This document shows, one piece after another, positions 1 through 64,000 of a stretch of DNA of 64,000 nucleotides. The DNA is from an uncultured delta proteobacterium (lineage in GTDB: Bacteria > Myxococcota_A > Polyangia > Polyangiales > Polyangiaceae). Position 1 is the first letter of the stretch. Every line of letters starts with the position of its first letter. Location: NCBI GenBank assembly GCA_963850305.1, contig CAWKKR010000011.1, forward strand, positions 262,641-326,640. Direction: 5' to 3'. A program made the translations under genes and the position numbers. The notes beneath the pieces were generated by a model. It was not told the origin of the DNA, did no database searches, and saw nothing but the letters and a program-made list of their open reading frames with translations.

Positions 1-1021
1 CGATGCTGCGGAAGCGGTCCGACCTGCCGAACTGCACGAGGTGCCCGCCGTGCATCGTCTCCAGCCGGCATCCGAAATGCTGCGCCAGCTTGCGCGCGTT
101 CTCGATGGGTGTGATGCGGTCGGCTTCCGCGCCGATGACGAGGACGGTACTCGACGGAATCGCGAGCTTCCGGTGGAGCGGGCTGGTCATCTTGTGCACC
201 GCCTCGAGCGCCTTGTGCTGCGCCACGTCTTCTTCCGGCGTGTCGCCGAGATGGCCGTTGAGACGCGCCGCGTCCGCGATGGACGCGAGCGGGATGATCG
301 GGATCGCGAACGAGAGCTTCGATTCGACCGTCGCGGCGAGGGCCGTCGTGAATCCGCCGAGGCTCATGCCCATGACGCCGATCTTCTCGTGCCCGCGCGC
401 CGAGGCCCAGCCGACGAAGTCCTGGAAATCTGCCATCGCCTGGCGAAACCCCTCGTTCGTGATGCGAGGCTCGGCTCCGGGAAAGGGCGGGAGCTCGCCA
501 AAACGGCGGCGCATCCGCGGCCCATGGAAGGGCAGCACGAAGAGCGCGACGTCCATGCCGAGGCGTTCCAGGAACGGCAAGGGCCAGATGCGCTGCTCCA
601 TCCGGTGCACGCCGCCGAGGTAGCCGTGGATGAGAACCGCCATGGGCCGAGGCTCGGCATGGAGGACGAGGCGCGCGGTGGCCGTTCGATTTTCCTCCGA
701 GCGATCGTATTGCTCCTGAACTTCCGGCAGGAAGGTCCGGTAGTCACTCGCCCAGCTGACGTCCACGATGCGCGCGCCGTCGGGCCGGATCAGCTGCACT
801 TCTTCCTTCGGAACGATGAACCTGGGCTCCCGGAAGAAATGCTCATAGGCACCGAGCCGCTGATAGCGGTCCTTCAGCCGGTGCATGAGGGCGATACGCA
901 CCTCATGGCGGAGCGTCTTGGCGTGGCGCTGGCCCCCCGTGCGCGCGAGCGCCGTGCGACGCACGGCCAGGTCGACCGCAGCCGCGGCCGCGCCGCAGAG
1001 GCGCTGAGTAGCTCGCTGCAT
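1..1021 (-). CDS. alpha/beta-fold hydrolase; 3' end runs off the left window edge
   Basis: Absent from the ORF track because it has no stop inside the window. Manual reverse-strand translation from ATG (1021..1019) gives MQRATQRL...LIHGYLGG...GVMGMSLGGFTTALAA...EADRITPIENARKLAQHFGCRLETMHGGHLVQF. It has a G-x-S-x-G nucleophile elbow (GMSLGG, nt 353-370) and a C-terminal His motif. Plus-strand ORFs 3..623 and 41..1039 are Arg-rich shadows. Confidence 0.8.
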   Translation of the reverse strand, partial: MQRATQRLCGAAAAAVDLAVRRTALARTGGQRHAKTLRHEVRIALMHRLKDRYQRLGAYEHFFREPRFIVPKEEVQLIRPDGARIVDVSWASDYRTFLPEVQEQYDRSEENRTATARLVLHAEPRPMAVLIHGYLGGVHRMEQRIWPLPFLERLGMDVALFVLPFHGPRMRRRFGELPPFPGAEPRITNEGFRQAMADFQDFVGWASARGHEKIGVMGMSLGGFTTALAATVESKLSFAIPIIPLASIADAARLNGHLGDTPEEDVAQHKALEAVHKMTSPLHRKLAIPSSTVLVIGAEADRITPIENARKLAQHFGCRLETMHGGHLVQFGRSDRFRSI

Positions 1022-1130
1022 CGTTCGGCTGGAGCCTAGTGCAGAACCGGCGTTCGGCCAGGGGAAAAAGTGTGAACGACCGCTGGTTACGGTGACATCG
1101 ACGCACATGGGTCGCTCTCTCCGCCGCGTC

Positions 1131-2717
1131 TCACGGACGCTCGTCACGCCTCTCGAGCACCCAGGCTCGCCCCTCGGCCTCGCTGGCGACGGTGAAATGC
1201 GGCGCATCCACGACGGCGTCGAGCGCGAAGTAGCGCGGCAGCTCCGGATCGTCCGCGAGCTTGCGGAGAACGGCGGGATGGATGACCGCGAAGCGCGCGC
1301 CGTAGAGCGCCGCGAGCTGGGCGAGCCCGCGCGGATAGTGTGTAACGGCGATCGCCGCATCGCGACCGAAGAGGAGCTCATGGTCGTTCAAGCCGAGCAG
1401 ATCGATGGTCGTTCGATCGCCGAAGTACCGGATCGCGCCGGCATCGTCCGAGAGAACTACGGCATTCACGGGCGTGTGCGCTGCGAGCCATTTTCCGAGG
1501 CGCACCTGGAGGTCGTCGATGTTGCGACAGTTCCACGAATAGCGCGCCGCGAAGACCGCGTGATCGGCCGGGTACGCGAGGCAGCAGCCGAGCCCACAGA
1601 CGAGCGCCGCAGTGCGACCCGCGACCCGGAAGAACGCGGCCGACAGCATCCGGGATCGGCTGCCGGCCTGCAGGACGACGTCTTCGACCGCGACGATGCC
1701 GGATGCGAGCGGCAAGAATGCGAGCGGTAGCGCCGGCACGAGGTAGCGCAGGAAATAGAAGAACCGCGCCGCGTCGGCGGGCACGTGACGGGTCGCGGCG
1801 ACGCCGGCAACGAAGACCCAGGGCGCGAGCACCGCCGGAAGACTCCGCGGACCGCGCGAGCGCACCACCACGGCGGCGCCCGCCACCACGAGCAGCGTCG
1901 CGAGCCCGAGCGCACGCGTGGGCGCGTCGAACCAGAGGGCAATCACCGCGCGACCGAAATTGCCGAGCGCGTCGCGAGCGTCGTGCTTCGCATAGAAGGT
2001 GTTCGGCAAAGGGTGCCGCGTGACGAAAAAGCAATATGCGCCCCACAGCCCGAGCGCCACGACCGCGGGCACGGTCGCTCGAACCATCGCTCGGCTGCGT
2101 TCGCGAGAAATGGGCACTGCGGCGGCCGCCAGTGGTAGGAGCACGGCGGCTTCGGGACGCGCCAGACACGCGAGCGCAAGCCACCATCCCGACGCGCGAA
2201 AGTGACCGCGTAGCCACTCGGCAGCGGTCGCGAGCAGCAGAGCGCCGGCGAGGCTCGTCTCCATTCCGGAGACTTGCGAGAACGCGACGAACGGGTGCGC
2301 CGCCAGGAGCAGTCCTGCGACGAGACTCGGCCAGTACCGCGAGGACAGGAACAGCGACGTCTCGAAGAGCAGCCCGCTCGCGCACGCGGCAAGTGCGACG
2401 CCGAACGCCTTGACGACGAGCACGACGGGCAGTGCCGTGACGCGCGCCACGAGGTGAGCGACCGCCACGCACGCCATCCAGAGCGGGCTCGTGAACCCTG
2501 CCTCGAGCGTGCCGGCGTTGTAGAACGGGGCCCCGTGCTCGGCGAGCGCGCGCCCGTAGACCATGTGGATCCAGGCGTCGTCGAGCGGGAAACCGGAATG
2601 CGCCGCGGCGGTCCCGCACGCTCTTCCGCCGCAATAGGCCGCCGCGAGCGCGACGTGGACCGCGGCGAGCAGACCCCAGGCTAAAGCTCGGTCCCGGGGG
2701 CGCCGGTGGTCTTCCAT
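1131..2717 (-). CDS. polytopic membrane protein, GT-C-like (ArnT/PMT-type) putative glycosyltransferase
   Basis: The track ORF is 1131..3203, but sequence upstream of ATG 2717 is Arg/Ser-rich junk overlapping the divergent kinase gene. From MEDHRRPRDRALAWGLLAAV the protein is a string of hydrophobic helices. Its first-loop motif FPLDDAWIH is shared with the paralogue at 44612..46199, and it ends in a soluble C-terminal domain. The family call rests on architecture only. Confidence 0.75.
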   Translation of the reverse strand: MEDHRRPRDRALAWGLLAAVHVALAAAYCGGRACGTAAAHSGFPLDDAWIHMVYGRALAEHGAPFYNAGTLEAGFTSPLWMACVAVAHLVARVTALPVVLVVKAFGVALAACASGLLFETSLFLSSRYWPSLVAGLLLAAHPFVAFSQVSGMETSLAGALLLATAAEWLRGHFRASGWWLALACLARPEAAVLLPLAAAAVPISRERSRAMVRATVPAVVALGLWGAYCFFVTRHPLPNTFYAKHDARDALGNFGRAVIALWFDAPTRALGLATLLVVAGAAVVVRSRGPRSLPAVLAPWVFVAGVAATRHVPADAARFFYFLRYLVPALPLAFLPLASGIVAVEDVVLQAGSRSRMLSAAFFRVAGRTAALVCGLGCCLAYPADHAVFAARYSWNCRNIDDLQVRLGKWLAAHTPVNAVVLSDDAGAIRYFGDRTTIDLLGLNDHELLFGRDAAIAVTHYPRGLAQLAALYGARFAVIHPAVLRKLADDPELPRYFALDAVVDAPHFTVASEAEGRAWVLERRDERP

Positions 2718-2910
2718 GGGCTGAATCTCGGGCGTCGCCGCGATGCCGGAGATTGGCGAGAAATGCGCACGGCCCGCGCATCTGCGCAAGCGCAGGCCGC
2801 CGGCGCTGCACCCTGGCCCGTCGTCCGATTCGGCCGCAGCGGACTCAAGGCACTCGCTCGCGCTCCCGGCGCGCGGTATCGGTGATCCGGGTGGAAGAGG
2901 AAGCCACACA

Positions 2911-4345
2911 GTGAAGAAGCCAACGAGCCTCCGGGCGATCCTGGCGACCGTGACCGTCCTCGTGACGGCGCTGGCGGTACTGAGTGCCGGGGCCCTCGTC
3001 GGAATGACGACCATCTTGCGCGAGACCACGGCGCGGAGCGGGACGTCAGTGGAAGCCGTGCGGCTCGCCGAGGAAATCCAGACGGATCTCTTGCTCCACG
3101 AGCGCGCGAAGGACCCGCTCCTCAAGCGGCAGATCGAGAGCGAGATGCGGCGCAAGGTCCTGGAGGCGCGACGATTCGTCACGGGCGAACGAGAAGCACG
3201 CAAGCTGGCCGAAGCCGAGTCGAAGGTCGACTCTTACGTGACTCTTGGCGGGGCAGACGTGAGTCCCGCCGGACACGAGGCTCGGCAGGGCGCTGCCTAC
3301 GATGCGCTCGAAGAGCTGGTGATCATCAACGTGGAGCAGTCGAAGGCGGCCGAGCGGGACGCCGCCCGCTGGAACACCGTCGGCAACGCCGTCGGCGGCG
3401 TTTGCGGGGCGCTCGTGGTGCTCGTCGCGACTGCCCTGGTTGCGTGGTTGAGCGGGCGCGCCTTCAAGCCAATCATCGGGCTCGCGTCGGCGATGGATCG
3501 GTTCGGACGCGGAGACCGCGACGTGCGCGCGGCCGAGGATGGCCCGAGCGAGATCCGCGAGATGTGTCGTCGCTTCAATCAAATGGCGTCAGTGATCGCT
3601 GTCCAGCGATCCGCGCAAATCGCCTTCCTGGGGGGCGTCGCTCACGACCTTCGGAACCCGCTGTCGGTCCTGCGGATGTCGGTCCCGTTGCTCGCGTCGG
3701 GAGACCGGCCTCCGCCTGCGGAGAGGCTGACTCGCACCGTCGAGAAGATCGACCGGCAAATCACGCGCATGGAGCGCATGCTCGGGGACTTCCTCGACGT
3801 CGCCAAGAATCGAAGCCGGTGAGCTCGAGCTCCGGCTCGACGTACACGATGCAAGAGCGCTCGTCCTCGACGTCGCGAGGCTGTTCGATGGCGTCGCGCC
3901 GGAGCATCGGCTCGAGGTTCGAGTGCCCGACGACTTCACTCCAGTGTGCTGCGATCAACTTCGCATCGAGCAGGTGCTGACCAACCTGATCAGCAATGCC
4001 CTCAAGTACTCGCCAGGCGGGAGCAAGGTCGAGGTCGTGTTGAAGCCGCGAGAGGACGAGCTCGAGCTAAGCGTCGTCGACCACGGGGTCGGCATCGCGG
4101 AGAACGACCGAGCAAGGATGTTCGAACCGTTCCGCCGAATCGGATTGTCCGCGGGAACGGTGCCCGGCGTGGGGCTCGGGCTCTTCGTCGTTCGCAAGAT
4201 CATCGACGCTCATCGGGGTCGCATCGAGGTGGAGAGCGTGGTCGGTTCGGGGTCCGAGTTTCGCGTCTTCCTACCGGCATCGCACGAAAGCATCGTACGG
4301 TGCGGCTCGTGCACGGGAGTCTCGACGGCGTCGAACGGATCGTGA
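2911..4345 (+). CDS. sensor histidine kinase (TM, HAMP, HisKA, HATPase_c), reading frame broken near 3805-3812
   Basis: GTG at 2911 follows GGAAGAGGAAG. A TM helix (LRAILATVTVLVTALAVL) and a HAMP domain precede the H-box GGVAHDLRNPLSVL. The frame stops at 3822 after DFLDVAKNRSR. The +1 frame continues IEAGELELRLDVHDARAL...DQLRIEQVLTNLISNALKYSP (N box), DHGVGI (G1) and GVGLGL (G2) to 4345. Removing one A from AAGAATC restores DVAKIEAGELEL. Confidence 0.85.
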
Positions 4346-4424
4346 CCGGTCGAAACGGCACGCTCCGCTCGCCGTTCGGCGCGCCCATGCGACCGACCCC
4401 GCGGCGCCGGGACGAGGTGAGCCC

Positions 4425-5660
4425 GTGACCGGCGTGGAACTCGTCGCCGTTTTCGTGTCGCTCGCCGCCGTGCTCGCCTACGTCAATGCGCGAGCTCTCC
4501 GGCTCCCTTCGGCGATCGGACTGATGGCGCTCGCGCTCTTCGTGTCGTTCGCCGTCGTCGGGCTCGGCAAGTACGGGATCATCGACGCATCGCGGGTGCA
4601 GGGGCTCGTGGCGCGCGCCGATTTCTCCGACGCCCTGATGCACGGCGCGCTCGGCCTGCTCCTCTTCGCAGGCGCTCTCCACGTGGACATCGTCGACCTC
4701 GTGGCGCAGAGAAGCTCGATCGCGACGCTCGCGCTCGGCAGCACGCTCCTCTCGACGGCGATCGTCGGCGCTGCGACGTTCGTACTCTTGCGCTCCCTTG
4801 GCCACGACATCGATCTCGCGGATGCGTTTCTGTTCGGCGCCCTCATCTCGCCCACCGATCCGATCGCCGTTCTCGGGATTCTCAGGTCGGCGAAGGCCCC
4901 GACCGAGCTGGCCGTGCAGATCAGCGGCGAGTCCCTGTTCAACGACGGCATCGGCGTCGTGCTCTTCATGACGATCAGCGAAGCGTCGCGCAGCGGCCAC
5001 GTCACGGGCACGGGAATGGCGCTGCTGTTCGCTCGCGAGACGCTCGGCGGCGCGGCGTTCGGACTCGCCCTCGGTTACCTGGGCTTTCGACTCCTGCGGA
5101 GCATCGACGATTACTCGGTGGAGGTATTGATCACACTCGCCGTCGCCCTCGGCGGTTATGCCCTCGGCGAGCGACTTCACGTGTCGGCGCCGATCGCCGC
5201 GGTCGTCGCCGGGCTCATCGTCGGCAACCAAGGCCGGAGACTCGCGATGTCGAAGCTGACGCGGGAGCACGTGGACGTGTTCTGGAAACTCGTCGACGAG
5301 ATCTTGAACGCCATCTTGTTCCTCGCGCTCGGGCTCGAAGCGACCCGCCTGACGGTCGGCCCGGGGATGCTGCTGGCGGCGGGGCTCGTCGTGCTCATCG
5401 TGCTCGGTGCGCGCTTGATCTCGGTGGCGATACCGGTGTCGCTGCTCCGGATGCGCAGCAAGTTCCCTCCGCACGCCGTGAAGATCTTGACCTGGGGGGG
5501 CCTCAGAGGAGGCATCTCCGTGGCCCTGGCCCTGTCTCTCCGGAACGGTCTCTTCGGCGATCGAATCGTGCTCCTCACCTACGCCGTCGTGGCTTGTTCG
5601 ATCCTCGTCCAGGGTCTTTCCCTGGGCCGCGTCGTGCGCCACCTCGGGAGCGGCGCGTGA
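4425..5660 (+). CDS. CPA1-family Na+/H+ (cation/proton) antiporter, NhaP-type
   Basis: 411-aa polytopic protein with a GTG start. Characteristic segments include FGALISPTDPIAVLGIL, ISGESLFNDGIGVVLF and TWGGLRGGISVALALS. Confidence 0.85.
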   Translation: MTGVELVAVFVSLAAVLAYVNARALRLPSAIGLMALALFVSFAVVGLGKYGIIDASRVQGLVARADFSDALMHGALGLLLFAGALHVDIVDLVAQRSSIATLALGSTLLSTAIVGAATFVLLRSLGHDIDLADAFLFGALISPTDPIAVLGILRSAKAPTELAVQISGESLFNDGIGVVLFMTISEASRSGHVTGTGMALLFARETLGGAAFGLALGYLGFRLLRSIDDYSVEVLITLAVALGGYALGERLHVSAPIAAVVAGLIVGNQGRRLAMSKLTREHVDVFWKLVDEILNAILFLALGLEATRLTVGPGMLLAAGLVVLIVLGARLISVAIPVSLLRMRSKFPPHAVKILTWGGLRGGISVALALSLRNGLFGDRIVLLTYAVVACSILVQGLSLGRVVRHLGSGA

Positions 5661-5676
5661 GGCTCACGCATTGCCG

Positions 5677-6513
5677 TCAGACGGGCTCGCCGACGGCACC
5701 AGGCGATTCCTCGGCGGAAACCGACGCTTTCACCGGACCATGGGTGAGATACAGCGCAAGCCCCGTGAACACGAAGCCGCCCACGACGTTGCCGAGCGTG
5801 ACGGGGATCTGATTCCAGAGCCACCAGTCGGATAGCGAGACCTTCGCGCCCAGCATCATGCCGGTCGGGATGACGAACATGTTGACGATGGAGTGTTCGA
5901 AGCCTTGCGCGAAGAAGATGAAGATCGGAAGCCAGCAGCCGACGATTTTTCCGGCGGTCGAGGTGGATGCCATGCCCATCACGACGCCCAGACACACCAT
6001 CCAGTTGCACAGGATGGCTTTCACGAACGCCGTGGCCCAGCCCGCGGCTCCGAAATGGGCGTACCCGAGCGTCTTCGCCTCGGCGATGGCGACAATCTTC
6101 TCTCCCACGCCCGTGGCCGCAACGTGACCGAAGTCCGTGAGCGCGACGTAGAGCAGCGCTCCGTAAAAGACGCTCCCGAGCAGGTTGCCGAACAGCACCC
6201 AGAAGAGATTGGCGATCATCTTCCCTGGCGCGAGCTTGCCTTCCATCGCCGCGAGCGGAAGGAGCGAGAAGCTGCCCGTCGCGAGCTCGAGGCCCAGAAC
6301 GATGATCATCGCGAACCCGACCGGGAAGACCAGAGCGCCGACGAGCGGCATCTTGGTCTGCACGATCGCGCCGATGGCGAGGCTCGTCGCGTAGCCGAGC
6401 AACGCGCCGGAGAGAAAGCCGCGAATGACCAGGTCCTTGGTCGGTAGCGCGCCCTTCGTCGCGCCCGTGTTCACCATGTTCTTCACGACCTCGATCGGAT
6501 TGACGTAGTCCAT
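5677..6513 (-). CDS. formate/nitrite transporter (FNT) family channel
   Basis: The start was trimmed to ATG 6513 (MDYVNPIEVVKNMV...) because the upstream part of ORF 5677..6690 is Arg-rich. It has six hydrophobic helices and FNT-type motifs (LGLELATGSF, AILCNWMVCLGV, FEHSIVNMF). Confidence 0.85.
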   Translation of the reverse strand: MDYVNPIEVVKNMVNTGATKGALPTKDLVIRGFLSGALLGYATSLAIGAIVQTKMPLVGALVFPVGFAMIIVLGLELATGSFSLLPLAAMEGKLAPGKMIANLFWVLFGNLLGSVFYGALLYVALTDFGHVAATGVGEKIVAIAEAKTLGYAHFGAAGWATAFVKAILCNWMVCLGVVMGMASTSTAGKIVGCWLPIFIFFAQGFEHSIVNMFVIPTGMMLGAKVSLSDWWLWNQIPVTLGNVVGGFVFTGLALYLTHGPVKASVSAEESPGAVGEPV

Positions 6514-6730
6514 GGGCTTTGACCTTCGCTCAGCAACCCTCGTGCCACGGCCTTCGATCCGCGCTTCGCAGGCTCGGCTCCCCCCAAAGCGTGCTCCGGT
6601 CATGGCCCCGAGACGGAACCGACATCTTCGATGCTTCGGCTGCAATCTTGCCCGACAAATCTGTCGTGACCCTGGACGCCGCACGGACAAATTTGTCGCG
6701 ACCCCGTGACGTCGTGTACGTCTCGGGCGA

Positions 6731-8467
6731 ATGTTCGGGATGTTCCCGGTGCTCGGCGCGCTCGGGCTCCTCTACTGGCTCACGGCCGCGACGACCGTGC
6801 TCGGCGCCGACAACGGCGAGTTCTGCACGCTGTTCGCGACGGGCGGCGTCGCGCACCCGAGCGGCTATCCGCTCTACGTCCTCTTGCTGCGGGCGTTCGC
6901 GTGGCTCCCGGCTCCGACGCCGGCGCACGGCGCCGCGATCGTCACCGCGGGCATCGGGCTCGGCGCCGCGGTGCTCCTGTTTCACGCCTGTCGCGCGTGG
7001 GGCTCCGGCGCGAGCGCCGCCGCACTCGCCGCGGTCGTCTACGCGCTTTCGCCCGTCGCGTGGGATCTGTCGACTCAAGCCGAGGTCTTCGCGCTGAATG
7101 CCGCAATCGCCGCCGCCATCCTCTGGCTCGCTGCGCCGGAAGGCCCCGCACGCGGTGTCGCGCGCGTCGCGTGGCTCGGCGCGCTCGCGGGCCTCGGGTT
7201 GTCGGACCACCACACGATCGTGCTGCTCGCGCCCGTGGGCCTTTACGGCGCAGCACTCGGAGCCCGCGAATCGACGGAGCCACTCCGGGCCTGGCTTCTG
7301 GGTGCTGGTGCGCTTTTGTTGGGGCTCTTGCCCTATGGGACGCTTCCCCTGTTCGCGCGCGGCGACCCTCTGACCCATTTCGTCTGGGGGGACGTCACCA
7401 CGCTGCGCGGCATCGTCGCGCACTTCCGCCGCGCGGACTACGGCACGACGACGCTCGCGCTCGGTAACGCGCCTCTGCGCCCGCTCGCGCAGCTCATGGC
7501 GCTCGCAAGGCGGCTCTTCGTCGACCTGCGCGTCGTGCCGCCGCTCATCGGCGTCGCGGTTCTCGTTGCGAAGTGCGCCGGGCGTGGCGTCGCGAATCGC
7601 ACCGAGCGCGTCGCGTTCGTGAGCCTCGCCGCGGCGTTTCTGCTCGCGGGGCCGCTGTTCGTCCTCTTCATGAACGTGCCCGCCACGCCGGAGGGCGCCG
7701 CCATCGTGCGGAGGTTTCATCTGCTCCCCGCGCTGCTCCTCTGCGTGCCCTTCGCCGTCGGAGCCGAGGCGCTGCTCGGCCGCGCGAGCGCGCTCCTTCG
7801 AGGCGCGGCGATTGCCGGCGTGATCTGTCTCGATGTGTGGCTCGGCTTGCCGGGAATCGCGAACGAGCGCCGGCCCATGCTCGAGAACTACGTCCTCGAC
7901 ACACTCGCGACCGTGCCGGAGAACGCGGTCGTGTTCGGCAGCGGCGACGAGCGCGTCTTCGGCTTCCTCTACGCGAAGCTCGGGCTCGGAGTCCGCCGCG
8001 ACGTGACGTTCGTCAGTCCCATCTTGCTCCACTACGGCTGGTATCACCGCCGCGTCGAAGCCGAGCTCGGCATGACGCTCCCCGGACCGAAGCACGGCTC
8101 TATCAGCACGGTCGACCTCGCGGCGACCGTCCTGAGCCACGGCCGTCCGCTGTTCCTCGCGGACGCGGGCACCGGCGCGATCCTCCGCGCCTTTGCGACG
8201 TTCCCCGTCGGCACGGTGATCGTCGTACTGCCGCCGGGAGCAAGCCCGCCGCCACCGGATGCCCTCGAACGAACGAACGTCGCGCTCTACGCGCGTTACC
8301 GCATCGATCCGAGCGTGCGCAACGCGCGCCAAGCGTGGACCGCCGGCCCGCGCCAGGCGTACGCGCGCCCCTGGTACACCCTCGCCGCCGCGTTCGGAGC
8401 GCGCGGGGACGCCGCGGGAGCCGCGCGCAACGCCGACCGCGCCGCGGCCATCGACGTCCCGCGGTGA
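6731..8467 (+). CDS. DUF2723 / TMEM260-like membrane protein (putative protein O-mannosyl-type GT-C glycosyltransferase)
   Basis: 578 aa. The N-terminal motif GADNGEFCTLFATGGVAHPSGYPLYVLL is typical of DUF2723. About ten hydrophobic helices are followed by a soluble C-terminal domain. Confidence 0.8.
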   Translation: MFGMFPVLGALGLLYWLTAATTVLGADNGEFCTLFATGGVAHPSGYPLYVLLLRAFAWLPAPTPAHGAAIVTAGIGLGAAVLLFHACRAWGSGASAAALAAVVYALSPVAWDLSTQAEVFALNAAIAAAILWLAAPEGPARGVARVAWLGALAGLGLSDHHTIVLLAPVGLYGAALGARESTEPLRAWLLGAGALLLGLLPYGTLPLFARGDPLTHFVWGDVTTLRGIVAHFRRADYGTTTLALGNAPLRPLAQLMALARRLFVDLRVVPPLIGVAVLVAKCAGRGVANRTERVAFVSLAAAFLLAGPLFVLFMNVPATPEGAAIVRRFHLLPALLLCVPFAVGAEALLGRASALLRGAAIAGVICLDVWLGLPGIANERRPMLENYVLDTLATVPENAVVFGSGDERVFGFLYAKLGLGVRRDVTFVSPILLHYGWYHRRVEAELGMTLPGPKHGSISTVDLAATVLSHGRPLFLADAGTGAILRAFATFPVGTVIVVLPPGASPPPPDALERTNVALYARYRIDPSVRNARQAWTAGPRQAYARPWYTLAAAFGARGDAAGAARNADRAAAIDVPR

Positions 8468-8469
8468 GT

Positions 8470-8929
8470 CGGGAGAGCGGTAGTCAGCCGATCTTGATCT
8501 GACGCGTAGTCGCGGAACGCTCGCTCGACGAGCTTCAAAAAAGCGCGCCCGCCGGCCTCCGAAAGTAACGATTTCCGTGTCGCGCAAGCGATATGCCTTT
8601 GCGAGCTTCTCGCACGCATCCGCGCGGAAGCTTGAGCTCACCGTTCTTGAGCTGCTCGTGCTCCTCCGGCGTAATCTCCGCGATCACGGTCGGGCTGGGC
8701 GTGTCCCTCGTTGGTGCGAAGGCGAACGGCTCGATACTTCCAGTCGCCACGGTATTGGCGTTGTAGAGCGGACAGGCCGTCGCTCCGTCGAGTCTCTTCT
8801 CCGCCGACCGCGACAGATCGGTCGCGGCGCGGGCACCTGGAACAGCGTTGCGGGTTCGACGCAGAGTGCGTTTCCGTATTCCAGATGACCTGGCTCACCC
8901 ACTGCGCCGAGGTCCTTGAGTTTGGCCAT
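8470..8929 (-). pseudogene. possible decayed ORF of unknown family, readable only by hopping between frames
   Basis: Protein-like stretches with moderately high GC3 occur in successive reverse frames. These are MAKLKDLGAVGEPGHLEYGNALCVEPATLFQVPAP, then DLSRSAEKRLDGATACPLYNANTVATGSIEPFAFAPTRDTPSPTVIAEITPEEHEQLKNGELK, then SFRADACEKLAKAYRLRDTEIVTFGG, then LKLVERAFRDYASDQDRL. No single frame is open across them. Confidence 0.3.
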
Positions 8930-9089
8930 CGGGCGCGCAGCGTTTCGCGTGTGACGCCGATGCCGGGGGCCGTTGACTGCGGTGGGACAGGAGCTGCGCG
9001 GCTGGTATCGGTGCCCCACGCTTCGGACATGCGTTCGCGGCGGTCAAACTCCGCCGAGCCGGCCTTTTTCCCCGCGCGCGCTACGATGA

Positions 9090-9385
9090 GCTCCCTTTGG
9101 CTCGACTCGAGCCGTCCGGAGCTTGGCCAAGCTCCCGCCGGCTTGGTTCGAGCCTCTTGCGAGCTCAAATAAGCTCCCTTTGGCTCGACTCGAGCCATCC
9201 GGGGCTCGGCCAAGCTCCCGCCGGCTTGGTTCGAGCCTCTTGCGAGCTCAAATAAGCTCGCCTTGGCTCGACTCGAGCCATCCGGAGCTAAAATAAGCAA
9301 ATTCCGGCTCGACCCGAGCGATCGGGAGGCAGCCGTGAGCTCGCTTTGGCTCGACTCGAGCCATCCGGAGCTAAAACGAAGGCAG
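9090..9385. repeat. 83-bp-period tandem repeat (two full near-identical units plus two partial units), each with a perfect 15-bp palindrome GGCTCGA-C-TCGAGCC
   Basis: Units run 9090-9172 and 9173-9255 and differ at about 3 positions. The first ~37 nt recur at 9256 and 9339. Palindromes lie at 9099-9113, 9182-9196, 9265-9279 and 9348-9362, exactly 83 bp apart. Each full unit ends in a GCGAGC-TCAAATAA-GCTCGC hairpin with an AT-rich loop. Confidence 0.9.
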
Positions 9386-9392
9386 CACCGGC

Positions 9393-10364
9393 TCACAGTG
9401 AGCCATCAGGCGCAAATCCGAGCTTCTCGGGGGGGGACGCGCCGGGCCCGGGGCGCTTTTGCAGCCGCAGGTGGTGCCAGAGGAGCATCTCGAGCGTGCC
9501 GACCTCTCGGAGGAAGATCTGGTCGTGCCCGCCGGGCAGAGTGTCGAAGTCATGCGGGACATGGAGCTCGGCCAGACGCTTGCTCAGGGCCTGGTGCACC
9601 GGGTACGTCGGATCCCAGTACGAAGATTCGACGTGGACGGCGCGGGGACCGAGGCGGTCGATGATCGCACGCAGCGCGGCCGCGTAGCGCTGCGCCGTGA
9701 AGTCGCCGATCGCGGCCTGGACCGTGCCCACGGCACCGAAGAGCTCGGGCTTGCGGAGAAAGACTTCCATCGCGACGAAGCCACCGAGGGAACAGCCGTC
9801 GAGAGCCGTGCCGACCACGTCGGTGGTCGCGGGGGCGTTCGCGCGGACGGCGGGGAGCAACGTGGTCGCGATCCAGGCGGCGTAGTGGTCGAGCGCGACG
9901 GACGGGTAGGGAAACTCGTAGACGTTGGGCGTCACCGGGCAGACGAGGACGAATCCGCGGTACGGGTTCCGGGCGAGCAGCGCGTCGATGGCCTGCGCGC
10001 GTGCATCGGACAGGTAACGGCGCGCGCCGGTCACGGGCGGGTGGCGCAGATGCGTGTCGGCAGCGACGAGGCCGTAACGATCGGCCCACGCATGCACGCC
10101 GAGCTCTTCATTGTCGGTCTCGCCGAGTCCGTGGAGGAGCACGAGCACGGGGAATCTCTCGTCCGGACCGTGGACTCTGGGCGAGAGAACGAGCGCCCGC
10201 CGAGCGAGCTTCCGCTCCCCGTCGAGATGCAAATCCTGGACGACGAGGTCGTCGGAGTGGGCGCGGAGCGCCGCGGCTCGTCCAGGGCCTGCGACGGCGA
10301 GCGCCGCGCAGGACCCCAAAAACCTGCGACGACCGAAAGCGATGCTGCGACGTCGGCGGATCAC
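9393..10364 (-). CDS. secreted esterase (putative esterase / esterase D-enterochelin esterase fold) with Tat-type signal
   Basis: The N-terminus is MIRRRRSIAFGRRRFLGSCAALAVAG (twin-Arg). It has HGLGE and the G-x-S-x-G serine motif DGCSLGG. The non-conserved C-terminal tail contains a G8 run on the plus strand (9429-9436). Confidence 0.8.
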   Translation of the reverse strand: MIRRRRSIAFGRRRFLGSCAALAVAGPGRAAALRAHSDDLVVQDLHLDGERKLARRALVLSPRVHGPDERFPVLVLLHGLGETDNEELGVHAWADRYGLVAADTHLRHPPVTGARRYLSDARAQAIDALLARNPYRGFVLVCPVTPNVYEFPYPSVALDHYAAWIATTLLPAVRANAPATTDVVGTALDGCSLGGFVAMEVFLRKPELFGAVGTVQAAIGDFTAQRYAAALRAIIDRLGPRAVHVESSYWDPTYPVHQALSKRLAELHVPHDFDTLPGGHDQIFLREVGTLEMLLWHHLRLQKRPGPGASPPEKLGFAPDGSL

Positions 10365-10464
10365 GCTGAAATCCCTGTGCTATTCAACGGTCCATGACGC
10401 GCGAGGCCCCCGCACGCCACGGATTACTTGTGCCCGGTCCGACACTGCTACAAAACCAGAAACC

Positions 10465-11256
10465 ATGAGAATTCTTTTCTCTTCTTTGTTGTTCCTGGTG
10501 GCCACGTCCTGCTCCGCGAAGAGCGAGGACACGAAACTGAACGATATTCCGGGTTTCTGCAGCGAGTGGGCCATGGACGCCTGCAACGGGACGGTCACGT
10601 CGCTCTGCGGGTCGACGACGGCGTCGTGTCTCTCCGCGCAGCAAACCTTCTGCGAGTCCATCGTGCCGACGGCAAAGTACACGCCGGCGGGCGCGCCGCA
10701 GTGCCTGAAGGCCGTGACCGCCGCGTACAAGGACGGGACGCTCACCGCTGACGAGCGCGACACGGTGCTGCGGCTCGGCAACGATTGCGCGGCCATTCTC
10801 TCGGGGCCGGGCGAGACCGACTCACCCTGCGGCGTGACCAGCGACTGCGATACGACGGCAGGCCTCTCGTGCGTGACGAAGGGACTCGACACGACGGGGA
10901 GCTGCCGAATCCCGGTGATGGTCGGCCCCGGCCTCTCTTGCTCGGAGCCGGACCAGACCTGCAGCGCGGGCTTCTACTGCGACGGGCAGCATTGCGTGGG
11001 CGGAAACCCCGCGGGAGACGCCTGCTCGGCGGCGGTTCCGTGCGGCGCGGGCTCGCATTGCGTCGCGGGTGGGGCCGACGGGGGCGTCACGGGCTCGGTG
11101 TGCGTGACGAGCGTCACGACCGGAAGCTGCGACAGCGACGTCGACTGTGCGGCGCGGCTCTGCTCGGTGCCCGCGGGCGCCACCACGGGCCGGTGCGTGT
11201 CCAACGCGCCGCCGCTCGCCGCGACGGATCAACTCTGCGCCAACCTGGGTAGCTGA
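10465..11256 (+). CDS. Cys-rich secreted lipoprotein, hypothetical
   Basis: The start was trimmed to ATG 10465 (MRILFSSLLFLVATSCSAK, signal peptide plus a lipobox-like TSC). About 26 Cys residues occur in repeated C..G..C patterns. The 5' end is conspicuously AT-rich for this genome. Confidence 0.75.
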   Translation: MRILFSSLLFLVATSCSAKSEDTKLNDIPGFCSEWAMDACNGTVTSLCGSTTASCLSAQQTFCESIVPTAKYTPAGAPQCLKAVTAAYKDGTLTADERDTVLRLGNDCAAILSGPGETDSPCGVTSDCDTTAGLSCVTKGLDTTGSCRIPVMVGPGLSCSEPDQTCSAGFYCDGQHCVGGNPAGDACSAAVPCGAGSHCVAGGADGGVTGSVCVTSVTTGSCDSDVDCAARLCSVPAGATTGRCVSNAPPLAATDQLCANLGS

Positions 11257-11263
11257 GCGAACG

Positions 11264-12016
11264 ATGCGACGGTTCGAGAGGACTCTGTTCGTGGTCGCGC
11301 TCTCGACCGTCGCGATCGGTTGCGACGACAAGGCGGCTCCGACTCCCGCGGCGCCCGCGGCGACGGCGACGGAAGCGCCGGCGGTCGCTGCTCCGCCTCC
11401 GCAGCCGAAGGGCCCTCCGGAGTTCAGCGTATCCGCCGGGGGCGCGAAGATTGGCTGGACGTACTTCGGGGGCGCGGACACGGAGAAGAAGCTTGGCGCG
11501 GAGATCGCGGAGGACAAGGAGTTCGTGGCCGGGAAGAACGTCGCGGTGAACGTGGACCGGCAAGCAAAGCTCGGCATGGTCGCGACGATGCTGCACGCGC
11601 TCGAAGACGGCGGCGCGACGTCCATGACGATCACGACGGACTCGCGTCCCGAGTATCCGAAGACCGTGACGTTCGTGACGCGAGCGGCGGGCAGATCGGC
11701 TCCCGAATGCAGCGTGGTCGCGGAGGTGCTCGCCGAGCGCAAGAACGCGGTCTGGAGCCTGAGGGGTGGGACCGCAATCAAGAGCTCGAAGGGCCTCGCG
11801 GGGCCGGACATGGTCGTGACCGCGGATCACCTGCAGAGCGCGGCGAAGCGCTGCAAAGAGTCGAGCTTCGTCTTCGTCTCGGCCGAAGAGGGGGTCGAAT
11901 GGGGCCTCGTGTACGACCTCGCCGCCGCAAGCCAGGTGCTGGAAAAAGCGAAGCTCGACAAGGTCGTTCTGCTGTACCCGGCGCCGATTGCCGGACGGCC
12001 GGTGAAGGTGGAGTGA
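11264..12016 (+). CDS. lipoprotein, hypothetical (possible ExbD/TolR-like fold in the middle, weak)
   Basis: ATG 11264 lies 5 nt after the previous stop. The signal is MRRFERTLFVVALSTVAIGC (lipobox AIGC), followed by an Ala/Pro linker and then a globular domain. Confidence 0.7.
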   Translation: MRRFERTLFVVALSTVAIGCDDKAAPTPAAPAATATEAPAVAAPPPQPKGPPEFSVSAGGAKIGWTYFGGADTEKKLGAEIAEDKEFVAGKNVAVNVDRQAKLGMVATMLHALEDGGATSMTITTDSRPEYPKTVTFVTRAAGRSAPECSVVAEVLAERKNAVWSLRGGTAIKSSKGLAGPDMVVTADHLQSAAKRCKESSFVFVSAEEGVEWGLVYDLAAASQVLEKAKLDKVVLLYPAPIAGRPVKVE

Positions 12017-12076
12017 CTCGCCCCGCTTGACCCAGCGAGGGACCCGCAGCACGTTCCGGCCCCGGAAAGGTCGGTC

Positions 12077-13165
12077 GTGGCTTCCCGCAAGAGTTCAAAG
12101 TCCAAGAGCAAGCGCAAGCGCGCCGCTTCGCACGCCGAGGAACCGGAGAAGGAAACCGAGGACGGCGAGGGCGAGAGCAATGGCGACGGCGACACGGGCG
12201 CCGCGAACGACGACGACCTCGTCGCCGAGGTGGCCGCGGACGGCGAACCCGAAGGCGTCGACGACTCCGCGCTCGAGAAGATTTCGCGCAAGGATCGCTC
12301 TGCCGGCGCCATCACGCGCGTGGACCCGCTGCAGCTCTACATGAGCGAGGTCCAGAAGCACGCGCTCCTCACGCCGGAGGAGGAGCACAGCCTCGCGGTC
12401 GCGTACGCCAAGGCGGGGGACGTCAAGGCCGCCGCCCGGCTCGTCACGGCGAACCTGCGGCTGGTGGTGAAGCTCGCGTACGAATATCGCCGCGCGTACA
12501 AGAACATCATGGACCTGATCCAGGAGGGGAACATCGGGCTCATGCAGGCGGTGAAGCGCTACGACCCCTACCGCGGCGTGAAGCTCTCGAGCTACGCGGC
12601 GTGGTGGATCCGGGCGTACATGCTCCGGTTCATCCTGAACAACTGGCGCCTCGTGAAGATCGGGACGACGCAGGCGCAACGGCGGCTGTTCTTCAACCTG
12701 AACAAGGAGAAGGCGCGACTGACGGCGATGGGCATAGAGCCCACGCACGCGACGATCGCGACGAACCTCCGCGTGGAAGAGAAAGAAGTCGTCGAGATGG
12801 ATCGGCGGCTCTCGCGCGGTGACGCGTCGCTCGACGCACCCATGGGCGACGCCGACGGGCGCCAGACGACGCGGATGGAGCTCCTCCCTTCCTCGAACGA
12901 AGGCCCGGACACCGCGGCGGAGAGCGCGGAGCTGTCCGAGCTCGTCCGCGCGCAACTGGACGAGTTCCGGAAGACGCTCGCGGGCAAGGAGCTCGACATC
13001 TTCGACAAGCGGCTCGTGGCGGAAGAGCCGCTCACCTTGCAGGAGCTCGGGGACCAGTTCGGCGTCTCGCGCGAGCGCGTGCGGCAGCTGGAGGCGCGGC
13101 TCACGGGCAGGCTTCGCACCTTTCTCCAGGGCACGCTCGGCGACGCCGTCGAGGTCGGGAACTGA
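12077..13165 (+). CDS. rpoH: RNA polymerase sigma-70 family factor, RpoH (sigma-32)-like, with long charged N-terminal extension
   Basis: Region 2 is [37 protein letters not shown]. An RpoH-box-like [16 protein letters not shown] is present. Region 4 is [24 protein letters not shown]. The start is GTG. Confidence 0.8.
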
Positions 13166-13215
13166 CCACGCCCGACGAACCGCGGTCTATCTCGGCCGCC
13201 GGGACCGGGACGCTC

Positions 13216-14040
13216 TTGGTCGTCGCGACGCCCATCGGCAACCTCGGAGACGTCACGCGACGGGCGGTGGAGATCCTCGGCACGGCGGACCTGATCGCGG
13301 CCGAGGACACGCGCCGAGCGCGGGCGCTCCTGTCACACCTGGGCATCACCGGGAAAAGCCTGGTGGCGCTCGACGCGAACGCGACGGCGCGCGCGATCGA
13401 GGCGGTCGTGGCGCGACTTCGCGACGGCGCGCGCGTCGCGTTCGTCACCGACGCGGGCACGCCGAGCGTGAGCGATCCGGGAACGCGCCTGGTGCGAGCC
13501 GCCGCGGACGCCGGCGCGAACGTCCTCGCCATCCCCGGTCCGAGCGCCGTCACGGCAGCCGTCGCCGTGTCGGGCTTCGTCGAGGGGCCATTTCTGTTCC
13601 TCGGCTTTCTCGCGCGGCACGGCGAGAAGAGGAAGCGCGCCATCCGGAGGATCTTGCGCTCGCCGGAGCCCGTCGTGCTGTTCGAAGCACCGACGCGGGT
13701 CCGCGAAACGCTCGCGGACCTCGCGAGCGTGATGCCAGAGCGCGCCGCGTGCATCGCGCGCGAGCTGACGAAGCTGCACGAAGAAGCACTGCGGGGCACG
13801 CTCGCAGCTCTCGCGGCCGAGCCGCTGACCGAGCGCGGCGAGTTCACGATCGTCGTGGACGGCGCGGGCGACGTCGTGGACGACGAAGGTATCGACGTGG
13901 ACGCGCTCGTGTCGGAGCGTCTGGAAGCGGGCGATCCCCCGCGCACCGTCGCGGACGACGTCGCGACGATCACGGGGCGGCCGCGGCGCGAAATCTACGC
14001 GCGCGTGCTCGAGCTCCGCCGCCGTCGTGACGAGGGCTGA
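13216..14040 (+). CDS. rsmI: 16S rRNA (cytidine1402-2'-O)-methyltransferase RsmI
   Basis: Motifs present are [37 protein letters not shown] and IPGPSA. The first in-frame start is TTG 13216. The conserved [11 protein letters not shown] begins just upstream, so the true start is uncertain (CTG 13162 is possible). Confidence 0.85.
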
Positions 14041-14534
14041 GCGTCTCGCGACGCGGAAGACGGCGCGCGGCCCGCCAGACGCAGCCGCTCCTTGCGGCGC
14101 TTCGCCGCGGCCGCGTGTCGGCGCCTGTCCTCGGCCGTCTTCGGAACGAGGGCTGGAACCGAGCGCGGCGCGCCATCCGCGTCGGTCGCCACGAACGTCA
14201 GGTACGCCTTCGTCGTGTAGCGACGCTCGCCAGTACGCGGGTCCTCCGTCTCCACGCGACACCCGACCTCCATGCTCGTGCGCCCCGCGTAGTTCACCTG
14301 CGCCTGGAGCACCACGACGTCCCCAACGTGAATGGGGACGAGGAAATCAAGTCGGTCGATCGACGCGGTGACGGCGCTGCCGGAGCAATGTCGCATCGCG
14401 GCCACGGCTCCGCAGACGTCGATCCACTGCACCAGCACGCCGCCGAAGAGAACGCCCCCGACGCCGTTCGTGTGTGTGGGCATGACGATCTGGGTCATCT
14501 CGACCCGGGAGGCAGCGGGAGTACGCGAGGGCAT
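13995..14534 (-). CDS. acyl-CoA thioesterase (hotdog fold, YciA/BFIT-like)
   Basis: Trimmed from ORF 13995..15257 to ATG 14534. The sequence reads [46 protein letters not shown]...[22 protein letters not shown]. The basic C-terminal tail overlaps the rsmI 3' end by 46 nt. Confidence 0.8.
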
Positions 14535-14651
14535 GGAGCGCGGATTGTAGCGTGAACCAAGGCCGAGCGATGCCTTGCACTCGCGCCCGATCATCATCGA
14601 GCCTCTGAAAGGCGCCGCGTGATACGCTCTGCCGAACGGGAGGATGAGGCG

Positions 14652-15335
14652 ATGACCAAGCGGTTTCGTGGGGCTGTCTTCGGTGCGGAGGCTTCTTGCG
14701 CCATACTGGCGCTCGTGGCGGTTGCGTGCGGCGGTGAGAACAACGGCAGCGGAAGCGCGTCGTGTCCGGCCGTCACCGCGTGTGGCGGCGACCTGGTGGG
14801 CGTCTGGAACATCCAATCCATGTGCGCGAGGATCCCTCTCACAGCGCTGGACGCTGACGGGGGTGCCGGCACCGGCTTGCCCGCGGCCTGCAACGACGCC
14901 CTCCAGGGTGCCCTGGACCAGGACGCCGTCACACCGACCGGCGCCACGATCGAGTTCACGAGCGACGGCCAGTACACCGAGAGCGGTACGATCGCGATAT
15001 CGTTCCCCGTCGACTACTCGGCGGAGTGCCTGGCGGCGCTCGGCGGTCCCCCGGCGTCGAGCTCCACTTGCGACCAGATCGCGGCGAGCTTCGGCGCGAG
15101 CCAACCAGGCGCGAGCGGCACGTGTACGCTCGCGTCCGGCGGATGTCGGTGCTCCGCCAGCATGCCCAGTGCCTTCGACGCCACGGGCCCCTACCAGACC
15201 GAAGGAACGACCCTGACTTTCGATGGTACGCCACCCGGTGGCCCCTACTGCGTCCAAGGCAACACCGCGACGATCACGGCAGACGAGGACGGCACGACCG
15301 GAAGCCTGAGCTTGACTCGAGCCTCCACCAATTGA
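14652..15335 (+). CDS. lipoprotein, hypothetical, Cys-containing
   Basis: A GGGAGG Shine-Dalgarno lies 8 nt before ATG 14652. The signal is [26 protein letters not shown] (lipobox AVAC). Confidence 0.75.
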
Positions 15336-15403
15336 CGGCTCTCCTGCCGCTCGGGCGACCAGGCTTCAACTGCGAAGACTGCCTGTGCTAAGAGCGGGGC
15401 CCC

Positions 15404-17034
15404 GTGTTCGACGCGCTCAAAAAGGGGTTCCGCGAAGCTCAGAACCGGCTCTCCGGGCTGACCGACCTGGACGAGAAGAATATCCAGCCGGCGCTCCGCG
15501 AGGTCCGGCTCTCGCTGCTGGAGGCGGACGTCGAGCTCGGCGTCGTGAAGCGCTTCCTCGCCCGGGTCGAGGAGAAGGCCGTCGGGCGCACCGTGCAGAC
15601 CACCGTGAAGCACGCGGGCGAGAAGGTGCGCGTGGCCGCGGGCGACCAGTTCGTGAAGATCTGCCACGACGAGCTCGTCGGCATGATGAACCACGAGGGC
15701 GACGCCATCCGCTTCGCGGAGAAGCGCGAGCGCACGGGGATCATGATGGTCGGGCTCCAGGGCTCGGGCAAGACGACGACGTGCGCGAAGCTCGCTCGAC
15801 TCCTGTCGAAAGAAGGCAAGAAGCCGCTGCTCGTCGCCGCCGACATGCAGCGCCCCGCGGCGGTCGAGCAGCTCAAGATCCTCGGCGAGCAGATCGACGT
15901 GCCGGTGTTCAACGTCGCGGGCGCGTCGCCGCTCGACATCTGCCGGGCCGCGGACGAAGAAGCGAAGCGGCTCGGCCGCGACGTCATCGTGTACGACACG
16001 GCGGGCCGCCTCGCGATCGACGAGCCTCTGATGCAGGAGCTCGGCGACATCAAGGGCATCGCCGAGCCCGAGAATATCTTCCTCGTCGATCGACGCGATG
16101 ATCGGCCAGGACGCCGTGAAGACGGCCGCGTCGTTCAACGAACGGCTCGGCATCACCGGCGTCGTGCTCACGAAGCTCGACGGCGACGCGCGCGGCGGCG
16201 CGGCGCTCAGCGTGAAGGAAGTGACGGGCGCGCCGATACTGTTCTCCGGCGTGGGCGAAGGGACGGACAAGCTCGAGGAGTTCCGCGCGGAGGGGATGGC
16301 GGGACGCATCCTCGGCATGGGCGACGTCGTCGGCCTGATGAAGGACTTCGAGGGCGTCGTCGATCAGAAGAAGGCGGAAGCCGACGCGAAGCGGATGATG
16401 TCGGGCGAATTCTCGCTCGACGACTTCCTGCAGCAGGTTCCGCACGATCAAGCAGATGGGCTCGCTGAAGGATCTCGTGGAGCGCATCCCGGGCCTCGGC
16501 GGCATGATGCCCCCCGGCGTCGACCTGGACGACAAGGAGCTCGTCCGGATCGAGGCGATGATCCAGTCGATGACGTTCGAGGAGAAGAACGACCCGAACG
16601 CGCTCGTGCGAGAGCCGGGCCGCGTGAAGCGCATCGCGCGCGGCTCGGGCACGCCGGAACAGGCCGTCTCCGAGCTCGTCCAGAAGTTCCTCTTCATGAA
16701 GCAGATGATGGGCGGGCTGGGCGGGGACATGGGCATGCTCGGGAAGATCCCGGGCATGAAGAACCTGGCGATGGCCCGCAACGTCCGGCGCGCCATGAAG
16801 AACGGGAAGATGCCCCCTGGATTCCCTGGCGCGGGAGCACCCGGAATGCCGGGGTTTCCGGGGGGGGGAATGCCCGGAATGGGGATGCCGGGCTTCCCGG
16901 GCATGCCCGGCTTCGGCGGGGACGGCGGCGCGGTCGCTCCGCGCATGCGGCAGCTCTCGCAAGCCGAGAAAAATGCGCGAAAAAACCAGCGCAAGCGCGA
17001 GCGTGACTCGCGTAAAAAGAACCGAGGAAAATGA
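15404..17034 (+). CDS. ffh: signal recognition particle protein Ffh, reading frame broken twice (near 16085-16095 and 16437-16442)
   Basis: Frame 1 runs from MFDALKKGF through GLQGSGKTTTCAKLA and DTAGRL to ENIFLV. Frame 2 (from about 16090) continues DAMIGQDAVKTAASFNERLGITGVVLTKLDGDARGGAALS to DFLQQV. Frame 3 continues (R)TIKQMGSLKDLVERIPGLGG through the Met-rich M domain to stop 17034. Deleting A in GTCGATCGAC gives LVVDAM. Deleting C in GTTCCGC gives QVRTIKQMG. Confidence 0.9.
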
Positions 17035-17630
17035 CGAACCGCCCCCCTCGCTCGGCAGTCCTGGTCTCGGCGCTCGCGCTAGCGTCGCTGCTCGGTTGTG
17101 CGCCTGCGACGACGAAACCTTCGGAGGCGGCCGCGGCCCTCGCACCGTTCGCGCACGACGCGGTGACGGCGGCGCACGCGATACGCATCGATTTCGGGAG
17201 CAAGATCGAGCTCGTCGGCTACGACGTGACGCCGGAGGGCACGGCCGGGCCCGGCGCGTCGGCACACCTGACGCTCTACTGGCGCCGGACGGGGAACCTC
17301 GATCCGGGCTGGCAGCTCTTCACGCATCTCGAGAACGATCGGAACCAGAACATCGCCAATCTGGATCGCATGGGCGAATTTCGCGGCGCCCTCGCCGACA
17401 AGCCCGAGGGCGTCGAACTCCTCGAGCTCGGCAAGATCTACACGGACGAGCAAACCTTCCCGATGCCGAAGGCGGAGGATCTGACGCCCCAGGTGTCGGT
17501 CGTCGTCGGCGTGTGGAATAACGACATGCGCTTGCCGGTTGTCAGCGGGCCGACGAACGGGGAAGCCGCCGGGCTCGTCACCCATTTCGTCACGGGAGTG
17601 CCCGCGCGACGCGCCCGGGCCGGCAGCTAA
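17031..17630 (+). CDS. lipoprotein, paralogous to the N-terminal domain of the next gene
   Basis: Its start overlaps the ffh stop in an ATGA junction. The signal is MTNRPPRSAVLVSALALASLLGC (lipobox LLGC). Motifs shared with the next gene are LVGY, LTLYWR, DPGWQLFTH, GKIYTDEQTF and VGVWNNDMRLPVVSGP. Confidence 0.8.
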   Translation: MTNRPPRSAVLVSALALASLLGCAPATTKPSEAAAALAPFAHDAVTAAHAIRIDFGSKIELVGYDVTPEGTAGPGASAHLTLYWRRTGNLDPGWQLFTHLENDRNQNIANLDRMGEFRGALADKPEGVELLELGKIYTDEQTFPMPKAEDLTPQVSVVVGVWNNDMRLPVVSGPTNGEAAGLVTHFVTGVPARRARAGS

Positions 17631-17655
17631 GCTCTTTCATTCTTCGGAGGAAATC

Positions 17656-19119
17656 ATGCGACGAGGGATTCTTGGTTTCTGGTTGGTCCTGTGCCCCGCC
17701 GTGCTCGCGGGCGCGTGCGTCGGCGGCTCGAAGGAAGAGGCGCCGGTGGATGAAACCCAGGCGCTGAAGCAGTTCGTCCTGGACAAGGAGCCGGCGGACA
17801 TCACCAAGGTCGGCATCAACTACGACAACAAGATCACGCTCGTCGGCGCGCGCCTGGAACCGAGCACGCCGGTCCACCCCGGCGATCACGTCAAGCTCAC
17901 GATGTACTGGCGCGTCGACAAAGAGCTCGGCGACCCGGGATGGAAGCTCTTCACGCACGTCATGGACGGCGCGGGCGAGCGCATCCTGAACATCGACAAC
18001 GTCGGCCCGCTGCGACGGTACGTCGGAAGCGAGCAGGCCCTCGGCCCGAGCGCCTGGAAGAAGGGCAAGGTCTACGTCGACGAACAGGACTTCGTCGTGC
18101 CCCGCAAGGTAAAGACCGCCACCATCACGGCCACGGTCGGCATCTGGAAAGCCGATGACCGCTTGCCCATCGTCGCGGGCCCGCACGAAAGAGACAACCG
18201 GGGCATCGCGGCCACGATCCAGGTCACGGGCATCGGCGCGGCCTCCGCGACCCCCGCGGCGGCGCGCGTCCCCGAGCTTCGCGTGGACAAGCTCGAGCAC
18301 GGCGTGAAGATCAATATCGACGGCAAGCTCGACGACGAAGCGTGGAGAACCGCGCCGTCGACGGGCCCGTTCGTGGATGTCAGAACGGGACGCCCGAACC
18401 CTCCCGGAGCGCCGCTCGGCGGAACGGCGAAGGTGCTCTGGGACGACACGTCGCTCTACGTCGGCATCCAGGTGAGGGACGGAGACGTCATCGGCGGCTT
18501 CAAGAAAGACGAGAAGGACCCGCACCTCTGGACCAAGGACACCGTCGAGATCATGGTCGACCCCGACGGCGACGGGGACAACAAGGACTACTACGAGATC
18601 CAGATCAACCCGCAGAACCTCGTGTTCGATTCCGAGTTCGACTCGTACAACACGCCGAGGACGGAGCCCGACGGCCCGTACGGCCACCAGGAATGGTCGG
18701 CGAAATTGAAGAGCGCCGTCACCATCCAGGGCACCATCGACAAGAGCGACGACCACGACGACGGCTACATCGTGGAGGCCGCCATTCCGTGGAAGTCGTT
18801 CTCGAAGGCGAAGAAGACCCCGCCCGACGTCGGCGACTCGTGGCGGATGAACCTCTACGCGATGAAGAACAATGGCGGCGTCGCGTGGTCGCCCATCCTC
18901 GGACAAGGGAACTTCCACCGCGCGTCCCGGTTCGGTCGCATCACGTGGGCCATCAAGGGCTGGACGCCCCCTGTGCCCAAGGCAGCACCGTCAGCGAGCG
19001 CGGCCCCCACGGCGAGCGCGGCGCCCCCGGCAAGCGCGGCCCCCGCGGCGAGCAGCGAAAAGCACCATCTGCCGACGATGAAACCGCCGACCATCGTCAA
19101 GGCTCCTGCGCCGCACTGA
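17656..19119 (+). CDS. secreted two-domain protein: N-terminal paralogue of 17031..17630 plus CBM9/DOMON-like carbohydrate-binding domain, Ala/Pro-rich tail
   Basis: GGAGG lies 5 nt before ATG 17656. The signal is MRRGILGFWLVLCPAVLAGAC. The N-domain has LTMYWR, DPGWKLFTH, GKVYVDEQDF and VGIWKADDRLPIVAGP. The C-domain has DGKLDDEAW, LWDDTSLYVG, DTVEIMVDPDGDG, YYEIQINP, DDGYIVEAAIPW and GDSWRMNLY. Confidence 0.8.
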   Translation: MRRGILGFWLVLCPAVLAGACVGGSKEEAPVDETQALKQFVLDKEPADITKVGINYDNKITLVGARLEPSTPVHPGDHVKLTMYWRVDKELGDPGWKLFTHVMDGAGERILNIDNVGPLRRYVGSEQALGPSAWKKGKVYVDEQDFVVPRKVKTATITATVGIWKADDRLPIVAGPHERDNRGIAATIQVTGIGAASATPAAARVPELRVDKLEHGVKINIDGKLDDEAWRTAPSTGPFVDVRTGRPNPPGAPLGGTAKVLWDDTSLYVGIQVRDGDVIGGFKKDEKDPHLWTKDTVEIMVDPDGDGDNKDYYEIQINPQNLVFDSEFDSYNTPRTEPDGPYGHQEWSAKLKSAVTIQGTIDKSDDHDDGYIVEAAIPWKSFSKAKKTPPDVGDSWRMNLYAMKNNGGVAWSPILGQGNFHRASRFGRITWAIKGWTPPVPKAAPSASAAPTASAAPPASAAPAASSEKHHLPTMKPPTIVKAPAPH

Positions 19120-19285
19120 ATCGGGCGCGGCTTCAGACCGTGACGTCGCGACGTCATGCGCTCCGGCGCGCTGCAGCGCGGCCACCGCGCCTGCGCGCCG
19201 TGGGGACGGCCAGAGATTTTCACGGGACGCCGGGAAGGGCAGAACTCGGGTAGTCTCGGGCGTGATGCGGGGTCTCCAGCGCGGC

Positions 19286-19699
19286 TCAGAGCCCGTAGCG
19301 GCTGCGCACGACGGCTTCGGCGTCGGCGCAGCGGCGCGCGAGCTCGGCGGAGCGATGCAGCTTCGCCTCGGTCTCGGCAAGGAGGGCGGCGGCGCGGGGC
19401 GCAGGCGCGCGGGCGTCCGCGGTCGCTCGGCGCACGGCGCCGAGCTCGTCCTCGATCTCGACCAGGAGCGTGTAGGCGTCGGTGCACGTCTTCTTCAAGG
19501 CGCAGAGATCGCTCCCGGAGCACTCGAGGCCCTTCAGGGCCTCGAGGAAGGGGCGCTTGCCGTCGTGCGGCGCCCAGCGAAGCGCCTCCGTGGCGTGTGT
19601 CACTCGTCCGGCTTCGCCCCGGCGCGCTTCAGCCCGTTCCCCGTGACAAGCGACGCTCGACAAAACCGCAGCGACAAACAAAATCCCGGCTGGTCTCAT
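19286..19699 (-). CDS. small secreted/lipoprotein, hypothetical
   Basis: 137 aa. The signal is MRPAGILFVAAVLSSVAC, followed by a helical Cys-containing body with high GC3. Confidence 0.6.
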   Translation of the reverse strand: MRPAGILFVAAVLSSVACHGERAEARRGEAGRVTHATEALRWAPHDGKRPFLEALKGLECSGSDLCALKKTCTDAYTLLVEIEDELGAVRRATADARAPAPRAAALLAETEAKLHRSAELARRCADAEAVVRSRYGL

Positions 19700-19786
19700 T
19701 TTTCTCGAGAGCGGTGCGACGGGATGGGCTCCGGTGCCCCTCCCTTCGCAACGAGTTGCCGGCTTGCCGCTCGTGAAGACCGGTCT

Positions 19787-20323
19787 TCAGTCGGCCTGCT
19801 TGGGCACAGGGCCGAGCTGGATCCGCTCACCCACGTAGGAGCCGATCAACGTGAAGAGGACCCCGAGCGCGGACATGAGGACGTACATGAATGCGGGCAT
19901 CGCCTTCACGGTCTGGCTCTGGAACAGAAGAAACGCCGTCGGCATCGCGACCAGGAACGTTGCCACGACGGGCTCGATGAACGTGCGACCGGGCGAGATC
20001 AGGCCGACCAGCATGCCCGCGAGGAACCAGACCGGAATCGAGACGAGCATCCCGGCGGAGCCTTCGAAGTCGAACACCGGAAGCACCATCGGAAGGCCCA
20101 TGATGATCGCCGCGGTGAGCACGCCCACGATCACGACGGAAATGCCGAACCAGGTCGGACTGAAACCCTCTTGCTGGTATCGGCGCTCGAGCTCCTCCTG
20201 CCGCGACAGGACGCGCTTCAGGTCCTCGATTTTCGCGCCGCAGGACACGCAGCGGTTGTTCTGGAGTGGCAACCCGTTCTTGAAGCCACAAGACGGGCAG
20301 ACGACTTGCTTCGGCTGGACCAT
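19787..20323 (-). CDS. zinc-ribbon membrane protein, hypothetical
   Basis: An N-terminal CPSC...x14...CVSC zinc ribbon is followed by four hydrophobic helices. Confidence 0.7.
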   Translation of the reverse strand: MVQPKQVVCPSCGFKNGLPLQNNRCVSCGAKIEDLKRVLSRQEELERRYQQEGFSPTWFGISVVIVGVLTAAIIMGLPMVLPVFDFEGSAGMLVSIPVWFLAGMLVGLISPGRTFIEPVVATFLVAMPTAFLLFQSQTVKAMPAFMYVLMSALGVLFTLIGSYVGERIQLGPVPKQAD

Positions 20324-20428
20324 GGGTACGGTGCGAGCCTACCAAGCTTTCCGCCGATACCCCAATCCCTCGCCCGGGCCCGCCTTTATCCCGGGAACCC
20401 GGGGGGGCCGGCTAGTGTCTGAATCGAC

Positions 20429-21097
20429 GTGCCCCGGCCAGCGTCTCTCTCGCCCACGGACCCGGACCCCACGGGAAACATCGATCCCGAGCTGGATGCG
20501 CTGCCCACGCCGCGACGTCCCTGGCGCCGCGCGACCCTCGTCCTGATGGGGCTGACCGCGGTCGCCGCCACGATGGTCGGAGCGGGACTCCTGCCGCTCG
20601 CGCGTTACGCAATCGAAGCGGGGCCTCCCCGGGACGTCGGAGACCTCACGCATGTTCAGCTCGGCCGGAGCTCGGCGAACCGCTGGGTTCACGCGGTCGG
20701 GCCGCTCGCCGCCCGCGGAGTCGAGTACCAGCGCCCGCTCGATTCGGACCGCTACCGGCTGGTGCAATCCGCTGACAACCCGCGGGTGTGGGTCGAGCTG
20801 CGCATCCCGAAGGACATCGAGCCGGAATACTACGTGGCGCCCAATTCCTTCGTCGGGAGACTCGTCCCCCTCGAGAATGCCGGGCTTCGTTACGGCGCGG
20901 TCGCCGACGCCGCGGAGACGATCCTCGGACATGCGCTGCCGTCCGGAACCTGGGTCCTCATCGACGGCGAGTCGCCCGCGACGACGCGCTGGTCGGTGGC
21001 GTTCGTGGCGCTCTTCGCCGCGTTCGCGGCGTTCAACATCTGGGGAATCGGCCGGCTCCTGCTCCCGGTGAACGAGGGTAAGCTGCCGGCGCGATGA
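20429..21097 (+). CDS. membrane protein, hypothetical (N- and C-terminal TM helices)
   Basis: 222 aa with a GTG start. The stop overlaps the next gene's start (ATGA at 21094). GC3 is high. Confidence 0.65.
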   Translation: MPRPASLSPTDPDPTGNIDPELDALPTPRRPWRRATLVLMGLTAVAATMVGAGLLPLARYAIEAGPPRDVGDLTHVQLGRSSANRWVHAVGPLAARGVEYQRPLDSDRYRLVQSADNPRVWVELRIPKDIEPEYYVAPNSFVGRLVPLENAGLRYGAVADAAETILGHALPSGTWVLIDGESPATTRWSVAFVALFAAFAAFNIWGIGRLLLPVNEGKLPAR

Positions 21098-22242
21098 CTG
21101 CCGCGTCGGTCCCGAAGACACGCGTGGTGCACGCAGACGTCGTCGTGATCGGCGGCGGCGTGATGGGTTCCGCGTGCGCGTGGAAGCTCGCGCAGGCGGG
21201 TCGTCGCGTGGTCGTGCTCGAAAAGAGCGTCCCGGGAGCGGAAGCCTCGAGCGCGGCCGCCGGCATCCTCGGCGCGCTCGCGGAGGCGCACGGTCCTGGC
21301 GCCATGTCGGATCTCTTGCTCGCCTCTCGGCGTCGCTACGACGACTGGGCGCGGGAGCTCCGGCAGATTACCGGAATGGACGTCGAGTTCGTCGCCTCCG
21401 GTGTGCTGCGCGTCGGGCTGGATGCGCCCGCTGCGGCTCGCGCCGCAAATGACGTCGCGTGGATGGAGGGCACGGGCCGAACCGTGGAGCGCCTCGGCGC
21501 GGACGCGGTCCGGAGACTCGAGCCAGCGCTCGCGCCGACGGCGGGAGGCGTGCGATTTCCGGACGACGCGCGAGTGGACCCGAAGGCTCTGTTTCGCGCC
21601 GTTCACGTCGCGGCGCTCCGCGCTGGCGCACGGTTCGAAACCGGAGCGTACGTGCGACGCATTCTGGTGGAGGAAGAGACCGCGCGCGGCGTCGCGGTCG
21701 AGGGCGGCACCGAGTACCTGGCGCCAACGGTCGTGGTCGCGGCGGGTAGCTGGTCCACGATCGTCACGGGGACTCCCGTCGCGGAACACGCGGTGGTACC
21801 CGCGCGCGGACAGATCGTGGAGCTCGACATGCCGGCGCCGCCGTTCACGCACGTGGTCATGGGACCGAGGTGCTACCTCGTCCCGCGGAACGACGGGCGG
21901 GTGCTCGTGGGCTCGACGCTGGAGTTCGTCGGCTACCGCCGCGAAGTCACCGCGCGCGCCGTTCGCGATCTGCTCGACGCGGCGATCGAGCTCGCGCCGT
22001 CGCTCGGCGAGGCGGCGCTCCGGGCGAGCTGGTCCAACTTTCGTCCGTACACCGAGGACGAGCTTCCGCTCGTCGGCTCGTGCCGGGTTCGCGGCTTGCT
22101 GCTCGCGACGGGTCACTACAGAAACGGCATCTTGCTCGCGCCGATCACCGCCGAGATAATCCGGGCCCTCGCCCTCGGCGACGAGCCCCCCGTCGACGTG
22201 ACGCCGTTCGAAGCCTCGCGGCTTCCGGGGTCCGTGAGCTAG
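21094..22242 (+). CDS. thiO: FAD-dependent oxidoreductase, glycine oxidase ThiO-like (DAO family)
   Basis: The dinucleotide fold is DVVVIGGGVMGSACAWKLAQAG. The C-terminal segments RPYTEDELPLVG and ATGHYRNGILLAPITAE are typical of ThiO-type enzymes. Confidence 0.7.
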   Translation: MTAASVPKTRVVHADVVVIGGGVMGSACAWKLAQAGRRVVVLEKSVPGAEASSAAAGILGALAEAHGPGAMSDLLLASRRRYDDWARELRQITGMDVEFVASGVLRVGLDAPAAARAANDVAWMEGTGRTVERLGADAVRRLEPALAPTAGGVRFPDDARVDPKALFRAVHVAALRAGARFETGAYVRRILVEEETARGVAVEGGTEYLAPTVVVAAGSWSTIVTGTPVAEHAVVPARGQIVELDMPAPPFTHVVMGPRCYLVPRNDGRVLVGSTLEFVGYRREVTARAVRDLLDAAIELAPSLGEAALRASWSNFRPYTEDELPLVGSCRVRGLLLATGHYRNGILLAPITAEIIRALALGDEPPVDVTPFEASRLPGSVS

Positions 22243-22291
22243 ACTCGCGATTGTCGATTCCGCACGCCGGGGTTCCGGAATAAAGAGCGCC

Positions 22292-23332
22292 ATGGCCATC
22301 ACCTATCGAGCCGCCGGAGTGGACATCGACAAAGGCGATGCGCTCGTCGAAAGGATCAAGCCGATCGCGCGCGGCACGTACACGGACGCCGTGGTGGACG
22401 GCGTCGGCGGGTTCGCGGCTCTGACGGCGCTCCCCACCGACATCGACGATCCATTGCTCGTGAGCGGCACGGATGGGGTCGGCACGAAGCTCAAGGTGGC
22501 GTTCGCGACGGGGCGTCACGATACGATCGGTCAGGATCTCGTCGCCATGTGCGTGAACGACGTCGTCACCACGGGCGCGCGCCCGCTCTTTTTTCTCGAC
22601 TACTTCGCGTGCGGCAAGCTCGATGTGGACGTCGCGGAGCGCGTCGTTGCCGGCATCGCCCGGGGCTGCAAGCTCGCCGGCTGCGCGCTCCAGGGCGGCG
22701 AAACCGCGGAGCTCCCCGGGATGTACCCGGAGGGAGAGTACGATCTCGCCGGCTTCGCGGTTGGTGTGGTCAGCCGCCGACGTCTTCTCGGCAAGCAGCG
22801 GGTCTTGCCGGGAGACGCGCTCCTCGCCATCGCATCGAGCGGCCTGCACTCCAACGGGTATTCGCTCGCGCGACGCGTGCTCGAAAAGGAGATGGGGTTG
22901 CCCCTGCAAGCACGCGTGCCGGAGCTCGGGCGGACCGTGGCCGACGAACTGCTCGTCCCGACCAGGATCTACGCGAAAGCGGTCGGCGAGCTTTCCGCCG
23001 CCGTCGGCGAGCGGCTGCACGCGCTCTGTCACGTGACGGGCGGCGGCATCGTCGGAAATCTGCCCCGCGTGCTCCCCGAGGGCACGGTCGCGCGTGTCCG
23101 CCTGTCGCACGCGCGTCCCGCCATCTTCGGGCTCATCGCGAAGGGCGGGCCCGTGGACGAAACGGAGATGCTACGCACCTTCAACCTCGGAATCGGCATG
23201 GTCGCAGTGGTGGGCTCTGACGCGGTCGACGGCGCGCTCGGTGCGCTCCGCGCCGCGGGCGAGACCGCGTGGCGTCTCGGCGAAATCGGAGCCACGGCGG
23301 AACCGGAGCCGAGCGTGGAAGTCGTGGATTAG
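22292..23332 (+). CDS. purM: phosphoribosylformylglycinamidine cyclo-ligase (AIR synthetase) PurM
   Basis: The sequence contains MAITYRAAGVDIDKGDALVERIK, GGFAAL, SGTDGVGTKLK, GQDLVAMCVNDVV, GGETAELPG, SSGLHSNGYSL and TGGG. Confidence 0.95.
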   Translation: MAITYRAAGVDIDKGDALVERIKPIARGTYTDAVVDGVGGFAALTALPTDIDDPLLVSGTDGVGTKLKVAFATGRHDTIGQDLVAMCVNDVVTTGARPLFFLDYFACGKLDVDVAERVVAGIARGCKLAGCALQGGETAELPGMYPEGEYDLAGFAVGVVSRRRLLGKQRVLPGDALLAIASSGLHSNGYSLARRVLEKEMGLPLQARVPELGRTVADELLVPTRIYAKAVGELSAAVGERLHALCHVTGGGIVGNLPRVLPEGTVARVRLSHARPAIFGLIAKGGPVDETEMLRTFNLGIGMVAVVGSDAVDGALGALRAAGETAWRLGEIGATAEPEPSVEVVD

Positions 23333-23335
23333 CGC

Positions 23336-23968
23336 ATGGGCACGCTCTCGCTAGGCGTCCTCGTTTCCGGTTCGGGTACGAACCTCCAGGCGGTCCTCGA
23401 CGCGGTACGCGACGGCAGGCTCGACGCGACCGTTCGCGTGGTCGTATCGAACAAGCCCGAAGCACCCGCGCTGTCCAGGGCCGCCGCTGCGGGCGTTCCG
23501 ACGCGCACGATCTCGCATCGCGATTACGCGACGCGGGAAGCCTTCGACGGCGCGCTCGCCGCCACCCTACGCGAAGCGTCCGTCGGGTGGGTCGTGCTCG
23601 CCGGCTTCATGCGAGTGCTCACGCCCGTGATGCTCTCCGCGTTCCCCGACCGGATCGTCAACATCCATCCTGCACTGTTACCCGCGTTCCCGGGGGTCGA
23701 CGCGCAACGCCAGGCGCTCGAGTACGGAGTGAAGGTGAGCGGGTGCACGGTCCACCTCGTCGACGAAGGAACGGACACGGGACCGATCGTGTTGCAGCGT
23801 ACGGTCCCGGTCCTCGACGCCGACGACGCTCACTCGCTCGGGGCGCGGATCCTCGCGGAAGAGCACATCGCGCTCGTGGAGGCGCTCTCGGCGATCGCCG
23901 GCGGTCGTCTCGAAATCCTTGCCGGCGAAGGCAACGCGCGGCGCCGCGCGCGGATCCTGCCGCCATGA
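23336..23968 (+). CDS. purN: phosphoribosylglycinamide formyltransferase PurN
   Basis: The sequence contains LGVLVSGSGTNLQAVLDA, LAGFMRVL, NIHPALLPAFPG and GCTVHLVDEGTDTGPI. It starts 4 nt after purM. Confidence 0.95.
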   Translation: MGTLSLGVLVSGSGTNLQAVLDAVRDGRLDATVRVVVSNKPEAPALSRAAAAGVPTRTISHRDYATREAFDGALAATLREASVGWVVLAGFMRVLTPVMLSAFPDRIVNIHPALLPAFPGVDAQRQALEYGVKVSGCTVHLVDEGTDTGPIVLQRTVPVLDADDAHSLGARILAEEHIALVEALSAIAGGRLEILAGEGNARRRARILPP

Positions 23969-25519
23969 CGTCACGTCATTACGATGCCATCGTGCTCGGT
24001 CGATCGATCGGATCGCTCGCGGCGGCGGCGCTGCTCGCTCGCCGGGATTTTCGCGTGCTCCTGCTCGGCAACGGCGAGCGCCCGGCCTCGTATCGCTTCG
24101 AGGGCAGAACGCTACGTCGGCGCTCTTTCACATTTCTCGCCGCGAACTCGCCCGTCTGGCGGCGCCTGTTGCACGAACTCGCGCAGACTCAGACGTTCCG
24201 CAGACGGATGCGCTCGCTCGACCCGATGTTTTACGTCGCAGGCGACGGCTTCGGCATCGAAGTCCCGCCGAACCTCGAGCTCTTCGCGAGAGAGGTCGAA
24301 TCGCGAATTTCCCGAAGTACGGCAGGTGGTCGACGAGATGTACAACCAGTTCGCCAACGTGAACGCCGCCGCCGACGCCGCACTCGACCGCGACGTCGTG
24401 TGGCCGCCCGGAACCTTCTGGGAGCGGTTCGAGACGAGTCGGGTCGCCTCGGGATTGTCCGTCGGTTCGAGCGACGCGGAGGGATGGGTCGCCAAGTTTC
24501 CCGTCGGCCACCCGTACCGGGACGTCACCCTTCTCCCTGCTCTGTTCGCGAGCGATCTCGCGCAAGGCGCGGGCCCGCTCTCCGCGTTCGCTCTTGCCCG
24601 CCTGCACGGGTCCTGGACGCGCGGCGTGCACGCACTCGCCGGCGGAGCCGACGAGATGGAAGCGTTCCTGGTCGAACGCATCCTGGCGCACGGCGGAGAG
24701 TGCCGGCTCGATCAGCGCGTCACGTCGGTCGTCACACGGGGCCGGGTGGTCGCGGGCGTGATGGAAGACGGCCAGGAATCCGCGACCAGCGCGGACGCAC
24801 TGGTCACGGATTCCGAAGGAGAGACGCTGGCGGCTCTCTCCCACGGCGAGGGCATCTCGAAGAGCGCGGTGCGTGACTGGCCACGGGTCACGGCGACGGC
24901 GGGTCGCTTCATCGTGAGCTTGATCGTGCGGGCGCACGCGCTGCCCGAACCTCTGGCCGAAGAGTCGTTTCTCTTGCCGCGACAATCGGGACGCGCCGAT
25001 CCTCGGCGCCTGGTCGTGCATCTCGAGCGCTCTCCGACGCGCGACCCGGAACACCCAGATGAAGCGCTGCTCGTCGCGGAAGCGATCGTTCCGAAGCGAG
25101 GCGCGCTCACGTTGCTCGAAGCACGTGAAAGCGTGATGACGACGCTTTACGAGCATCTCCCGTTTCTCGAGGAGCACCTCGTCGTGGTCGACTCTCCTCA
25201 CGATGGTTTACCGCTGTACGATCATTCGTCCGGGACCCGGCGCGAGATCGATCGCATCCACGTCGTTGAATCGACTCCGTCGCCCGAACCGATGCAATGG
25301 CTCTGGTCCGTCGAACCTTCGGGCTATCTGGGCCTCGCCGGAGAGCCGGTCCGCGGCCCGATCGGAAATAGCTACCTGGTCGGGACCACGGTGCTGCCGG
25401 GGCTTGGACAGGAGGGGGAGCTCATGGCGGCATCGAGCGCTGCGCGGCTGGTGACGCGACGGGATCGCGTGCGAGAAAAATTACGTCGCGAGATGTGGAC
25501 GAAGCTCGAAACGGGTTGA
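23965..25519 (+). CDS. NAD(P)/FAD-dependent oxidoreductase (phytoene-desaturase-like), reading frame broken near 24298-24303
   Basis: ATG 23965 overlaps the purN stop (ATGA). Frame 1 reads MTSRHYDAIVLGRSIGSLAAAALLARRDFRVLLLGNG to ELFAREVE. The +1 frame continues REFPEVRQVVDEMYNQF to stop 25519. Deleting T in GTCGAATCGCGAA joins them. Confidence 0.75.
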
Positions 25520-25564
25520 GGCCGACCTCCCGAGTCTCGACAGAAGGGCCTGGAAGGAACATTC

Positions 25565-26131
25565 ATGCGAGTCATCGCTGGTCGCTATCGAGGTCGCCCG
25601 CTGCGCGCACCGCGCGGCTTGACGACACGCCCCACCCTCGATCGGGCACGGGAAGCGATCTTCATGATCCTCGGCGACCTGTCGGGGTGTCGAGCGATCG
25701 ATTTCTACGCGGGCACGGGCGCTCTCGGGATCGAGGCGCTGTCGCGCGGAGCCGTGCACGCGACGTTCGTGGAATCCGATCACGCCGCCGCGAAGACCAT
25801 CCGGGACAATCTCGAGCGTCTGGGAGCAACGGCGTCGGCATCCGTCCTGGAGGTTCAAGCAGAGAAAGCGCGCGCCCGCATCGAGCGCCTCGCGCCGTTC
25901 GATCTGGTGTTGTCGGATCCGCCGTGGCGCATCGCACAAGAGTCGGCGCTCTCGGTGGCACGCTTCACCCACGGGCTGGTCAATCCGTCGGGCCGAGTGC
26001 TCCTGGGTCACCCCGCGGCGAGCCCGGTGGAGGTGCCCGAGAGCAGTGGCTTGGTCCTCGTCGATCGCCGGAACTGGGGAGGCTCGGGCATGTCCTTCTT
26101 CGAAATATCCAACAAGTCCGATGATTTGTAG
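25565..26131 (+). CDS. rsmD: 16S rRNA (guanine966-N2)-methyltransferase RsmD
   Basis: The sequence contains MRVIAGRYRGRPLRAPRGLTTRPTLDRAREAIF, DFYAGTGALGIEALSRGA and LSDPPW. Confidence 0.85.
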   Translation: MRVIAGRYRGRPLRAPRGLTTRPTLDRAREAIFMILGDLSGCRAIDFYAGTGALGIEALSRGAVHATFVESDHAAAKTIRDNLERLGATASASVLEVQAEKARARIERLAPFDLVLSDPPWRIAQESALSVARFTHGLVNPSGRVLLGHPAASPVEVPESSGLVLVDRRNWGGSGMSFFEISNKSDDL

Positions 26132-26218
26132 AATCGGGTGGCCTAGGCTGGAAAAGCCTGTTCTCTTCTCGTAGTAGCGTCCCTCTTCGTCAATGACTCA
26201 GCGTATCTACAAGAGAAA

Positions 26219-26821
26219 ATGGGAATGACGCAGACCTCGATGCCGCCGCCCCCGCCAACGCACTCCGGTGGCCGAGCCTTCATCGGCGTGATCATCGTCA
26301 TGCTGCTCATGATGGGCGGGTTACTCTACTGGAAATTCGGCAAGAAAGACGCACCTCCGCCGCCGGCTCCGATTCCATCGCAGACGGCCGCGGCCCTGCC
26401 GACATTCGACGAAGCCCCACCACCACCGCCGCCGGCCGAGCCCGACGCGGGCAAAAAAGAGGCGCCGACGAAGAGGCACGTCGTGTCGTCCGGCGGGAAT
26501 GGCGGATGCAACGCGGTGTGCTCGGGCGACGCGCCTGCCGCACTTCGCGGCGCACTCAGCGGAGCGGCGGGAAGCGTGCGCGGCTGTTATGAACGCGCCT
26601 TGCGTCAAAACCAGATGCTGCAAGGCCGCCTCGTCGTGGCAGTGAAAATCGGTCCGCACGGCCAATCGTGCGGCGCCAGCATCTCGACCGACACCCTCGG
26701 CGACCCGTCCGTAGCAAGCTGCGTGCTCCAGAAGTTCCGCGGAGGATCGTTCCCTCCGCCGATTGGGGGTTGCGCTGACCTCCAGGTTCCGATTTCATTC
26801 ATGCCGAAGACGGGCAAATGA
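26219..26821 (+). CDS. membrane-anchored Pro-rich protein with AgmX/PglI-like C-terminal domain
   Basis: A single TM helix (FIGVIIVMLLMMGGLLYW) and a Pro-rich linker precede GCYERALRQNQMLQGRLVVAVKIGPHGQ...ASCVLQKFRGGSFPPPIGG...VPISF. Confidence 0.7.
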   Translation: MGMTQTSMPPPPPTHSGGRAFIGVIIVMLLMMGGLLYWKFGKKDAPPPPAPIPSQTAAALPTFDEAPPPPPPAEPDAGKKEAPTKRHVVSSGGNGGCNAVCSGDAPAALRGALSGAAGSVRGCYERALRQNQMLQGRLVVAVKIGPHGQSCGASISTDTLGDPSVASCVLQKFRGGSFPPPIGGCADLQVPISFMPKTGK

Positions 26822-27099
26822 CGATACGGAGAAACCCGGGTGCGCTTGTGCTGGCGTCGCTATGTGCGCTCGGGCTCTTCGCCTGCGGCGAGGACGGGAA
26901 GACGATTCCCGACGGCACCTGTCCCGAGTTGCCGCTCTTTCATTATGCGTGGGTCGATGCAGGCCGAGGCGAATGGGTCCGTCGCGACCCGAGCGGGAAG
27001 CCGCTCACGGCCGCCGAGGAGCATACGATCGACACGGCGCCGGCGACGTGCGTGACACACGCTGGCAACGCCGTGTCGCTCGAAGCCGGCGTCCATTGA
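26818..27099 (+). CDS. small lipoprotein, hypothetical
   Basis: Its start overlaps the upstream stop (ATGA). The signal is MTIRRNPGALVLASLCALGLFAC (lipobox LFAC). Confidence 0.6.
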   Translation: MTIRRNPGALVLASLCALGLFACGEDGKTIPDGTCPELPLFHYAWVDAGRGEWVRRDPSGKPLTAAEEHTIDTAPATCVTHAGNAVSLEAGVH

Positions 27100-27106
27100 A
27101 GCCGTC

Positions 27107-27910
27107 ATGGATCGAGAGGAACGCTTCGGCGTTCTCCTGACGGTCGCCTACGACGGCTCGCGCTTCGCCGGATTCGCGCGGCAACCGGAGGCGCGCACGA
27201 TCGCCGGCGAGCTCGACGGAGCCGTGCGCGCGATCGATGCGACCGCGTCGCTCGTGCGCGGAGCCAGTCGCACCGACAGCGGCGTGCATGCACTCACGCA
27301 ACGGGTGGCGTTCGACACGCGCATGGACATTCCATCTCGCGGCTGGGCGCTCGCATTGAAGCAGCACCTGAGCGACGAGATCTCCATCGTGCGCGCCGCG
27401 CGCGTCGACGCCGCCTACGATCCGCGCGGTCACGCGTTACGCAAAACCTATCGCTACGTCCTGCTTGCGTCCGCGGTCCACGATCCGTTCCTGCACGAAC
27501 GCGCCTGGCGCATCGGAGACAGGTTGAACCTCGAACTACTTCGCGAAGAGGCTGACGCGCTCGTCGGTCGGCATGATTTTCACGCGTTCCGCACTTCGGG
27601 CGACCGGCGGACGGACACGGTGCGCACGATCTTTCGCGTCGGCATCCGTGCCGGTGCTCCCGATCCACGCTGCGTGACTTTAGAGATGGAGGGAGACCGG
27701 TTTCTCCACAAAATGGTTCGCATTGCGACCGGCACACTGGTCGATGTCGCGCGCGGTCGATTGAAGCCAGGCGCGATCAAACGCGGTCTCACGACCCGCA
27801 ACCGCAATGTTCTCGGCATCACTGCCCCGCCCGATGGTCTGTATCTCGCATCGCTCGATCTGGACGACGAGGGTTGCGACAACTGGCCAGACCACTTGTC
27901 CGCTCGTTGA
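27107..27910 (+). CDS. truA: tRNA pseudouridine(38-40) synthase TruA
   Basis: The sequence contains VAYDGSRFAGFARQP, GASRTDSGVHALTQRVAFD, KTYRY, HDFHAFR and FLHKMVRI. Confidence 0.9.
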   Translation: MDREERFGVLLTVAYDGSRFAGFARQPEARTIAGELDGAVRAIDATASLVRGASRTDSGVHALTQRVAFDTRMDIPSRGWALALKQHLSDEISIVRAARVDAAYDPRGHALRKTYRYVLLASAVHDPFLHERAWRIGDRLNLELLREEADALVGRHDFHAFRTSGDRRTDTVRTIFRVGIRAGAPDPRCVTLEMEGDRFLHKMVRIATGTLVDVARGRLKPGAIKRGLTTRNRNVLGITAPPDGLYLASLDLDDEGCDNWPDHLSAR

Positions 27911-27989
27911 CTTGGACCAGTTTTTTTGCGATAGCGTAGCGGGCGCGCGGACCGACTTCGACGAACGAACGGCCTCGCGCTGGTTGAAC

Positions 27990-28015
27990 CAGACGCCTTC
28001 GCAGCGAAGCGTCTG
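27990..28015 (+). promoter_or_regulatory. strong GC hairpin between truA and the SPT gene (terminator or leader structure)
   Basis: CAGACGCCTTCG-CAG-CGAAGCGTCTG forms an 11-bp stem with one bulge and a 3-nt loop. It lies 12 nt upstream of the AGGAG of the next gene. A T7 run (27921-27927) sits just after the truA stop. Confidence 0.35.
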
Positions 28016-28041
28016 AATACTGTCTCAGGAGCGACCAGATA

Positions 28042-29880
28042 ATGGGCCTCACCAAAAAGCTCACCAGCCGAGGCAAGCAGATCGTGCTGAATCCCACCGT
28101 GATGCGGCTCATCTCGGACGATCGGGTGATGAAAGCCGCAGAGGGTGTGATGGACGCGCGAACCCGCGTTCGCGCTGCGTGGAAGGTGCTCCTGGACGGG
28201 CATGATCTTCCGTCCGTCGATCCATCTCTCGACGACTTCATCGGTGAGTCCGCGCCGCTGGCGCCGAATGGCAAGAACGGACACAACGGTCACGCCACTC
28301 CCCATGTGCGCCTCAAGAACGGTAATGGCGCCGACCGCGCGCCGCACACGCCGCCCGCAACGATCAGCGGCGGAATATCGCGTTCCGATTCGGCGACGCT
28401 CGATCGAGCGCTGAAAGAACGGACATCGCTCGCCGGCATAGCCGGCAAGGACGTCTTCGAGAAATGCTTCCAGTTCCTCGCGGCCGATAACGCGCGGAAG
28501 ATGGGCATGTATCCGTTCTTCCGTCCGCTCGATCTCAACGACGGCCCGGAAGCGGTGATCGACGGACGACGAGTCGTCATGTTCGGCTCGAACAACTATC
28601 TCGGGCTCACGACGCACCCGAAGGTTCGCGAAGCTGCGAAGGCGGCAATCGATCGCTTCGGGACGAGCATGACGGGCTCGCGCCTCGTCAACGGCTCGAT
28701 GAAGCTGCACAACGAGTTCGAGGAGAAACTCGCCGCGTTCTTCGGAAAGGAAGCCGCTCTCGTCTTCACCACCGGATACCAGGCGAATCTCGCAACGTGC
28801 GCGGCGCTCCTGTCGAACAAGCGAACGGTGGCGGTCATCGATCGCAACGTGCACGCGTCGATCTACGACGGAGTACGGCTCGGCCAGTCCGCAGGAACTC
28901 GCCTCGTGCGCTACAAGCACTCCGACGCCGACTCGCTCGACGCGGCGCTGTCGCGCCTCGACGAGGGCGAGGGCGCGCTCGTCATGACCGACGGCGTGTT
29001 CAGCGCAGAGGGTGAGATCGCGAAACTCGATCAGATCGTTCCGGTCGTGAAGAAGCACGGCGCGCGGCTCTTCGTCGACGATGCGCATGCGCTCGGCGTG
29101 ATCGGGCCCGACGGCAGAGGCACCGCGTTCCACTTCAACCTGCAGGATCAGGTCGACCTCATCAGCGGCACGTTCTCGAAGTCCATGGCGAGCATCGGCG
29201 GCTGGCTCGTGGGAGAGCGCAAGGTGCTCGATTACGTCCAGCATTTCGCGCCGAGCTTCATGTTCGCGGCGAGCGCGGCTCCGCCGAACGTGGCGGCCGC
29301 GATGGCGGCGTTCGACGTGATGAAGGAAGAGAGCTGGCGCATCGACAAGCTCCGCGAAAACTTCACGTACATGCGTACGGAGCTCGCGGGCATGGGCTTC
29401 GAACTCGGACGGACCGAGACGGCCGTCATCCCCATCTACGTTCGACAGGACCTCCGCACGCTCTTGATGTGGCGAGAGCTCCTGGAGGAGCAGGGCGTAT
29501 ACGTGAACCCCTTCATCTCCCCGGGCGTTCCGCCGAAGCACGCCATGCTCCGCACGAGCTACATGGCCACACACGAGCGAGTCCACCTGGATCGGGGGCT
29601 CGAAGCGTTTTACAAGGCCGGAAAGAAGTTCGGGGTTATTTCAGCGAGCCTCGTAGTTGACGCGGCACGTCAGGTACGGGTAGCACCGCGGCATGTCCGT
29701 CGAGATCCGCGAGAACCCAGTCGGGGGCGGCAGCCTGCGGGATTTCCTGAACGTCGTCGACTACATCTACCGCGACGACCCGAATTACGTCCGCCCGCTC
29801 GACATGATGGTCAAAGACCAGCTGTCGACGAAGAACCCGTTCTTCGAGCACGGCGAGGGCGTGTTGTTCACTGCGTATAG
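28042..29880 (+). CDS. spt: serine palmitoyltransferase-like alpha-oxoamine synthase with ~150-aa N-terminal extension; the last ~75 codons of the ORF look non-coding
   Basis: AGGAG precedes ATG 28042. The PLP-enzyme core contains MFGSNNYLGLTTHP, TTGYQANL, VDDAHALG and GTFSKSMASIGGW (Schiff-base Lys). Beyond ...KAGKKFGVI (about 29640) GC3 collapses and the ORF overlaps the next gene by 188 nt. The +1 frame stops at 29654-29656. Confidence 0.8.
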   Translation: MGLTKKLTSRGKQIVLNPTVMRLISDDRVMKAAEGVMDARTRVRAAWKVLLDGHDLPSVDPSLDDFIGESAPLAPNGKNGHNGHATPHVRLKNGNGADRAPHTPPATISGGISRSDSATLDRALKERTSLAGIAGKDVFEKCFQFLAADNARKMGMYPFFRPLDLNDGPEAVIDGRRVVMFGSNNYLGLTTHPKVREAAKAAIDRFGTSMTGSRLVNGSMKLHNEFEEKLAAFFGKEAALVFTTGYQANLATCAALLSNKRTVAVIDRNVHASIYDGVRLGQSAGTRLVRYKHSDADSLDAALSRLDEGEGALVMTDGVFSAEGEIAKLDQIVPVVKKHGARLFVDDAHALGVIGPDGRGTAFHFNLQDQVDLISGTFSKSMASIGGWLVGERKVLDYVQHFAPSFMFAASAAPPNVAAAMAAFDVMKEESWRIDKLRENFTYMRTELAGMGFELGRTETAVIPIYVRQDLRTLLMWRELLEEQGVYVNPFISPGVPPKHAMLRTSYMATHERVHLDRGLEAFYKAGKKFGVISASLVVDAARQVRVAPRHVRRDPREPSRGRQPAGFPERRRLHLPRRPELRPPARHDGQRPAVDEEPVLRARRGRVVHCV

Positions 29881-30823
29881 GAACGGCTGGTGTGTCGGCC
29901 GTTGCTCGGCACAGATCGATCGCCTGCACCTTGCCCGCTACAAGGACGACGTCGGCTTCTTCGGCTTCTTCGACACGATCGACGATGAAGAGGTGGCCTC
30001 CGCCTTGATCGACGCCGCGAGGCGCTGGCTGAAAAACCGTGGAATGAAGCACATCCGTGGACCGCTCTCCCTCTGTATCAACGAGGAGATCGGTTGCCTG
30101 GTGGAAGGCTTCGACACTCCGCCGATGATGTTCATGACGCATCATCATCCGTACCAGGGCGGCCTGATCGAGAAAGCCGGCATCCCGAAGATCAAGGACT
30201 TCTACGCCTGGCGCTACGAGGTCGGCGACCTGCCTCCGCGCGCCGCCAAGGCCACGGCCGAGATCGAGCAGCTCCCCGAGGTGAGCGCCCGGCACGTGGA
30301 CATGAAGAATCTCGAGCGCGACGTCCGGATCGTGATGAACGTTTTCAACGACGCCTGGACGGAAAATTGGGGATTCGTGCCTTTCACGGAGTCCGAGCTC
30401 CGGAAGATGGCGAAAGATCTGAAGCTCATCATCGACCCCGCCATCACGTATATCGCCTACGTGGATGGGGAACCCGCAGCCGTCGCCCTGGCCACACCGA
30501 ACCTGAACGAGGTCATCCGTGATCTCGACGGGAAGATATTGCCGCTCGGCTTCACGAAGCTCATTTACCGCCTCAAAGTTCGCGGCACGAAGACGGCGCG
30601 ACTCGCGATCCTCGGGATCAAGAGGAAGTTCAGGCACCAGCGAAAGTACGCCGGCCTCAGCATTTACCTGTACTCGAAGATGAACGATGCCGGCCGACGC
30701 GCGGGCTACCGCTGGGGCGAATTGTCCTGGACGCTCGAGGACAATGGCCCCGTGAACGTCGGAATCAAGTTCATGGGCGGCAAGGTCTACAAGAAGTACC
30801 GGATGTACCAGGCCGACCTCTGA
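29693..30823 (+). CDS. GNAT-fold N-acyltransferase of the family often mis-annotated dATP pyrophosphohydrolase; candidate bacterial ceramide synthase (bCerS-like)
   Basis: 376 aa with high GC3 from ATG 29693. The sequence contains NPFFEHGEGVLFTAYRNGWCVGRCSAQID, GFFGFFD, NDAWTENWGFVPFTESE and a C-terminal GYRWGELSWTLEDN. The function is inferred from adjacency to the SPT gene. Confidence 0.7.
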   Translation: MSVEIRENPVGGGSLRDFLNVVDYIYRDDPNYVRPLDMMVKDQLSTKNPFFEHGEGVLFTAYRNGWCVGRCSAQIDRLHLARYKDDVGFFGFFDTIDDEEVASALIDAARRWLKNRGMKHIRGPLSLCINEEIGCLVEGFDTPPMMFMTHHHPYQGGLIEKAGIPKIKDFYAWRYEVGDLPPRAAKATAEIEQLPEVSARHVDMKNLERDVRIVMNVFNDAWTENWGFVPFTESELRKMAKDLKLIIDPAITYIAYVDGEPAAVALATPNLNEVIRDLDGKILPLGFTKLIYRLKVRGTKTARLAILGIKRKFRHQRKYAGLSIYLYSKMNDAGRRAGYRWGELSWTLEDNGPVNVGIKFMGGKVYKKYRMYQADL

Positions 30824-30872
30824 AATCCGACGCTCTTCCGACCCACTCCCGATGCGAGTATGATTCGTCTTC

Positions 30873-33800
30873 GTGACGACGCTCGGCCGTACACTGGCTG
30901 GAGTGACAGCGGCGGTCGCGCTGCTTGCGGGATGTGAACGGCCGCGCCACTCCGCGGCGGCGTCAATCCACGCGCCCGCTGTGTCTGCGACGGGTCGCGC
31001 GGGTTCGGGGATCGAAGTAAATATTCGAGACGCCGCGTCGGGTACGTCGGTGGCCATCGCGCTCGCGGAGATTCCGGCGGGCGGCGTGCACTCCAATATT
31101 CTCGGCGCCGTCCACGACCGGACGGAAGATTTCGTCTCCTTCGCGAAGAGGCCGCCCGTCGAGGAGGTTCGCTATCGCGCGCGCGTCCACGCGGCGGGAC
31201 TGCGGCTCGTCGCTGGCGTCCTCGAACTGCTCGACGCGAAGGGCGCTCCCCGTGTTCGCATGGCGGCGCCTTTCGTCGTGGATCGCGGCGGACGGCACCA
31301 CGACACGGTGGTGGCCCTCGAAGGGTGCGCCGCAGACCGCGATCCGGCGGGCCCCTGGGGTCGTCCCGTCACGCCGCCGGGCGCGCATGAGTGCAGCCTT
31401 CGCGTCACGTGGGGTACGAGCGGCGATCGCATCCGGTATCCGGCCGTCCTCGACCCCGCGTGGACCGCAGCGACCAACACGATGACGTCGGCGCGGAAGG
31501 GACACACTGCGACGCTCCTCTCGACCGGAAAGGTCCTCATCGTCGGCGGCGAGACCACGAGCGGACAGACGACGACGCACCTGAAGACCGCGGAGCTCTT
31601 CGATCCGACGACGAGCACGTTCGCAGCGACGACGTCGATGACCGACGGAAGATCGTTTCACGCGGCGGTGCTACTTCAGAATGGAAATGTTCTCGTCGCA
31701 GGCGGCTCGGGTGACTCGGGTGTCCTTTCGTCGAGCGAGATCTACGATCTCTCCAAGCCTGGATTCCGGAGTTCGGGGCCGCTGAAGCAAGCCCGGAGCG
31801 AGCCCGGAGCGACACTCCTGACGACCGGAGACGTTCTTCTCACCGGCGGCATCGACGGCTCGGGAACCGTGCTGAAGGAAGCGGAGGTTTTCGCGACGGC
31901 GGGAGAAGTGTGGAGCGTGAAGGGAGACATGACCGAACGCCGGACGGGTGACTTCGTCGCCGTGTTGAATTCTGGGGCGCTCGCCATTGCCGGAATCACG
32001 ACGACGACCGGCCTCGCGGATCTCGCGGATTCCGATCTGTACGGCGAGGCGAGCGGCACCTTCAGCGCCGGGCCGAACCTGTCCCAGGAACGTTTCTACT
32101 TCGGTGGTGCCACTCTCTCGAACGGCAACGTGCTCGTCGCGGGCGGATTCGCTCTGTCGCTCGGCATGAATACCTCGACGGCGGAGTTGCTCGATCATGA
32201 CTCGGTGACGTGGTCGAGCGCCGGATCTCTCGCGATAGGGCGGGCGCACTTCGCACTCACTGCCGTGTCGGCCGGAGCCGCCGTCGCGACGGGCGGCGTC
32301 GTGATGACCAATGCGACAACCGTCGGCTCCTATCTCGCGAGTGCCGAACTGTACGACCCCATCGCGAATTCGTGGTCGGCCTTGCCGGACATGCATCAGC
32401 CGAGAGCGTTTCATACGGCGACGGCACTCCCGGACGGGAGATTGCTCGTGACGGGCGGGGAAGGCTCTTCGGGACAGCTCGATACCGCGGAGCTGCTGTC
32501 GCTCGACGCCGTGGGAAAGCCCTGCGCGACGGGCGTGACCTGTACGTCCGGGTTCTGCGCTGACGGAGTGTGCTGCGCTTCGGCGTGCGGCGCACCCTGT
32601 TATGCCTGCACGGGTGCCAGCACCGGTGAACCCGATGGCACCTGCGCCCCCGTGCTTGCCGCGAAGGACCCGCGGAACGACTGCACGGATGACGGCGCCA
32701 CGGTGTGTGGAAATGACGGCCTCTGCGACGGCGCGGGTGCCTGCCAGAAATACGCGAAGAACCCCTGCGCCCCCGAGCCTTGCGCGGCGAACTCGGACTG
32801 CACGAGCGGCGCGTGCGCGGACGGGATCTGCTGCGACGGCGCGTGCACCGGCACCTGCGAAGCATGCACCGCCGCGAAGAAGGGGGCCGGCGCGGACGGC
32901 ACTTGCGGGCCCGTCGCCGCGGGGACCGACCCCGATACGGAATGTTCGACCATGGGCGATGGTGTCTGTCGCGCGCTCGGCACTTGCGACGGGTCCGGCT
33001 CATGTGGGGTACCGACGGCCGGGACGTCCTGCGCGACCGCCGCATGTTCGGATCGTCAAACCCTGGCCGCCGCCGCCGTGTGCGGGAACCTCGGCGATTG
33101 CACGCCGTCGAAGACGGACTGTTCGCCGTTCGCGTGCGACGCCGTGGCGTTGAAATGCAAAGTAGCCTGCACGACGGACACGGACTGCGCTGCAGCCGCA
33201 CATTGCACGGCAGGGCTCTGCAAGAAGGACGCAAACGGGGTTGCGTGCACGGACGGGACCACCTGTGCGTCCGGAAACTGTGCGGACCGATATTGCTGTG
33301 ACTCGGCGTGCGACGAACAGTGTGAGGCGTGCGACGTCGCCAATTCCGAGGGGACCTGCTCACCGGTTTCCGGAGCGCCGCACGGCTCGCGCAGCGCGTG
33401 TCCCGGAACGGGGGGTTGCGCCGGAGTGTGCAACGGGCTCTCGAGCACGTGCATCTTCCGGAGCGGCACGCCGTGCGGCGCCACGACGTGCACGGCGGGG
33501 AGCGAGTCGGGTCTCGTTTGCAATGCGCTCGGCGCGTGCGTTACCGAGCCTGCAGTGACGTGCGCGCCTTTCGCCTGTGGCACGACATCCTGCAAGACGT
33601 CGTGCACGACGAGCACGGATTGCGCGACGGGAGCGACGTGCGAAGCGGACGGCGCGTGCGTCGCGCCGGAGAGCGGCTGCGCCGACGGCGGCGTCGCAAC
33701 GGAATGCGCGCCTTATGGTTGCACGGGCAACGCGTGCAAGACCTCGTGCAAGGCGGACGATGACTGCGCCAAAGGCGCTACATGCAGCGCCGGGAAGTGC

Positions 33801-34028
33801 GTGAAGGGCTCCTCGGGCGGCGGCTGCGGCTGTCGCATCGGCTCCGGCACCGGCAGCCACGATGGCCTCACGTTCGGAGCGCTGATCGCGCTACTCGGGC
33901 TCGCCCTCCGACGCGCGGAAAGGCGGCGACGCGGATCCCGCCCCGATCAGTCGCCGATCGCGTGGGCCTGCGCGGCGATTGGGCGCCGCAAGCGTATCTC
34001 GGAGTCCAGAGGCGTATCGGGTTGGTAG
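30873..34028 (+). CDS. large lipoprotein: Kelch-type beta-propeller plus long Cys-rich repeat region plus MYXO-CTERM-type sorting tail
   Basis: GTG start with lipobox LLAGC. Roughly six repeats of the type HTATLLSTGKVLIVGG...AELFDP are present. More than 90 Cys residues lie in repeats such as C.SG.C.DG.CC...C...C..C. The tail is GGGCGCRIGSG...FGALIALLGLALRRAERRRR. Confidence 0.85.
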   Translation: MTTLGRTLAGVTAAVALLAGCERPRHSAAASIHAPAVSATGRAGSGIEVNIRDAASGTSVAIALAEIPAGGVHSNILGAVHDRTEDFVSFAKRPPVEEVRYRARVHAAGLRLVAGVLELLDAKGAPRVRMAAPFVVDRGGRHHDTVVALEGCAADRDPAGPWGRPVTPPGAHECSLRVTWGTSGDRIRYPAVLDPAWTAATNTMTSARKGHTATLLSTGKVLIVGGETTSGQTTTHLKTAELFDPTTSTFAATTSMTDGRSFHAAVLLQNGNVLVAGGSGDSGVLSSSEIYDLSKPGFRSSGPLKQARSEPGATLLTTGDVLLTGGIDGSGTVLKEAEVFATAGEVWSVKGDMTERRTGDFVAVLNSGALAIAGITTTTGLADLADSDLYGEASGTFSAGPNLSQERFYFGGATLSNGNVLVAGGFALSLGMNTSTAELLDHDSVTWSSAGSLAIGRAHFALTAVSAGAAVATGGVVMTNATTVGSYLASAELYDPIANSWSALPDMHQPRAFHTATALPDGRLLVTGGEGSSGQLDTAELLSLDAVGKPCATGVTCTSGFCADGVCCASACGAPCYACTGASTGEPDGTCAPVLAAKDPRNDCTDDGATVCGNDGLCDGAGACQKYAKNPCAPEPCAANSDCTSGACADGICCDGACTGTCEACTAAKKGAGADGTCGPVAAGTDPDTECSTMGDGVCRALGTCDGSGSCGVPTAGTSCATAACSDRQTLAAAAVCGNLGDCTPSKTDCSPFACDAVALKCKVACTTDTDCAAAAHCTAGLCKKDANGVACTDGTTCASGNCADRYCCDSACDEQCEACDVANSEGTCSPVSGAPHGSRSACPGTGGCAGVCNGLSSTCIFRSGTPCGATTCTAGSESGLVCNALGACVTEPAVTCAPFACGTTSCKTSCTTSTDCATGATCEADGACVAPESGCADGGVATECAPYGCTGNACKTSCKADDDCAKGATCSAGKCVKGSSGGGCGCRIGSGTGSHDGLTFGALIALLGLALRRAERRRRGSRPDQSPIAWACAAIGRRKRISESRGVSGW

Positions 34029-34225
34029 TGCGGCGTGAAGGGCCCCTCGTACGCGATGAGGCGGCGGCGCAGCGCGGCGCTCTCGTGCCGAAGTCCCTGT
34101 GCTTCGGCGGCAATGCGCACGAGGGCAATCGCCAGAAATACCACGGCAGACCAGTACGGCCCCCCGAGCGCCCAGGCTCCGAGCGCGAAGGACCAGTTGA
34201 ACATCAGACCCGTGTAGTGACCCAC
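33947..34225 (-). CDS. small membrane protein, hypothetical
   Basis: Start is GTG 34225 or ATG 34204 (MFNWSFALGAWALGGPYWSAVVFLAIALV). One or two TM helices, high GC3. It overlaps the tail of the convergent 30873..34028 gene by 82 nt. Confidence 0.55.
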   Translation of the reverse strand: MGHYTGLMFNWSFALGAWALGGPYWSAVVFLAIALVRIAAEAQGLRHESAALRRRLIAYEGPFTPHYQPDTPLDSEIRLRRPIAAQAHAIGD

Positions 34226-34316
34226 GGTGCGAATGAGACGCCAAAATTCCCGACCGGGCCAAGCGAACGCCTGCGTTTTGTCGCCCGGCCCGCTTCAGTA
34301 ACGGGCGCGAAGGTCT

Positions 34317-35261
34317 TCAGTCGGCGGCGACCACGCGATTGCGCCCGTCCCGCTTGGCGGCATAAAGTCGTCGGTCGGCGACCGCGACGAGCCGCTCCCG
34401 ATCCACTCGATCGACGCACGCAAACGACGCGCAGCCGATGCTGATGGTCACCGCGAGCGACCGCCCGTCGTGAACCGTTCGCAGCTCTTCCAGCGCCTTT
34501 CGGAGACGTTCGGCCGCGCGGGCGGCTCCCGACAACGTGATGCCGCGCAACAGGACCACGAACTCTTCGCCGCCATACCGCGCAAGCAGATCTTCCGTCC
34601 GCAGAAGGAACTCGGTCGTCGATGCGACGTTCTTCAGCACGGCGTCGCCCGCCAGGTGCCCATGAGTGTCATTGACCTTCTTGAAGTGATCGATGTCGAA
34701 AATGAGGACGGACCCCTGACTCCGATGGCGCGTCGCATAAGCGAGCTCTGCGTCCAGGCGTTCCAGAAAGAAGTGACGGTTGTAGGCACGGGTCAGGGCG
34801 TCCCGAACGCTGCTCTCGTACAGTTGCCGTAAGATCCTCTCCTGGTTCTCGTCGGTGACCGAAAAGCGGAAATGGACGCGGGGCCCGAGCTGCACGACCG
34901 CACCGTCGACGAGAACCTGGCGTTCGATGCGCTCCCCGTTGACGTACGTCCCGTTGCTGGAACCGAGATCTTCCACAAAATATTGCCCGCCCTCGTAGAC
35001 GACGCGGGCATGCATGCGACTGATACCTTCGTCGTCGACCACGACCGTGTTGTCCGAGTGACGGCCGAGGCGGATTGCGTCGCCCAGCGACGTGACGTGG
35101 CCGGCTTGAATCGAGTCCATGCGCACGAGGACGGCCCGATTGCGCTCGTCACCCTTCCATACCGGAAAGGTTTCGTTGGTGATCGTCTGTTGTTCGGGGC
35201 GAGCGCGGCCCGTCGCCGGTGGCGTCATCGAATCGATGGGCGCAGGTCGGTCGCTCTTCAC
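34317..35261 (-). CDS. FHA-domain diguanylate cyclase (FHA-GGDEF), intact I-site
   Basis: The FHA domain reads IRLGRHSDNTVVVDDEGISRMHARV...DLGSSNGTYVNGERI. The GGDEF domain has IFDIDHFKKVNDTHGH and RTEDLLARYGGEEF (RxxD plus GGEEF). GTG 35261 directly abuts the upstream TAG; an alternative start is ATG 35228. Confidence 0.85.
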   Translation of the reverse strand: MKSDRPAPIDSMTPPATGRARPEQQTITNETFPVWKGDERNRAVLVRMDSIQAGHVTSLGDAIRLGRHSDNTVVVDDEGISRMHARVVYEGGQYFVEDLGSSNGTYVNGERIERQVLVDGAVVQLGPRVHFRFSVTDENQERILRQLYESSVRDALTRAYNRHFFLERLDAELAYATRHRSQGSVLIFDIDHFKKVNDTHGHLAGDAVLKNVASTTEFLLRTEDLLARYGGEEFVVLLRGITLSGAARAAERLRKALEELRTVHDGRSLAVTISIGCASFACVDRVDRERLVAVADRRLYAAKRDGRNRVVAAD

Positions 35262-36329
35262 CTACGGTCGAGAATGTATCACGACCGGGACGCGGCGATC
35301 GACCGGTCCGTCGAAGGGCGGCGCCTGCATCTCTCCCGGCGAGCACCGGCGCGCACCGGAAAGCGAGCCGGGTATTTCAGACGACAGATTCTCGACCGCC
35401 AGCGACGTCACTCGGCCCTCGAGCGAGGCGAGCTTGCGCAGAGGCTCGTCGGCGACGAGGACGTGTACGTGTCTTCCCGGTGGTGGAACGACGATCGTCT
35501 GGCCGCTGACGTCGAGGCCCACCCAACCAGCTCCCGCCGGAAGCAGTTCGCCGCCGACGAGCAATGTGTCCCGGTAGCGGACTGCCGCCGCGGCTTCATC
35601 CTGCGTCACGAGACCTCTCGGGAAGCGGACCTCCGCGCGAACGAGTTCGCTCGCGAGCGCTCTCGCAAATCCTCTCACCTCATCGATCGATCCGCTCGCT
35701 GCGACCACTCTCGGGCTCAAACATCCGCGCTGGTCGAAGAGGATCACGTCGTGCGCGACGCGCCGGGCAAGGTCATCGATATACGGTGACGCCGTGCAAC
35801 CGACCCCGAGCGCCACCACGCCCAGCCCGGGGCCGTGTGGATGAAACTCCACTCCCGACGGGAGAGCGCGCTGCACGTCACGAAGCGTCGCGTCGGTTCC
35901 GTATGCCCAGAATCGATCCCCGCTGACCGGCGTCAGGGTGTCGACGATCTCGAACGAGCCTGGCGCCCCCTGGTCGAGCAGGCGGACCATGGTCGTTTCC
36001 CGTCGGGAAGGACGCACCCGGACGACCGACGATGCGGCGAGCGCCAGAGCGAGAGCCCTGTGCGCCCCGACGAACACATTGGCGCTGAGCAAGACGTGAG
36101 CACGAGGCGCCTGTTCGACGGATGCGATCAGTGAGGACACCTCCGCTTCGCTCGGGTTCGACTCCAGCGCAGCTTCGAGTGCGAGCGCGACGCCCTGAGC
36201 TGAAAGGCCAGTGGACGCCGGCAAGACCCGACGCGCTTCGACGCCGAGCGGGTCGGTCGGATCGGCGATACGTCGCGCCGCATCGACCAATCGGCGAATG
36301 CGCTCTCGGGCTGAGGACCGGGAGCTCAC
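35262..36329 (-). CDS. LuxC-like acyl-CoA/acyl-protein reductase (aldehyde-forming)
   Basis: Trimmed from ORF 35262..36686 to GTG 36329, which overlaps the upstream stop (GTGA). The catalytic-Cys context is ILFDQRGCLSPRVV. The size (355 aa) and the position after a LuxE homologue fit LuxC. Confidence 0.7.
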   Translation of the reverse strand: MSSRSSARERIRRLVDAARRIADPTDPLGVEARRVLPASTGLSAQGVALALEAALESNPSEAEVSSLIASVEQAPRAHVLLSANVFVGAHRALALALAASSVVRVRPSRRETTMVRLLDQGAPGSFEIVDTLTPVSGDRFWAYGTDATLRDVQRALPSGVEFHPHGPGLGVVALGVGCTASPYIDDLARRVAHDVILFDQRGCLSPRVVAASGSIDEVRGFARALASELVRAEVRFPRGLVTQDEAAAAVRYRDTLLVGGELLPAGAGWVGLDVSGQTIVVPPPGRHVHVLVADEPLRKLASLEGRVTSLAVENLSSEIPGSLSGARRCSPGEMQAPPFDGPVDRRVPVVIHSRP

Positions 36330-37444
36330 GCGCCGAGCACCATTTCCTCGATCGCGAGCGAACAGCCCCGCGGGGTTGCGTTGGCGCTTCGGCCGAGGAG
36401 CTCGACTCCGTTTCCGTTCGGGCGAATCAGGTCCTGGGTCACGATGGCGACGGCGGAGTCGATGTTCCCGAGATCGACGAATCGAGCGAGGCCGATCCCA
36501 TTTTTCGGAACGGGTCGAAGAGTCTCCCGATCGACCGCCGAGACGCGAAGCCACGGCGGTGGGAGAAAAACCCCACTCGGCCCGCGAACGGCCGCGCCCG
36601 GCGCAGTGCCCTCGTAAAGCTGGCTCGTGAGCTCGGTCATGCCGTACTCGCCGACGACACGGTCCTCGGAGATCCCGAAGGCGCACGCGACGTCGCGCCG
36701 GAGCTCGACGGACGATAGCTCGCGCGTCCGCCCCTTGAACCCCCCGGTGGTCATGACGAGTGTTCGTGGCGGAGCCGGCAACCGACGGCCGGCGAGAGCG
36801 TCCAGCAGCAGCACGAGTGCGAAGCTCGTGGAGAGCACCAGCAGCGGTTCACCGCGGCGCTGCGCGAGCTCGACGAGTCGTTCGAGCCCGGCGAGATCGA
36901 TACCGCCTTCCTGCGCGAGCCAGCGGCCTTCCGGTTCCGCATCGAACCCGGCGTCGATGCCGCGACCGTCGAACTCTTCGAGAAATACGCGCATCATGAA
37001 TCCGAGCGAGGACGTGGGAGGGGTCCCAGGGGGCGGCGCGAGCGACACGACGACGCGAGGGCCACTGCCCGGCTCGGCGAGCATCCGCGCTCCCCACGCG
37101 AGGGACAGCGCGCGATACGTATCGGTGCGGCGAAGGGGATGACGGCCGCGCGCGCCGCCGGTCGTACCGCTGGTCGAGAAGCACGCCGTATCGAGCTCCG
37201 GAGAGTGCGCTGCGACCCTCGTGAGGCGAAACGCATCGACGGGCACCGCCGGGATGGCGGCGACGCTGTCGAGCGCCGTGCGGTGCGCTTCGACCAATCG
37301 GCGAAAGCCCGGAACGTGCCGGACCTGGAAACGCGCGATATCGAGCGCGAGCGCGTCGAACGCCTCGCCATCGCCGGACGAGCCTCGACGGGCAAAGCCC
37401 TGCACACGAGCGTGGAGGGCGTCGGATTCCGAAAGTACGTTCAC
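36326..37444 (-). CDS. LuxE-like acyl-protein synthetase (adenylate-forming)
   Basis: Trimmed from ORF 36326..37918 to GTG 37444, which overlaps the upstream stop (GTGA). The sequence contains FSTSGTTGGARGRH (P-loop-like), TTGGFKGR and EYGMTELTSQ. Confidence 0.7.
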   Translation of the reverse strand: MNVLSESDALHARVQGFARRGSSGDGEAFDALALDIARFQVRHVPGFRRLVEAHRTALDSVAAIPAVPVDAFRLTRVAAHSPELDTACFSTSGTTGGARGRHPLRRTDTYRALSLAWGARMLAEPGSGPRVVVSLAPPPGTPPTSSLGFMMRVFLEEFDGRGIDAGFDAEPEGRWLAQEGGIDLAGLERLVELAQRRGEPLLVLSTSFALVLLLDALAGRRLPAPPRTLVMTTGGFKGRTRELSSVELRRDVACAFGISEDRVVGEYGMTELTSQLYEGTAPGAAVRGPSGVFLPPPWLRVSAVDRETLRPVPKNGIGLARFVDLGNIDSAVAIVTQDLIRPNGNGVELLGRSANATPRGCSLAIEEMVLGA

Positions 37445-38772
37445 GAGTGAAGAGTCTGAAGGGCGTCGACGGCGGCGGCAACGAATCCGTCCAGCAAAGT
37501 GTCGGCGACGTTGAGCGCAGGAGTCAGGACCACGATCTCCCGGTTGCCCCCGCCTGTCGAGACGACATAGCCGACCTCCAGAAGTCGCCGCGCCACGCGT
37601 GTCGCGGCGCCAGGCTTCGACCCGAGGTCGATCCCGATCATCAGGCCGGCTCCGCGCACTTCGACGACTCCCGGCACGTCGCGCAAGGCTTCGCCCAGCC
37701 GCTCGAGCCAGAGGGCCCCGCGCTCGGCACTCCTCGCAACCAGGCGTTCGCGCGACAACACGTCGAGCGTCGCGATCGCCGCAGCGCACCCCAGCGGCGC
37801 TCCCGCGAACGTCGAGGTGTGAACGACCTCGGGCTCGCGACGCCAGGCGCGCATGACGGAGTCCGAGCCCACGCATGCGCTGATGGGAATGCCGCCACCG
37901 AGTCCCTTGCCGAGGCAAACTACGTCAGGTCGGGCGCCTTCGGTCACCGAGCGCAGCATGGAACCCGCGCGACCGAGCCCGGTCCAGATCTCGTCCGCGA
38001 CGAGCAGCGCCCCTTGCTCCCGCGCGAGAGCTCCGAGGGCGGCGACGAACCCCGCCGGTGGAACGACGCATCCGCCGCGTCCGAGAAGCGGCTCGATCAC
38101 GACTGCGCCCACGGTGCCACTCGCGAGGGTCGCCCGCGCGTCGGCGAGCACTCGCTCGGACGCGGCGGCGCTCACGGGAAAATCCAGGAACGTCACGTGC
38201 GGGTTCAGCTGGGCGGCGAAGGGTGCTCGATATCCGTCCCGCAACGCCGACGCGGCCAGCGGAGCGTACGACAGTCCGTGATATCCGCCTCGAAACGCCA
38301 GGACTCCAGGTCTCCCGGTGGCGAGCAGCGACGTCTTCAATGCCGCGGTGACCGCATCAGCGCCCGACTGCCCGAGGATGACGCGGGCTCCCGGCTCTGG
38401 AAACAGCCCCGACAGCCGCTCGAGGAGCGCGATCTTCGCGTCCGAGGGATGAACGTCCCCCAGGGCCTGCAACAGTCGGGCGCTCGCTAGCTCGACGACA
38501 CGCAGGTGGCTCGGGTGCCCATGACCGAGGAGCAAAGCCCCGAAGCCCGCGGCGAGATCGACGTACCGGTTGCCGTCGACATCCTCGACGTTCGAGCCCT
38601 TCGCCGTCGCAAACACCACCGTGCCCGCCGGAACCTCGGCCGCCACTCCGCGTTGCGGGCCGACTCCGCGCGGACCCATCGGCGCCGCCGTGCGCGACGC
38701 GCGAGTGAGCCAGGTGCGAGATTGAGGACCCGGTGGAGTACAGACCAGCCGCGGAGGTTCGTCGCCCGTCAC
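37441..38772 (-). CDS. class-III pyridoxal-phosphate aminotransferase (GabT/omega-transaminase-like)
   Basis: GTG 38772 lies 1 nt after the upstream TGA. The sequence contains PPGPQSRTWL, DVDGNRYVDLAAGFGALLLGHGHP, GADAV, ADEIWTGLGRAG and CLGKGLGGGIP (PLP Lys). Confidence 0.8.
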   Translation of the reverse strand: MTGDEPPRLVCTPPGPQSRTWLTRASRTAAPMGPRGVGPQRGVAAEVPAGTVVFATAKGSNVEDVDGNRYVDLAAGFGALLLGHGHPSHLRVVELASARLLQALGDVHPSDAKIALLERLSGLFPEPGARVILGQSGADAVTAALKTSLLATGRPGVLAFRGGYHGLSYAPLAASALRDGYRAPFAAQLNPHVTFLDFPVSAAASERVLADARATLASGTVGAVVIEPLLGRGGCVVPPAGFVAALGALAREQGALLVADEIWTGLGRAGSMLRSVTEGARPDVVCLGKGLGGGIPISACVGSDSVMRAWRREPEVVHTSTFAGAPLGCAAAIATLDVLSRERLVARSAERGALWLERLGEALRDVPGVVEVRGAGLMIGIDLGSKPGAATRVARRLLEVGYVVSTGGGNREIVVLTPALNVADTLLDGFVAAAVDALQTLHS

Positions 38773-38773
38773 C

Positions 38774-39697
38774 TCAAGAGCACACCTTGTTGCGGCCACC
38801 CCGCTTGGCTTCGTAGAGCTTTTCGTCCGCACGCTGGATAAGGTCGTTCGCCGTGTCGCTATCGTGAACGAGCGCGCAGCCGATGCTGATCGTCACGGGG
38901 ATCTTCTCCCCCTGGAACACGAAGGGATGATCCGCCACTTTCTCGCGAAGATTTTCTGCGAGGCTGGTCGCGCCTTCCATCTCCGTTTCCGGGAGGACGA
39001 TGACGAACTCTTCGCCGCCGTATCGAGCAAAGACCTCGTCCCGGCGGATACGGCTCTGGACCGCCTCGGCGAGCTCACGGAGGACGTAATCACCCGCAAG
39101 GTGTCCATAGTGGTCGTTGATGCGCTTGAAAAAGTCGATGTCGAACATCAACAAGCTGAGCGGTCGATCGTGCCGGCGGGACCGGATGATCTCGCGGTCC
39201 AGTGACTCGAACAGGTAGCGCTTGTTGTGGATCTGAGTGAGACCATCGACGATGGTCATCCGATAAATTTCTTCGTGGTACTTCGCTTCCGCATCCTCGC
39301 CCGAGAGGTACTTGAGGATGGTCGGACCCACCTTCACGCGATCGTTCGAGCGGAGCTGAGCCTCCCGAACGATCTGCTTTTCGTTCACGTAGGTGCCGTT
39401 CGTGGAACCGTCGTCGACCGCGTACCAATGGTTGCCGCGGCGCTCGAAGTGCGCGTGCTGGCGCGACACGGAGTCGCCCTCGAGAACGATCTGGTTGTCT
39501 GCGCCGCGCCCCACGTGGAGCCGCGGGCCCTCGAGCACGAAGCGCTTGCCGAGCAAGTTCGGCTCCTTCGTGTAGATGACCACGAGGCAGTCGTTCCCCG
39601 TCTCCCCAGGCTCGTCGTCGAGCTTTCCCTGGATGACCTGGGTGACCCGTGTTTTTTCGTCGAAGTCGCTCGCCACGAAGCAGACCTTAAACTCCAA
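38774..39697 (-). CDS. FHA-domain diguanylate cyclase (FHA-GGDEF), degenerate I-site
   Basis: The FHA domain reads LHVGRGADNQIVLEGDSVSRQHAHF...DDGSTNGTYVNEKQI. The GGDEF domain has MFDIDFFKRINDHYGH and RRDEVFARYGGEEF. Start is TTG 39697 or the GTG 21 nt downstream. It has more A/T-ending codons than its neighbours. Confidence 0.8.
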   Translation of the reverse strand: MEFKVCFVASDFDEKTRVTQVIQGKLDDEPGETGNDCLVVIYTKEPNLLGKRFVLEGPRLHVGRGADNQIVLEGDSVSRQHAHFERRGNHWYAVDDGSTNGTYVNEKQIVREAQLRSNDRVKVGPTILKYLSGEDAEAKYHEEIYRMTIVDGLTQIHNKRYLFESLDREIIRSRRHDRPLSLLMFDIDFFKRINDHYGHLAGDYVLRELAEAVQSRIRRDEVFARYGGEEFVIVLPETEMEGATSLAENLREKVADHPFVFQGEKIPVTISIGCALVHDSDTANDLIQRADEKLYEAKRGGRNKVCS

Positions 39698-39925
39698 ACT
39701 ATAGACCGGCCTCCGAGAGGCGGGGGCGTTCTCCGAAGGTTCTGCAGAGGGCAGACTCCTGGCTCGAAATCGAAGGTGGGAATGCCACCCACAAGCCCGG
39801 ACGGACCCTAGTTTCTAGCGACGACTCGCGTCAAGGGAGCCGTCAACGGGCCCCTATCATTCGAGTAGCATGGTATCGGGCTTCGAAACGCCAGGTCCGG
39901 AGGGCCTGATGTGGGGGAACGTGGT

Positions 39926-41800
39926 TCAGGGCGCTGCCTCCTCCAGCGGAACGTCGAGTCCGACCAGACGCATCAGGCGCAGCGCGTTGCCGCCGGTCAC
40001 CGGGCCCGGGCGCAACCGGTAATCGAACGTCATCTTGCCGTCGGCGATGTTTTCGCGAAAATGGCACTGCTCCACGCGCGTCATGAGCTCGTCGGGGAGC
40101 TGGCAGAGCCCGGCATCATGGGTGGACACAGCTCCGATCGCGCCACTCCGGAGCATCTCTTCGAGCATCCATCGTGCGCCGATCTGCCGCTCGCGGGAGT
40201 TCGTCCCGTGAAGGATTTCGTCGAGAAGGAAGAATACAGGCAAGGCGCCCGCGGTCGCGTCCCGGACACCTTTGAGGCGCGCGACCTCGGCGTAGAAATG
40301 GCTGACGCCCAGGGACAGAGAATCACTGATCCGCAGGCTCGTGCGGACCGCGAGCGGAGACATGCGGAGCCGGGCGGCACAGACCGGCGCGCCCGCGAGG
40401 GCCAGAACTGCGTTGATGCCCATGGCACGGAGCAGAGTGCTCTTTCCGGACATGTTCGAGCCGGTAACAAGCAACGCGCGGCCCGGTTCCGCGAGGCGAA
40501 CGTCGTTGACGACGCGCGTCTCCGCCCCGAGGAGCGGGTGTCCGAGTGCGCGGGCGTCGTAGTGCGCCGGTGAGTCAGTGACGTCGGGCCAGGTGAACCC
40601 GGGCTCGTCGAAGGAGAGCCCTGCGAACGCGCTCAGCGCTTCGACCTCGCCGAGCGCGCGGAACCAGGCCCGCGCCGCGCCGCCCACGTCGCGTTGCCAC
40701 GCCTCCAGCCGGAGCAGGCAATGCGCGTCCCAGAGCAGGAACGCATTCGCGAACGGGTGGACGAGGCCGTTGTATCTGAGGTCGAACCACCCGACGATGC
40801 GCTCGAAACGCCGCATGGCAATCGAGGGGGCGAGCGAATTCGACAGCAAGTTCCGTCGGATCTCGCCGAGCAGGCCCGACTTCGGATCGAGCCTCTCGAT
40901 GAGTTCGAACATCGGTCCGTATCGGAGGAACGCGCCTTGCGTGGACGATACGGAGGCGAAGACGAGATCCGCTTCCTTCCGGACGGCCGCGACGACCAGA
41001 AGCTCGCCGAGAAACGGGATCGTCCAGGCCGCCGCGGACCAGCCGAACACGCGCGCCCCGAACACGAGAGCCAGCGTGACGACCGGAAGGGCATAGACGG
41101 CACCGATCAGCGCGGTGCGCCTGGAAAGCCAGGGCTCTCGCTCCGCCCACTCGAGCAGAGCCGCCGGATCCGGCGGCTCCGCGCGCGTTCCACGCTTCGC
41201 CACCTTGCTCTCGCCGGCCAATCCCGGCGGCGGCTCGACCACCGCGATGGACAGTGCTTCGAGTCGCTGGCGTTCTTCCAGGAGCGGCGCGAGCATCCGG
41301 ACCGCCTCCTGGCGAGCGCGAATCCGCGACGGTTCGACGGGTTCGGTCAAGAACCGAGCGAGCGCCTCCTGGCCAAACCGGGTGTGTGCAACGTTGATTC
41401 GCTGGTAGAGCGACCCGGCTCCGAACAGGTCGAGATCTACCGAGTACGGGTGCTCGCTGGAAGCGAACCGCGCCCCGTCGTCGCGGAGAGTCTTCCAGTT
41501 CGATGTAACCCGCGCGAGCGCGTCGAGGTTCACGCGAGCCATCCGCGTCGCGTCGTCTTCTGCTGCGATCACCCGTGCGTGCCACGCGACGAAGCCCAGG
41601 AACAGAACGCCGGAGATGACGGCGACGGGCACGCCCTCGGTCTGACCGCCGAGCGTCGCCAGGACGACGGCGATGACCGCGATCCCGAACGACAACCCGC
41701 GCAGATTCGAAACGAGTCGCGAACGCCGTCCCAGCTCGGAAGCTCGCTTTTGAAACCGATCGACGCGCTCGGGGTATGGGTTGGACGACACGGCGGGCAT
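39926..41800 (-). CDS. MutS-family ATPase (domain V) with N-terminal membrane helices; no mismatch-binding or Smr domain seen
   Basis: Trimmed from the 1041-aa ORF to ATG 41800 (MPAVSSNPYPERVD). Hydrophobic helices occur near the N-terminus and mid-protein. The Walker A is LLVTGSNMSGKSTLLRA. The sequence also contains SHFYAEV, LLDEILHGTNS and STHD. Confidence 0.8.
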   Translation of the reverse strand: MPAVSSNPYPERVDRFQKRASELGRRSRLVSNLRGLSFGIAVIAVVLATLGGQTEGVPVAVISGVLFLGFVAWHARVIAAEDDATRMARVNLDALARVTSNWKTLRDDGARFASSEHPYSVDLDLFGAGSLYQRINVAHTRFGQEALARFLTEPVEPSRIRARQEAVRMLAPLLEERQRLEALSIAVVEPPPGLAGESKVAKRGTRAEPPDPAALLEWAEREPWLSRRTALIGAVYALPVVTLALVFGARVFGWSAAAWTIPFLGELLVVAAVRKEADLVFASVSSTQGAFLRYGPMFELIERLDPKSGLLGEIRRNLLSNSLAPSIAMRRFERIVGWFDLRYNGLVHPFANAFLLWDAHCLLRLEAWQRDVGGAARAWFRALGEVEALSAFAGLSFDEPGFTWPDVTDSPAHYDARALGHPLLGAETRVVNDVRLAEPGRALLVTGSNMSGKSTLLRAMGINAVLALAGAPVCAARLRMSPLAVRTSLRISDSLSLGVSHFYAEVARLKGVRDATAGALPVFFLLDEILHGTNSRERQIGARWMLEEMLRSGAIGAVSTHDAGLCQLPDELMTRVEQCHFRENIADGKMTFDYRLRPGPVTGGNALRLMRLVGLDVPLEEAAP

Positions 41801-41823
41801 CCTTGCCGCGCCCGCGGCGGACG

Positions 41824-42432
41824 TCACTTCTTCTTCATCGTCACGACCAGGGTCGCCGCGACCTGGGGACCATCCGGATAGCCGACGAAGCGCCGGTCCA
41901 GCACGTCCGCCAGGCATCTTGCGGTCGATACGCTCACTCCATGCCGCTTTTGCACGCTGACACCCTCCGCGCGTCCTCGTCCCAGCACGAGGAACCGGAG
42001 TTCCACCTCGCCCCCGTCGGGTGCGACTCCGCCGGCCTTGGCGCACCCCAGGAACCGTTCCCGCGCCCGGACGAGGTTCTTCCTCGAGTCGGGGAGCGAC
42101 CCTTCGTCGGCGGTCACCTTGCCGACTTCGACGGTGAACCTCGGCGCGTCCGCGGCTGGCTGCGTCGCGTCGGACGCCGGTGCGGGGGCTTCCTTCTGCG
42201 GTTCCGCGGGCACGACCGCCATCAGCTTCGGCGGCTCGGCGCTCGGGTGAGAAGGCGGCGCTTCGCGAAGTCTGGCCGCCTCCTCCTCCGTGAGACAGCG
42301 GACGAGCGCGCCGTGGCCGTCGGACAGGCGGCCCCAGGCGCAAGTCGCATCGATCGGTGCCTGCGCGCGGGACGTCGCGGAGATTCCGAGGATCGCTGCG
42401 GTGAGAGACAGAGATAACCGTCGCTGTTCCAT
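41824..42432 (-). CDS. secreted protein with AgmX/PglI-like C-terminal domain
   Basis: The signal peptide is MEQRRLSLSLTAAILGISATSRAQA. A Pro/Ala linker precedes FLGCAKAGG...VELRFLVLGRGRAEGV...ARCLADVLDRRF...ATLVVTM. Confidence 0.7.
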   Translation of the reverse strand: MEQRRLSLSLTAAILGISATSRAQAPIDATCAWGRLSDGHGALVRCLTEEEAARLREAPPSHPSAEPPKLMAVVPAEPQKEAPAPASDATQPAADAPRFTVEVGKVTADEGSLPDSRKNLVRARERFLGCAKAGGVAPDGGEVELRFLVLGRGRAEGVSVQKRHGVSVSTARCLADVLDRRFVGYPDGPQVAATLVVTMKKK

Positions 42433-42535
42433 GACACTCCTTGAACGCCGCGAGGTCAGCGTTCGTTCGGCGAAACAAAGCGAGCCATGATTTTGTCCTC
42501 CGACGCAAGAAATCGGCTACGAACGCGGCCTGCTG

Positions 42536-43723
42536 GTGAAACCGAGCCCCTCCCCCGACGCCGCCTCCGTGGTGCTGACCTTCCTCGAGAGCGTGGGCCG
42601 CCGCTCCGAGGCCGAGCTCTACCTGAAACTGTTCCGGGAAGTCCCGAAGGAGAGCTTTGCCATCATCGCGGCCGAGGCCGCGGTCATCCGCTATGCCGGG
42701 GGGTCTCTCGTCGAGCAGCTTCGATTCTTGCGGGAGCTCGGGTTGTTCGCGCCGATCGTCGTCGGATTGTTCGAGCCCGTGAGCGCCGAGAAAGCGGCGA
42801 CTCGCCTTGCCCGACGATCGGCCGAGATGGGCGCCGTCGTGGAGGGCCAGCTCGACGGGCAGCTCGTCTCGCGCGTCCGGACGGAGCTCGCGGAAGAAAA
42901 CTTGCCCATCGTGTCCCTGGCCGCCGCCGGAGAGGAGACGCTCGCCGACCGCTTCGAACGCATCGGACAGCTTGCAGGCGAGCTCGGAACCCGGAAGATC
43001 GTCGTCTTGAGGCGGCGCGGTGGGCTCGCCCGGCCAGGCCGCTCCGCTCACGCCGAGCGTGGGATCTCGGTGGTCAATCTCCGCACGGATCTCCCCTCCT
43101 TGCGCGAGCCACGCGCCCTGCCCCCGGACGACGCGGAGCTGCTCGATCGTCTCGAGACGCTGCTGCTCCGGCCCGACTGTGCTCGCGCCGTCGCCAGCGT
43201 GACGTCACCGTTCAACCTGCTACGCGAGCTGTTCACGGTGAAGGGCGCCGGGACACTGATCAAGCGGGGCACCGCGATCTTGCGTCACGATACCATCTCC
43301 ACTTTCGATGCATTGCGCGTCGTCTCGCTGCTCGAATCGAGCTTCGGTAGAAAGCTGCTCAGGGACCCGTTCGCCGTGACGCCGCTCGCCGTCTATCTCG
43401 AAGAGAACTATCGCGCCGCGGCCATCCTGGTGGAAGCTCCCATCGCCCCTTATCTGGCAAAGTTCGCCGTCGACCGCATCGCGCAGGGCGAAGGCATGGG
43501 GCGCGACCTCTGGGAGACGATCGCGCGGGATCATCGCGCCGTGTACTGGCGAGCGCGGGTGGAAAACCCCATCGCTAGCTGGTATGCATCCCTGTGCGAC
43601 GGCATGATCAAGGTCGGTAACTGGACTGTCTATTTCCGGGGCGTGGACACCAAGGATGTCCCGCGAATCGTCGACGATGCCGTGGCGAGGCCAGAGGACT
43701 TCGCCGGGCCGGAGGCGTCCTAG
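42536..43723 (+). CDS. N-acetylglutamate synthase-like protein (amino-acid-kinase-like N-domain plus DUF619-type NAT domain)
   Basis: GTG start. The C-terminal domain contains LFTVKGAGTLIKRG, YLAKFAVDRIAQGEGMGRDLW, YWRARVENPIASWY and GNWTVYFRG. Confidence 0.65.
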   Translation: MKPSPSPDAASVVLTFLESVGRRSEAELYLKLFREVPKESFAIIAAEAAVIRYAGGSLVEQLRFLRELGLFAPIVVGLFEPVSAEKAATRLARRSAEMGAVVEGQLDGQLVSRVRTELAEENLPIVSLAAAGEETLADRFERIGQLAGELGTRKIVVLRRRGGLARPGRSAHAERGISVVNLRTDLPSLREPRALPPDDAELLDRLETLLLRPDCARAVASVTSPFNLLRELFTVKGAGTLIKRGTAILRHDTISTFDALRVVSLLESSFGRKLLRDPFAVTPLAVYLEENYRAAAILVEAPIAPYLAKFAVDRIAQGEGMGRDLWETIARDHRAVYWRARVENPIASWYASLCDGMIKVGNWTVYFRGVDTKDVPRIVDDAVARPEDFAGPEAS

Positions 43724-44056
43724 ATGGTCTTTCTCGTCGCGTTCCTCGTCGTGATCGCCATCATCGGTGGCCTCGTGTACGTGCTCGTGATTTACCGGGA
43801 AGTACCGGGGGCCGTCGAGCAGCGCTTCGGAGTACTGGAAGCGCTCCCCGAAGACATCGGACAGTGGAAGGTCGACGAAGACACGGAAGAAGGCAAAGCC
43901 GCCGTCTCGCAGGGCCTGAAGCGAGAAACGCGGCTCTTCCACGACGTCCGGGCGAACAAGCTCCTCCGCCAGACCCGGTACCGCAATCGCGCCACGAACG
44001 AAGTTCTGCGCGTGGACCCGGACGAGACCGTAAAGCGCAAGCGGGTTCGCTCCTGA
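43724..44056 (+). CDS. small membrane protein, hypothetical
   Basis: The ATG immediately follows the upstream TAG. The N-terminal TM helix is MVFLVAFLVVIAIIGGLVYVLVIY, followed by a charged tail. Confidence 0.6.
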   Translation: MVFLVAFLVVIAIIGGLVYVLVIYREVPGAVEQRFGVLEALPEDIGQWKVDEDTEEGKAAVSQGLKRETRLFHDVRANKLLRQTRYRNRATNEVLRVDPDETVKRKRVRS

Positions 44057-44072
44057 CACTGCGCCCGCAGGC

Positions 44073-44615
44073 TCAGGTCCGCGCGGCGCGTCGTTTCGCC
44101 ATCACCGAAAGCGCGATGCCCAGCATGCAAATCGTCGCGGAGAACGGAAGACCCCAATCCGCATTCTCGCTCGGAAAGGTGAAGGCCCATTCGTTCGGGT
44201 CGGGGACGGGGGCAAGCGCGGGCGTCATGGGGATGCGGTGTTCGGCTCGCAGCGCGAGAAGGTAACCGGCCGTGGCGGCCCGCACGGCGCCGTCCAGGTC
44301 GTGAACCGCCAGGTAAGGGCCGACCCATCGACGAAACAGGTAGTCGCGAAACCCCGCGCGTGCGAACTCCGTGAAGCGCGCACCGGGAAGCACGGCGAGA
44401 TCGCCGTCCCCGAGCACGATGAGCGTCTCCTCCGGCGAGGTCGGCCTTGGCGAGCCCCCGATGACCACGCGCGCCGGATAGCCGTGCGCGTCTGCCAGCG
44501 ACAGCTCGGCTTCCGTCGAGTGCCAGGTGAGCCCGGATACACCGGTGTCGTTGCACCCGACGAGAAGAGAGACGGCGAGACCGAGCGTCGCCCCGCGCCG
44601 AGCCAGCGCGCTCAT
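44073..44615 (-). CDS. lipoprotein with C-terminal hydrophobic anchor, hypothetical
   Basis: Trimmed to ATG 44615, which overlaps the upstream stop (ATGA). The signal is MSALARRGATLGLAVSLLVGC (lipobox LVGC). The C-terminus is ATICMLGIALSVMAKRRAART. Confidence 0.7.
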   Translation of the reverse strand: MSALARRGATLGLAVSLLVGCNDTGVSGLTWHSTEAELSLADAHGYPARVVIGGSPRPTSPEETLIVLGDGDLAVLPGARFTEFARAGFRDYLFRRWVGPYLAVHDLDGAVRAATAGYLLALRAEHRIPMTPALAPVPDPNEWAFTFPSENADWGLPFSATICMLGIALSVMAKRRAART

Positions 44616-46199
44616 GGCTTCATGACCTCGATCCAGTGGATCCTGTACAGGCACTGCCGAGGAGCGGAGCCCCACGTCGCGCGGGCCCCATCGAGCCATG
44701 GAAGCGGCGCCGTCACTCTTTCCGAGACGCGCTCCAGTTCGATACCCGTCGCGCCGAAGATGCCGAGAATCTCTCCGAAGTTGAACGCGTCCGGAAAATC
44801 GGGGTGGTACCCGAGCGGTAGCACGACGTAGTCGGCTCCAATTTTCCTCAGCCACTCCGGCACGCGCGCGGCTTCGAGGTACGGCAGGATCTTCGGTCGA
44901 ACCAGCCCGCCGAGATCCTCGATCTTACGTCCCGAGAAATAACCGACCGCTCCGATGTCGAAGCTGGCGATCACGGCATGTTCAGGCAGCTGCGCGACGT
45001 CGTTCGCGATGCCGATTTCCGTGTTCGTCTCGTGCGCCACGGCGCTCTCGTTGGCCGCCCCGAAGCTCACGAGCGCGTGCGCCATCCCGACGGCGAGAGG
45101 CAGCGCCAGAGCCACGGTGACGAGCCACGTTCGCCGAAAGCCTGGCACGAGGGCACGAGAGACCTCGACGAACCGCGAGAGACCCGCGAGCGCCGCCATA
45201 CAGAGTAAGCCGGGCAGCAGGGGCTGGTAGCGACCCCCATGACCCGTCGAGGGCAGCAGCGCGGCGTACGTCATGTAAGCCACGATGGCCCACGCGAAGA
45301 CGACCGAGATGCGGGTTCTGCGCTCGACGAGGAACGCATAGAGCCCGAAGGCCGCGACGCCGAGCACCGTGTAAAGCGCGAACGGGGAGGTGGTGCCGAG
45401 CGTGTACTCGGCGAGCCGATCGAACCACTGTCCGCTCAAGGACTCGAACCGATCGAGCCCCGTAGAATCCTCGAAGCGCTACCAGGGCGAGCCACCGTCG
45501 CCCGGCGAACGTGCCGGGCAAGAGCTCGCCCGTGCGCAGGAGATTGCGCGAGAAATAGAAGAGGGCAGCAAGCGCTCCCGGCGCGATGAGCCTTGCGTTT
45601 CGGCGCCCGTCTCCGAGCCGGAACGGGACGAGGACCGGCGCGAGAAGAAGCATCTCCGGACGCGTGAGAAAAGCGAGCGCGTACGAGCACCCGGCACCGA
45701 CTTGCGACCGCGGCGAGTCCTCGAAATAGAGCAGGATCGTCACCAATGTGAGGAGCGTGACGAGCATCGTTTCCATCCCCGTCAGCGCGAACCAGACGAA
45801 GTTCGCCGCGCAGCCGAAGGCGATCGCGAGGAATGCGCCTTCCCACGGCCCGAATCGATCCCGACGCGCGAGGCCGTGGACGACCTGGCCCGCACCCAGG
45901 TAACAGGCGAGTGCCAGCAGCGCCGCGAAGAGCGGCGGAGCCACGTGGAGCAGCGCCGGATCGAGGGCGAGAAGGGCCGCCCACAAGACGCTCGTCGCCC
46001 CCGAACCCGGTCGGGAGACGTCGAAGCCGAGCACCCCGTGCGCCGCGAAGTTCCGCGCAACGACCTGATGAATCCAGGCGTCGTCGAGCGGAAAGCCCGT
46101 CGGGAGCTTCCCCCGGCACACGAACCCCATCGCGACGAGTTGACCGGCGAGAACGGCTGACCGCGGCCCGATGCGCTCGGGATGCCATTCGGCGCCCAT
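44612..46199 (-). CDS. GT-C-like polytopic membrane protein, paralogue of 1131..2717, reading frame broken near 45440-45495
   Basis: Frame A (from 46199) reads GFPLDDAWIHQVVARNFAAHG followed by helices, up to LLPGTFAGRRW, and then turns to Arg-rich junk. Frame B opens after an in-frame TAG (45479-45481) and reads RFEDSTGLDRFESLSGQWFDRLAEYTLGTTSPFALYTVLG... to stop 44612. Together they match the architecture of the paralogue. Confidence 0.75.
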
Positions 46200-46230
46200 C
46201 GAACCGCGATGATATAGGCAAGAGAGCGCC

Positions 46231-48345
46231 TTGGTTCAATCTTCCGACAGCCCGCACGCCGGGGCGCCGAACGCCCGGAGCACTTCGATACTCGGCGCGG
46301 CGTTCGGAGGTAGCGTCGCGCTCGCCGCCCTCGCGGTGCTCGAAGCCTTGGTCCGATCGGATTCGCCGGACATCCTTTCTGCGTGTCTGGCCGGCTCCGC
46401 GGGCGCAGCGCTCGGCGCGAGTCTCGCCGCCGGGCGTTCCGCGATGCGATCGCTTTCGCAAGGCAAACAGGCGGCGGCATGGACTCTTGCGGGCGCGGGG
46501 CTCGGTCTGCTGCCGGCCGTGACCGTCGGCGCGATCGCCAAGCTCGCTGGCCCACATCGAGTCATGGCCGGCATGACGCTGGTCGGGAGCTGCGTCGCCG
46601 GTGGCTTGCTCGGCCTGAGCCTCCAGCTGATCACCCGGTCCGGTAATGGTCGCTCGAGAACGACACATCTCGTCACGAACGCGCTCCTCGTTCTCGGAGC
46701 GCTCTTCGTCGCGCTCGCCGCCGAGGTCGCGGACGAGCTCTTGCTGGTCCTCCGGACCTACCCGCCGCTCCGCACCGCGATGACGGTCGGCACGTGGCTG
46801 CTCGTTTCCGCGATCGGCGCCGCCGTTCTCGTCGGCACACGAACACGCTGGACTCGACTCCTCCACTCGGCCTGGTTCGCTGCGCTCGGCATGGGTCTCG
46901 GCCTCACCGTGACCCGCTCCGCGGACCAGGTCGGGAGGTTGCTACTGAGACCCACGAGCGGCCTGGTCGTCGCCATGGGCCGCTCGCTGACCGACTTCGA
47001 CCGCGACGGCTCGTCCTCCCTGCTCGGCGGAGGCGACTGCGCACCGTTCGATCCGAAGGTCAATCCGAGCGCCCGCGAAATCCCCGGGAACGGCATCGAC
47101 GACAATTGCCGCTTCGGAGATCCTCCCGCGCGGCGCGAAGAGCTCGTCAGCACACCGAAGGTCGCGAGTCCCGCCCCGCTCAACGTGCTTCTCGTCACGA
47201 TCGACACTCTCCGCGCCGATCACGTCGGAAGTTACGGATATTCCCGCCCCACGACACCGCACCTCGACGCGTTCGCCGAGCGCGCGCTCCGCTTCACGCA
47301 CGCCTACACGTCAGGCGGATGGACGTGCCTCGCCGTACATTCCCTGATGGCCGGCGCGTATCCGCGGCGATTCGACTGGCAGCCGGCGGCCATCCTGACG
47401 TCCGAGCGCGTCGTCTCGTTCCCGTGGGAAACTCAGCTCCGCCCGGGCGAGTCCTGGATGAACACGCTGTCAGAACCCACCCGTGCACCCGCGAACTCGC
47501 TCCCCTCGTGGCTCGGAGCGCGCGGAATGCGCGTGGTGGCGGCCGTGGCATCGACGCCCGCGGCGGTCTTTCGATACGAGGGATGGTTCGAGCGGAACTT
47601 CGAACGCTCGATCGTCACCCAGCCGGATTCGAACGACGAGGCAGTGGCTGACGCAGCCATCGAGCTACTTCGAGCCCCCGACAATCGCCCCTTCTTTCTC
47701 TGGGCTCACTTCTTCGAACCCCACGAGCCGTATGAACACCATCCGGGTCTCCCGATCTTCGGCGACGAGCTCGTGGACCGGTACGATCACGACGTGGCGT
47801 TCGCCGACGAACAGGTCGGACGCTTGCTCGACGCCGTTGCGGCCCGCACCGGGCGCGAGACGGCCATCATCGTCGCCGCGGACCACGGGGAGACCTTCGT
47901 CGGCGGATTTCCGGTGCATGGCGCGGACCTCCAGGAAGACTCGATTCGCATCCCCCTCCTTCTGCGCGGCCCCGGCATCGAACCCGGCGTGACCGCCGCT
48001 CCGGCAAGCCTGGTGGACATTGCTCCCACCATCTACGACTGGACCGCCACGCCGCGACCTCCGGATCTGGATGGCGTCAGCTTGCTGCACGCACCGTCGC
48101 ACCGCATCGTGCTCACAGACATCTGGCGGCACGACCGCGACGGTAAAGTCTATCTGGACCTCGTGGGCGCGACCGGAGCCACACGGCGACTCGTGCGCGA
48201 CCAGAAACGCGAAGCCTGGTACTCCTACCGGGTCGGTGACTACACGAGACCCCCCGTGCCCCTCCACGAGCCTCCCGACCCGGCCTTGTCGAACGCCATC
48301 GGCCGCTATCTGGAAGAAACCGGCGTCATCGTGAGCGCGCCGTGA
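46231..48345 (+). CDS. membrane-anchored sulfatase-like (alkaline-phosphatase superfamily) hydrolase/transferase
   Basis: About 8 N-terminal helices are followed by a DFDRDG...GGDCAPFD...GNGIDDNC metal-binding-type motif. The catalytic domain contains LLVTIDTLRADHVGSYGY, FFLWAHFFEPHEPY and AADHGE. The TTG start is uncertain. Confidence 0.8.
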   Translation: MVQSSDSPHAGAPNARSTSILGAAFGGSVALAALAVLEALVRSDSPDILSACLAGSAGAALGASLAAGRSAMRSLSQGKQAAAWTLAGAGLGLLPAVTVGAIAKLAGPHRVMAGMTLVGSCVAGGLLGLSLQLITRSGNGRSRTTHLVTNALLVLGALFVALAAEVADELLLVLRTYPPLRTAMTVGTWLLVSAIGAAVLVGTRTRWTRLLHSAWFAALGMGLGLTVTRSADQVGRLLLRPTSGLVVAMGRSLTDFDRDGSSSLLGGGDCAPFDPKVNPSAREIPGNGIDDNCRFGDPPARREELVSTPKVASPAPLNVLLVTIDTLRADHVGSYGYSRPTTPHLDAFAERALRFTHAYTSGGWTCLAVHSLMAGAYPRRFDWQPAAILTSERVVSFPWETQLRPGESWMNTLSEPTRAPANSLPSWLGARGMRVVAAVASTPAAVFRYEGWFERNFERSIVTQPDSNDEAVADAAIELLRAPDNRPFFLWAHFFEPHEPYEHHPGLPIFGDELVDRYDHDVAFADEQVGRLLDAVAARTGRETAIIVAADHGETFVGGFPVHGADLQEDSIRIPLLLRGPGIEPGVTAAPASLVDIAPTIYDWTATPRPPDLDGVSLLHAPSHRIVLTDIWRHDRDGKVYLDLVGATGATRRLVRDQKREAWYSYRVGDYTRPPVPLHEPPDPALSNAIGRYLEETGVIVSAP

Positions 48346-48665
48346 AAGCTGTCTGCTGCACGTTGTTGCACGAGCGTGACGGAATGCTCCAGCATCACCG
48401 TCAGACTCGCTTCGTCGAGCATTCGAGCCGCCCTTGGCGAGACATGCCGGGCTGAGGCGATTTGTCAGAGCTTGGGCGTCGCATCAATGCGAACCAGTCG
48501 ATGGCGCGACCGCCTTCGAGACACGCGACGCGGGGTCGTGCATCCCTGATTATCCCGTCGCACTCAAGGTCTGCTCCGTTTCATATCAGGAGCCGTGCGC
48601 GGTCGACACGGGCTGCGGTCCCGCGGGCTTCACGTGCAATCACGACGCGGGAGAGCTTTGCTCGG

Positions 48666-48821
48666 GTGGAAACTGCACTCCGGTCTCGCGATATTCGCGC
48701 CCTGTTCGGCCTCAGCAAGAAAGCCTTCAAACGCGCCGCGGGGCGCTTGCTGAAGGGGCGCGCGGTTACCATCGACGCCCAGGGTTGGGTGCGGCCGGGG
48801 AAGGGCGACCGAGAGAGCTAG
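48666..48821 (+). pseudogene. isolated C-terminal winged-helix module of a CvfB/YitL-type S1 RNA-binding protein (remnant or stand-alone mini-ORF)
   Basis: RDIRALFGLSKKAFKRAAGRLLKGRAVTIDAQGWVRP matches the conserved CvfB C-terminus (...FG.SKKAFKRA.G.LYK...I...). GC3 is high only over these ~45 codons. I could not read S1 domains upstream in any frame. Confidence 0.35.
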
Positions 48822-48870
48822 GGGTACGCGCGAGACATGTCGGAGCGGCCGCCCAATGGTAGGGCGTGCC

Positions 48871-49716
48871 TCACGCGGTCCACTCTTCGCTTCGCCGCCA
48901 CAGTTCCGACGCGAGCGCCACGTCTTGCGCCGCCTTGCTGGGTTCCACGGCCTGACACTTGTCGTAATAGAGACCGCTCTCCTTCTCGCACGTCGGCGAG
49001 GTGGCGCAATAGAGCGTCGTCCTGGCGCCGTCCTCCGTCGTGAGCATGAAAGACTTGATGAGCGGACGCAATGGCCAGGGGACTTGTCGCCAGACATCCG
49101 AGGCGACGACGCCGGGATGAAGCGAATAGGTCGTCACTCCCGTGCCCGCAAGGCGACGCCCGAGCTCTGCGTTGAAGAGCACGTTCGCGAGCTTGGACAC
49201 GTTGTATTCAGGCACCGCGGTGCGCGTGACGGTCGGCCTTCGAACGGCATCGAAGTCGACGCTTTTCGCGCGGTAGTGACCCTTGCTGGCGACGGTGACG
49301 ATCCGTCCGGGGGCCGACTGCTCGATGCGCGGAAGGAGCAGGGAGGTGAAGGAGAAGTGACCTACGTGGTTGACGCCGAATGCGAGCTCGAAGCCCGACC
49401 TGGTGAGCCCACGTGCGCCTGCGAGACCCGCGTTGTTGATCAGAAGGTGAAGCGGTAATCCTTTGGCGAGAAATTCCTTCGCGCACGCTCGCACCGAGGC
49501 CAGATCTCCGAGATCGAGCGACAACGTCTCCACGTCGCGTCCGGTTTCGCTCCGGATCTGCTCGACGGCGGGCCTGGCGCGCTCTTCGGAGCGACAGGCG
49601 ATGAACACGCGCGCCCCTCCCCTCGCGAGCTCTTTCGCCGTGACGAGACCGATGCCGGTATTCGCGCCCGTGATGATGGCGACTCGGTCGGACAGAGAGT
49701 GACTCGTATCGTTCAT
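48871..49716 (-). CDS. short-chain dehydrogenase/reductase (retinol-dehydrogenase/WWOX-like SDR)
   Basis: Trimmed to ATG 49716. The sequence contains VAIITGANTGIGLVTAKELA, LINNAG and YNVSKLANVLF (YxxxK). Confidence 0.85.
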   Translation of the reverse strand: MNDTSHSLSDRVAIITGANTGIGLVTAKELARGGARVFIACRSEERARPAVEQIRSETGRDVETLSLDLGDLASVRACAKEFLAKGLPLHLLINNAGLAGARGLTRSGFELAFGVNHVGHFSFTSLLLPRIEQSAPGRIVTVASKGHYRAKSVDFDAVRRPTVTRTAVPEYNVSKLANVLFNAELGRRLAGTGVTTYSLHPGVVASDVWRQVPWPLRPLIKSFMLTTEDGARTTLYCATSPTCEKESGLYYDKCQAVEPSKAAQDVALASELWRRSEEWTA

Positions 49717-49778
49717 GGGAAGCGGGAGCATAATTTCGAAAGTGCCTCTGGCGCCAGCATCAGTCCGACGCCCGTGGC

Positions 49779-50648
49779 TCAGGTCTTTCTCGCCATGATC
49801 ATCCACGTGCTCGACGGGAGGTAGACACCTCCCTCACGCAGATGCCCCTCGAGCATCGAGGTGAGCTTCGCCCGGATCTCGGGGAGCTTCCGCCGTCCCT
49901 CCTCGCCGGCTTCGCGCACGATCTCCCCCGAGGGTCCGACGAGGATCTGGTAGTCGATCGCTTCTTCCACCGTTCGGCCGATGCACATGTCGAGGTCGAG
50001 GCGCTCGAACAGGTCCACCTGACTGAAGCCGGCGGCGGCGAGCATTTCACGATCGGTCTCCTCGTCCGCCCACGAGAACGGGCCGGGCCCGCACGTCTGC
50101 GCGTTGTCGCCGGGCGGCGGAAGGAATTCGCGCACGACGGTCTTCGCGGCGCCCCACGCCGGGTTGTCCAGGAGGCCGCGCCATACGATGAGGCAGACCT
50201 TTCCGCCCGGAACCAGCGCTCGATGGACGTTTCGCAGCGCTCTCACGGCGCTCTGGAAGAACATCACGCCAAACCGCGCGAATGCGACGTCGTAGTAGCT
50301 CGGTTCGAGCGGATGCACCTGGGCGTCCCCGATCTCGTACCGGACGTGCGCAGGGCCCGCCACGTCGCGTTCGCGATTAGCGATCTCGAGAAAGGCACTC
50401 GTGCAATCGAGCCCGAGCACCTCTCCCGATGAACCTACCAGGCGATCGAGCTCGAGGCTCGTCTCCCCGAAGCCGCATCCGAAGTCGAGCACGCGATTTC
50501 CCGGCTGAACGCCGAAGCGCGGAATCGCGACGTCGCTGTGAAGCTTTCCGTTGCCGGAGAGCAGATGCCGGAAGCGGATCCATTTCGGAGTGAGGACCTC
50601 GTTCCAGCATCCGATGAAGTCTTCATTGTCCGCGGCGACGTTCGTCAT
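49779..50648 (-). CDS. class I SAM-dependent methyltransferase
   Basis: Motif I is VLDFGCGFGETS. The sequence also contains DVAFARFGVMFF and LVPGGKVCLIVW. Confidence 0.8.
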   Translation of the reverse strand: MTNVAADNEDFIGCWNEVLTPKWIRFRHLLSGNGKLHSDVAIPRFGVQPGNRVLDFGCGFGETSLELDRLVGSSGEVLGLDCTSAFLEIANRERDVAGPAHVRYEIGDAQVHPLEPSYYDVAFARFGVMFFQSAVRALRNVHRALVPGGKVCLIVWRGLLDNPAWGAAKTVVREFLPPPGDNAQTCGPGPFSWADEETDREMLAAAGFSQVDLFERLDLDMCIGRTVEEAIDYQILVGPSGEIVREAGEEGRRKLPEIRAKLTSMLEGHLREGGVYLPSSTWMIMARKT

Positions 50649-50942
50649 CGAAATGGGCTCCGGGGAGGGACGTGTCTCGGCGTGTCACGTGACTCGCAGA
50701 AAGTTTGCCTCGAAAGCGTTCATCGTGGGGCCGTAGTACTCTCTGAACGCTGCCGCCAGCTCGAGGGAGCGGGCCGCGATGGTTGAACGTGCATGTGTCC
50801 CGGATCAACGCGACGTTCTTCTTCTCGACCCTCGACGTCACCGACCTTTGGTCGAGCGTTCGGGCGCTGCGTCCCCAGCGCGTCCGGCGCCCGCGCACCG
50901 GCCGGGATGCACGAGCAGACCCGAGACGCCTCGGATGGCGGC

Positions 50943-52433
50943 TCACCGTGAGGCTCGCCGACGTCGTCGAACGAGCGCAAGCCCGGCGATCCCCATCCCG
51001 AATGCGAAACGGGACCTGGGATTCGCTTCCGTCTGCGCGGCCGTGCGGCAACTACAACCGCCGTTCGAAGTCGCGCTCGGGGTATGCGCGCCCGCGTCCG
51101 CCGTGCCAGCCGCACCTGTGCCGGTCCCACCGCCGGAGCCAGTTGTGCCGCCCGAGCCGGTCGCGCCGCCCACTTCACCCGCGCCGCCTGAGCCAGTTGC
51201 GCCGCCAGAGCCGAGCGCGCCGCCTGAGGCACTCGCATCGCTCACTGACGTCGTGCCGCCTGAGCCGGTCGCGCCGCCTGAGGTACTCGCATCGCTCACT
51301 GACGTCGTGCCGCCAGAGCCGGTCGCGCCGCCAGGGGCACTCGCATCGCTCATTGACGTCGCGCCGCCAGAGCCGGTCGTGCCGCCCGCGGTACTCGCAT
51401 CGCTCACTGACGTCGTCCCTCCGGATGACGTGGTTCCTCCGCTTGCGGCTGCATCCGGCGCGGCAGCGTCCGGCGGCGCAATAAAACAGACGCCGGCCCA
51501 ACACTTCCCAGCTCCGCACGAGGATCCGTCCGAGGCGAAGGGATCCTGGCAGGTGCCTGTGATCACGTCGCAGGTCCCGGCTGCCCGGCAAGGTCCGGAA
51601 GGCGCGCAAAGCGTGGGAGTTGCCAGGACGGGCGCCCCTGCGAGCTCGCAGTCGGAGAGCGCGCGATAGTAGAGACGGATCTCATCGACGTCCCCGACGA
51701 AGTAATTGTTGTAGGTGCTCGAGATGGGATTGCTGCCGAAGCTGACCCGCTCCGTGGAGGTGAGGTCGGTCACCGCGGTCGTCGTCTGGGTGTCGCTGCT
51801 GATTCCGTCGATCCAGAGGGTAACGCTCGTGCCTTGCCGCCGACCGGCGATGTAGTGCCACTGGCCGTCATCGATGGCGGTGCTCAGATGGGCACCGGCG
51901 CCATTCGTCCCTGCGACGTCCTGGTACATCTCGAAGCTCACGCCGCCGCCGCTGGTCGTCCGGAAGCCCCAGAAATTGCATGCCGACCCACAGTTTCGAT
52001 TCCCGAGGAGCTCGCTGTTCGCGGCAACCGATGTGCGGATCCAGAAGGTCGCGGTGAAATCGCTGGTGCCGACGAGGTCCGGCACCCCGAGGTCCACGAT
52101 CGAGCCTGCGCCTCCCCCCGGAAGCGTCACGGCGCCGTTCGCGACGCCGCTCGAGATCCGGGTAGTCGTGGCGCCCAGTGTTCCGTCGTCACCGCCGGTC
52201 AGCCCGGTGTCCGTCGCGGTCGTATTTCCGGCCTCGTTCGGCTCGTCGAACCTCCACCAGTGCGCGGGCCCCGAGCCAATGGCCGCCACGACGGTTCCCG
52301 TCGCCGGCGTCGACGAACGGTCCGTGGAGCATCCGAGCGGCGCGCCCCCGACGAAGCCGACGAGTGAGAGCGCCGAGACGGCGCGAGCCGCGGAACGATA
52401 CTGACTCTTCATGGTGCCCACGCCGCGACGCAC
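50943..52433 (-). CDS. lipoprotein with LamG/concanavalin-like domain, Gly/Ser/Thr tandem repeats and MYXO-CTERM-type tail
   Basis: Start is GTG 52433 or ATG 52412 (MKSQYRSAARAVSALSLVGFVGGAPLGC). The LamG-like part contains FTATFWIRT, DGQWHYIAGRR, LWIDG and FVGDVDEIRLY. The 18-aa repeat GGTTSVSDAS.SGGATGS follows. The tail is NGGCSCRTA...GIAGLALVRRRRR. Confidence 0.85.
   Translation of the reverse strand: MRRGVGTMKSQYRSAARAVSALSLVGFVGGAPLGCSTDRSSTPATGTVVAAIGSGPAHWWRFDEPNEAGNTTATDTGLTGGDDGTLGATTTRISSGVANGAVTLPGGGAGSIVDLGVPDLVGTSDFTATFWIRTSVAANSELLGNRNCGSACNFWGFRTTSGGGVSFEMYQDVAGTNGAGAHLSTAIDDGQWHYIAGRRQGTSVTLWIDGISSDTQTTTAVTDLTSTERVSFGSNPISSTYNNYFVGDVDEIRLYYRALSDCELAGAPVLATPTLCAPSGPCRAAGTCDVITGTCQDPFASDGSSCGAGKCWAGVCFIAPPDAAAPDAAASGGTTSSGGTTSVSDASTAGGTTGSGGATSMSDASAPGGATGSGGTTSVSDASTSGGATGSGGTTSVSDASASGGALGSGGATGSGGAGEVGGATGSGGTTGSGGGTGTGAAGTADAGAHTPSATSNGGCSCRTAAQTEANPRSRFAFGMGIAGLALVRRRRRASR
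51235..51450. repeat. 54-bp in-frame tandem repeat (about 4 units) inside the LamG/MYXO-CTERM gene
   Basis: Units start at 51235, 51289, 51343 and 51397 (GCATCGCTCACTGACGTCGTGCCGCC...). Degenerate copies extend from about 51110. Confidence 0.9.
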
Positions 52434-52546
52434 CCTCGGTCGCGCCCTTCTCTGAGTTAAAAGCGAAGCCGGAACCGTACATCATCTCGCTAAGCGGGCG
52501 CCCCAATTTTCTTGCGGGAAGGAGAGCAGGGGCCACACACTTCCGC

Positions 52547-52971
52547 TTACATCAATGCGGCGCAGCTCGCCGCTTCGAGACCTGCCGTGTCGTCTTTCCC
52601 GTACGCATACCGCGGCGTGGTGAACGGCGGACCGCCGCCGCCCTGCGCATGCTGCCCTGCGGTGGACAGCGCTGAATTGTCTGGACTCGCCGTGCCGCGC
52701 GCACACGGGCAGGGCGCGCATCGAACGAGCGCGCTTCCCCACTGCCCCGCGTTCGGAGTGAGAGTTGCGCCGCCACCGAAGGCGATGGGGCACCGATGTT
52801 CCCGGTTCCGTTGTAGAGCCCGGTCAGAACGATCTGGTCCTGTGCGTCGAGCACGAACGTCACCGGGTCGTCGTCGCCGGTACCGCCGTAGCCGCGCGCC
52901 CAGTCCACGGTACCGTCGCGCAGGACCCGCGACAGCATCACGTCGGACGCCTCCTCCGGGTCGTGCGTCTT
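52547..52971 (-). pseudogene. 5'-truncated, frame-shifted fragment of a beta-propeller (SBBP-type) repeat protein
   Basis: The fragment opens just after an in-frame TAG (52972-52974). It reads DVMLSRVLRDGTVDWARGYGGTGDDDPVTFVLDAQDQIVLTGLYNGTGNIG. The +1 frame then continues PIAFGGGATLTPNAG... to TAA 52547-52549. There is no signal peptide or N-terminal part. Confidence 0.4.
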
Positions 52972-53012
52972 CTAACCGCGACCGGCGGGAATTCGCGAGG
53001 CCACGCCCGCGT

Positions 53013-53420
53013 TCAGCGCCGCGCTTGGATCATCTTCCACCCGTTGCCCGACGGATCCCGGAATCCGGCGTCCACGGTACCGAAGCGCTCCATGGGCTCC
53101 TGCGTGAACTCCACCCCCCGCGCGCGCATTCGCTCGTACGCGGCGCGGCAGTCATCCACCGTCAGGACGAGCGGCGGCATCGCGCCCTTTGCGACGATCT
53201 CGCGCAGCGACTGCGCCGTCCCGGCGTCGTGTACGGGCGGCCCCGGCAGGAACAGGCCGAGCTCGAAGGACGGCTGGTCCGGGTGCTGGACCGTCAGCCA
53301 GCGATAATCCCCGTTACGCACGTCCGCATGGACGCGGAATCCGAGCTTCTCGACGTAGAACTCGAGCGCTTCATCCTGGTTGCGAACGTACAGACCGACC
53401 ATCCCGATGCCTTGGTTCAT
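53013..53420 (-). CDS. VOC-family (glyoxalase/bleomycin-resistance fold) protein
   Basis: The sequence is MNQGIGMVGLYVRNQDEALEFYVEKLGF...FRDPSGNGWKMIQ. A GGAG lies 5 nt before the ATG. Confidence 0.85.
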   Translation of the reverse strand: MNQGIGMVGLYVRNQDEALEFYVEKLGFRVHADVRNGDYRWLTVQHPDQPSFELGLFLPGPPVHDAGTAQSLREIVAKGAMPPLVLTVDDCRAAYERMRARGVEFTQEPMERFGTVDAGFRDPSGNGWKMIQARR

Positions 53421-53907
53421 GTGATCTCCGTTTCTTCAGCTCCTTAGTACCGCCCGCGCCGTGGCGTCGCTTCTCCGAAACTGCGATCGTGAGATCGGGC
53501 CGGTGCGCGGCGCTGAGAAAACAGACGGGCACGCGTTCGGGTTCGCGCGTCGCGGCCCGTTCCCGCCTGCGGAACTGACCGGGGCTCTCGCCTGTCACGT
53601 CGCGGAAGGTCCGGCCGAAGGTGCCCAGGCTGCTCCAGCCCGTCTGAAACGCGATCTCTGTGACGGGCAGGTCGGTGTCGCGGAGCAGCGCGGTGGCTCG
53701 CTCGATTCGCCGCGTGAGCAGGTATCGATGGGGTGGGACGCCGAAGGCCTCCTTGAAGGACCGCGCGAAGTGGGCTTCGGACACGCCGCTCACGCGCGCC
53801 AGCCGGCGCACGGGCCACTCCTCGTGCGAGGCCGCGTCCATCCGGTCCTTCGCGCGCAGCAAGCGCCGGAGTAGCTCGGGATCCTGGCTCAAGCGATGAG
53901 CCTCCAC
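53371..53907 (-). CDS. AraC-family transcriptional regulator (HTH only); 3' end probably mis-framed
   Basis: The HTH is LARVSGVSEAHFARSFKEAFGVPPHRYLLTRRIERATALLRDTDLPVTEIAFQTGWSSLGTFGRTF. After ...IAVSEK GC3 collapses and the ORF overlaps the VOC gene by 50 nt. The +1 frame reads SFGEATPRRGRY and stops at 53444-53446. Confidence 0.75.
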   Translation of the reverse strand: MEAHRLSQDPELLRRLLRAKDRMDAASHEEWPVRRLARVSGVSEAHFARSFKEAFGVPPHRYLLTRRIERATALLRDTDLPVTEIAFQTGWSSLGTFGRTFRDVTGESPGQFRRRERAATREPERVPVCFLSAAHRPDLTIAVSEKRRHGAGGTKELKKRRSHEPRHRDGRSVRSQPG

Positions 53908-54013
53908 AGAGGATGTGTGCGTTGCCAGACCAAGAACGTATCCTCGTGGAGGGCGCGGCTCACTGTGTTCGACCGCGTACCATGGTTCGGCCGAGCCGAG
54001 CTGCCGCGCGATC

Positions 54014-55020
54014 TCATTGCCGGGCGCGATACGTCGAAGGCGCCGCGCCTTCCCAGCGCTTGAAGGCGCGCCGGAAGTTCGCGAGGTCCGTGTAGCCGAG
54101 GCGATAGGCGATCTCGTCCATGCCGAAGTGGCCCGACTTCAGGTGTTCGACGGCGAGCGTGTGTCGCACGGACTCGAGGATCTCCTCGATAGGACGTCCC
54201 CTCCTCCACGAGGCGCCGATGCAGCGTGCGTGTGGTCATGCGGAAGAGGCGCGCGGTCACCTGGAGCGACGGGAAGCCGCTCTGCTTCTCGAGCAGCAGG
54301 CGCCGCACGCGCGCGCTCGTCGAGGCGTGCGCCGCGATCTGCTCGAGCTCGCGCTGACAGATCAGCGCCGCGTCCTGGAACGCGGCCGGGTCCGCAAGCT
54401 TGAGCGGTAGATTCGAGCGCGCTCGCCGGTGCCGAGAAGCCGGTCCATTGCTGGTCGTACCGCACGGGGCACCCGAAGATCTCGCGCGCGAGCGTCGCGT
54501 GCTCGGGCTTGGGGAAAACGAAGCTCACCTCGCTGACGTGACACGCGCCGAGCGTGACCTCGTCGAGGACGTTCTTGATGCCGAGCACGATCGCTTCGAG
54601 GAGTGGACGCTGGATGTCCCCGAGCGGCAGCATCTCCGTGAACCGCACCCGCGCCTCCCGCGGGTCGACCTCGTGGGAGATCGTGACGAGCGAAGTGCGC
54701 AGCCGCGCGAAGCGCTCGACGATGTCGAGGGCCTGCCGCACCGTGCTGCTGTTCACGGCCGCCGCGCCGACCATGCCGTGAGTGCTGGCGAGGAGCCGCT
54801 CACCGACGAACAGTCCGAGCGCGGGCTCGCGCGCGATGGCCAGCGCCTCGAGCACGAGCTGCCGCAGCTGCGGGTACGGAAACATGCGGTGCGGATTCGC
54901 GAACTCGGCCTCTTCCATCCCGCAGCGACGGAGCCAGTCGTCGACGCTCGCGCCGCTGGTGCGCAGCTGATCGCCGATGAGCCGCACGTACTCGGCGGGC
55001 GTGCTGAAGTCGTCCGGCAT
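54014..55020 (-). CDS. AraC-family regulator (AraC-binding-like N-domain plus HTH), reading frame broken twice (near 54405-54415 and 54186-54193)
   Basis: Frame 1 runs from MPDDFSTPAEYVRLIGDQL to YDQQWTGFSAPASALE. Frame 2 continues PLKLADPAAFQDAALICQRELEQ...VRRLLLEKQSGFPSLQVTARLFRMTTRTLHRRLVEEGTSY. Frame 3 continues EEILESVRHTLAVEHLKSGHFGMDEIAYRLGYTDLANFRRAFKRWEGAAPSTYRARQ to stop 54014. Confidence 0.8.
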
Positions 55021-55160
55021 CTCGCCGATCGATTGGCAACAAATGACCCTTCATTGTCAAGAAATGACCTCCCTTGCTCGCCGACCGATCCGTAGAATCA
55101 GGGTGTAGCCGCGCGTGGATCCGATGTGATCCGCAGCAATCACCGGTAGATGAGGCGTCC

Positions 55161-57428
55161 ATGGAAGGCCCGATTTCCCCCGAAAGGCTCACGACCGTCC
55201 GGATCAACGGCCAGGCCGTCCCCGTCGAGCCGAAGGAGACCGTGCTCCAGGCGGCGCTGCGCGCCGGGGTCGACTTCCCGAACAGCTGCCGCGTGGGCGG
55301 CTGCGGCACGTGCCGATGCAAGCTCGCGTCGGGTCGAGTGAAGGAGCTCACCGAGACTGGTTACCTCCTGACGGCGGAGGAGATTGACCAAGGCTACATC
55401 CTCGCGTGCCAGAGCGTGCCGCAAACGGACGTGAGCGTGGAGGTGGATCTCTCGCGTGCGTCGGCCCGAGGCGTGCCCGGTCGCATCGTCGGGCAGGCCA
55501 AGGTCACGCACGACATCACGCGGCTCACCGTGCAGCTCGATCAGCCCGTCCCCTACAAGGCGGGCCAGTTCGCGAACCTCGCCATCGACGGCTTGCCCGG
55601 CGTGATACGAAGCTACTCCTTCGCGAGCCCGTCGCACCGCGACGCCCGGGTCACGTTCTACGTTCGCAAGGTGCCCGGCGGTGAAGTCTCGTCCCTCCTC
55701 AACGACACCGAGGTCGTCGGGCGCGGCGTGCGCGTCGACGGCCCCGTCGGAGACTTCTTCCTGCGAGCGAGCGATGCTCCGCTCCTCTTCGTGGCGGGTG
55801 GAAGCGGGCTCGCTCCGATCCTCGCGATCTTGAAGGACGCCGTCGCCGCGGGCGTGACGCGATCCGCGACGCTGCTCTTCGGCGCCCGAACCCAGGCCGA
55901 CCTGTACGCGCTCGAAGAGATCGAGGCGATCGCCGCGCAATGGCGGGGCTCGTTCCGCTTCGTGCCGGTGCTGTCCGCCGCACACGACGACGGGGCGTGG
56001 GCGGGCGAGCGCGGGCTCGTGACGGAGAAGATCCCGGAGCTCCTCGAGCGGGGCTCGCACGGATACCTGTGCGGCCCTCCCGCGATGATCGACGGCGCGA
56101 TCGAGCTCCTCCGACGCCAGGGCGTGTCGCGCGAGCACATCCACTTCGACCGCTTCACGACTCGCGCGGACGCCGAGAGCGCGAAGGTGGTCGCCCCCGC
56201 CGCCGAGCTCACCCAGGAGCGGTCGACGGCTGGCGTCCTGCACTACCTGAAGTATTTCGCCTTCCACCTCATCGGCCTGCTCGCCGTGAGCGCCATCTTC
56301 GGCGGCGGCAACATCGCGACGAGCGGGCTGCTCACCGTGCTCGCCCTGTACGTGCTCGGCGACGCCCTCCTCGGCGACGACACGTCGACGCCGCACTTCA
56401 CGTACCCGAAGATTCTGACGGCGCAGCTCTGGCTCGCCTTGCCGTTGCTCTCCCTGATCGTATTCGCAGCCGTGTGGAGCGTGTCACCGGGAGACCCTCT
56501 CGGCGCGGGCGCGCTCATCCACCGGTACCTGGGCTATGACGCGCTCGCCGCCCGCGCGGCTACGGGCGCGGGCGGCTACGTCTCGATTTTCGCGCTCACC
56601 GGCCTGATGATCGGGATGATCGGCACCATCACCGCGCACGAGCTCACCCACCGGACGTGGGATCCGGTTTCCATGCTGATCGGACGCTGGCTGCTCGCCT
56701 TCAGCTTCGACACCACCTTCGCCATCGAGCACGTCTACGGGCACCACCGGTACGTCTCGACCGTGGAAGACCCCGCGACGGCTCCGCGCGGACGCAACGT
56801 CTACCATCACATCGTCGCTTCGACGATCAAGGGCAATGTCAGCGCGTGGAAGATCGAGACGGACCGGCTCCGCAAGAAGCACCTCGGCGTGTTCAGCTGG
56901 CACAACGCGATGATTCGCGGCGAGCTGATGAGCGCAGCGTTGGTCGCGCTGTCCTTCGCGCTCGGCGGCGTCCGGGGCTGCGCGTTCTTTATCGTGTGCG
57001 CGCTCTGGGGAAAATCCCTTCTCGAGATCGTGAACTACATGGAGCACTACGGCATGGTGCGGAACCCGGCGACGCCCGTGCAGCCGCGCCACTCGTGGAA
57101 CACCAACCGTCGCGTGAGCTCCTGGACGATGTTCAATCTCACCCGGCACTCGCATCACCATGCCCAGGGCGAGGTCCCCTACCAGGACCTGAAGCCCTAT
57201 GCCGACGCCCCGATGATGGTGAGCGGCTACCTGACGACGATCATGATCGCGATGCTGCCCCCGCTCTGGCACAGGCTCATGACGCCGAAGGTGCTCGTGT
57301 GGGACCGCGACTACGCGACTGCCGAAGAGCTCGAGCTCGCCGCTCGCGCCAACCAGAAGAGTGGCATGCGCGCCTTCACCGCCGGCGCGCCACCAGCCTA
57401 CGGCTCGACTCAGGCGACTCGCGCGTGA
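55161..57428 (+). CDS. self-sufficient membrane monooxygenase: [2Fe-2S] ferredoxin plus FNR-type reductase (XylA-like) fused to AlkB/XylM-family di-iron hydroxylase
   Basis: ATG 55161. The ferredoxin domain has CRVGGCGTC...ACQS. The FNR domain has RSYSFAS, GGSGLAP and YLCGPPAM. The membrane domain carries all AlkB-type His boxes: HELTHR, EHVYGHH, NYMEHYG and LTRHSHHH. Confidence 0.85.
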   Translation: MEGPISPERLTTVRINGQAVPVEPKETVLQAALRAGVDFPNSCRVGGCGTCRCKLASGRVKELTETGYLLTAEEIDQGYILACQSVPQTDVSVEVDLSRASARGVPGRIVGQAKVTHDITRLTVQLDQPVPYKAGQFANLAIDGLPGVIRSYSFASPSHRDARVTFYVRKVPGGEVSSLLNDTEVVGRGVRVDGPVGDFFLRASDAPLLFVAGGSGLAPILAILKDAVAAGVTRSATLLFGARTQADLYALEEIEAIAAQWRGSFRFVPVLSAAHDDGAWAGERGLVTEKIPELLERGSHGYLCGPPAMIDGAIELLRRQGVSREHIHFDRFTTRADAESAKVVAPAAELTQERSTAGVLHYLKYFAFHLIGLLAVSAIFGGGNIATSGLLTVLALYVLGDALLGDDTSTPHFTYPKILTAQLWLALPLLSLIVFAAVWSVSPGDPLGAGALIHRYLGYDALAARAATGAGGYVSIFALTGLMIGMIGTITAHELTHRTWDPVSMLIGRWLLAFSFDTTFAIEHVYGHHRYVSTVEDPATAPRGRNVYHHIVASTIKGNVSAWKIETDRLRKKHLGVFSWHNAMIRGELMSAALVALSFALGGVRGCAFFIVCALWGKSLLEIVNYMEHYGMVRNPATPVQPRHSWNTNRRVSSWTMFNLTRHSHHHAQGEVPYQDLKPYADAPMMVSGYLTTIMIAMLPPLWHRLMTPKVLVWDRDYATAEELELAARANQKSGMRAFTAGAPPAYGSTQATRA

Positions 57429-57501
57429 GCAGTCAGCGTCCGTCGCGGACCACCTCGAGTGGTCCCGTCGTTCGCGAAGAGTTCCCTCCCCGCGTTGCGG
57501 C

Positions 57502-57543
57502 AAGGCCGTTCCACGTCACGGAAAGGCCGTTCCACGTCACGGC
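57502..57543. repeat. 21-bp direct tandem duplication in a convergent intergenic region
   Basis: AAGGCCGTTCCACGTCACGG(A/C) occurs twice back to back. The flanking GGCAAGGC is repeated at 57499 and 57544, giving a partial third unit. Confidence 0.85.
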
Positions 57544-57563
57544 GGCAAGGCATCCGAGTCTCG

Positions 57564-60533
57564 TCAATCCTCCGGCGCGAACCCGCGGCGGAGGGTGTTC
57601 TCGGTGACGGTCCGGGCAGTGGCGAAGTGCAGCAGGTAGTCGCGGCCGCCCGCCTTGCCGCCGGTGCCGGAGTGCCGGTGGCCGCCGAAGGGCTGACGTG
57701 AGACGAGCGCGCCGGTGATCTTGCGGTTCACGTAGAGGTTGCCGACGTCGAAGTCGGCGCGAGCACGGGCGATGTGGGCGGGGCTCCGCGAATAGACGCC
57801 ACCCGTGAGCGCGTATTCGGTCCCGTTCGCGAGCGCGAGCGCGTGCGCGAAGTCCCTCGCACGCAGCACGGCGAGGACCGGGCCGAAGATCTCTTCCTGG
57901 GCGAGCTTCGACGTCGGATCGACGTCGGCGACGATCACGGGCGCGGCGAAGTATCCCCGCTTCGTGCCGGGACCGAGCTCGCCGCGATAGACCACCCGCG
58001 CGGCGCGGCTCGCCGCCTCGACGTAGCGCGCGACGCGTCCCACGGACTCGGCGTCGATGAGAGGGCCCACGGAGCTCGCGGGGTCGTCGGCAGGACCCGT
58101 GACGAGAGCGCGAGCGGCTTCGACGAGCCTTTCGACGAACGCATCGTGGGCTCGCCCGACGACGATGACGCGGCTGCACGCCGAGCACTTCTGACCCGCG
58201 TACCCGAACGCGGACGCGAGCACGCCGGGGACGGCTTCGTCGAAGTCGGCGTCGTCATCGACGATGATCGCGTTCTTGCCGCCCATCTCGGCGATGACTT
58301 TCTTGATGCCGAAGGGTCCGATCGACGTTTCCGCCGCCCTCCGGGCGATCAGGTGTCCAGCGGCACGCGAGCCGGTGAACGCAATGGTCGCGATATCGGG
58401 GTGCTCGACGAGCCGCGCGCCCGCGACCTCGCCGAGGCCGGGCAAGAAGTGGAGGGCTCGCGCCGGCACGCCCGCCTGGCGGAACAGGCGGAAGACGTGG
58501 AAGGCACACGCGGGGGTTTGCTCGGCGGGTTTCAGGAGTACCGGATTGCCCATCACGAGGGCCGCGCTCGCCATGCCCGTCAAGATCGCGAAGGGGAAAT
58601 TCCAGGGACTGATGACCGCTGTGGGGCCGCGGGGTCCGAGCGTGGTCACGTTGTCCTCGCCCGGGACCGCGCACCGCTCGGGCTTCGAGAGAGCGCGCGC
58701 CTCGACGGCGTAGTAACGACAGAAGTCGATCGCCTCGGCGATGTCCGCGTCGGCGTCGCGGATCGGCTTCCCGGCTTCGAGACATGCCCAGGCCGCAAGT
58801 TCGTCGCGCCGCGCCGCCATCGAGGCGGCGACGCGCTCCAGGATCGCCGCTCGCTCGTACGCGGGAACCGCGCGCCACTCGGCTAAGCCCTCCTTCGCGG
58901 ATTCCACCGCTCGATCGACATGGCCGGCCTCGGCGGATGCACTCGACGCGACGACGCGCGTGGCGTCCGACGGGCACACGCTCCGGATCAGCTCGGCGGT
59001 ATCGACGTCCCCGCCCGCGATGACGAGCGAGCAGTGAATCCCGGCATCCCGCGACACGCTCGCGAACGCGCTGCGAAAGGCGGTCCGCGCTTCCTCGTTC
59101 GAGAAGTCGCGAAGGGGCTCGTTCTGGAATGCGTCGCCCGGGTCAAGGTTCATCGGGGTTTCCTCTCGGGGTGGGGACGGAAGCGGTGGCGCGACGAGCC
59201 AGTCGATATCTTGGCCGCTGCCCAGCTCGTGCCGCACGAAGGATTCGTTGGAGGTGTTTTCGAGAAGGCGTCTCACCAGATAGGCCATGCCGGGAATGAG
59301 CTCGCCGAAGGGCATGTAGACCCGCACGCGCTGGCCCATCTTCGTGAGTCCGACTTTGAGGGCTTCGGCCATGCCGTAGAGGGCCTGGAGCTCGATGTAG
59401 CGCTCCGGAAGGCCCCGCACCCGCGCCACCGAGAGCGCTCGCGAAAGGCTTCGTACGTTGTGGCTCCCGAACGCCGGCCGGAGGGTGCTCTCGCGATCGA
59501 GCAAGAGCTCGGTGCACCGCTCGTAGTTCGCGTCGGTCTCCCATTTCCGCTCCCAGACCGGCACCGGCCAGCCGCGTTGTCGGGCGAGCACCGTCTCGGA
59601 ATCCCAGTACGCGCCCTTGACGAGTCGCACCCAGAAGGGAGCGCCGCGCCGGCGCGCGAACGCCGAGAGCCGTCCGAGGTCACGCTCCGCGTCGCGCAGA
59701 TAGGCCTGGAGAACGACGCCGACGTGCGCATTCCTGGCGTAGCGAGGGCTCCCGAGCACTTCTTCGAAGATTGAAAGCGTGAGGTCCTTGCGTTCGTATT
59801 GCTCCATGTCGACGTGGACGAACGCGCCGACTTCCGCGGCGACGTCGAGGATGGAGCGGAGCCGGGGGACGACGGCGCGTGCCACTCCGTCGGGGTCGAG
59901 GGGATCGAAGATGGACGTCAATGCGGACAGCTTGATGGAAATGTTTACCCGCGGGAGACGCGAGCCGTCGTGGTCGCGATCGATGCGCGGGTCCTCCGGG
60001 AGGGACGCCACGGCGCTCGCCGTCTCGCGGAGCAGCGCGACGTATTGATCGCGATAAGCGTCCGCTTCGCGTTCGGTGAGCACGGCTTCACCGAGCGCAT
60101 CGAGGGTGGCCGCGAGGCCGCGCGACCGGAGCTCGCGGATCGCGACGACGAGCTCGCGCGGCGTGGTGCCGGCGATGAACCTCTTCGCCATCCGGAGAAC
60201 GTTGCGACGCGCCGTCCTCGAGACGACTCGCGCGACGCGCCGCTCCGACCGCGAGAGGTCGACCGTCCACCGGAGCGGCACGGGGAGGTCGTCCCGCGCG
60301 TCCCCGAGGTATTCGACGAGGTGCGCCGTGACGTCATCGGGCGGCAGCGCCGGGAGGACGTCGATGAACCGGAAGAGCTCCGCTTTCAGGTGCGGATGGC
60401 GCATACAGAAGTCGAGGACGAGGTCATCCCAGAATGCCGTATCCGGCAGCCACGGCACGTCGCTCGAGGATTGCTCGAGGAGCGCTCGCGCCGTACGCTC
60501 GGTGGCTTCCTCGATGTCGTCGGACTCGGGCAC
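57564..60533 (-). CDS. putA: bifunctional proline dehydrogenase / L-glutamate gamma-semialdehyde dehydrogenase PutA (no DNA-binding domain)
   Basis: 989 aa with a GTG start. The PRODH barrel contains ISIKLSAL, VHVDMEQY, VGVVLQAYL, VRLVKGAYWD and LYGM. The ALDH part contains SPWNFP, EMGGKNA, GQKCSA and EEIFGPV. Confidence 0.9.
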   Translation of the reverse strand: MPESDDIEEATERTARALLEQSSSDVPWLPDTAFWDDLVLDFCMRHPHLKAELFRFIDVLPALPPDDVTAHLVEYLGDARDDLPVPLRWTVDLSRSERRVARVVSRTARRNVLRMAKRFIAGTTPRELVVAIRELRSRGLAATLDALGEAVLTEREADAYRDQYVALLRETASAVASLPEDPRIDRDHDGSRLPRVNISIKLSALTSIFDPLDPDGVARAVVPRLRSILDVAAEVGAFVHVDMEQYERKDLTLSIFEEVLGSPRYARNAHVGVVLQAYLRDAERDLGRLSAFARRRGAPFWVRLVKGAYWDSETVLARQRGWPVPVWERKWETDANYERCTELLLDRESTLRPAFGSHNVRSLSRALSVARVRGLPERYIELQALYGMAEALKVGLTKMGQRVRVYMPFGELIPGMAYLVRRLLENTSNESFVRHELGSGQDIDWLVAPPLPSPPREETPMNLDPGDAFQNEPLRDFSNEEARTAFRSAFASVSRDAGIHCSLVIAGGDVDTAELIRSVCPSDATRVVASSASAEAGHVDRAVESAKEGLAEWRAVPAYERAAILERVAASMAARRDELAAWACLEAGKPIRDADADIAEAIDFCRYYAVEARALSKPERCAVPGEDNVTTLGPRGPTAVISPWNFPFAILTGMASAALVMGNPVLLKPAEQTPACAFHVFRLFRQAGVPARALHFLPGLGEVAGARLVEHPDIATIAFTGSRAAGHLIARRAAETSIGPFGIKKVIAEMGGKNAIIVDDDADFDEAVPGVLASAFGYAGQKCSACSRVIVVGRAHDAFVERLVEAARALVTGPADDPASSVGPLIDAESVGRVARYVEAASRAARVVYRGELGPGTKRGYFAAPVIVADVDPTSKLAQEEIFGPVLAVLRARDFAHALALANGTEYALTGGVYSRSPAHIARARADFDVGNLYVNRKITGALVSRQPFGGHRHSGTGGKAGGRDYLLHFATARTVTENTLRRGFAPED

Positions 60534-60621
60534 CGAGTGAGCTTAGCGCGCGCGGAAGGCTCGTCGCCGATCCGCCCGCGGAACCTTGGAGTAGGATGCC
60601 CGTTCGAACCAAAGGAGCGCC

Positions 60622-61479
60622 ATGGACCCCGATTTAGACGACGACCCGAACCTCCTTCCGCGAAGACCGAGTGGCACCGGCCGGCTCGTGATGGTTCTCG
60701 GCATTCTCCTGCCCGCGTCGATCGGTGCCGGCATCGCGATCGGGGCGTACACTTTCGGCTCCCCTCACCCGTCCGCGGCGCCCGTTGCGAGCGTCGAAAA
60801 ACCTAAATGCCCGCCCGTTCCGACGGTTCCCGTTCCGGTGACCCTGGTCGACCGGGCGATTGCCGGTGACTACCAGGCCCTCGATGCACTCAAGGCCAAG
60901 GCGCCCGCGGATCGCACCGTCGAGGAGACGCTCGCCCTCTGGCGAGGCAAGGCGCACAACAAGTCGGCGGCTCTCGAGGGTTTCAACAAGGAGATCAAGA
61001 AGAACGCGGACGTGCTCTCGGACAAGAGCCAGCTTTCGCGGCTCAAGGATTTCCTGAACGACCGCGAGACCACGAACCAGGCCGCTGCGGTCATCGTGGA
61101 CCTTCCCGGCACGCTCGGCCCGGATCTTCTTTACGAAGCCGCGACTGCGAGAAAACCCGGGGAAACGGGCGAGCTTGCGGATGAACTCCTCGAGACGAAG
61201 CAAGTACGCGACAAGGCGTCTCCTGCGTTACTGCTGGCGCTCGACCTGAAAAAGTCCACGCAGTGCGAGGACTTCAAGGCGCTGCTCCCGCGGGCCGCAG
61301 AGCAGGGCGATCGCCGCTCCGTTCCGCTCCTGTTCAAGTTGACGAAAAAGCACGGGTGCGGGGACAACAAGCTCGGCGATTGTTATGAGTGTCTGAGGCC
61401 GCTCGAAAAGGACAAGACTGCGATCGACCTCGGGAAGGCGCTGAAGGCAGCTCTGAAGCGCCCCGCTCCAAAGCTCTGA
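60622..61479 (+). CDS. membrane-anchored hypothetical protein
   Basis: 285 aa with a single TM helix (LVMVLGILLPASIGAGIAIGAY) and a Lys/Asp-rich helical ectodomain containing a CGDNKLGDCYEC motif. Confidence 0.65.
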   Translation: MDPDLDDDPNLLPRRPSGTGRLVMVLGILLPASIGAGIAIGAYTFGSPHPSAAPVASVEKPKCPPVPTVPVPVTLVDRAIAGDYQALDALKAKAPADRTVEETLALWRGKAHNKSAALEGFNKEIKKNADVLSDKSQLSRLKDFLNDRETTNQAAAVIVDLPGTLGPDLLYEAATARKPGETGELADELLETKQVRDKASPALLLALDLKKSTQCEDFKALLPRAAEQGDRRSVPLLFKLTKKHGCGDNKLGDCYECLRPLEKDKTAIDLGKALKAALKRPAPKL

Positions 61480-61482
61480 GAG

Positions 61483-62058
61483 ATGAGAGAACTTCCGGCC
61501 GTTCGCGTGAGCGCCGCTCGCGACATGGTCGCATTCGCGGAAAAGTTCGAAGCAGGGACGCGGGCCAAGATCCTGGATCGTATGCCTCCGGCGACACGCC
61601 AGGCGTTCGAGTCGAGCCCGCGGACGTCGTGGTCCGGCATCGAAGACGATCACTGGGTCGTGGATGGCGTCGTGAACGCCCTAGGACGCAAGCGAGCGGT
61701 CGAATGTTGGCGGAGCGCTATCCCCGACCTGATCGACAAACCGCTCCTTCACGGTTTCGTGTCCGGCATGGTGCGGCTCTTCGGACGAGATCCCGCGCGG
61801 ATCATCGGCCTCGTGCCGAAGGGCTGGCCGCTCGTGTTCCGCAACTTCTGCGACCTACGCTCGGCAGATGGCGACGGACAGCGCGCCATCATCCATTTCG
61901 AACGAGTCGCGCCGGAGGTGAAGGCCTACCCGAACTACTTTCATTCCTGGGATGGGATCCTGCAGGGGGTGCTCCTCATCTGCCGCGTCGACGGCACCGT
62001 CGACTTCACCGTCGGGCGGGATATGACCAGCGCCGAGGCCATCGTCCGGTGGGGTTGA
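61483..62058 (+). CDS. hypothetical cytoplasmic protein (size and composition reminiscent of the myxobacterial DUF2378 paralogous family; not verified)
   Basis: 191 aa. It starts 4 nt after the previous stop and has high GC3. Confidence 0.6.
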   Translation: MRELPAVRVSAARDMVAFAEKFEAGTRAKILDRMPPATRQAFESSPRTSWSGIEDDHWVVDGVVNALGRKRAVECWRSAIPDLIDKPLLHGFVSGMVRLFGRDPARIIGLVPKGWPLVFRNFCDLRSADGDGQRAIIHFERVAPEVKAYPNYFHSWDGILQGVLLICRVDGTVDFTVGRDMTSAEAIVRWG

Positions 62059-62073
62059 GGAGTCGGGCCGCGA

Positions 62074-63519
62074 TCAGCCGCCGTCGACGCCGCCCGTAGA
62101 TGCGGTCCTTGGTCCCAGCACGAAGTCGAGATCGGTGCGGGCCATTTCCACCGTGGGAACGCGCGCAGCTACGGCGGGATCGAGCCCACCCAGCTGCTCC
62201 AATCGCTGGAGGACGTGTGGCGAGAAGGCACGGAAGAGAAGGCGCACGGATGCCGTGTAATGCCCCCCTGCGAGCGCCGACAGATCGTAGGAGCGCGGGT
62301 CCGTCTCCGACACCGCGATGAGGTGGCTCGTCTCCGAGTTCGGCTCCCAGAGGAAGTCGACCGGATGGGGTGCCGGAGCGGTCGAGGCGTCGGTCGGCGC
62401 GGCGAAGAACAGCTCCTGACCGTACCAGACGAGACTCGGATCGGTCCCGGGACGCGTCGTGCGGGTCGGGTCGTTCACCCGAAGGTCTCCGTTCTCGTCG
62501 AGCGTCCCGGATTCGAAGACCGTCGCGCCAGCGTCATTCCGGACGAGGAGCTCGATCCACATCTGACGATCGGCGGTCGCGCCGGTCGGGAGCGCATGGC
62601 CGGCGAGGTTCTGGATCGTGACGCCGACGCGTCGCGTGGACGGGTCCACGACCGCGGCGAACGCCACGCTGCCCTGGAGCAGGGCCTCGGTGCGATTTCG
62701 GAGCTCCGCGTAACCGGGGAAATCGGGTGCTGAAAGAAGCGAGACGTCGACGCCTGCAAACACGTGATCATGAAGGGTGCGCGACGGGTGTCCGACGGCG
62801 GCGGGACCCGTGGAGCTCGGCATGTGGCAATCCTGGCAGGATCGGAAGCCATTGAAGTCGCTCTGCACCCATTCGATGTACGTGCGCTCGAGCGCGACGT
62901 CGTTCGGGTTGACGACGACGTGGCAGGTCCCGCAGAGCTTCGAGTCCTCGAACAGATCACTGTGGGCGGTCTGGTGCGCCGTGCAGGGGTCGGGGTTCGG
63001 AATGGGCCCCTGACGGGTGCCGTCACGGGTCATCGTGAAATCGGCGTTGGACTCGTCTTCGATTGACGTGATCGAGTGACAGACGAGGCACGACACGCCG
63101 TCGGTCGCGTCCGTCGGAAGCCCGTCGAACGGCTGCGTGAAATCGCCGGTCGCGGGGTCCTTCCTGACGGCCGTTGCCCCGGTAGCGCTGCCGATCGGGG
63201 TGTGACACTTGACGCAAAAGTCTCCGAGCTGACCGGCGGTGTCGTGCTGGCCAACTTTCACCATCGCCTGGAACACCGGATCCTTCATGGCGTAGGCGTG
63301 TGAAGAGACGTCCCACTCGGCGACCTGTTGCGGATGACAGCTCGCACACTCCGTCTCGGGTCCAGTCGGCGGATGGGACGAGCCATCCATATTTTCTCGC
63401 GCCGGATGACCCGTGCACCCACAGACGAACGCACCGGCGCACGCACACGCACACGCACACGCACACGCCCGCGTGCACGAAAGGAGAAGCCGGGCACGCA
63501 TTGACGCGTTGCTCGCCAC
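62074..63519 (-). CDS. multihaem c-type cytochrome (five CxxCH), secreted/lipoprotein
   Basis: Haem motifs are CASCH, CVKCH, CLVCH, CGTCH and CQDCH. Start is GTG 63519 or ATG 63501. The signal region MRARLLLSCTRACACACACACAGAFVCGC is encoded by a hexanucleotide repeat. Confidence 0.85.
   Translation of the reverse strand: MASNASMRARLLLSCTRACACACACACAGAFVCGCTGHPARENMDGSSHPPTGPETECASCHPQQVAEWDVSSHAYAMKDPVFQAMVKVGQHDTAGQLGDFCVKCHTPIGSATGATAVRKDPATGDFTQPFDGLPTDATDGVSCLVCHSITSIEDESNADFTMTRDGTRQGPIPNPDPCTAHQTAHSDLFEDSKLCGTCHVVVNPNDVALERTYIEWVQSDFNGFRSCQDCHMPSSTGPAAVGHPSRTLHDHVFAGVDVSLLSAPDFPGYAELRNRTEALLQGSVAFAAVVDPSTRRVGVTIQNLAGHALPTGATADRQMWIELLVRNDAGATVFESGTLDENGDLRVNDPTRTTRPGTDPSLVWYGQELFFAAPTDASTAPAPHPVDFLWEPNSETSHLIAVSETDPRSYDLSALAGGHYTASVRLLFRAFSPHVLQRLEQLGGLDPAVAARVPTVEMARTDLDFVLGPRTASTGGVDGG
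63441..63468. repeat. hexanucleotide microsatellite (ACGCAC)4.7 on the plus strand, equal to (GTGCGT)n in the cytochrome gene, encoding (Ala-Cys)n
   Basis: ACGCACACGCACACGCACACGCACACGC was read directly. It lies within codons ~18-27 of the cytochrome ORF. Confidence 0.9.
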
Positions 63520-63660
63520 TCTACCGAGGGTTCACCGAGAAAGCACGCGCCGCAAGATTTCGCGAGCGCCGGGCGAAGGAGACCCGCGCCCGTCGACAGC
63601 CGGAACCCTCCACTGATAAGCTTTTCTGCTTCGATTTCGCCCGGTCCGCGAAAGGCACTC

Positions 63661-64000
63661 ATGCTTCCTGTTCGATTCCTGGCCATGGCCTGTACGGTGG
63701 GGCTCTTCGGTGTCGGTTGTTCGTCGAGCAGTCATACGACTCTCGGGGCCGGCGACGGCGGCGTGAAAGTCGGTGACATCACCACCGCCGCCACCTTCGT
63801 CGCGGGGGGTTCGATCGGCGAGGTTTGGATCACGGACGCCAACCAGGGCGACAATCTCGTCCTCGCGGACGCGGACTCGAACGAGGTCGCGCATGGCTCT
63901 GCGGACGCGCTCGGCTCCCTGATCCTGCGCGGCATCACGCCGGGTCCAGGTTACACGGTGCGTCTCGTGACCGGGAACACGGTCGCGGGAACCAAGCCGT
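63661..64000 (+). CDS. lipoprotein, hypothetical; 3' end runs off the right window edge
   Basis: Absent from the ORF track because it has no stop. ATG 63661 gives MLPVRFLAMACTVGLFGVGCSSSSHTTLGAGDGG...EVWITDANQGDNLVLADADSNEVAHGSADALGSLILRGITPGPGYTV, with lipobox GVGC and high GC3. Confidence 0.65.
   Translation, partial: MLPVRFLAMACTVGLFGVGCSSSSHTTLGAGDGGVKVGDITTAATFVAGGSIGEVWITDANQGDNLVLADADSNEVAHGSADALGSLILRGITPGPGYTVRLVTGNTVAGTKP

Follow-up and report, generated by a model that had tools for sequence, protein, structure and literature searches.

A predicted acid-to-amine enzyme trio adjoining DgcB-type c-di-GMP signalling genes in Polyangiales

Introduction

The passage of a carboxylic acid through an aldehyde to an amine follows a logic already known from other systems. 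In Photobacterium phosphoreum, a luminous bacterium, the first half is carried out by the LuxC–LuxE fatty acid reductase (7xc6), a two-protein system in which an adenylating, self-acylating enzyme passes the acyl group from a cysteine near its C-terminus to a cysteine of an ALDH-fold reductase (the acyl-carrying cysteine mechanism is reviewed in PMC12041015). The second half is familiar from tambjamine BE-18591 in Streptomyces, where a reductase (TabE) and an omega-transaminase (TabA) are known from experiment to make dodecylamine (bioRxiv 10.1101/2025.08.11.669332): TabE/TabA, and the fused PigE/TamH, take a thioester by way of an aldehyde to a primary amine, using a reductase of the LuxC-like or TR type and acyl groups bound to ACP or CoA, and their genes lie inside secondary-metabolite clusters. 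The same logic of ATP-dependent carboxylate activation (as an acyl phosphate), semialdehyde formation and class-III transamination is seen in ArgB–ArgC–ArgD and LysZ–LysY–LysJ. Non-luminous LuxE and LuxC homologues also stand beside aminotransferases in the flagellin and polysaccharide glycosylation islands of Enterobacteriaceae and Aeromonas (PMC4875605, PMC7874193, PMC7575072), which in addition contain ACP, FabG, an acyl-CoA ligase, glycosyltransferases and sugar aminotransferases of the DegT/VioA type. On the signalling side, DgcB of Bdellovibrio bacteriovorus (Bd0742; 6hbz) is an FHA-GGDEF cyclase that is switched on once its own N-terminal tail is phosphorylated (PMC6733907).

Here we consider a five-gene locus in the window (the whole 64,000-nt stretch of DNA analysed), from a host described as a soil myxobacterium. 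We lean towards reading it as a conserved operon of Polyangiales (Myxococcota) in which DgcB-type c-di-GMP signalling is combined with an acid-to-aldehyde-to-amine trio. As in LuxC–LuxE, the LuxE-like gene adjoins the LuxC-like one and is translationally coupled to it, and both acyl cysteines have aligned counterparts (Cys361 and Cys203), but sequence similarity is very distant, LuxD thioesterase and luciferase are missing, and the pair is coupled instead to an aminotransferase and signalling proteins. Unlike TabE/TabA, the trio has a LuxE-type ATP-dependent loader, and neither a carrier protein nor a natural-product cluster accompanies it; unlike the ArgB and LysZ routes, it is predicted to proceed by way of an adenylate and an enzyme thioester; and it has none of the additional genes listed above for the glycosylation islands.

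Organization of the operon

The five genes on the minus strand (34317-39697) run, 5' to 3', DGC1, aminotransferase, LuxE-like, LuxC-like and DGC2 (Table 1), with open reading frames as given in the first-pass annotation; public gene calls also agree for the LuxE-like (P0001) and LuxC-like (P0121) proteins. The near-zero spacing that this annotation described is borne out at all four junctions, which read directly from the sequence span −4 to +1 nt: the DGC1 stop codon (TGA, 38774-38776) is separated by a single base from the aminotransferase start (GTG, 38772), GTGA overlaps join aminotransferase to LuxE-like (37441-37444) and LuxE-like to LuxC-like (36326-36329), and the LuxC-like stop (TAG, 35262-35264) abuts the DGC2 start (GTG, 35261). 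This leaves no space for internal promoters or terminators, and the separate signals that might have divided the genes were found at none of the junctions: a stringent sigma-70 scan found no promoter-like sites, and of eight weak terminator-like sites, where 4.3 ± 2.3 were expected, four lie inside the five genes and none where two of them meet. We infer that the five genes are co-transcribed. Such packing is by itself ordinary in a high-GC operon; that other genomes keep the same arrangement is what goes beyond chance.

Table 1. Features of the operon and its flanks
Feature	Coordinates	Strand	Remarks
Promoter-like element, TTGACG-N18-TAGGGT	39805..39834	-	In 228-nt intergenic region upstream of DGC1
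DGC1, tail-FHA-GGDEF, DgcB type, 307 aa	38774..39697	-	Pfam GGDEF 168 bits, FHA 68 bits
Class-III (omega-type) PLP aminotransferase, 443 aa	37441..38772	-	Pfam Aminotran_3 262 bits
LuxE-like adenylate-forming acyl-protein synthetase, 372 aa	36326..37444	-	Pfam LuxE 38.3 bits (cut-off 24.9)
LuxC-like thioester reductase (ALDH superfamily, predicted aldehyde-forming), 355 aa	35262..36329	-	Pfam LuxC 56 bits (cut-off 21)
DGC2, second tail-FHA-GGDEF, 314 aa	34317..35261	-	Pfam GGDEF 152 bits, FHA 78 bits
Hairpin followed by UUUU	34243..34292	-	Downstream of DGC2; possible weak transcription-unit end
Small hydrophobic ORF, 92 aa	33947..34225	-	91 nt downstream of DGC2

The promoter-like element upstream of DGC1 is kept in the window and in two other genomes (L007 and L023), the rest of the spacer being divergent; its role is tentative, since the stringent scan did not call it. 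Downstream, the fold consists of a GC-rich stem of 11-12 bp and then AAUUUUGG, and its function as a terminator is likewise tentative, because its energy is no better than that of shuffled sequences (z = −0.64). No riboswitch or other RNA family (Rfam) was found in 33500-40500. It is uncertain whether the small ORF that follows belongs to the operon: it has no Pfam match, and only L007 and L023 have a conserved copy (54-62% identity). The SPT-like gene of the pair noted nearby is tied to the operon only by synteny that the two closest genomes share locally; it is convergent to the operon, with a Kelch-repeat gene in between, and the operon's neighbours are housekeeping genes.

The enzyme trio

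The five domain assignments of the first-pass annotation, including LuxE and LuxC, all exceed Pfam gathering thresholds, and every catalytic motif that it quoted could be found and mapped in the translations. The Pfam matches of the LuxE-like and LuxC-like proteins are both partial, and NCBIfam scores fall far below the luminescence equivalog cut-offs (LuxE, 26.6 against 550; LuxC, 18.3 against 750). The LuxE-like protein has the motifs TSGTTG (aa 91-96) and EYGMTE (aa 266-271), and the sole PDB match of its family profile is LuxE (7xc6_E, E 3.4e-13), whose Cys364 aligns with Cys361, the predicted self-acylation site in RGCSL; all family members have RGC[SN]L at the C-terminus. PaaK-family ligases are the top Foldseek matches of its AF2 model (pLDDT 86). 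In the LuxC-like protein, which falls about 120 aa short of LuxC in length but whose family profile matches residues 60-419 of 7xc6_A (E 1.7e-25), FDQRGCLSP (aa 198-206) aligns to the acyl-cysteine motif DQQAC, and the predicted catalytic Cys203 is invariant in an alignment of 17 sequences. By homology with LuxC–LuxE, the LuxE-like enzyme would adenylate a carboxylic acid and load it as a thioester onto its own Cys361, from which the acyl group would move to Cys203 for NAD(P)H-dependent reduction to the aldehyde.

The aldehyde would then be converted to a primary amine by the class-III enzyme, as judged from omega-aminotransferases. This protein has the motifs ADEIWTG and LGKGLGGG (the PLP lysine being aa 289); among solved structures it comes nearest to PuuE, GabT, ArgD and putrescine aminotransferase. 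Its best NCBIfam matches include the ArgD and LysJ models, and PigE is also matched, but no equivalog cut-off is reached (the best is ArgD, 245 against 457). Both arginines that bind the substrate carboxylate are replaced, that of HGR[TS] by leucine (YHGLS, aa 164-168) and that of the C-terminal R-x-x-PPL by valine. This is general among LuxE-linked aminotransferases: the first position is L, M, C or D and never arginine in 38 out of 38, and the second arginine is missing in 35 of the 37 in which the region could be aligned. The enzyme is thus not a housekeeping ArgD or GabT, a possibility that the first reading had left standing.

The family assignment also bears on whether the enzyme aminates the LuxC-like product at all. 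Scores nearly as high come from racemases and epimerases that share the fold (ACL racemase 169 bits, PuuE 180 bits), which makes transaminase activity likely rather than certain, and the arginine that normally holds the alpha-carboxylate of glutamate or 2-oxoglutarate is also absent, a loss that bears on the choice of amino donor. We count both points against our preferred explanation, along with the partial LuxE and LuxC matches and the short LuxC-like protein. The loss of both canonical carboxylate-binding arginines, too, might suit a racemase or epimerase, or an enzyme that makes the acid substrate (e.g. by turning a keto acid into an amino acid), in which case the pathway would end in an aldehyde or amino-aldehyde. 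We consider this very improbable, as the class-III enzyme keeps the PLP lysine, the aspartate of DE[IV] and transaminase motifs overall, its nearest families, in NCBIfam and in the PDB, are omega-transaminases that accept aldehydes (GabT, PuuE, putrescine aminotransferase, ArgD and PigE, the characterised nearest relatives, all use aldehyde/omega-amine pairs), and the pairing of a reductase with a transaminase is documented repeatedly, as in TabE/TabA and the PigE model.

Co-conservation likewise favours a joint role for the three enzymes. In a sample of 80 species-level loci, LuxE-like and LuxC-like genes adjoin in at least 53, and 38 have the complete trio (aminotransferase within 7 kb). The trio occurs in two gene orders and in many phyla, not in Myxococcota alone, which argues for functional coupling.

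The cyclases and their linkage to the trio

DGC1 and DGC2 are paralogues (about 40% identity) and full-length homologues of DgcB, each with a conserved N-terminal threonine tail ([DE]EKTRVTxV in all DGC1 orthologues, EQQT[IL]T in DGC2). DGC1 matches 6hbz over its full length (E 4.6e-56), and the features that it has in common with DgcB (PMC6733907) are intact: the phosphothreonine-binding FHA residues (GR/SxxH/NG), GGEEF and the DxD metal site, together with the threonine-containing tail. The motifs of DGC2, including GGEEF, are intact as well. One intact and one degenerate inhibitory site had been proposed, and both were located: DGC2 has a canonical RxxD (RTED), whereas DGC1, unlike DgcB, has RRDE in all 16 of its orthologues. 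From DgcB, it may be supposed that a Ser/Thr kinase phosphorylates the tail, that the FHA domain then binds it and so brings together two GGDEF domains, and that these would produce c-di-GMP; DGC2 would be feedback-inhibited through its RxxD site, and DGC1 probably not, or weakly. A context among metabolic enzymes has not been described for DgcB.

How firmly are the cyclases tied to the trio? Of 17 Polyangiales loci, 16 have an FHA-GGDEF gene immediately 5' of the aminotransferase gene, and DGC1 is also in this position in L085 and on the P0064 contig, but none of the 21 trios outside Polyangiales has a GGDEF neighbour. The co-conservation asked for in the first reading thus holds for the trio and, within this one order, for the upstream cyclase. 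Bracketing by two cyclases is special to a small sub-lineage of four genomes (the window and its three closest relatives, L007, L023 and L085), the only ones with DGC2 at its operon position; more generally there is a single cyclase, upstream. Moreover, one close relative (58% identical) has the trio and no cyclase, and opposite-strand genes separate cyclase from aminotransferase in L013, L023 and L085, so co-transcription of cyclase and enzymes is not universal.

The lack of GGDEF neighbours outside the order, the relative without a cyclase and the opposite-strand insertions would also suit an unlikely, though by no means negligible, explanation in which enzymes and cyclases are functionally unrelated, the FHA-GGDEF gene being a conserved syntenic neighbour inherited within Polyangiales in an operon of convenience whose tight junctions come from genome streamlining. 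A block comprising NAT, MutS_V-like, FHA-GGDEF, aminotransferase, LuxE and LuxC genes is indeed syntenic across the order, and DGC1 orthologues (66-91% identical) are far more conserved than the operon's enzymes, as expected of a regulator acting independently. Yet the adjacency has outlasted relocation of LuxC (L002, L010) and dispersal of the enzymes (L016), in several genomes the DGC1 stop codon overlaps the aminotransferase start, four genomes have gained another FHA-GGDEF paralogue at the opposite end of the operon, and in L018 a different FHA regulator, an FHA-GAF-sigma54 activator, lies directly upstream of LuxE-LuxC.

What might the substrate be?

The chemistry first proposed for this locus is sound in its acid–aldehyde–amine logic, for which TabE/TabA are a precedent, but the fatty acid named as substrate came from the family name, and the proteins are far from the LuxE and LuxC of luminescence. 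The operon has no LuxD, ACP or other lipid genes, and relatives of the trio occur in non-lipid gene contexts. The substrate probably lacks a distal carboxylate, and by default we guess at a fatty acid or some other hydrophobic one.

One such context suggests that the same chemistry might act on a polar heteroaromatic carboxylate, such as 7-carboxy-7-deazaguanine (or its nucleotide) or 6-carboxy-tetrahydropterin. In a Pseudovibrio MAG (L022) the trio lies on one strand within a 7-deazapurine nucleoside cluster with seven relevant genes (QueD/PTPS, QueE, a PRPP transferase, GMP-reductase-like, adenylosuccinate synthetase-like and lyase-like genes, and a HAD phosphatase), a set as in toyocamycin/tubercidin-type pathways (PMC6112128); neither QueC nor a decarboxylase is visible in the cluster. 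The L022 LuxE-like protein nests among Myxococcota trio sequences in a rough NJ tree, QueD/PTPS is directly downstream of LuxE-LuxC in nine Verrucomicrobiota loci and, in Minicystis rosea, lies at 2.5 kb from the operon, and an aminotransferase without the substrate-carboxylate arginine suits a formyl-deazapurine and a fatty aldehyde equally. With 7-carboxy-7-deazaguanine, the product would be a 7-aminomethyl-7-deazapurine of the preQ1 type, made without QueC or QueF. For the operon described here this seems decidedly unlikely: no que or pterin gene was found in the window or beside the other 15 Polyangiales operons, the L022 proteins are 35-39% identical to those of the window (so their specificity may differ), the Verrucomicrobiota loci represent one phylogenetic event and lack the aminotransferase, and the Minicystis QueD, on the opposite strand, could be there by chance.

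Concluding remarks

We return to the reading of the locus as an operon combining DgcB-type signalling with amine formation. The trio, which occurs widely and is as yet unstudied, has in one bacterial order been joined to predicted Ser/Thr-kinase and c-di-GMP signalling, which suggests that in Polyangiales c-di-GMP and the predicted amine may be functionally linked.

Gene organization and operon boundaries

The five-gene arrangement noted earlier is real. Five open reading frames, all on the minus strand, occupy positions 34317-39697 of a window whose GC content is c. 67%, and encode, in order of transcription, an FHA-GGDEF cyclase (DGC1), an aminotransferase, LuxE-like and LuxC-like proteins (with the aminotransferase, the trio), and a second FHA-GGDEF cyclase (DGC2). 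The tight packing claimed in the first-pass annotation was borne out when all four junctions were re-read in the sequence, and each of the catalytic motifs that it quoted was found and mapped. The boundaries of the third and fourth genes coincide exactly with public gene calls (P0001, 372 aa; P0121, 355 aa), and the starts chosen for the other three agree with orthologue alignments. A scan for internal promoters and terminators revealed no promoter-like or terminator-like site at any junction; both intergenic space and intervening signals being absent, a single transcript is predicted.

The spacer of 228 nt between the first gene and the upstream MutS_V-like gene contains a TTGACG-N18-TAGGGT element that is kept in the two closest genomes. 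No Rfam family was matched at E <= 1 in or before the operon, and a hairpin with UUUU downstream of DGC2 folded no better than shuffled sequence. The small ORF beyond DGC2, and a Kelch gene, are common to the window and to both genomes covered by this check (those of loci L007 and L023, the two closest). The N-terminal part of the MutS_V-like ORF is probably over-extended or lineage-specific.

Features of the operon, its surroundings and the compared loci (L numbers denote loci in other genomes, with their own coordinates)
Feature	Location	Strand	Observation
Junction 1	38776-38770	minus	TGA-G-GTG, read directly
Junction 2	37444-37441	minus	GTGA overlap, read directly
Junction 3	36329-36326	minus	GTGA overlap, read directly
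Junction 4	35264-35259	minus	TAG abutting GTG, read directly
First gene (DGC1)			GGDEF (PF00990), 168 bits; FHA, 68 bits
Second gene			Aminotran_3 (PF00202), 262 bits
Third gene			LuxE (PF04443), 38.3 bits (cut-off 24.9); match covers C-terminal 40% of model only
Fourth gene			LuxC (PF05893), 56 bits (cut-off 21); partial match
Fifth gene (DGC2)			GGDEF (PF00990), 152 bits; FHA, 78 bits
Small hydrophobic ORF	33947-34225		Downstream of fifth gene; kept only in closest relatives
SPT-like ORF	28042-30823		Alpha-oxoamine synthase family
MutS_V-like ORF	39926-43051		Upstream of operon; longest ORF 1041 aa, against 617-628 aa in relatives
Reductase-desaturase ORF	55074-57428		Single 784-aa ORF with 2Fe-2S ferredoxin, FAD/NAD-binding reductase and fatty-acid desaturase domains
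AgmX/PglI-tail protein	26219-26821		200 aa; myxobacterial AgmX/PglI C-terminal ('myxo_SS_tail') domain; similarity to GltG/GltJ
L001, Profilin (weak match) and Actin (PF00022) genes	15755-17757		About 5 kb downstream of operon
L006, BioF/Kbl/SPT-family gene	8306-9664	same as LuxC	Immediately downstream of LuxC
L018, FHA-GAF-sigma54-activator-HTH gene	7812-9755		Directly upstream of LuxE-LuxC
L022, nucleoside-type cluster	191-12419		Trio amid nucleoside-type genes
L029, radical-SAM homologue	17150-18739		About 5 kb downstream of trio
L059, radical-SAM (DUF4070)	12485-14056		Directly after trio
L061, QueD/PTPS locus	9983-14244		Aldo-keto reductase after QueD/PTPS
L063, six-gene module	8215-14610		Example of a conserved module
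L069, radical-SAM (DUF4070)	12447-13979		Directly after trio

The three enzymes

Every domain of the five genes passes its Pfam gathering threshold, so the earlier domain assignments stand. Because the Pfam matches of the LuxE-like and LuxC-like proteins are partial, and the NCBIfam equivalog models for the luminescence enzymes are widely missed (NF052244 for LuxE, cut-off 550, score 26.6 bits; NF052251 for LuxC, cut-off 750, score 18.3 bits), the two are distant members of these families, not orthologues. When family profiles built from relatives were run against PDB sequences, that for the LuxE-like family had a sole match, LuxE in the cryo-EM structure of the LuxC-LuxE complex of Photobacterium phosphoreum (7xc6_E, E 3.4e-13), and that for the LuxC-like family matched LuxC of the same complex across almost its full length (7xc6_A, E 1.7e-25). 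In this complex the acyl group is carried by one cysteine each on LuxE and LuxC (PMC12041015). Both cysteines have counterparts in the window: Cys361 of the LuxE-like protein, in RGCSL, aligns with KGCSL of 7xc6_E, the site of the self-acylated Cys364 of P. phosphoreum LuxE, and Cys203 of the LuxC-like protein (FDQRGCLSP) aligns with the acyl-cysteine of 7xc6_A. Neither residue varied among the family members seen (for Cys203, in a 17-sequence alignment), and every LuxE-like member found carries the C-terminal RGC[SN]L motif. The LuxC-like protein is shorter than luminescence LuxC (355 aa vs 477 aa). As modelled by AlphaFold (pLDDT 86), the LuxE-like protein is matched best by PaaK-family adenylate-forming ligases, a likeness that settles the fold, not the substrate; PaaK-type ligases activate small aromatic or short acids.

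In the aminotransferase, the PLP-binding lysine of LGKGLGGG and the cofactor aspartate of ADEIWTG align with their counterparts in PuuE, GabT and ArgD. The best NCBIfam and PDB relatives (ArgD, GabT/PuuE, putrescine aminotransferase, LysJ and PigE) all interconvert aldehydes and omega-amines, and same-fold racemases score close behind the transaminases. Is this simply a housekeeping enzyme, as the first-pass annotation had recognized that it might prove to be? All 70 NCBIfam hits fell short of their own cut-offs. When the protein was aligned with PuuE, ArgD and three GabTs, leucine (YHGLS) was found in place of the arginine of their [FY]HGR[TS], and valine in place of that of the C-terminal R-x-x-PPL strand; in Escherichia coli GabT these two arginines bind the carboxylate of the substrate and that at the alpha position of glutamate/2-oxoglutarate. 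The first arginine is replaced in all 38 aminotransferases adjoining a LuxE-like gene; among the 37 whose alignment covers the C-terminal strand, the second is replaced in 35. With all equivalog scores below cut-off and both carboxylate-binding arginines replaced, we rejected an ArgD, GabT, PatA, BioA or EctB identity; the enzyme does not fall with housekeeping ArgD/GabT, and the replacements recur among the LuxE-linked enzymes. By these sequence characters it falls in a clade of its own kind, dedicated to this setting, and the aldehyde on which it acts probably has no distal carboxylate.

A literature search found no paper describing the aminotransferase-LuxE-LuxC trio. The nearest experimental precedent for its chemistry is the production of dodecylamine by TabE, a stand-alone LuxC-like reductase, and TabA, an omega-transaminase (10.1101/2025.08.11.669332). 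LuxC/LuxE homologues also occur in flagellin glycosylation islands, in a context unlike that of the trio (PMC4875605; PMC7874193; PMC7575072).

Distribution of the trio

A one-genome-per-species scan, followed by tblastn and jackhmmer censuses, gave 80 loci, in at least 53 of which LuxE-like and LuxC-like genes adjoin; in 38 an aminotransferase gene lies no more than 7 kb away. Trio loci were found in Myxococcota, a Pseudovibrio MAG, Acidobacteriota, Vulcanimicrobiota/Eremiobacterota, Eisenbacteria and Verrucomicrobiia, and in several high-GC MAGs labelled Spirochaetales or Rickettsiales. The gene neighbourhood is therefore conserved across many phyla, and it occurs in two orders (aminotransferase-LuxE-LuxC and LuxE-LuxC-aminotransferase), which is a strong argument for a joint function of the three enzymes.

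Some LuxE-like genes are differently placed: those of Bacteroidota (L067, L074-L076, L078-L084) encode a C-terminal RGCN, lie more than 7 kb from any LuxC-like gene, and sit in housekeeping synteny that includes genes for TyrRS and dihydroorotase. Neighbours in Flavobacteria and Gemmatimonadota resembled phylum-level synteny.

A possible link to c-di-GMP signalling

DGC1 matches Bdellovibrio DgcB (6hbz) from end to end (E 4.6e-56). Activation of DgcB follows the binding, by its FHA domain, of the phosphorylated N-terminal tail of the same protein (PMC6733907). Both DGC1 and DGC2, which are c. 40% identical to each other, keep the FHA pocket residues (GR, SxxH and NG), together with the active-site GGEEF and the stretches FDIDxFKxxND and GHLAGD, so that the metal-binding DxD and the guanine-specifying N and D residues are present. 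The aspartate of GHLAGD presumably argues against a cGAMP-making variant. A threonine-containing N-terminal tail is conserved in each: the 16 DGC1 orthologues all have [DE]EKTRVTxV, and DGC2, like its own orthologues, has EQQT[IL]T. Both are candidate phosphorylation tails of the DgcB type. They differ at the inhibitory site (RxxD, five residues upstream of GGDEF), which is canonical in DGC2 (RTED) and replaced by RRDE in DGC1. As RRDE is present in every DGC1 orthologue (16/16), it appears from the alignment to be a conserved departure, not decay.

An FHA-GGDEF gene lies immediately upstream of the aminotransferase gene in 16 of the 17 Polyangiales loci (including those of Minicystis rosea DSM 24000 and a Labilithrix MAG), and the same gene is found directly upstream of it in two further metagenomic contigs. 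These orthologues are 66-91% identical, compared with 44-70% for the enzymes. None of the 21 trios outside Polyangiales has such a neighbour, and one 58%-identical relative has a trio without the FHA-GGDEF gene. In L013, L023 and L085 cyclase and aminotransferase are separated by the insertion of an unrelated gene on the opposite strand, which encodes either a beta-carbonic anhydrase or a metallophosphoesterase-like protein. The bracketing of the enzymes by two cyclases, to which the first-pass annotation drew attention, is genuine in the window but is a lineage-specific elaboration, the second cyclase being present elsewhere only in L007, L023 and L085.

Might the association of cyclase and trio merely reflect shared descent? 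The block comprising NAT, MutS_V-like, cyclase and trio genes is syntenic across Polyangiales, so the association could be partly inheritance. Pure inertia of the block is disfavoured, because the adjacency of cyclase and trio outlasts rearrangements in L002, L010 and L016, because a second paralogue has joined the operon, and because a second kind of FHA regulator, an FHA-GAF-sigma54-activator-HTH protein, is encoded next to the LuxE-LuxC pair of L018 (which has neither aminotransferase nor GGDEF gene). A coupling of cyclase and enzymes that is confined to Polyangiales is thus plausible. Downstream of the operon in another Polyangia MAG (contig_23579; L001 = L005) are a gene with a weak Profilin match and another with an Actin match; eukaryote-like cytoskeleton genes of this kind have reportedly been seen in Haliangium.

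What is the substrate?

The enzymatic logic proposed earlier, in which a carboxylic acid is activated, reduced to the aldehyde and transaminated, is the best-supported reading of the trio; its 'fatty' or 'lipid-derived' part is unproven and was not borne out by gene context, the operon lacking lipid genes and relatives occurring in non-lipid settings. Apart from the family names, nothing in the operon points to lipids, and no ACP, thioesterase or acyltransferase partner of the trio was found. The SPT-like alpha-oxoamine synthase ORF in the window is convergent with the operon, with the Kelch gene in between; its top NCBIfam match is serine palmitoyltransferase (449 bits, short of the cut-off of 640), it has as called an N-terminal extension of c. 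140 aa, and it overlaps an ORF of 376 aa, which matched no family and had a counterpart in L007 only. Synteny of the SPT-like gene extends only to L007 and L023, and a BioF/Kbl/SPT-family gene follows LuxC in a single Polyangiaceae MAG (L006), so lipid genes were rejected as general partners of the trio. A fatty or other hydrophobic acid is the default guess.

The genomic contexts of the LuxE-like relatives are mixed. One is that of L022, from an uncultured Pseudovibrio sp. MAG (CANNAV010000077.1), whose LuxE-like protein is placed among Myxococcota trio sequences in a rough neighbour-joining tree. On the trio strand are genes for QueD/PTPS, a HAD phosphatase, adenylosuccinate-synthetase-like, PRPP-transferase and GMP-reductase-like proteins and, farther upstream, an adenylosuccinate-lyase-like protein; QueE is encoded on the opposite strand. 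The cluster also holds a PaaK-like ligase gene, and no QueC or UbiD decarboxylase gene is visible in it. This gene set is that of pathways for 7-deazapurine nucleosides of the tubercidin/toyocamycin type (PMC6112128). The obvious carboxylate in L022 is the 7-carboxy group, and the arrangement suggests that the trio converts 7-carboxy through 7-formyl to 7-aminomethyl. Our literature search found no paper tying LuxE/LuxC to deazapurines.

A QueD/PTPS-family gene directly follows LuxE-LuxC in nine Verrucomicrobiota loci (among them L033, L041, L045, L048, L054, L056, L060 and L061); in L061, the one looked at further, this gene is in turn followed by one for an aldo-keto reductase, with two rhomboid genes upstream. 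In these loci the reductase pair may serve a purpose related to pterins or deazapurines, with no aminotransferase involved. A separate conserved module in Acidobacteriota, Verrucomicrobiia and Vulcanimicrobiota MAGs (L035, L058, L063, L070) has the order Cys/Met-metabolism PLP enzyme, CoA_binding_2, LuxE-like, LuxC-like, aminotransferase, GFO/IDH/MocA oxidoreductase. Most remaining trios have housekeeping neighbours (BipA, RecQ, RpoA, UDG, MutS2), as in L029, where MutS2 follows the trio. Genes for a B12-binding radical-SAM protein (DUF4070) were also seen near the trio in L059 and L069, and a homologue in L029.

These contexts allow a more general idea, which we consider improbable: that the trio is a widespread, unrecognized core pathway from a specific non-lipid carboxylate to an aminomethyl compound, and that Polyangiales couple this GTP-derived metabolite to c-di-GMP synthesis gated by Ser/Thr kinases. 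Candidate reactions would be the conversion of 7-carboxy-7-deazaguanine to preQ1, independently of QueC/QueF, or of carboxypterin to aminomethyl-pterin. The only que or pterin gene near the operon in the window or those of other Polyangiales is a QueD gene in Minicystis, which lies on the opposite strand.

Implications

The operon is a variation on chemistry and signalling parts that are already known. If the inference holds, the three enzymes of the trio form a compact pathway that needs no carrier and leads from free carboxylic acid to primary amine; its genes are carried by many phyla, and it has no entry in pathway annotation. It would then help in assigning functions to genes annotated 'acyl-protein synthetase / acyl-CoA reductase', of which there are thousands, with the caution that a LuxE or LuxC name does not mean 'fatty acid', and would offer a biocatalytic alternative to cascades of CAR and transaminase. 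The Polyangiales operon, for its part, would be a rare case of a DgcB-type, kinase-gated cyclase hard-wired to a defined metabolic module, and would give a handle on what the abundant FHA-GGDEF proteins of myxobacteria control.

Follow-up and report, generated by a model that had tools for sequence, protein, structure and literature searches.

The fused gene at 55161..57428 on the forward strand of the window (the whole 64,000-nucleotide stretch analysed here) combines ferredoxin, flavin reductase and AlkB-type membrane hydroxylase parts in a single open frame of 755 amino acids plus stop, and this fusion is real and intact. Judged from its sequence, the protein belongs to the published ferr_ferrR_AlkB family, and by analogy with other members the gene probably encodes a self-sufficient membrane alkane omega-hydroxylase. 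The gene itself is new as a member of this family, which is already known and widespread. It is part of a conserved unit that also includes a divergent AraC-family regulator gene and a tandem 15-bp repeat.

The frame starts with the ATG at 55161 and runs without interruption to the stop codon at 57426-57428. The longest ORF begins at a TTG codon at 55074, and the N-termini of the homologues align from the ATG at 55161. More than 120 full-length homologues (66-90% identity) are collinear with the protein, sharing the same four domains, domain order and length, and the single-polypeptide ferredoxin/FNR/AlkB fusion proposed in the sequence-only reading is therefore borne out. The hydroxylase part is preceded by an Ala/Ser/Thr-rich interdomain linker (56157..56234, forward strand; approximately residues 333-358), in which residues 333-354 have pLDDT values <50 in the predicted structure. 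The linker is variable: the closest relatives differ in its sequence and length yet preserve the frame, and in an alignment with the five closest of them it stays collinear and in frame. At 56180-56230, where the same reading had allowed for a missed stop or a frame error, this alignment contains neither a stop nor a local drop in similarity, and the objection does not hold.

The electron-transfer module consists of a plant-type [2Fe-2S] ferredoxin domain (residues 15-88; 55203..55424, forward strand; Fer2, PF00111, E 1.8e-17) and FNR-like FAD-/NAD-binding domains (55482..56096, forward strand), namely FAD_binding_6 (PF00970, residues 108-199) and NAD_binding_1 (PF00175, residues 210-312). The [2Fe-2S] cysteines are arranged as C43-x4-C48-x2-C51 plus C83, and all four are invariant in an alignment of 20 family members. 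The reductase motifs RSYS (150-153), GGSGLAP (213-219) and CGPP (304-307) were located as well, so that each of the motifs named beforehand is present. The module is of the XylA/BenC/GcoB type, in agreement with its earlier description as XylA-type: it shares 41% identity with pWW0 XylA, and the solved structures that match it best by sequence and fold are GcoB (5ogx), T4moF (4wqm) and BenC (1krh). The suggested architecture of PF00111, PF00970, PF00175 and PF00487 was recovered in full by Pfam, with all four domains exceeding the curated cut-offs.

The C-terminal part is an AlkB-type integral-membrane di-iron hydroxylase domain (56235..57425, forward strand; FA_desaturase, PF00487, residues 478-681) with six hydrophobic (transmembrane) helices between residues 360 and 625. 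All four histidine motifs expected of the AlkB family were found, i.e. HELTH at 493, EHVYGHH at 523, NYMEHYG at 625 and RHSHHH at 662, and all align with those of the AlkB structures 8f6t (E 8e-40) and 8sbb (E 4e-35), the only two solved structures to which the hydroxylase is related by sequence. Foldseek superimposed the domain on 8f6t over 378 columns with a TM score of 0.66, and an NCBIfam search returned no model matching the hydroxylase part.

The position of the hydroxylase was assessed in two quick trees built from different taxon samples, with SH-aLRT support only. A fused clade with 97-98% support unites the protein with that encoded on pPNAP01 of Polaromonas naphthalenivorans CJ2, and this clade is nested in a larger group that includes XylM. 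The XylMs of pWW0 and pNL1 form their own long branch (100% support), and the AlkBs of Pseudomonas, Marinobacter, Methylibium, Rhodococcus and Ralstonia are split from the hydroxylase by branches with 95-96% support. The anticipated placement against AlkB and XylM was obtained in the sense that the hydroxylase groups with AlkB/XylM, in a fused clade on the XylM side, and the transfer of a substrate from classical AlkB is therefore indirect. A grouping with fatty-acid desaturases or beta-carotene ketolases, which had been named as grounds for refutation, does not occur: a 98% branch divides the AlkB/XylM group from the genome's desaturase/ketolase-type paralogues, six of which lie outside. The NYxEHYG motif is absent from the genome's PF00487 paralogues (C4_444k frame; histidine-motif lists of six frames), and with NYMEHYG present and the paralogues beyond the 98% branch, an identity as desaturase or carotenoid ketolase was rejected. 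Membership of the classical AlkB system was likewise rejected, since the protein has no rubredoxin domain and lies outside the rubredoxin-type AlkB clade; the genome has one rubredoxin domain, on another contig. In the trees, the fused clade is surrounded by many uncharacterised hydroxylases of ~390 amino acids, and several hydroxylases near it have ferredoxin-FNR partners, either adjacent or fused, including fusions in reverse order.

The ferr_ferrR_AlkB architecture has been on record since 2014 (Nie et al. 2014, PMC4021335), and all of its features are present here: an N-terminal ferredoxin with four cysteines, FNR-like domains and a C-terminal six-transmembrane AlkB. A search of species-representative genomes located relatives of the gene at 586 places, and these span hundreds of species genomes of Myxococcota, Beta- and Gammaproteobacteria and Leptospira. 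They include Limnobacter, Leptospira and Polaromonas, the genera of the family's first description (PMC4021335), and the protein is 54-57% identical to those of the Limnobacter and Leptospira loci. As in the family at large, Fer2, FNR and AlkB follow one another in one polypeptide of ~750 amino acids with the same motifs, and a divergent AraC regulator is common to both; unlike in the family as described, this member comes from a Polyangiaceae-type myxobacterial MAG, and no alkJ, alkK or alkH follows. The sequence-only reading regarded this architecture as noted in genome surveys only and biochemically little explored. This claim is outdated: according to the summaries in PMC8918992 and PMC12903215, members were expressed in 2021-22, NADH alone suffices for activity, C10-C12 alkanes are preferred (Williams et al. 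2022, J Inorg Biochem 228:111707), and alkenes are not epoxidised. In addition, an oxidoreductase-fused AlkB of 754 aa is encoded on an ICE of Pseudomonas putida EM2-4; the protein has been expressed, and mutants have been built in this strain, for which growth on C8 and C10 is documented (PMC12903215). Compared by description, the EM2-4 protein resembles the one reported here in layout, with residues 1-333 forming an N-terminal oxidoreductase part and residues 334-754 an AlkB part, but its gene lies on the ICE in an alk cluster beside an alcohol dehydrogenase gene, whereas the gene in the window stands alone with its regulator.

Two better known systems share parts of this design. In the XylM/XylA xylene monooxygenase of pWW0, an AlkB-family membrane hydroxylase is also fed by a Fer2-FNR reductase, but the two are encoded by separate genes, hydroxylase then reductase. 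XylM is only ~34% identical to the hydroxylase over 60% of the domain, and no xylB or xylC neighbours were found in the window; with the XylMs on a separate long branch and with gene order and neighbours different, membership of this system was rejected. Classical AlkBs (Pseudomonas OCT-type; the Fontimonas AlkB-AlkG fusion, 8f6t) share the fold, the nine-histidine di-iron site and the four motifs. However, they align to the hydroxylase core only (domain residues 125-367, ~35-39% identity) and receive electrons from rubredoxin and rubredoxin reductase, whereas the protein described here has a fused ferredoxin-FNR module.

The divergent AraC-family regulator (Arabinose_bd plus HTH_18; 54014..55020, reverse strand) is readable only through three frames. 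In tblastn searches with three orthologues the frame switches twice, and alignment with the DNA of a same-genus orthologue reveals two 1-nt insertions, near 54411 and 54186, neither of which is within a long homopolymer. All segments of the regulator are well conserved (66-84% amino-acid identity). The genome's only copy of ffh, an essential gene in the 15300-17100 region of the window, is likewise split over three frames, from which we conclude that the assembly carries systematic single-base insertion errors; because ffh is broken in the same way, the breaks in the regulator are likely to be assembly error. Of the 67 loci with enough upstream flank, 51 have a divergent orthologue that is intact, and so do 19 of 20 Myxococcota loci. 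Between the divergent start codons lies a tandem 15-bp direct repeat, TGGCAACAAATGACC / TGTCAAGAAATGACC, whose copies are 21 bp apart (55034..55069, forward strand). When up to two mismatches are allowed, the 15-mer has two matches in the window, both within 55034-55069, against an expectation of 0.01. The core columns of the repeat are invariant from Myxococcota to Betaproteobacteria, and the exact composite pattern was found once in 30 loci, ~90-170 bp upstream of the gene start where a start is listed. The repeat is probably an AraC operator. A scan of 54950-57650, including the intergenic region, yielded no sigma-70 promoter-like site and a single terminator-like match, inside the gene at 56965, which is no more than expected by chance.

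The flanking genes named in the sequence-only reading, i.e. the divergent AraC gene, a second, HTH_18-only AraC gene (53371-53907, reverse strand) and a VOC/glyoxalase gene (53013-53420, reverse strand), were all found, with the qualification that the first must be read through three frames here. In none of 80 other loci is the fused gene accompanied by the second AraC gene or by the VOC gene; these two, and also putA, are unrelated neighbours. The fused gene is present in 4 of 41 relatives and in 2 of the 7 genomes of the genus, and the same-genus genome carries it in a different genomic context. For a test of synteny, putA was located in five same-genus genomes and the 8 kb past its 3' end were compared in four of them; these segments show no similarity to positions 44000-57600 of the window, and insertion boundaries are therefore not definable. 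The regulator-repeat-hydroxylase unit is compact and patchily distributed and probably moves horizontally. In the window, as in most Myxococcota loci, the fused gene is adjoined neither by alkJ, alkH and alkK nor by genes for an alcohol dehydrogenase, an aldehyde dehydrogenase or an acyl-CoA ligase. On pPNAP01 of Polaromonas, the operon of the fused gene contains genes for a GMC alcohol dehydrogenase, an acyl-CoA ligase, an aldehyde dehydrogenase and OmpW, and alk-type clusters led by a fused gene are also present in Noviherbaspirillum, Limnobacter, Caldimonas, Hydrogenophaga and Duganella. The protein in the window shares 64-72% identity with proteins encoded at the head of complete alk-type operons.

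In the mechanism that we propose, NADH would reduce the FAD of the FNR-like module, from which single electrons would pass via the N-terminal [2Fe-2S] ferredoxin domain to the di-iron centre, presumably held by the nine histidines of the six-helix C-terminal AlkB domain. This centre would activate O2 and hydroxylate the terminal methyl group of a medium-chain n-alkane, a substrate suggested indirectly, by analogy with characterised fused enzymes known by description. The flexible linker would tether the reductase to the cytoplasmic N-terminus of the hydroxylase, and with the two so linked a separate rubredoxin and rubredoxin reductase would be unnecessary. Expression is most likely controlled by the divergent AraC-family regulator, which would bind the tandem 15-bp repeat in the 140-bp intergenic region.

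The state of the assembly bears on two other explanations. It is quite improbable that the gene was acquired horizontally and is now a silent or decaying passenger, its dedicated AraC activator being a genuine pseudogene that carries two frameshifts and leaves the hydroxylase uninduced. The insertions relative to the same-genus orthologue, placed outside long homopolymers, would fit such decay, as would the patchy presence and the context unlike that of the same-genus genome; however, the similarly broken single-copy ffh points to insertion errors of the assembly, every segment of the regulator is still conserved, and the hydroxylase ORF is intact, with no local degeneration relative to relatives of 88-90% identity. 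Far less probable still is that the single ORF is itself an assembly artefact in which an indel error joined adjacent reductase and hydroxylase genes. Indel errors do occur, and genuine split forms of the fused clade exist, e.g. reductase then hydroxylase on a Hydrocarboniclastica plasmid. Against this, the same fused order and length recur in the independent full-length homologues from many assemblies, the two closest relatives (88-90% identity) run through the linker without gap or shift, and elsewhere the fused form has been Sanger-verified and expressed as an 83-kDa protein (PMC12903215).

An enzyme of the same architecture could also have a physiological substrate other than n-alkanes in this myxobacterium, such as a terpenoid, an alkyl-aromatic as for XylM, or a fatty acid or other lipid, and would then function in detoxification, in signalling or in the modification of lipids and not in growth on alkanes. 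In the trees, XylM and the many uncharacterised hydroxylases of ~390 amino acids, and not classical AlkBs, group with the clade, alkJ, alkH and alkK are not adjacent in the window or most Myxococcota loci, and the genome already has a separate AlkB-like gene, 37% identical and conserved in the genus. Nevertheless, we consider such a substrate unlikely, given the similarity to the heads of complete alk-type operons, the activity of characterised family members on medium-chain alkanes as summarised in PMC8918992 and PMC12903215, and the low identity and separate branch of XylM. A related thought concerns the role and not the chemistry: since genes for downstream alcohol and aldehyde oxidation are lacking, a role other than alkane catabolism might apply, and there is a small chance that the minimal two-gene unit of Myxococcota (AraC with repeat operator, and enzyme) serves, e.g., to hydroxylate, upon induction, a hydrophobic compound from the environment or from prey, for detoxification or signalling.

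These findings leave the understanding of how self-sufficient fused AlkBs work unchanged, and a family with very few assayed members gains a high-GC myxobacterial sequence. NADH-only single-polypeptide AlkBs are of interest for biocatalysis, since they spare the co-expression of a rubredoxin or a reductase. A hydrocarbon biosensor could be built on the conserved AraC-plus-tandem-repeat control unit, and this unit and the neighbouring hydroxylase diversity may prove more useful than the gene itself. If the non-catabolic role considered for the Myxococcota unit were true, it would represent a new physiological role for an otherwise known enzyme family.

The fused gene (55161-57428, plus strand) lies in an open frame that runs uninterrupted from 55074 to 57428, and translation from the ATG at 55161, the point at which the alignment with the closest homologues also begins, gives 755 stop-free residues. 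The product contains four Pfam domains, each scoring well over its curated cut-off: Fer2 (residues 15-88), FAD_binding_6 (108-199), NAD_binding_1 (210-312), and FA_desaturase (478-681). The [2Fe-2S] cysteines (C43-x4-C48-x2-C51 and C83), the FAD/NAD motifs (RSYS 150, GGSGLAP 213, and CGPP 304), and the AlkB histidine motifs (HELTH 493, EHVYGHH 523, NYMEHYG 625, and RHSHHH 662) were all located, and a hydropathy scan and an AlphaFold2 model indicate six long helices within residues 360-625. The sequence-only reading, which had described a single ORF joining ferredoxin, reductase, and hydroxylase modules and had named these motifs, is confirmed in its observation and right in its structural interpretation.

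In a sequence search of solved structures, residues 1-345 resemble three-domain ferredoxin-FNR reductases, the best matches being GcoB (5ogx, E 7e-55), T4moF, and BenC, and the fold search agrees. This half shares 41% identity with pWW0 XylA and is matched by the NCBIfam models for BenC, MmoC, and AntC, although under their equivalog cut-offs. Residues 345-755 match just two solved sequences, 8f6t (E 8e-40) and 8sbb (E 4e-35), each an alkane 1-monooxygenase, with the four histidine motifs in register in both; the Foldseek alignment to 8f6t spans 378 columns with a TM score of 0.66. No NCBIfam model covers the hydroxylase half.

The divergent AraC-family gene directly upstream (54014-55020, minus strand) can be read in whole only by using three frames, and alignment to the same-genus orthologue reveals one extra nucleotide at each of two places, near 54411 and 54186. 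The ffh gene (15392-17034, plus strand) is likewise split over three frames: its SRP54 GTPase profile is matched at positions 4-120 in one frame and 121-196 in a second, and the M domain (SRP_SPB) lies in the third. Since ffh is an essential gene and this is the sole copy found in the genome, the frame breaks in both genes are best read as assembly errors; the split ffh points to systematic single-base insertion errors, and the organism itself probably carries an intact AraC regulator.

Because the assembly contains such indel errors, the fusion itself was checked. Its origin in a frame error, an alternative that the sequence-only reading had raised, is contradicted by the homologues: in a search of 5.8 billion proteins, the best 120 matches listed are all of similar length (713-785 aa), share 66-90% identity over 94-99% of the query, and carry the same four Pfam domains. 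The five closest are collinear with the fused protein across the linker (residues about 338-358) with zero shift, and 15-column windows of this alignment contain no low-similarity stretch. The linker is rich in Ala, Ser, and Thr and variable in length, and its modelled pLDDT falls below 50 over residues 333-354, as would be expected of a flexible tether. In another organism, a fused protein of the same type was confirmed by Sanger sequencing and, when expressed, gave an 83-kDa polypeptide (PMC12903215).

The hydroxylase domain was placed by two quick IQ-TREE runs that differed in their sampling, in which support is SH-aLRT alone and the outgroup branches are long. The input comprised the domain, its fused relatives, the closest 50%-identity representatives, and labelled references from annotated plasmids (XylM of pWW0 and pNL1; AlkBs adjoining rubredoxin genes in Pseudomonas, Marinobacter, and Rhodococcus; and those of Methylibium and Ralstonia), with six desaturase/ketolase-type PF00487 paralogues of the same genome as outgroup. 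Both runs were concordant. The domain and the plasmid protein of Polaromonas naphthalenivorans CJ2 fall in one fused clade (97-98% support), whose sister is a standalone 394-aa protein (98-100%); these, together with XylM and many uncharacterised hydroxylases of ~390 aa, form a larger group (95-96%) outside which the rubredoxin-type AlkBs fall. A 98% branch parts the AlkB/XylM assemblage from the desaturase-type paralogues, and the domain therefore does not group with desaturases or ketolases, the other alternative raised earlier. By tree placement, it is neither a classical AlkB nor a XylM but a member of a separate, fused clade.

The same genome encodes a second, distant AlkB-like gene (contig C8:479996-480709, minus strand; locus L021; 407-aa open frame) that is 37% identical to the hydroxylase domain, has homologues in most same-genus genomes, and joins the classical AlkB group at its base on a long branch. 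The genome's sole rubredoxin domain is encoded on a different contig (C4:60638-60769), within an 897-aa open frame. Distant AlkB-like genes annotated 'fatty acid desaturase' were also seen on plasmids of Massilia putida (L013:383-2301) and Paraburkholderia fungorum (L014:465-2142), directly 3' of genes for autoinducer-binding (LuxR-type) proteins, which hints at a link to quorum-sensing signals.

A split form occurs on plasmid psoil36-7 of Hydrocarboniclastica marina (L007:4888-7176), where separate genes encode a 343-aa reductase (53% identical) and, after a gap of 75 nt, a 393-aa hydroxylase (71% identical), beside the same divergent AraC gene as in the fused units. An IS1380 transposase adjoins this pair. 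The end of a reductase gene also lies just upstream of the gene for the standalone 394-aa sister; therefore, the fusion joins two adjacent genes, reductase then hydroxylase. The psoil36-7 form is nested among fused members in the tree and may represent a secondary fission. Two other relatives, P0129 (786 aa) and P0137 (742 aa), have the reverse order, an N-terminal AlkB-like hydroxylase followed by Fer2, FAD_binding_6, and NAD_binding_1, and in both trees belong to the same hydroxylase radiation but to other sub-clades, a placement suggesting that hydroxylases became fused to ferredoxin-FNR reductases on more than one independent occasion. A limited look at the literature found no mention of this reverse order.

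The 140-bp intergenic region between regulator and enzyme contains a tandem direct repeat, TGGCAACAAATGACC / TGTCAAGAAATGACC (55034-55069), with starts 21 bp apart; the 64-kb window holds no match besides these two, where 0.01 would be expected. The repeat core is invariant from Myxococcota through Noviherbaspirillum, and the composite pattern is present in exactly one copy in each of 30 loci, ~90-170 bp upstream of the gene start where a start is listed. As AraC-family activators usually have a direct repeat at 21-bp spacing beside the promoter that they regulate, we read this repeat as a candidate operator to which the regulator would bind.

Relatives of the fused protein are encoded by 586 stretches in species-representative genomes. 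The best 80 of these include Myxococcota (Polyangiaceae, Sandaracinus, and Kofleriaceae), Aquabacterium, Hydrogenophaga, Rhodoferax, Limnobacter, Leptospira, Pseudomonas citronellolis, Marinobacter, Oleispira, Thalassolituus, and Alcanivoracaceae. The AraC protein of relatives is 340-356 aa long with Arabinose_bd and HTH_18 domains, and its gene is an intact divergent neighbour in 51 of the 67 loci with enough flank (19 of 20 in Myxococcota). Of the flanking genes named in the sequence-only reading, the divergent regulator is conserved; the VOC gene and the second, HTH-only AraC gene, like putA (57564-60533, convergent, the next gene after the fused gene) and the other neighbours, never recur among the best 80 of 586 loci. 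Genes of alk type follow the fused gene in a minority of loci. The IncP conjugative plasmid pPNAP01 of Pol. naphthalenivorans CJ2 carries a complete operon of alk type with the fused enzyme at its head (L006:3697-13090), in the order AraC (divergent), fused AlkB, GMC alcohol dehydrogenase, acyl-CoA ligase, aldehyde dehydrogenase, and OmpW; its record annotates the fused gene merely as 'fatty acid desaturase'. Such genes also follow in Noviherbaspirillum, Limnobacter, Caldimonas, Hydrogenophaga, and Duganella.

Only 4 of 41 related genomes, the present one included, carry the fused gene, the other three being of the same genus (88% identity), family (72%), and order (74%). In the same-genus pair (the present genome and the one with loci L001/L028), the fused proteins are 88% identical, versus ~73-77% for PutA, and the flanks of the regulator-enzyme unit differ wholly, which fits a recent horizontal exchange of this unit. 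Given this identity contrast, the unrelated contexts, and the occurrence on conjugative plasmids and an ICE, the data fit horizontal movement of the regulator-operator-enzyme unit.

The architecture, which the sequence-only reading had considered little explored, is not new. Ferredoxin-FNR-AlkB genes were described in Leptospira, Limnobacter, and Polaromonas by Nie et al. 2014 (PMC4021335), and a 2022 review refers to the family as ferr_ferrR_AlkB and reports that its genera have been catalogued and that the protein has been expressed and is active, does not epoxidise alkenes, and is mislabelled in databases as fatty acid desaturase (PMC8918992). Exactly this mislabelling appears in the source names of the best 120 matches. 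As summarised in PMC12903215, Williams et al. 2022 found NADH-only activity and a preference for C10-C12; a Pseudomonas putida ICE encodes a 754-aa fused enzyme, and the strain grows on C8 and C10 (PMC12903215). The present locus has no linked downstream genes for an alkane pathway. Its gene adds an uncharacterised member to a family that has already been described and validated biochemically, and the enzyme probably uses NADH to hydroxylate medium-chain alkanes at the terminal position, with AraC controlling its expression.
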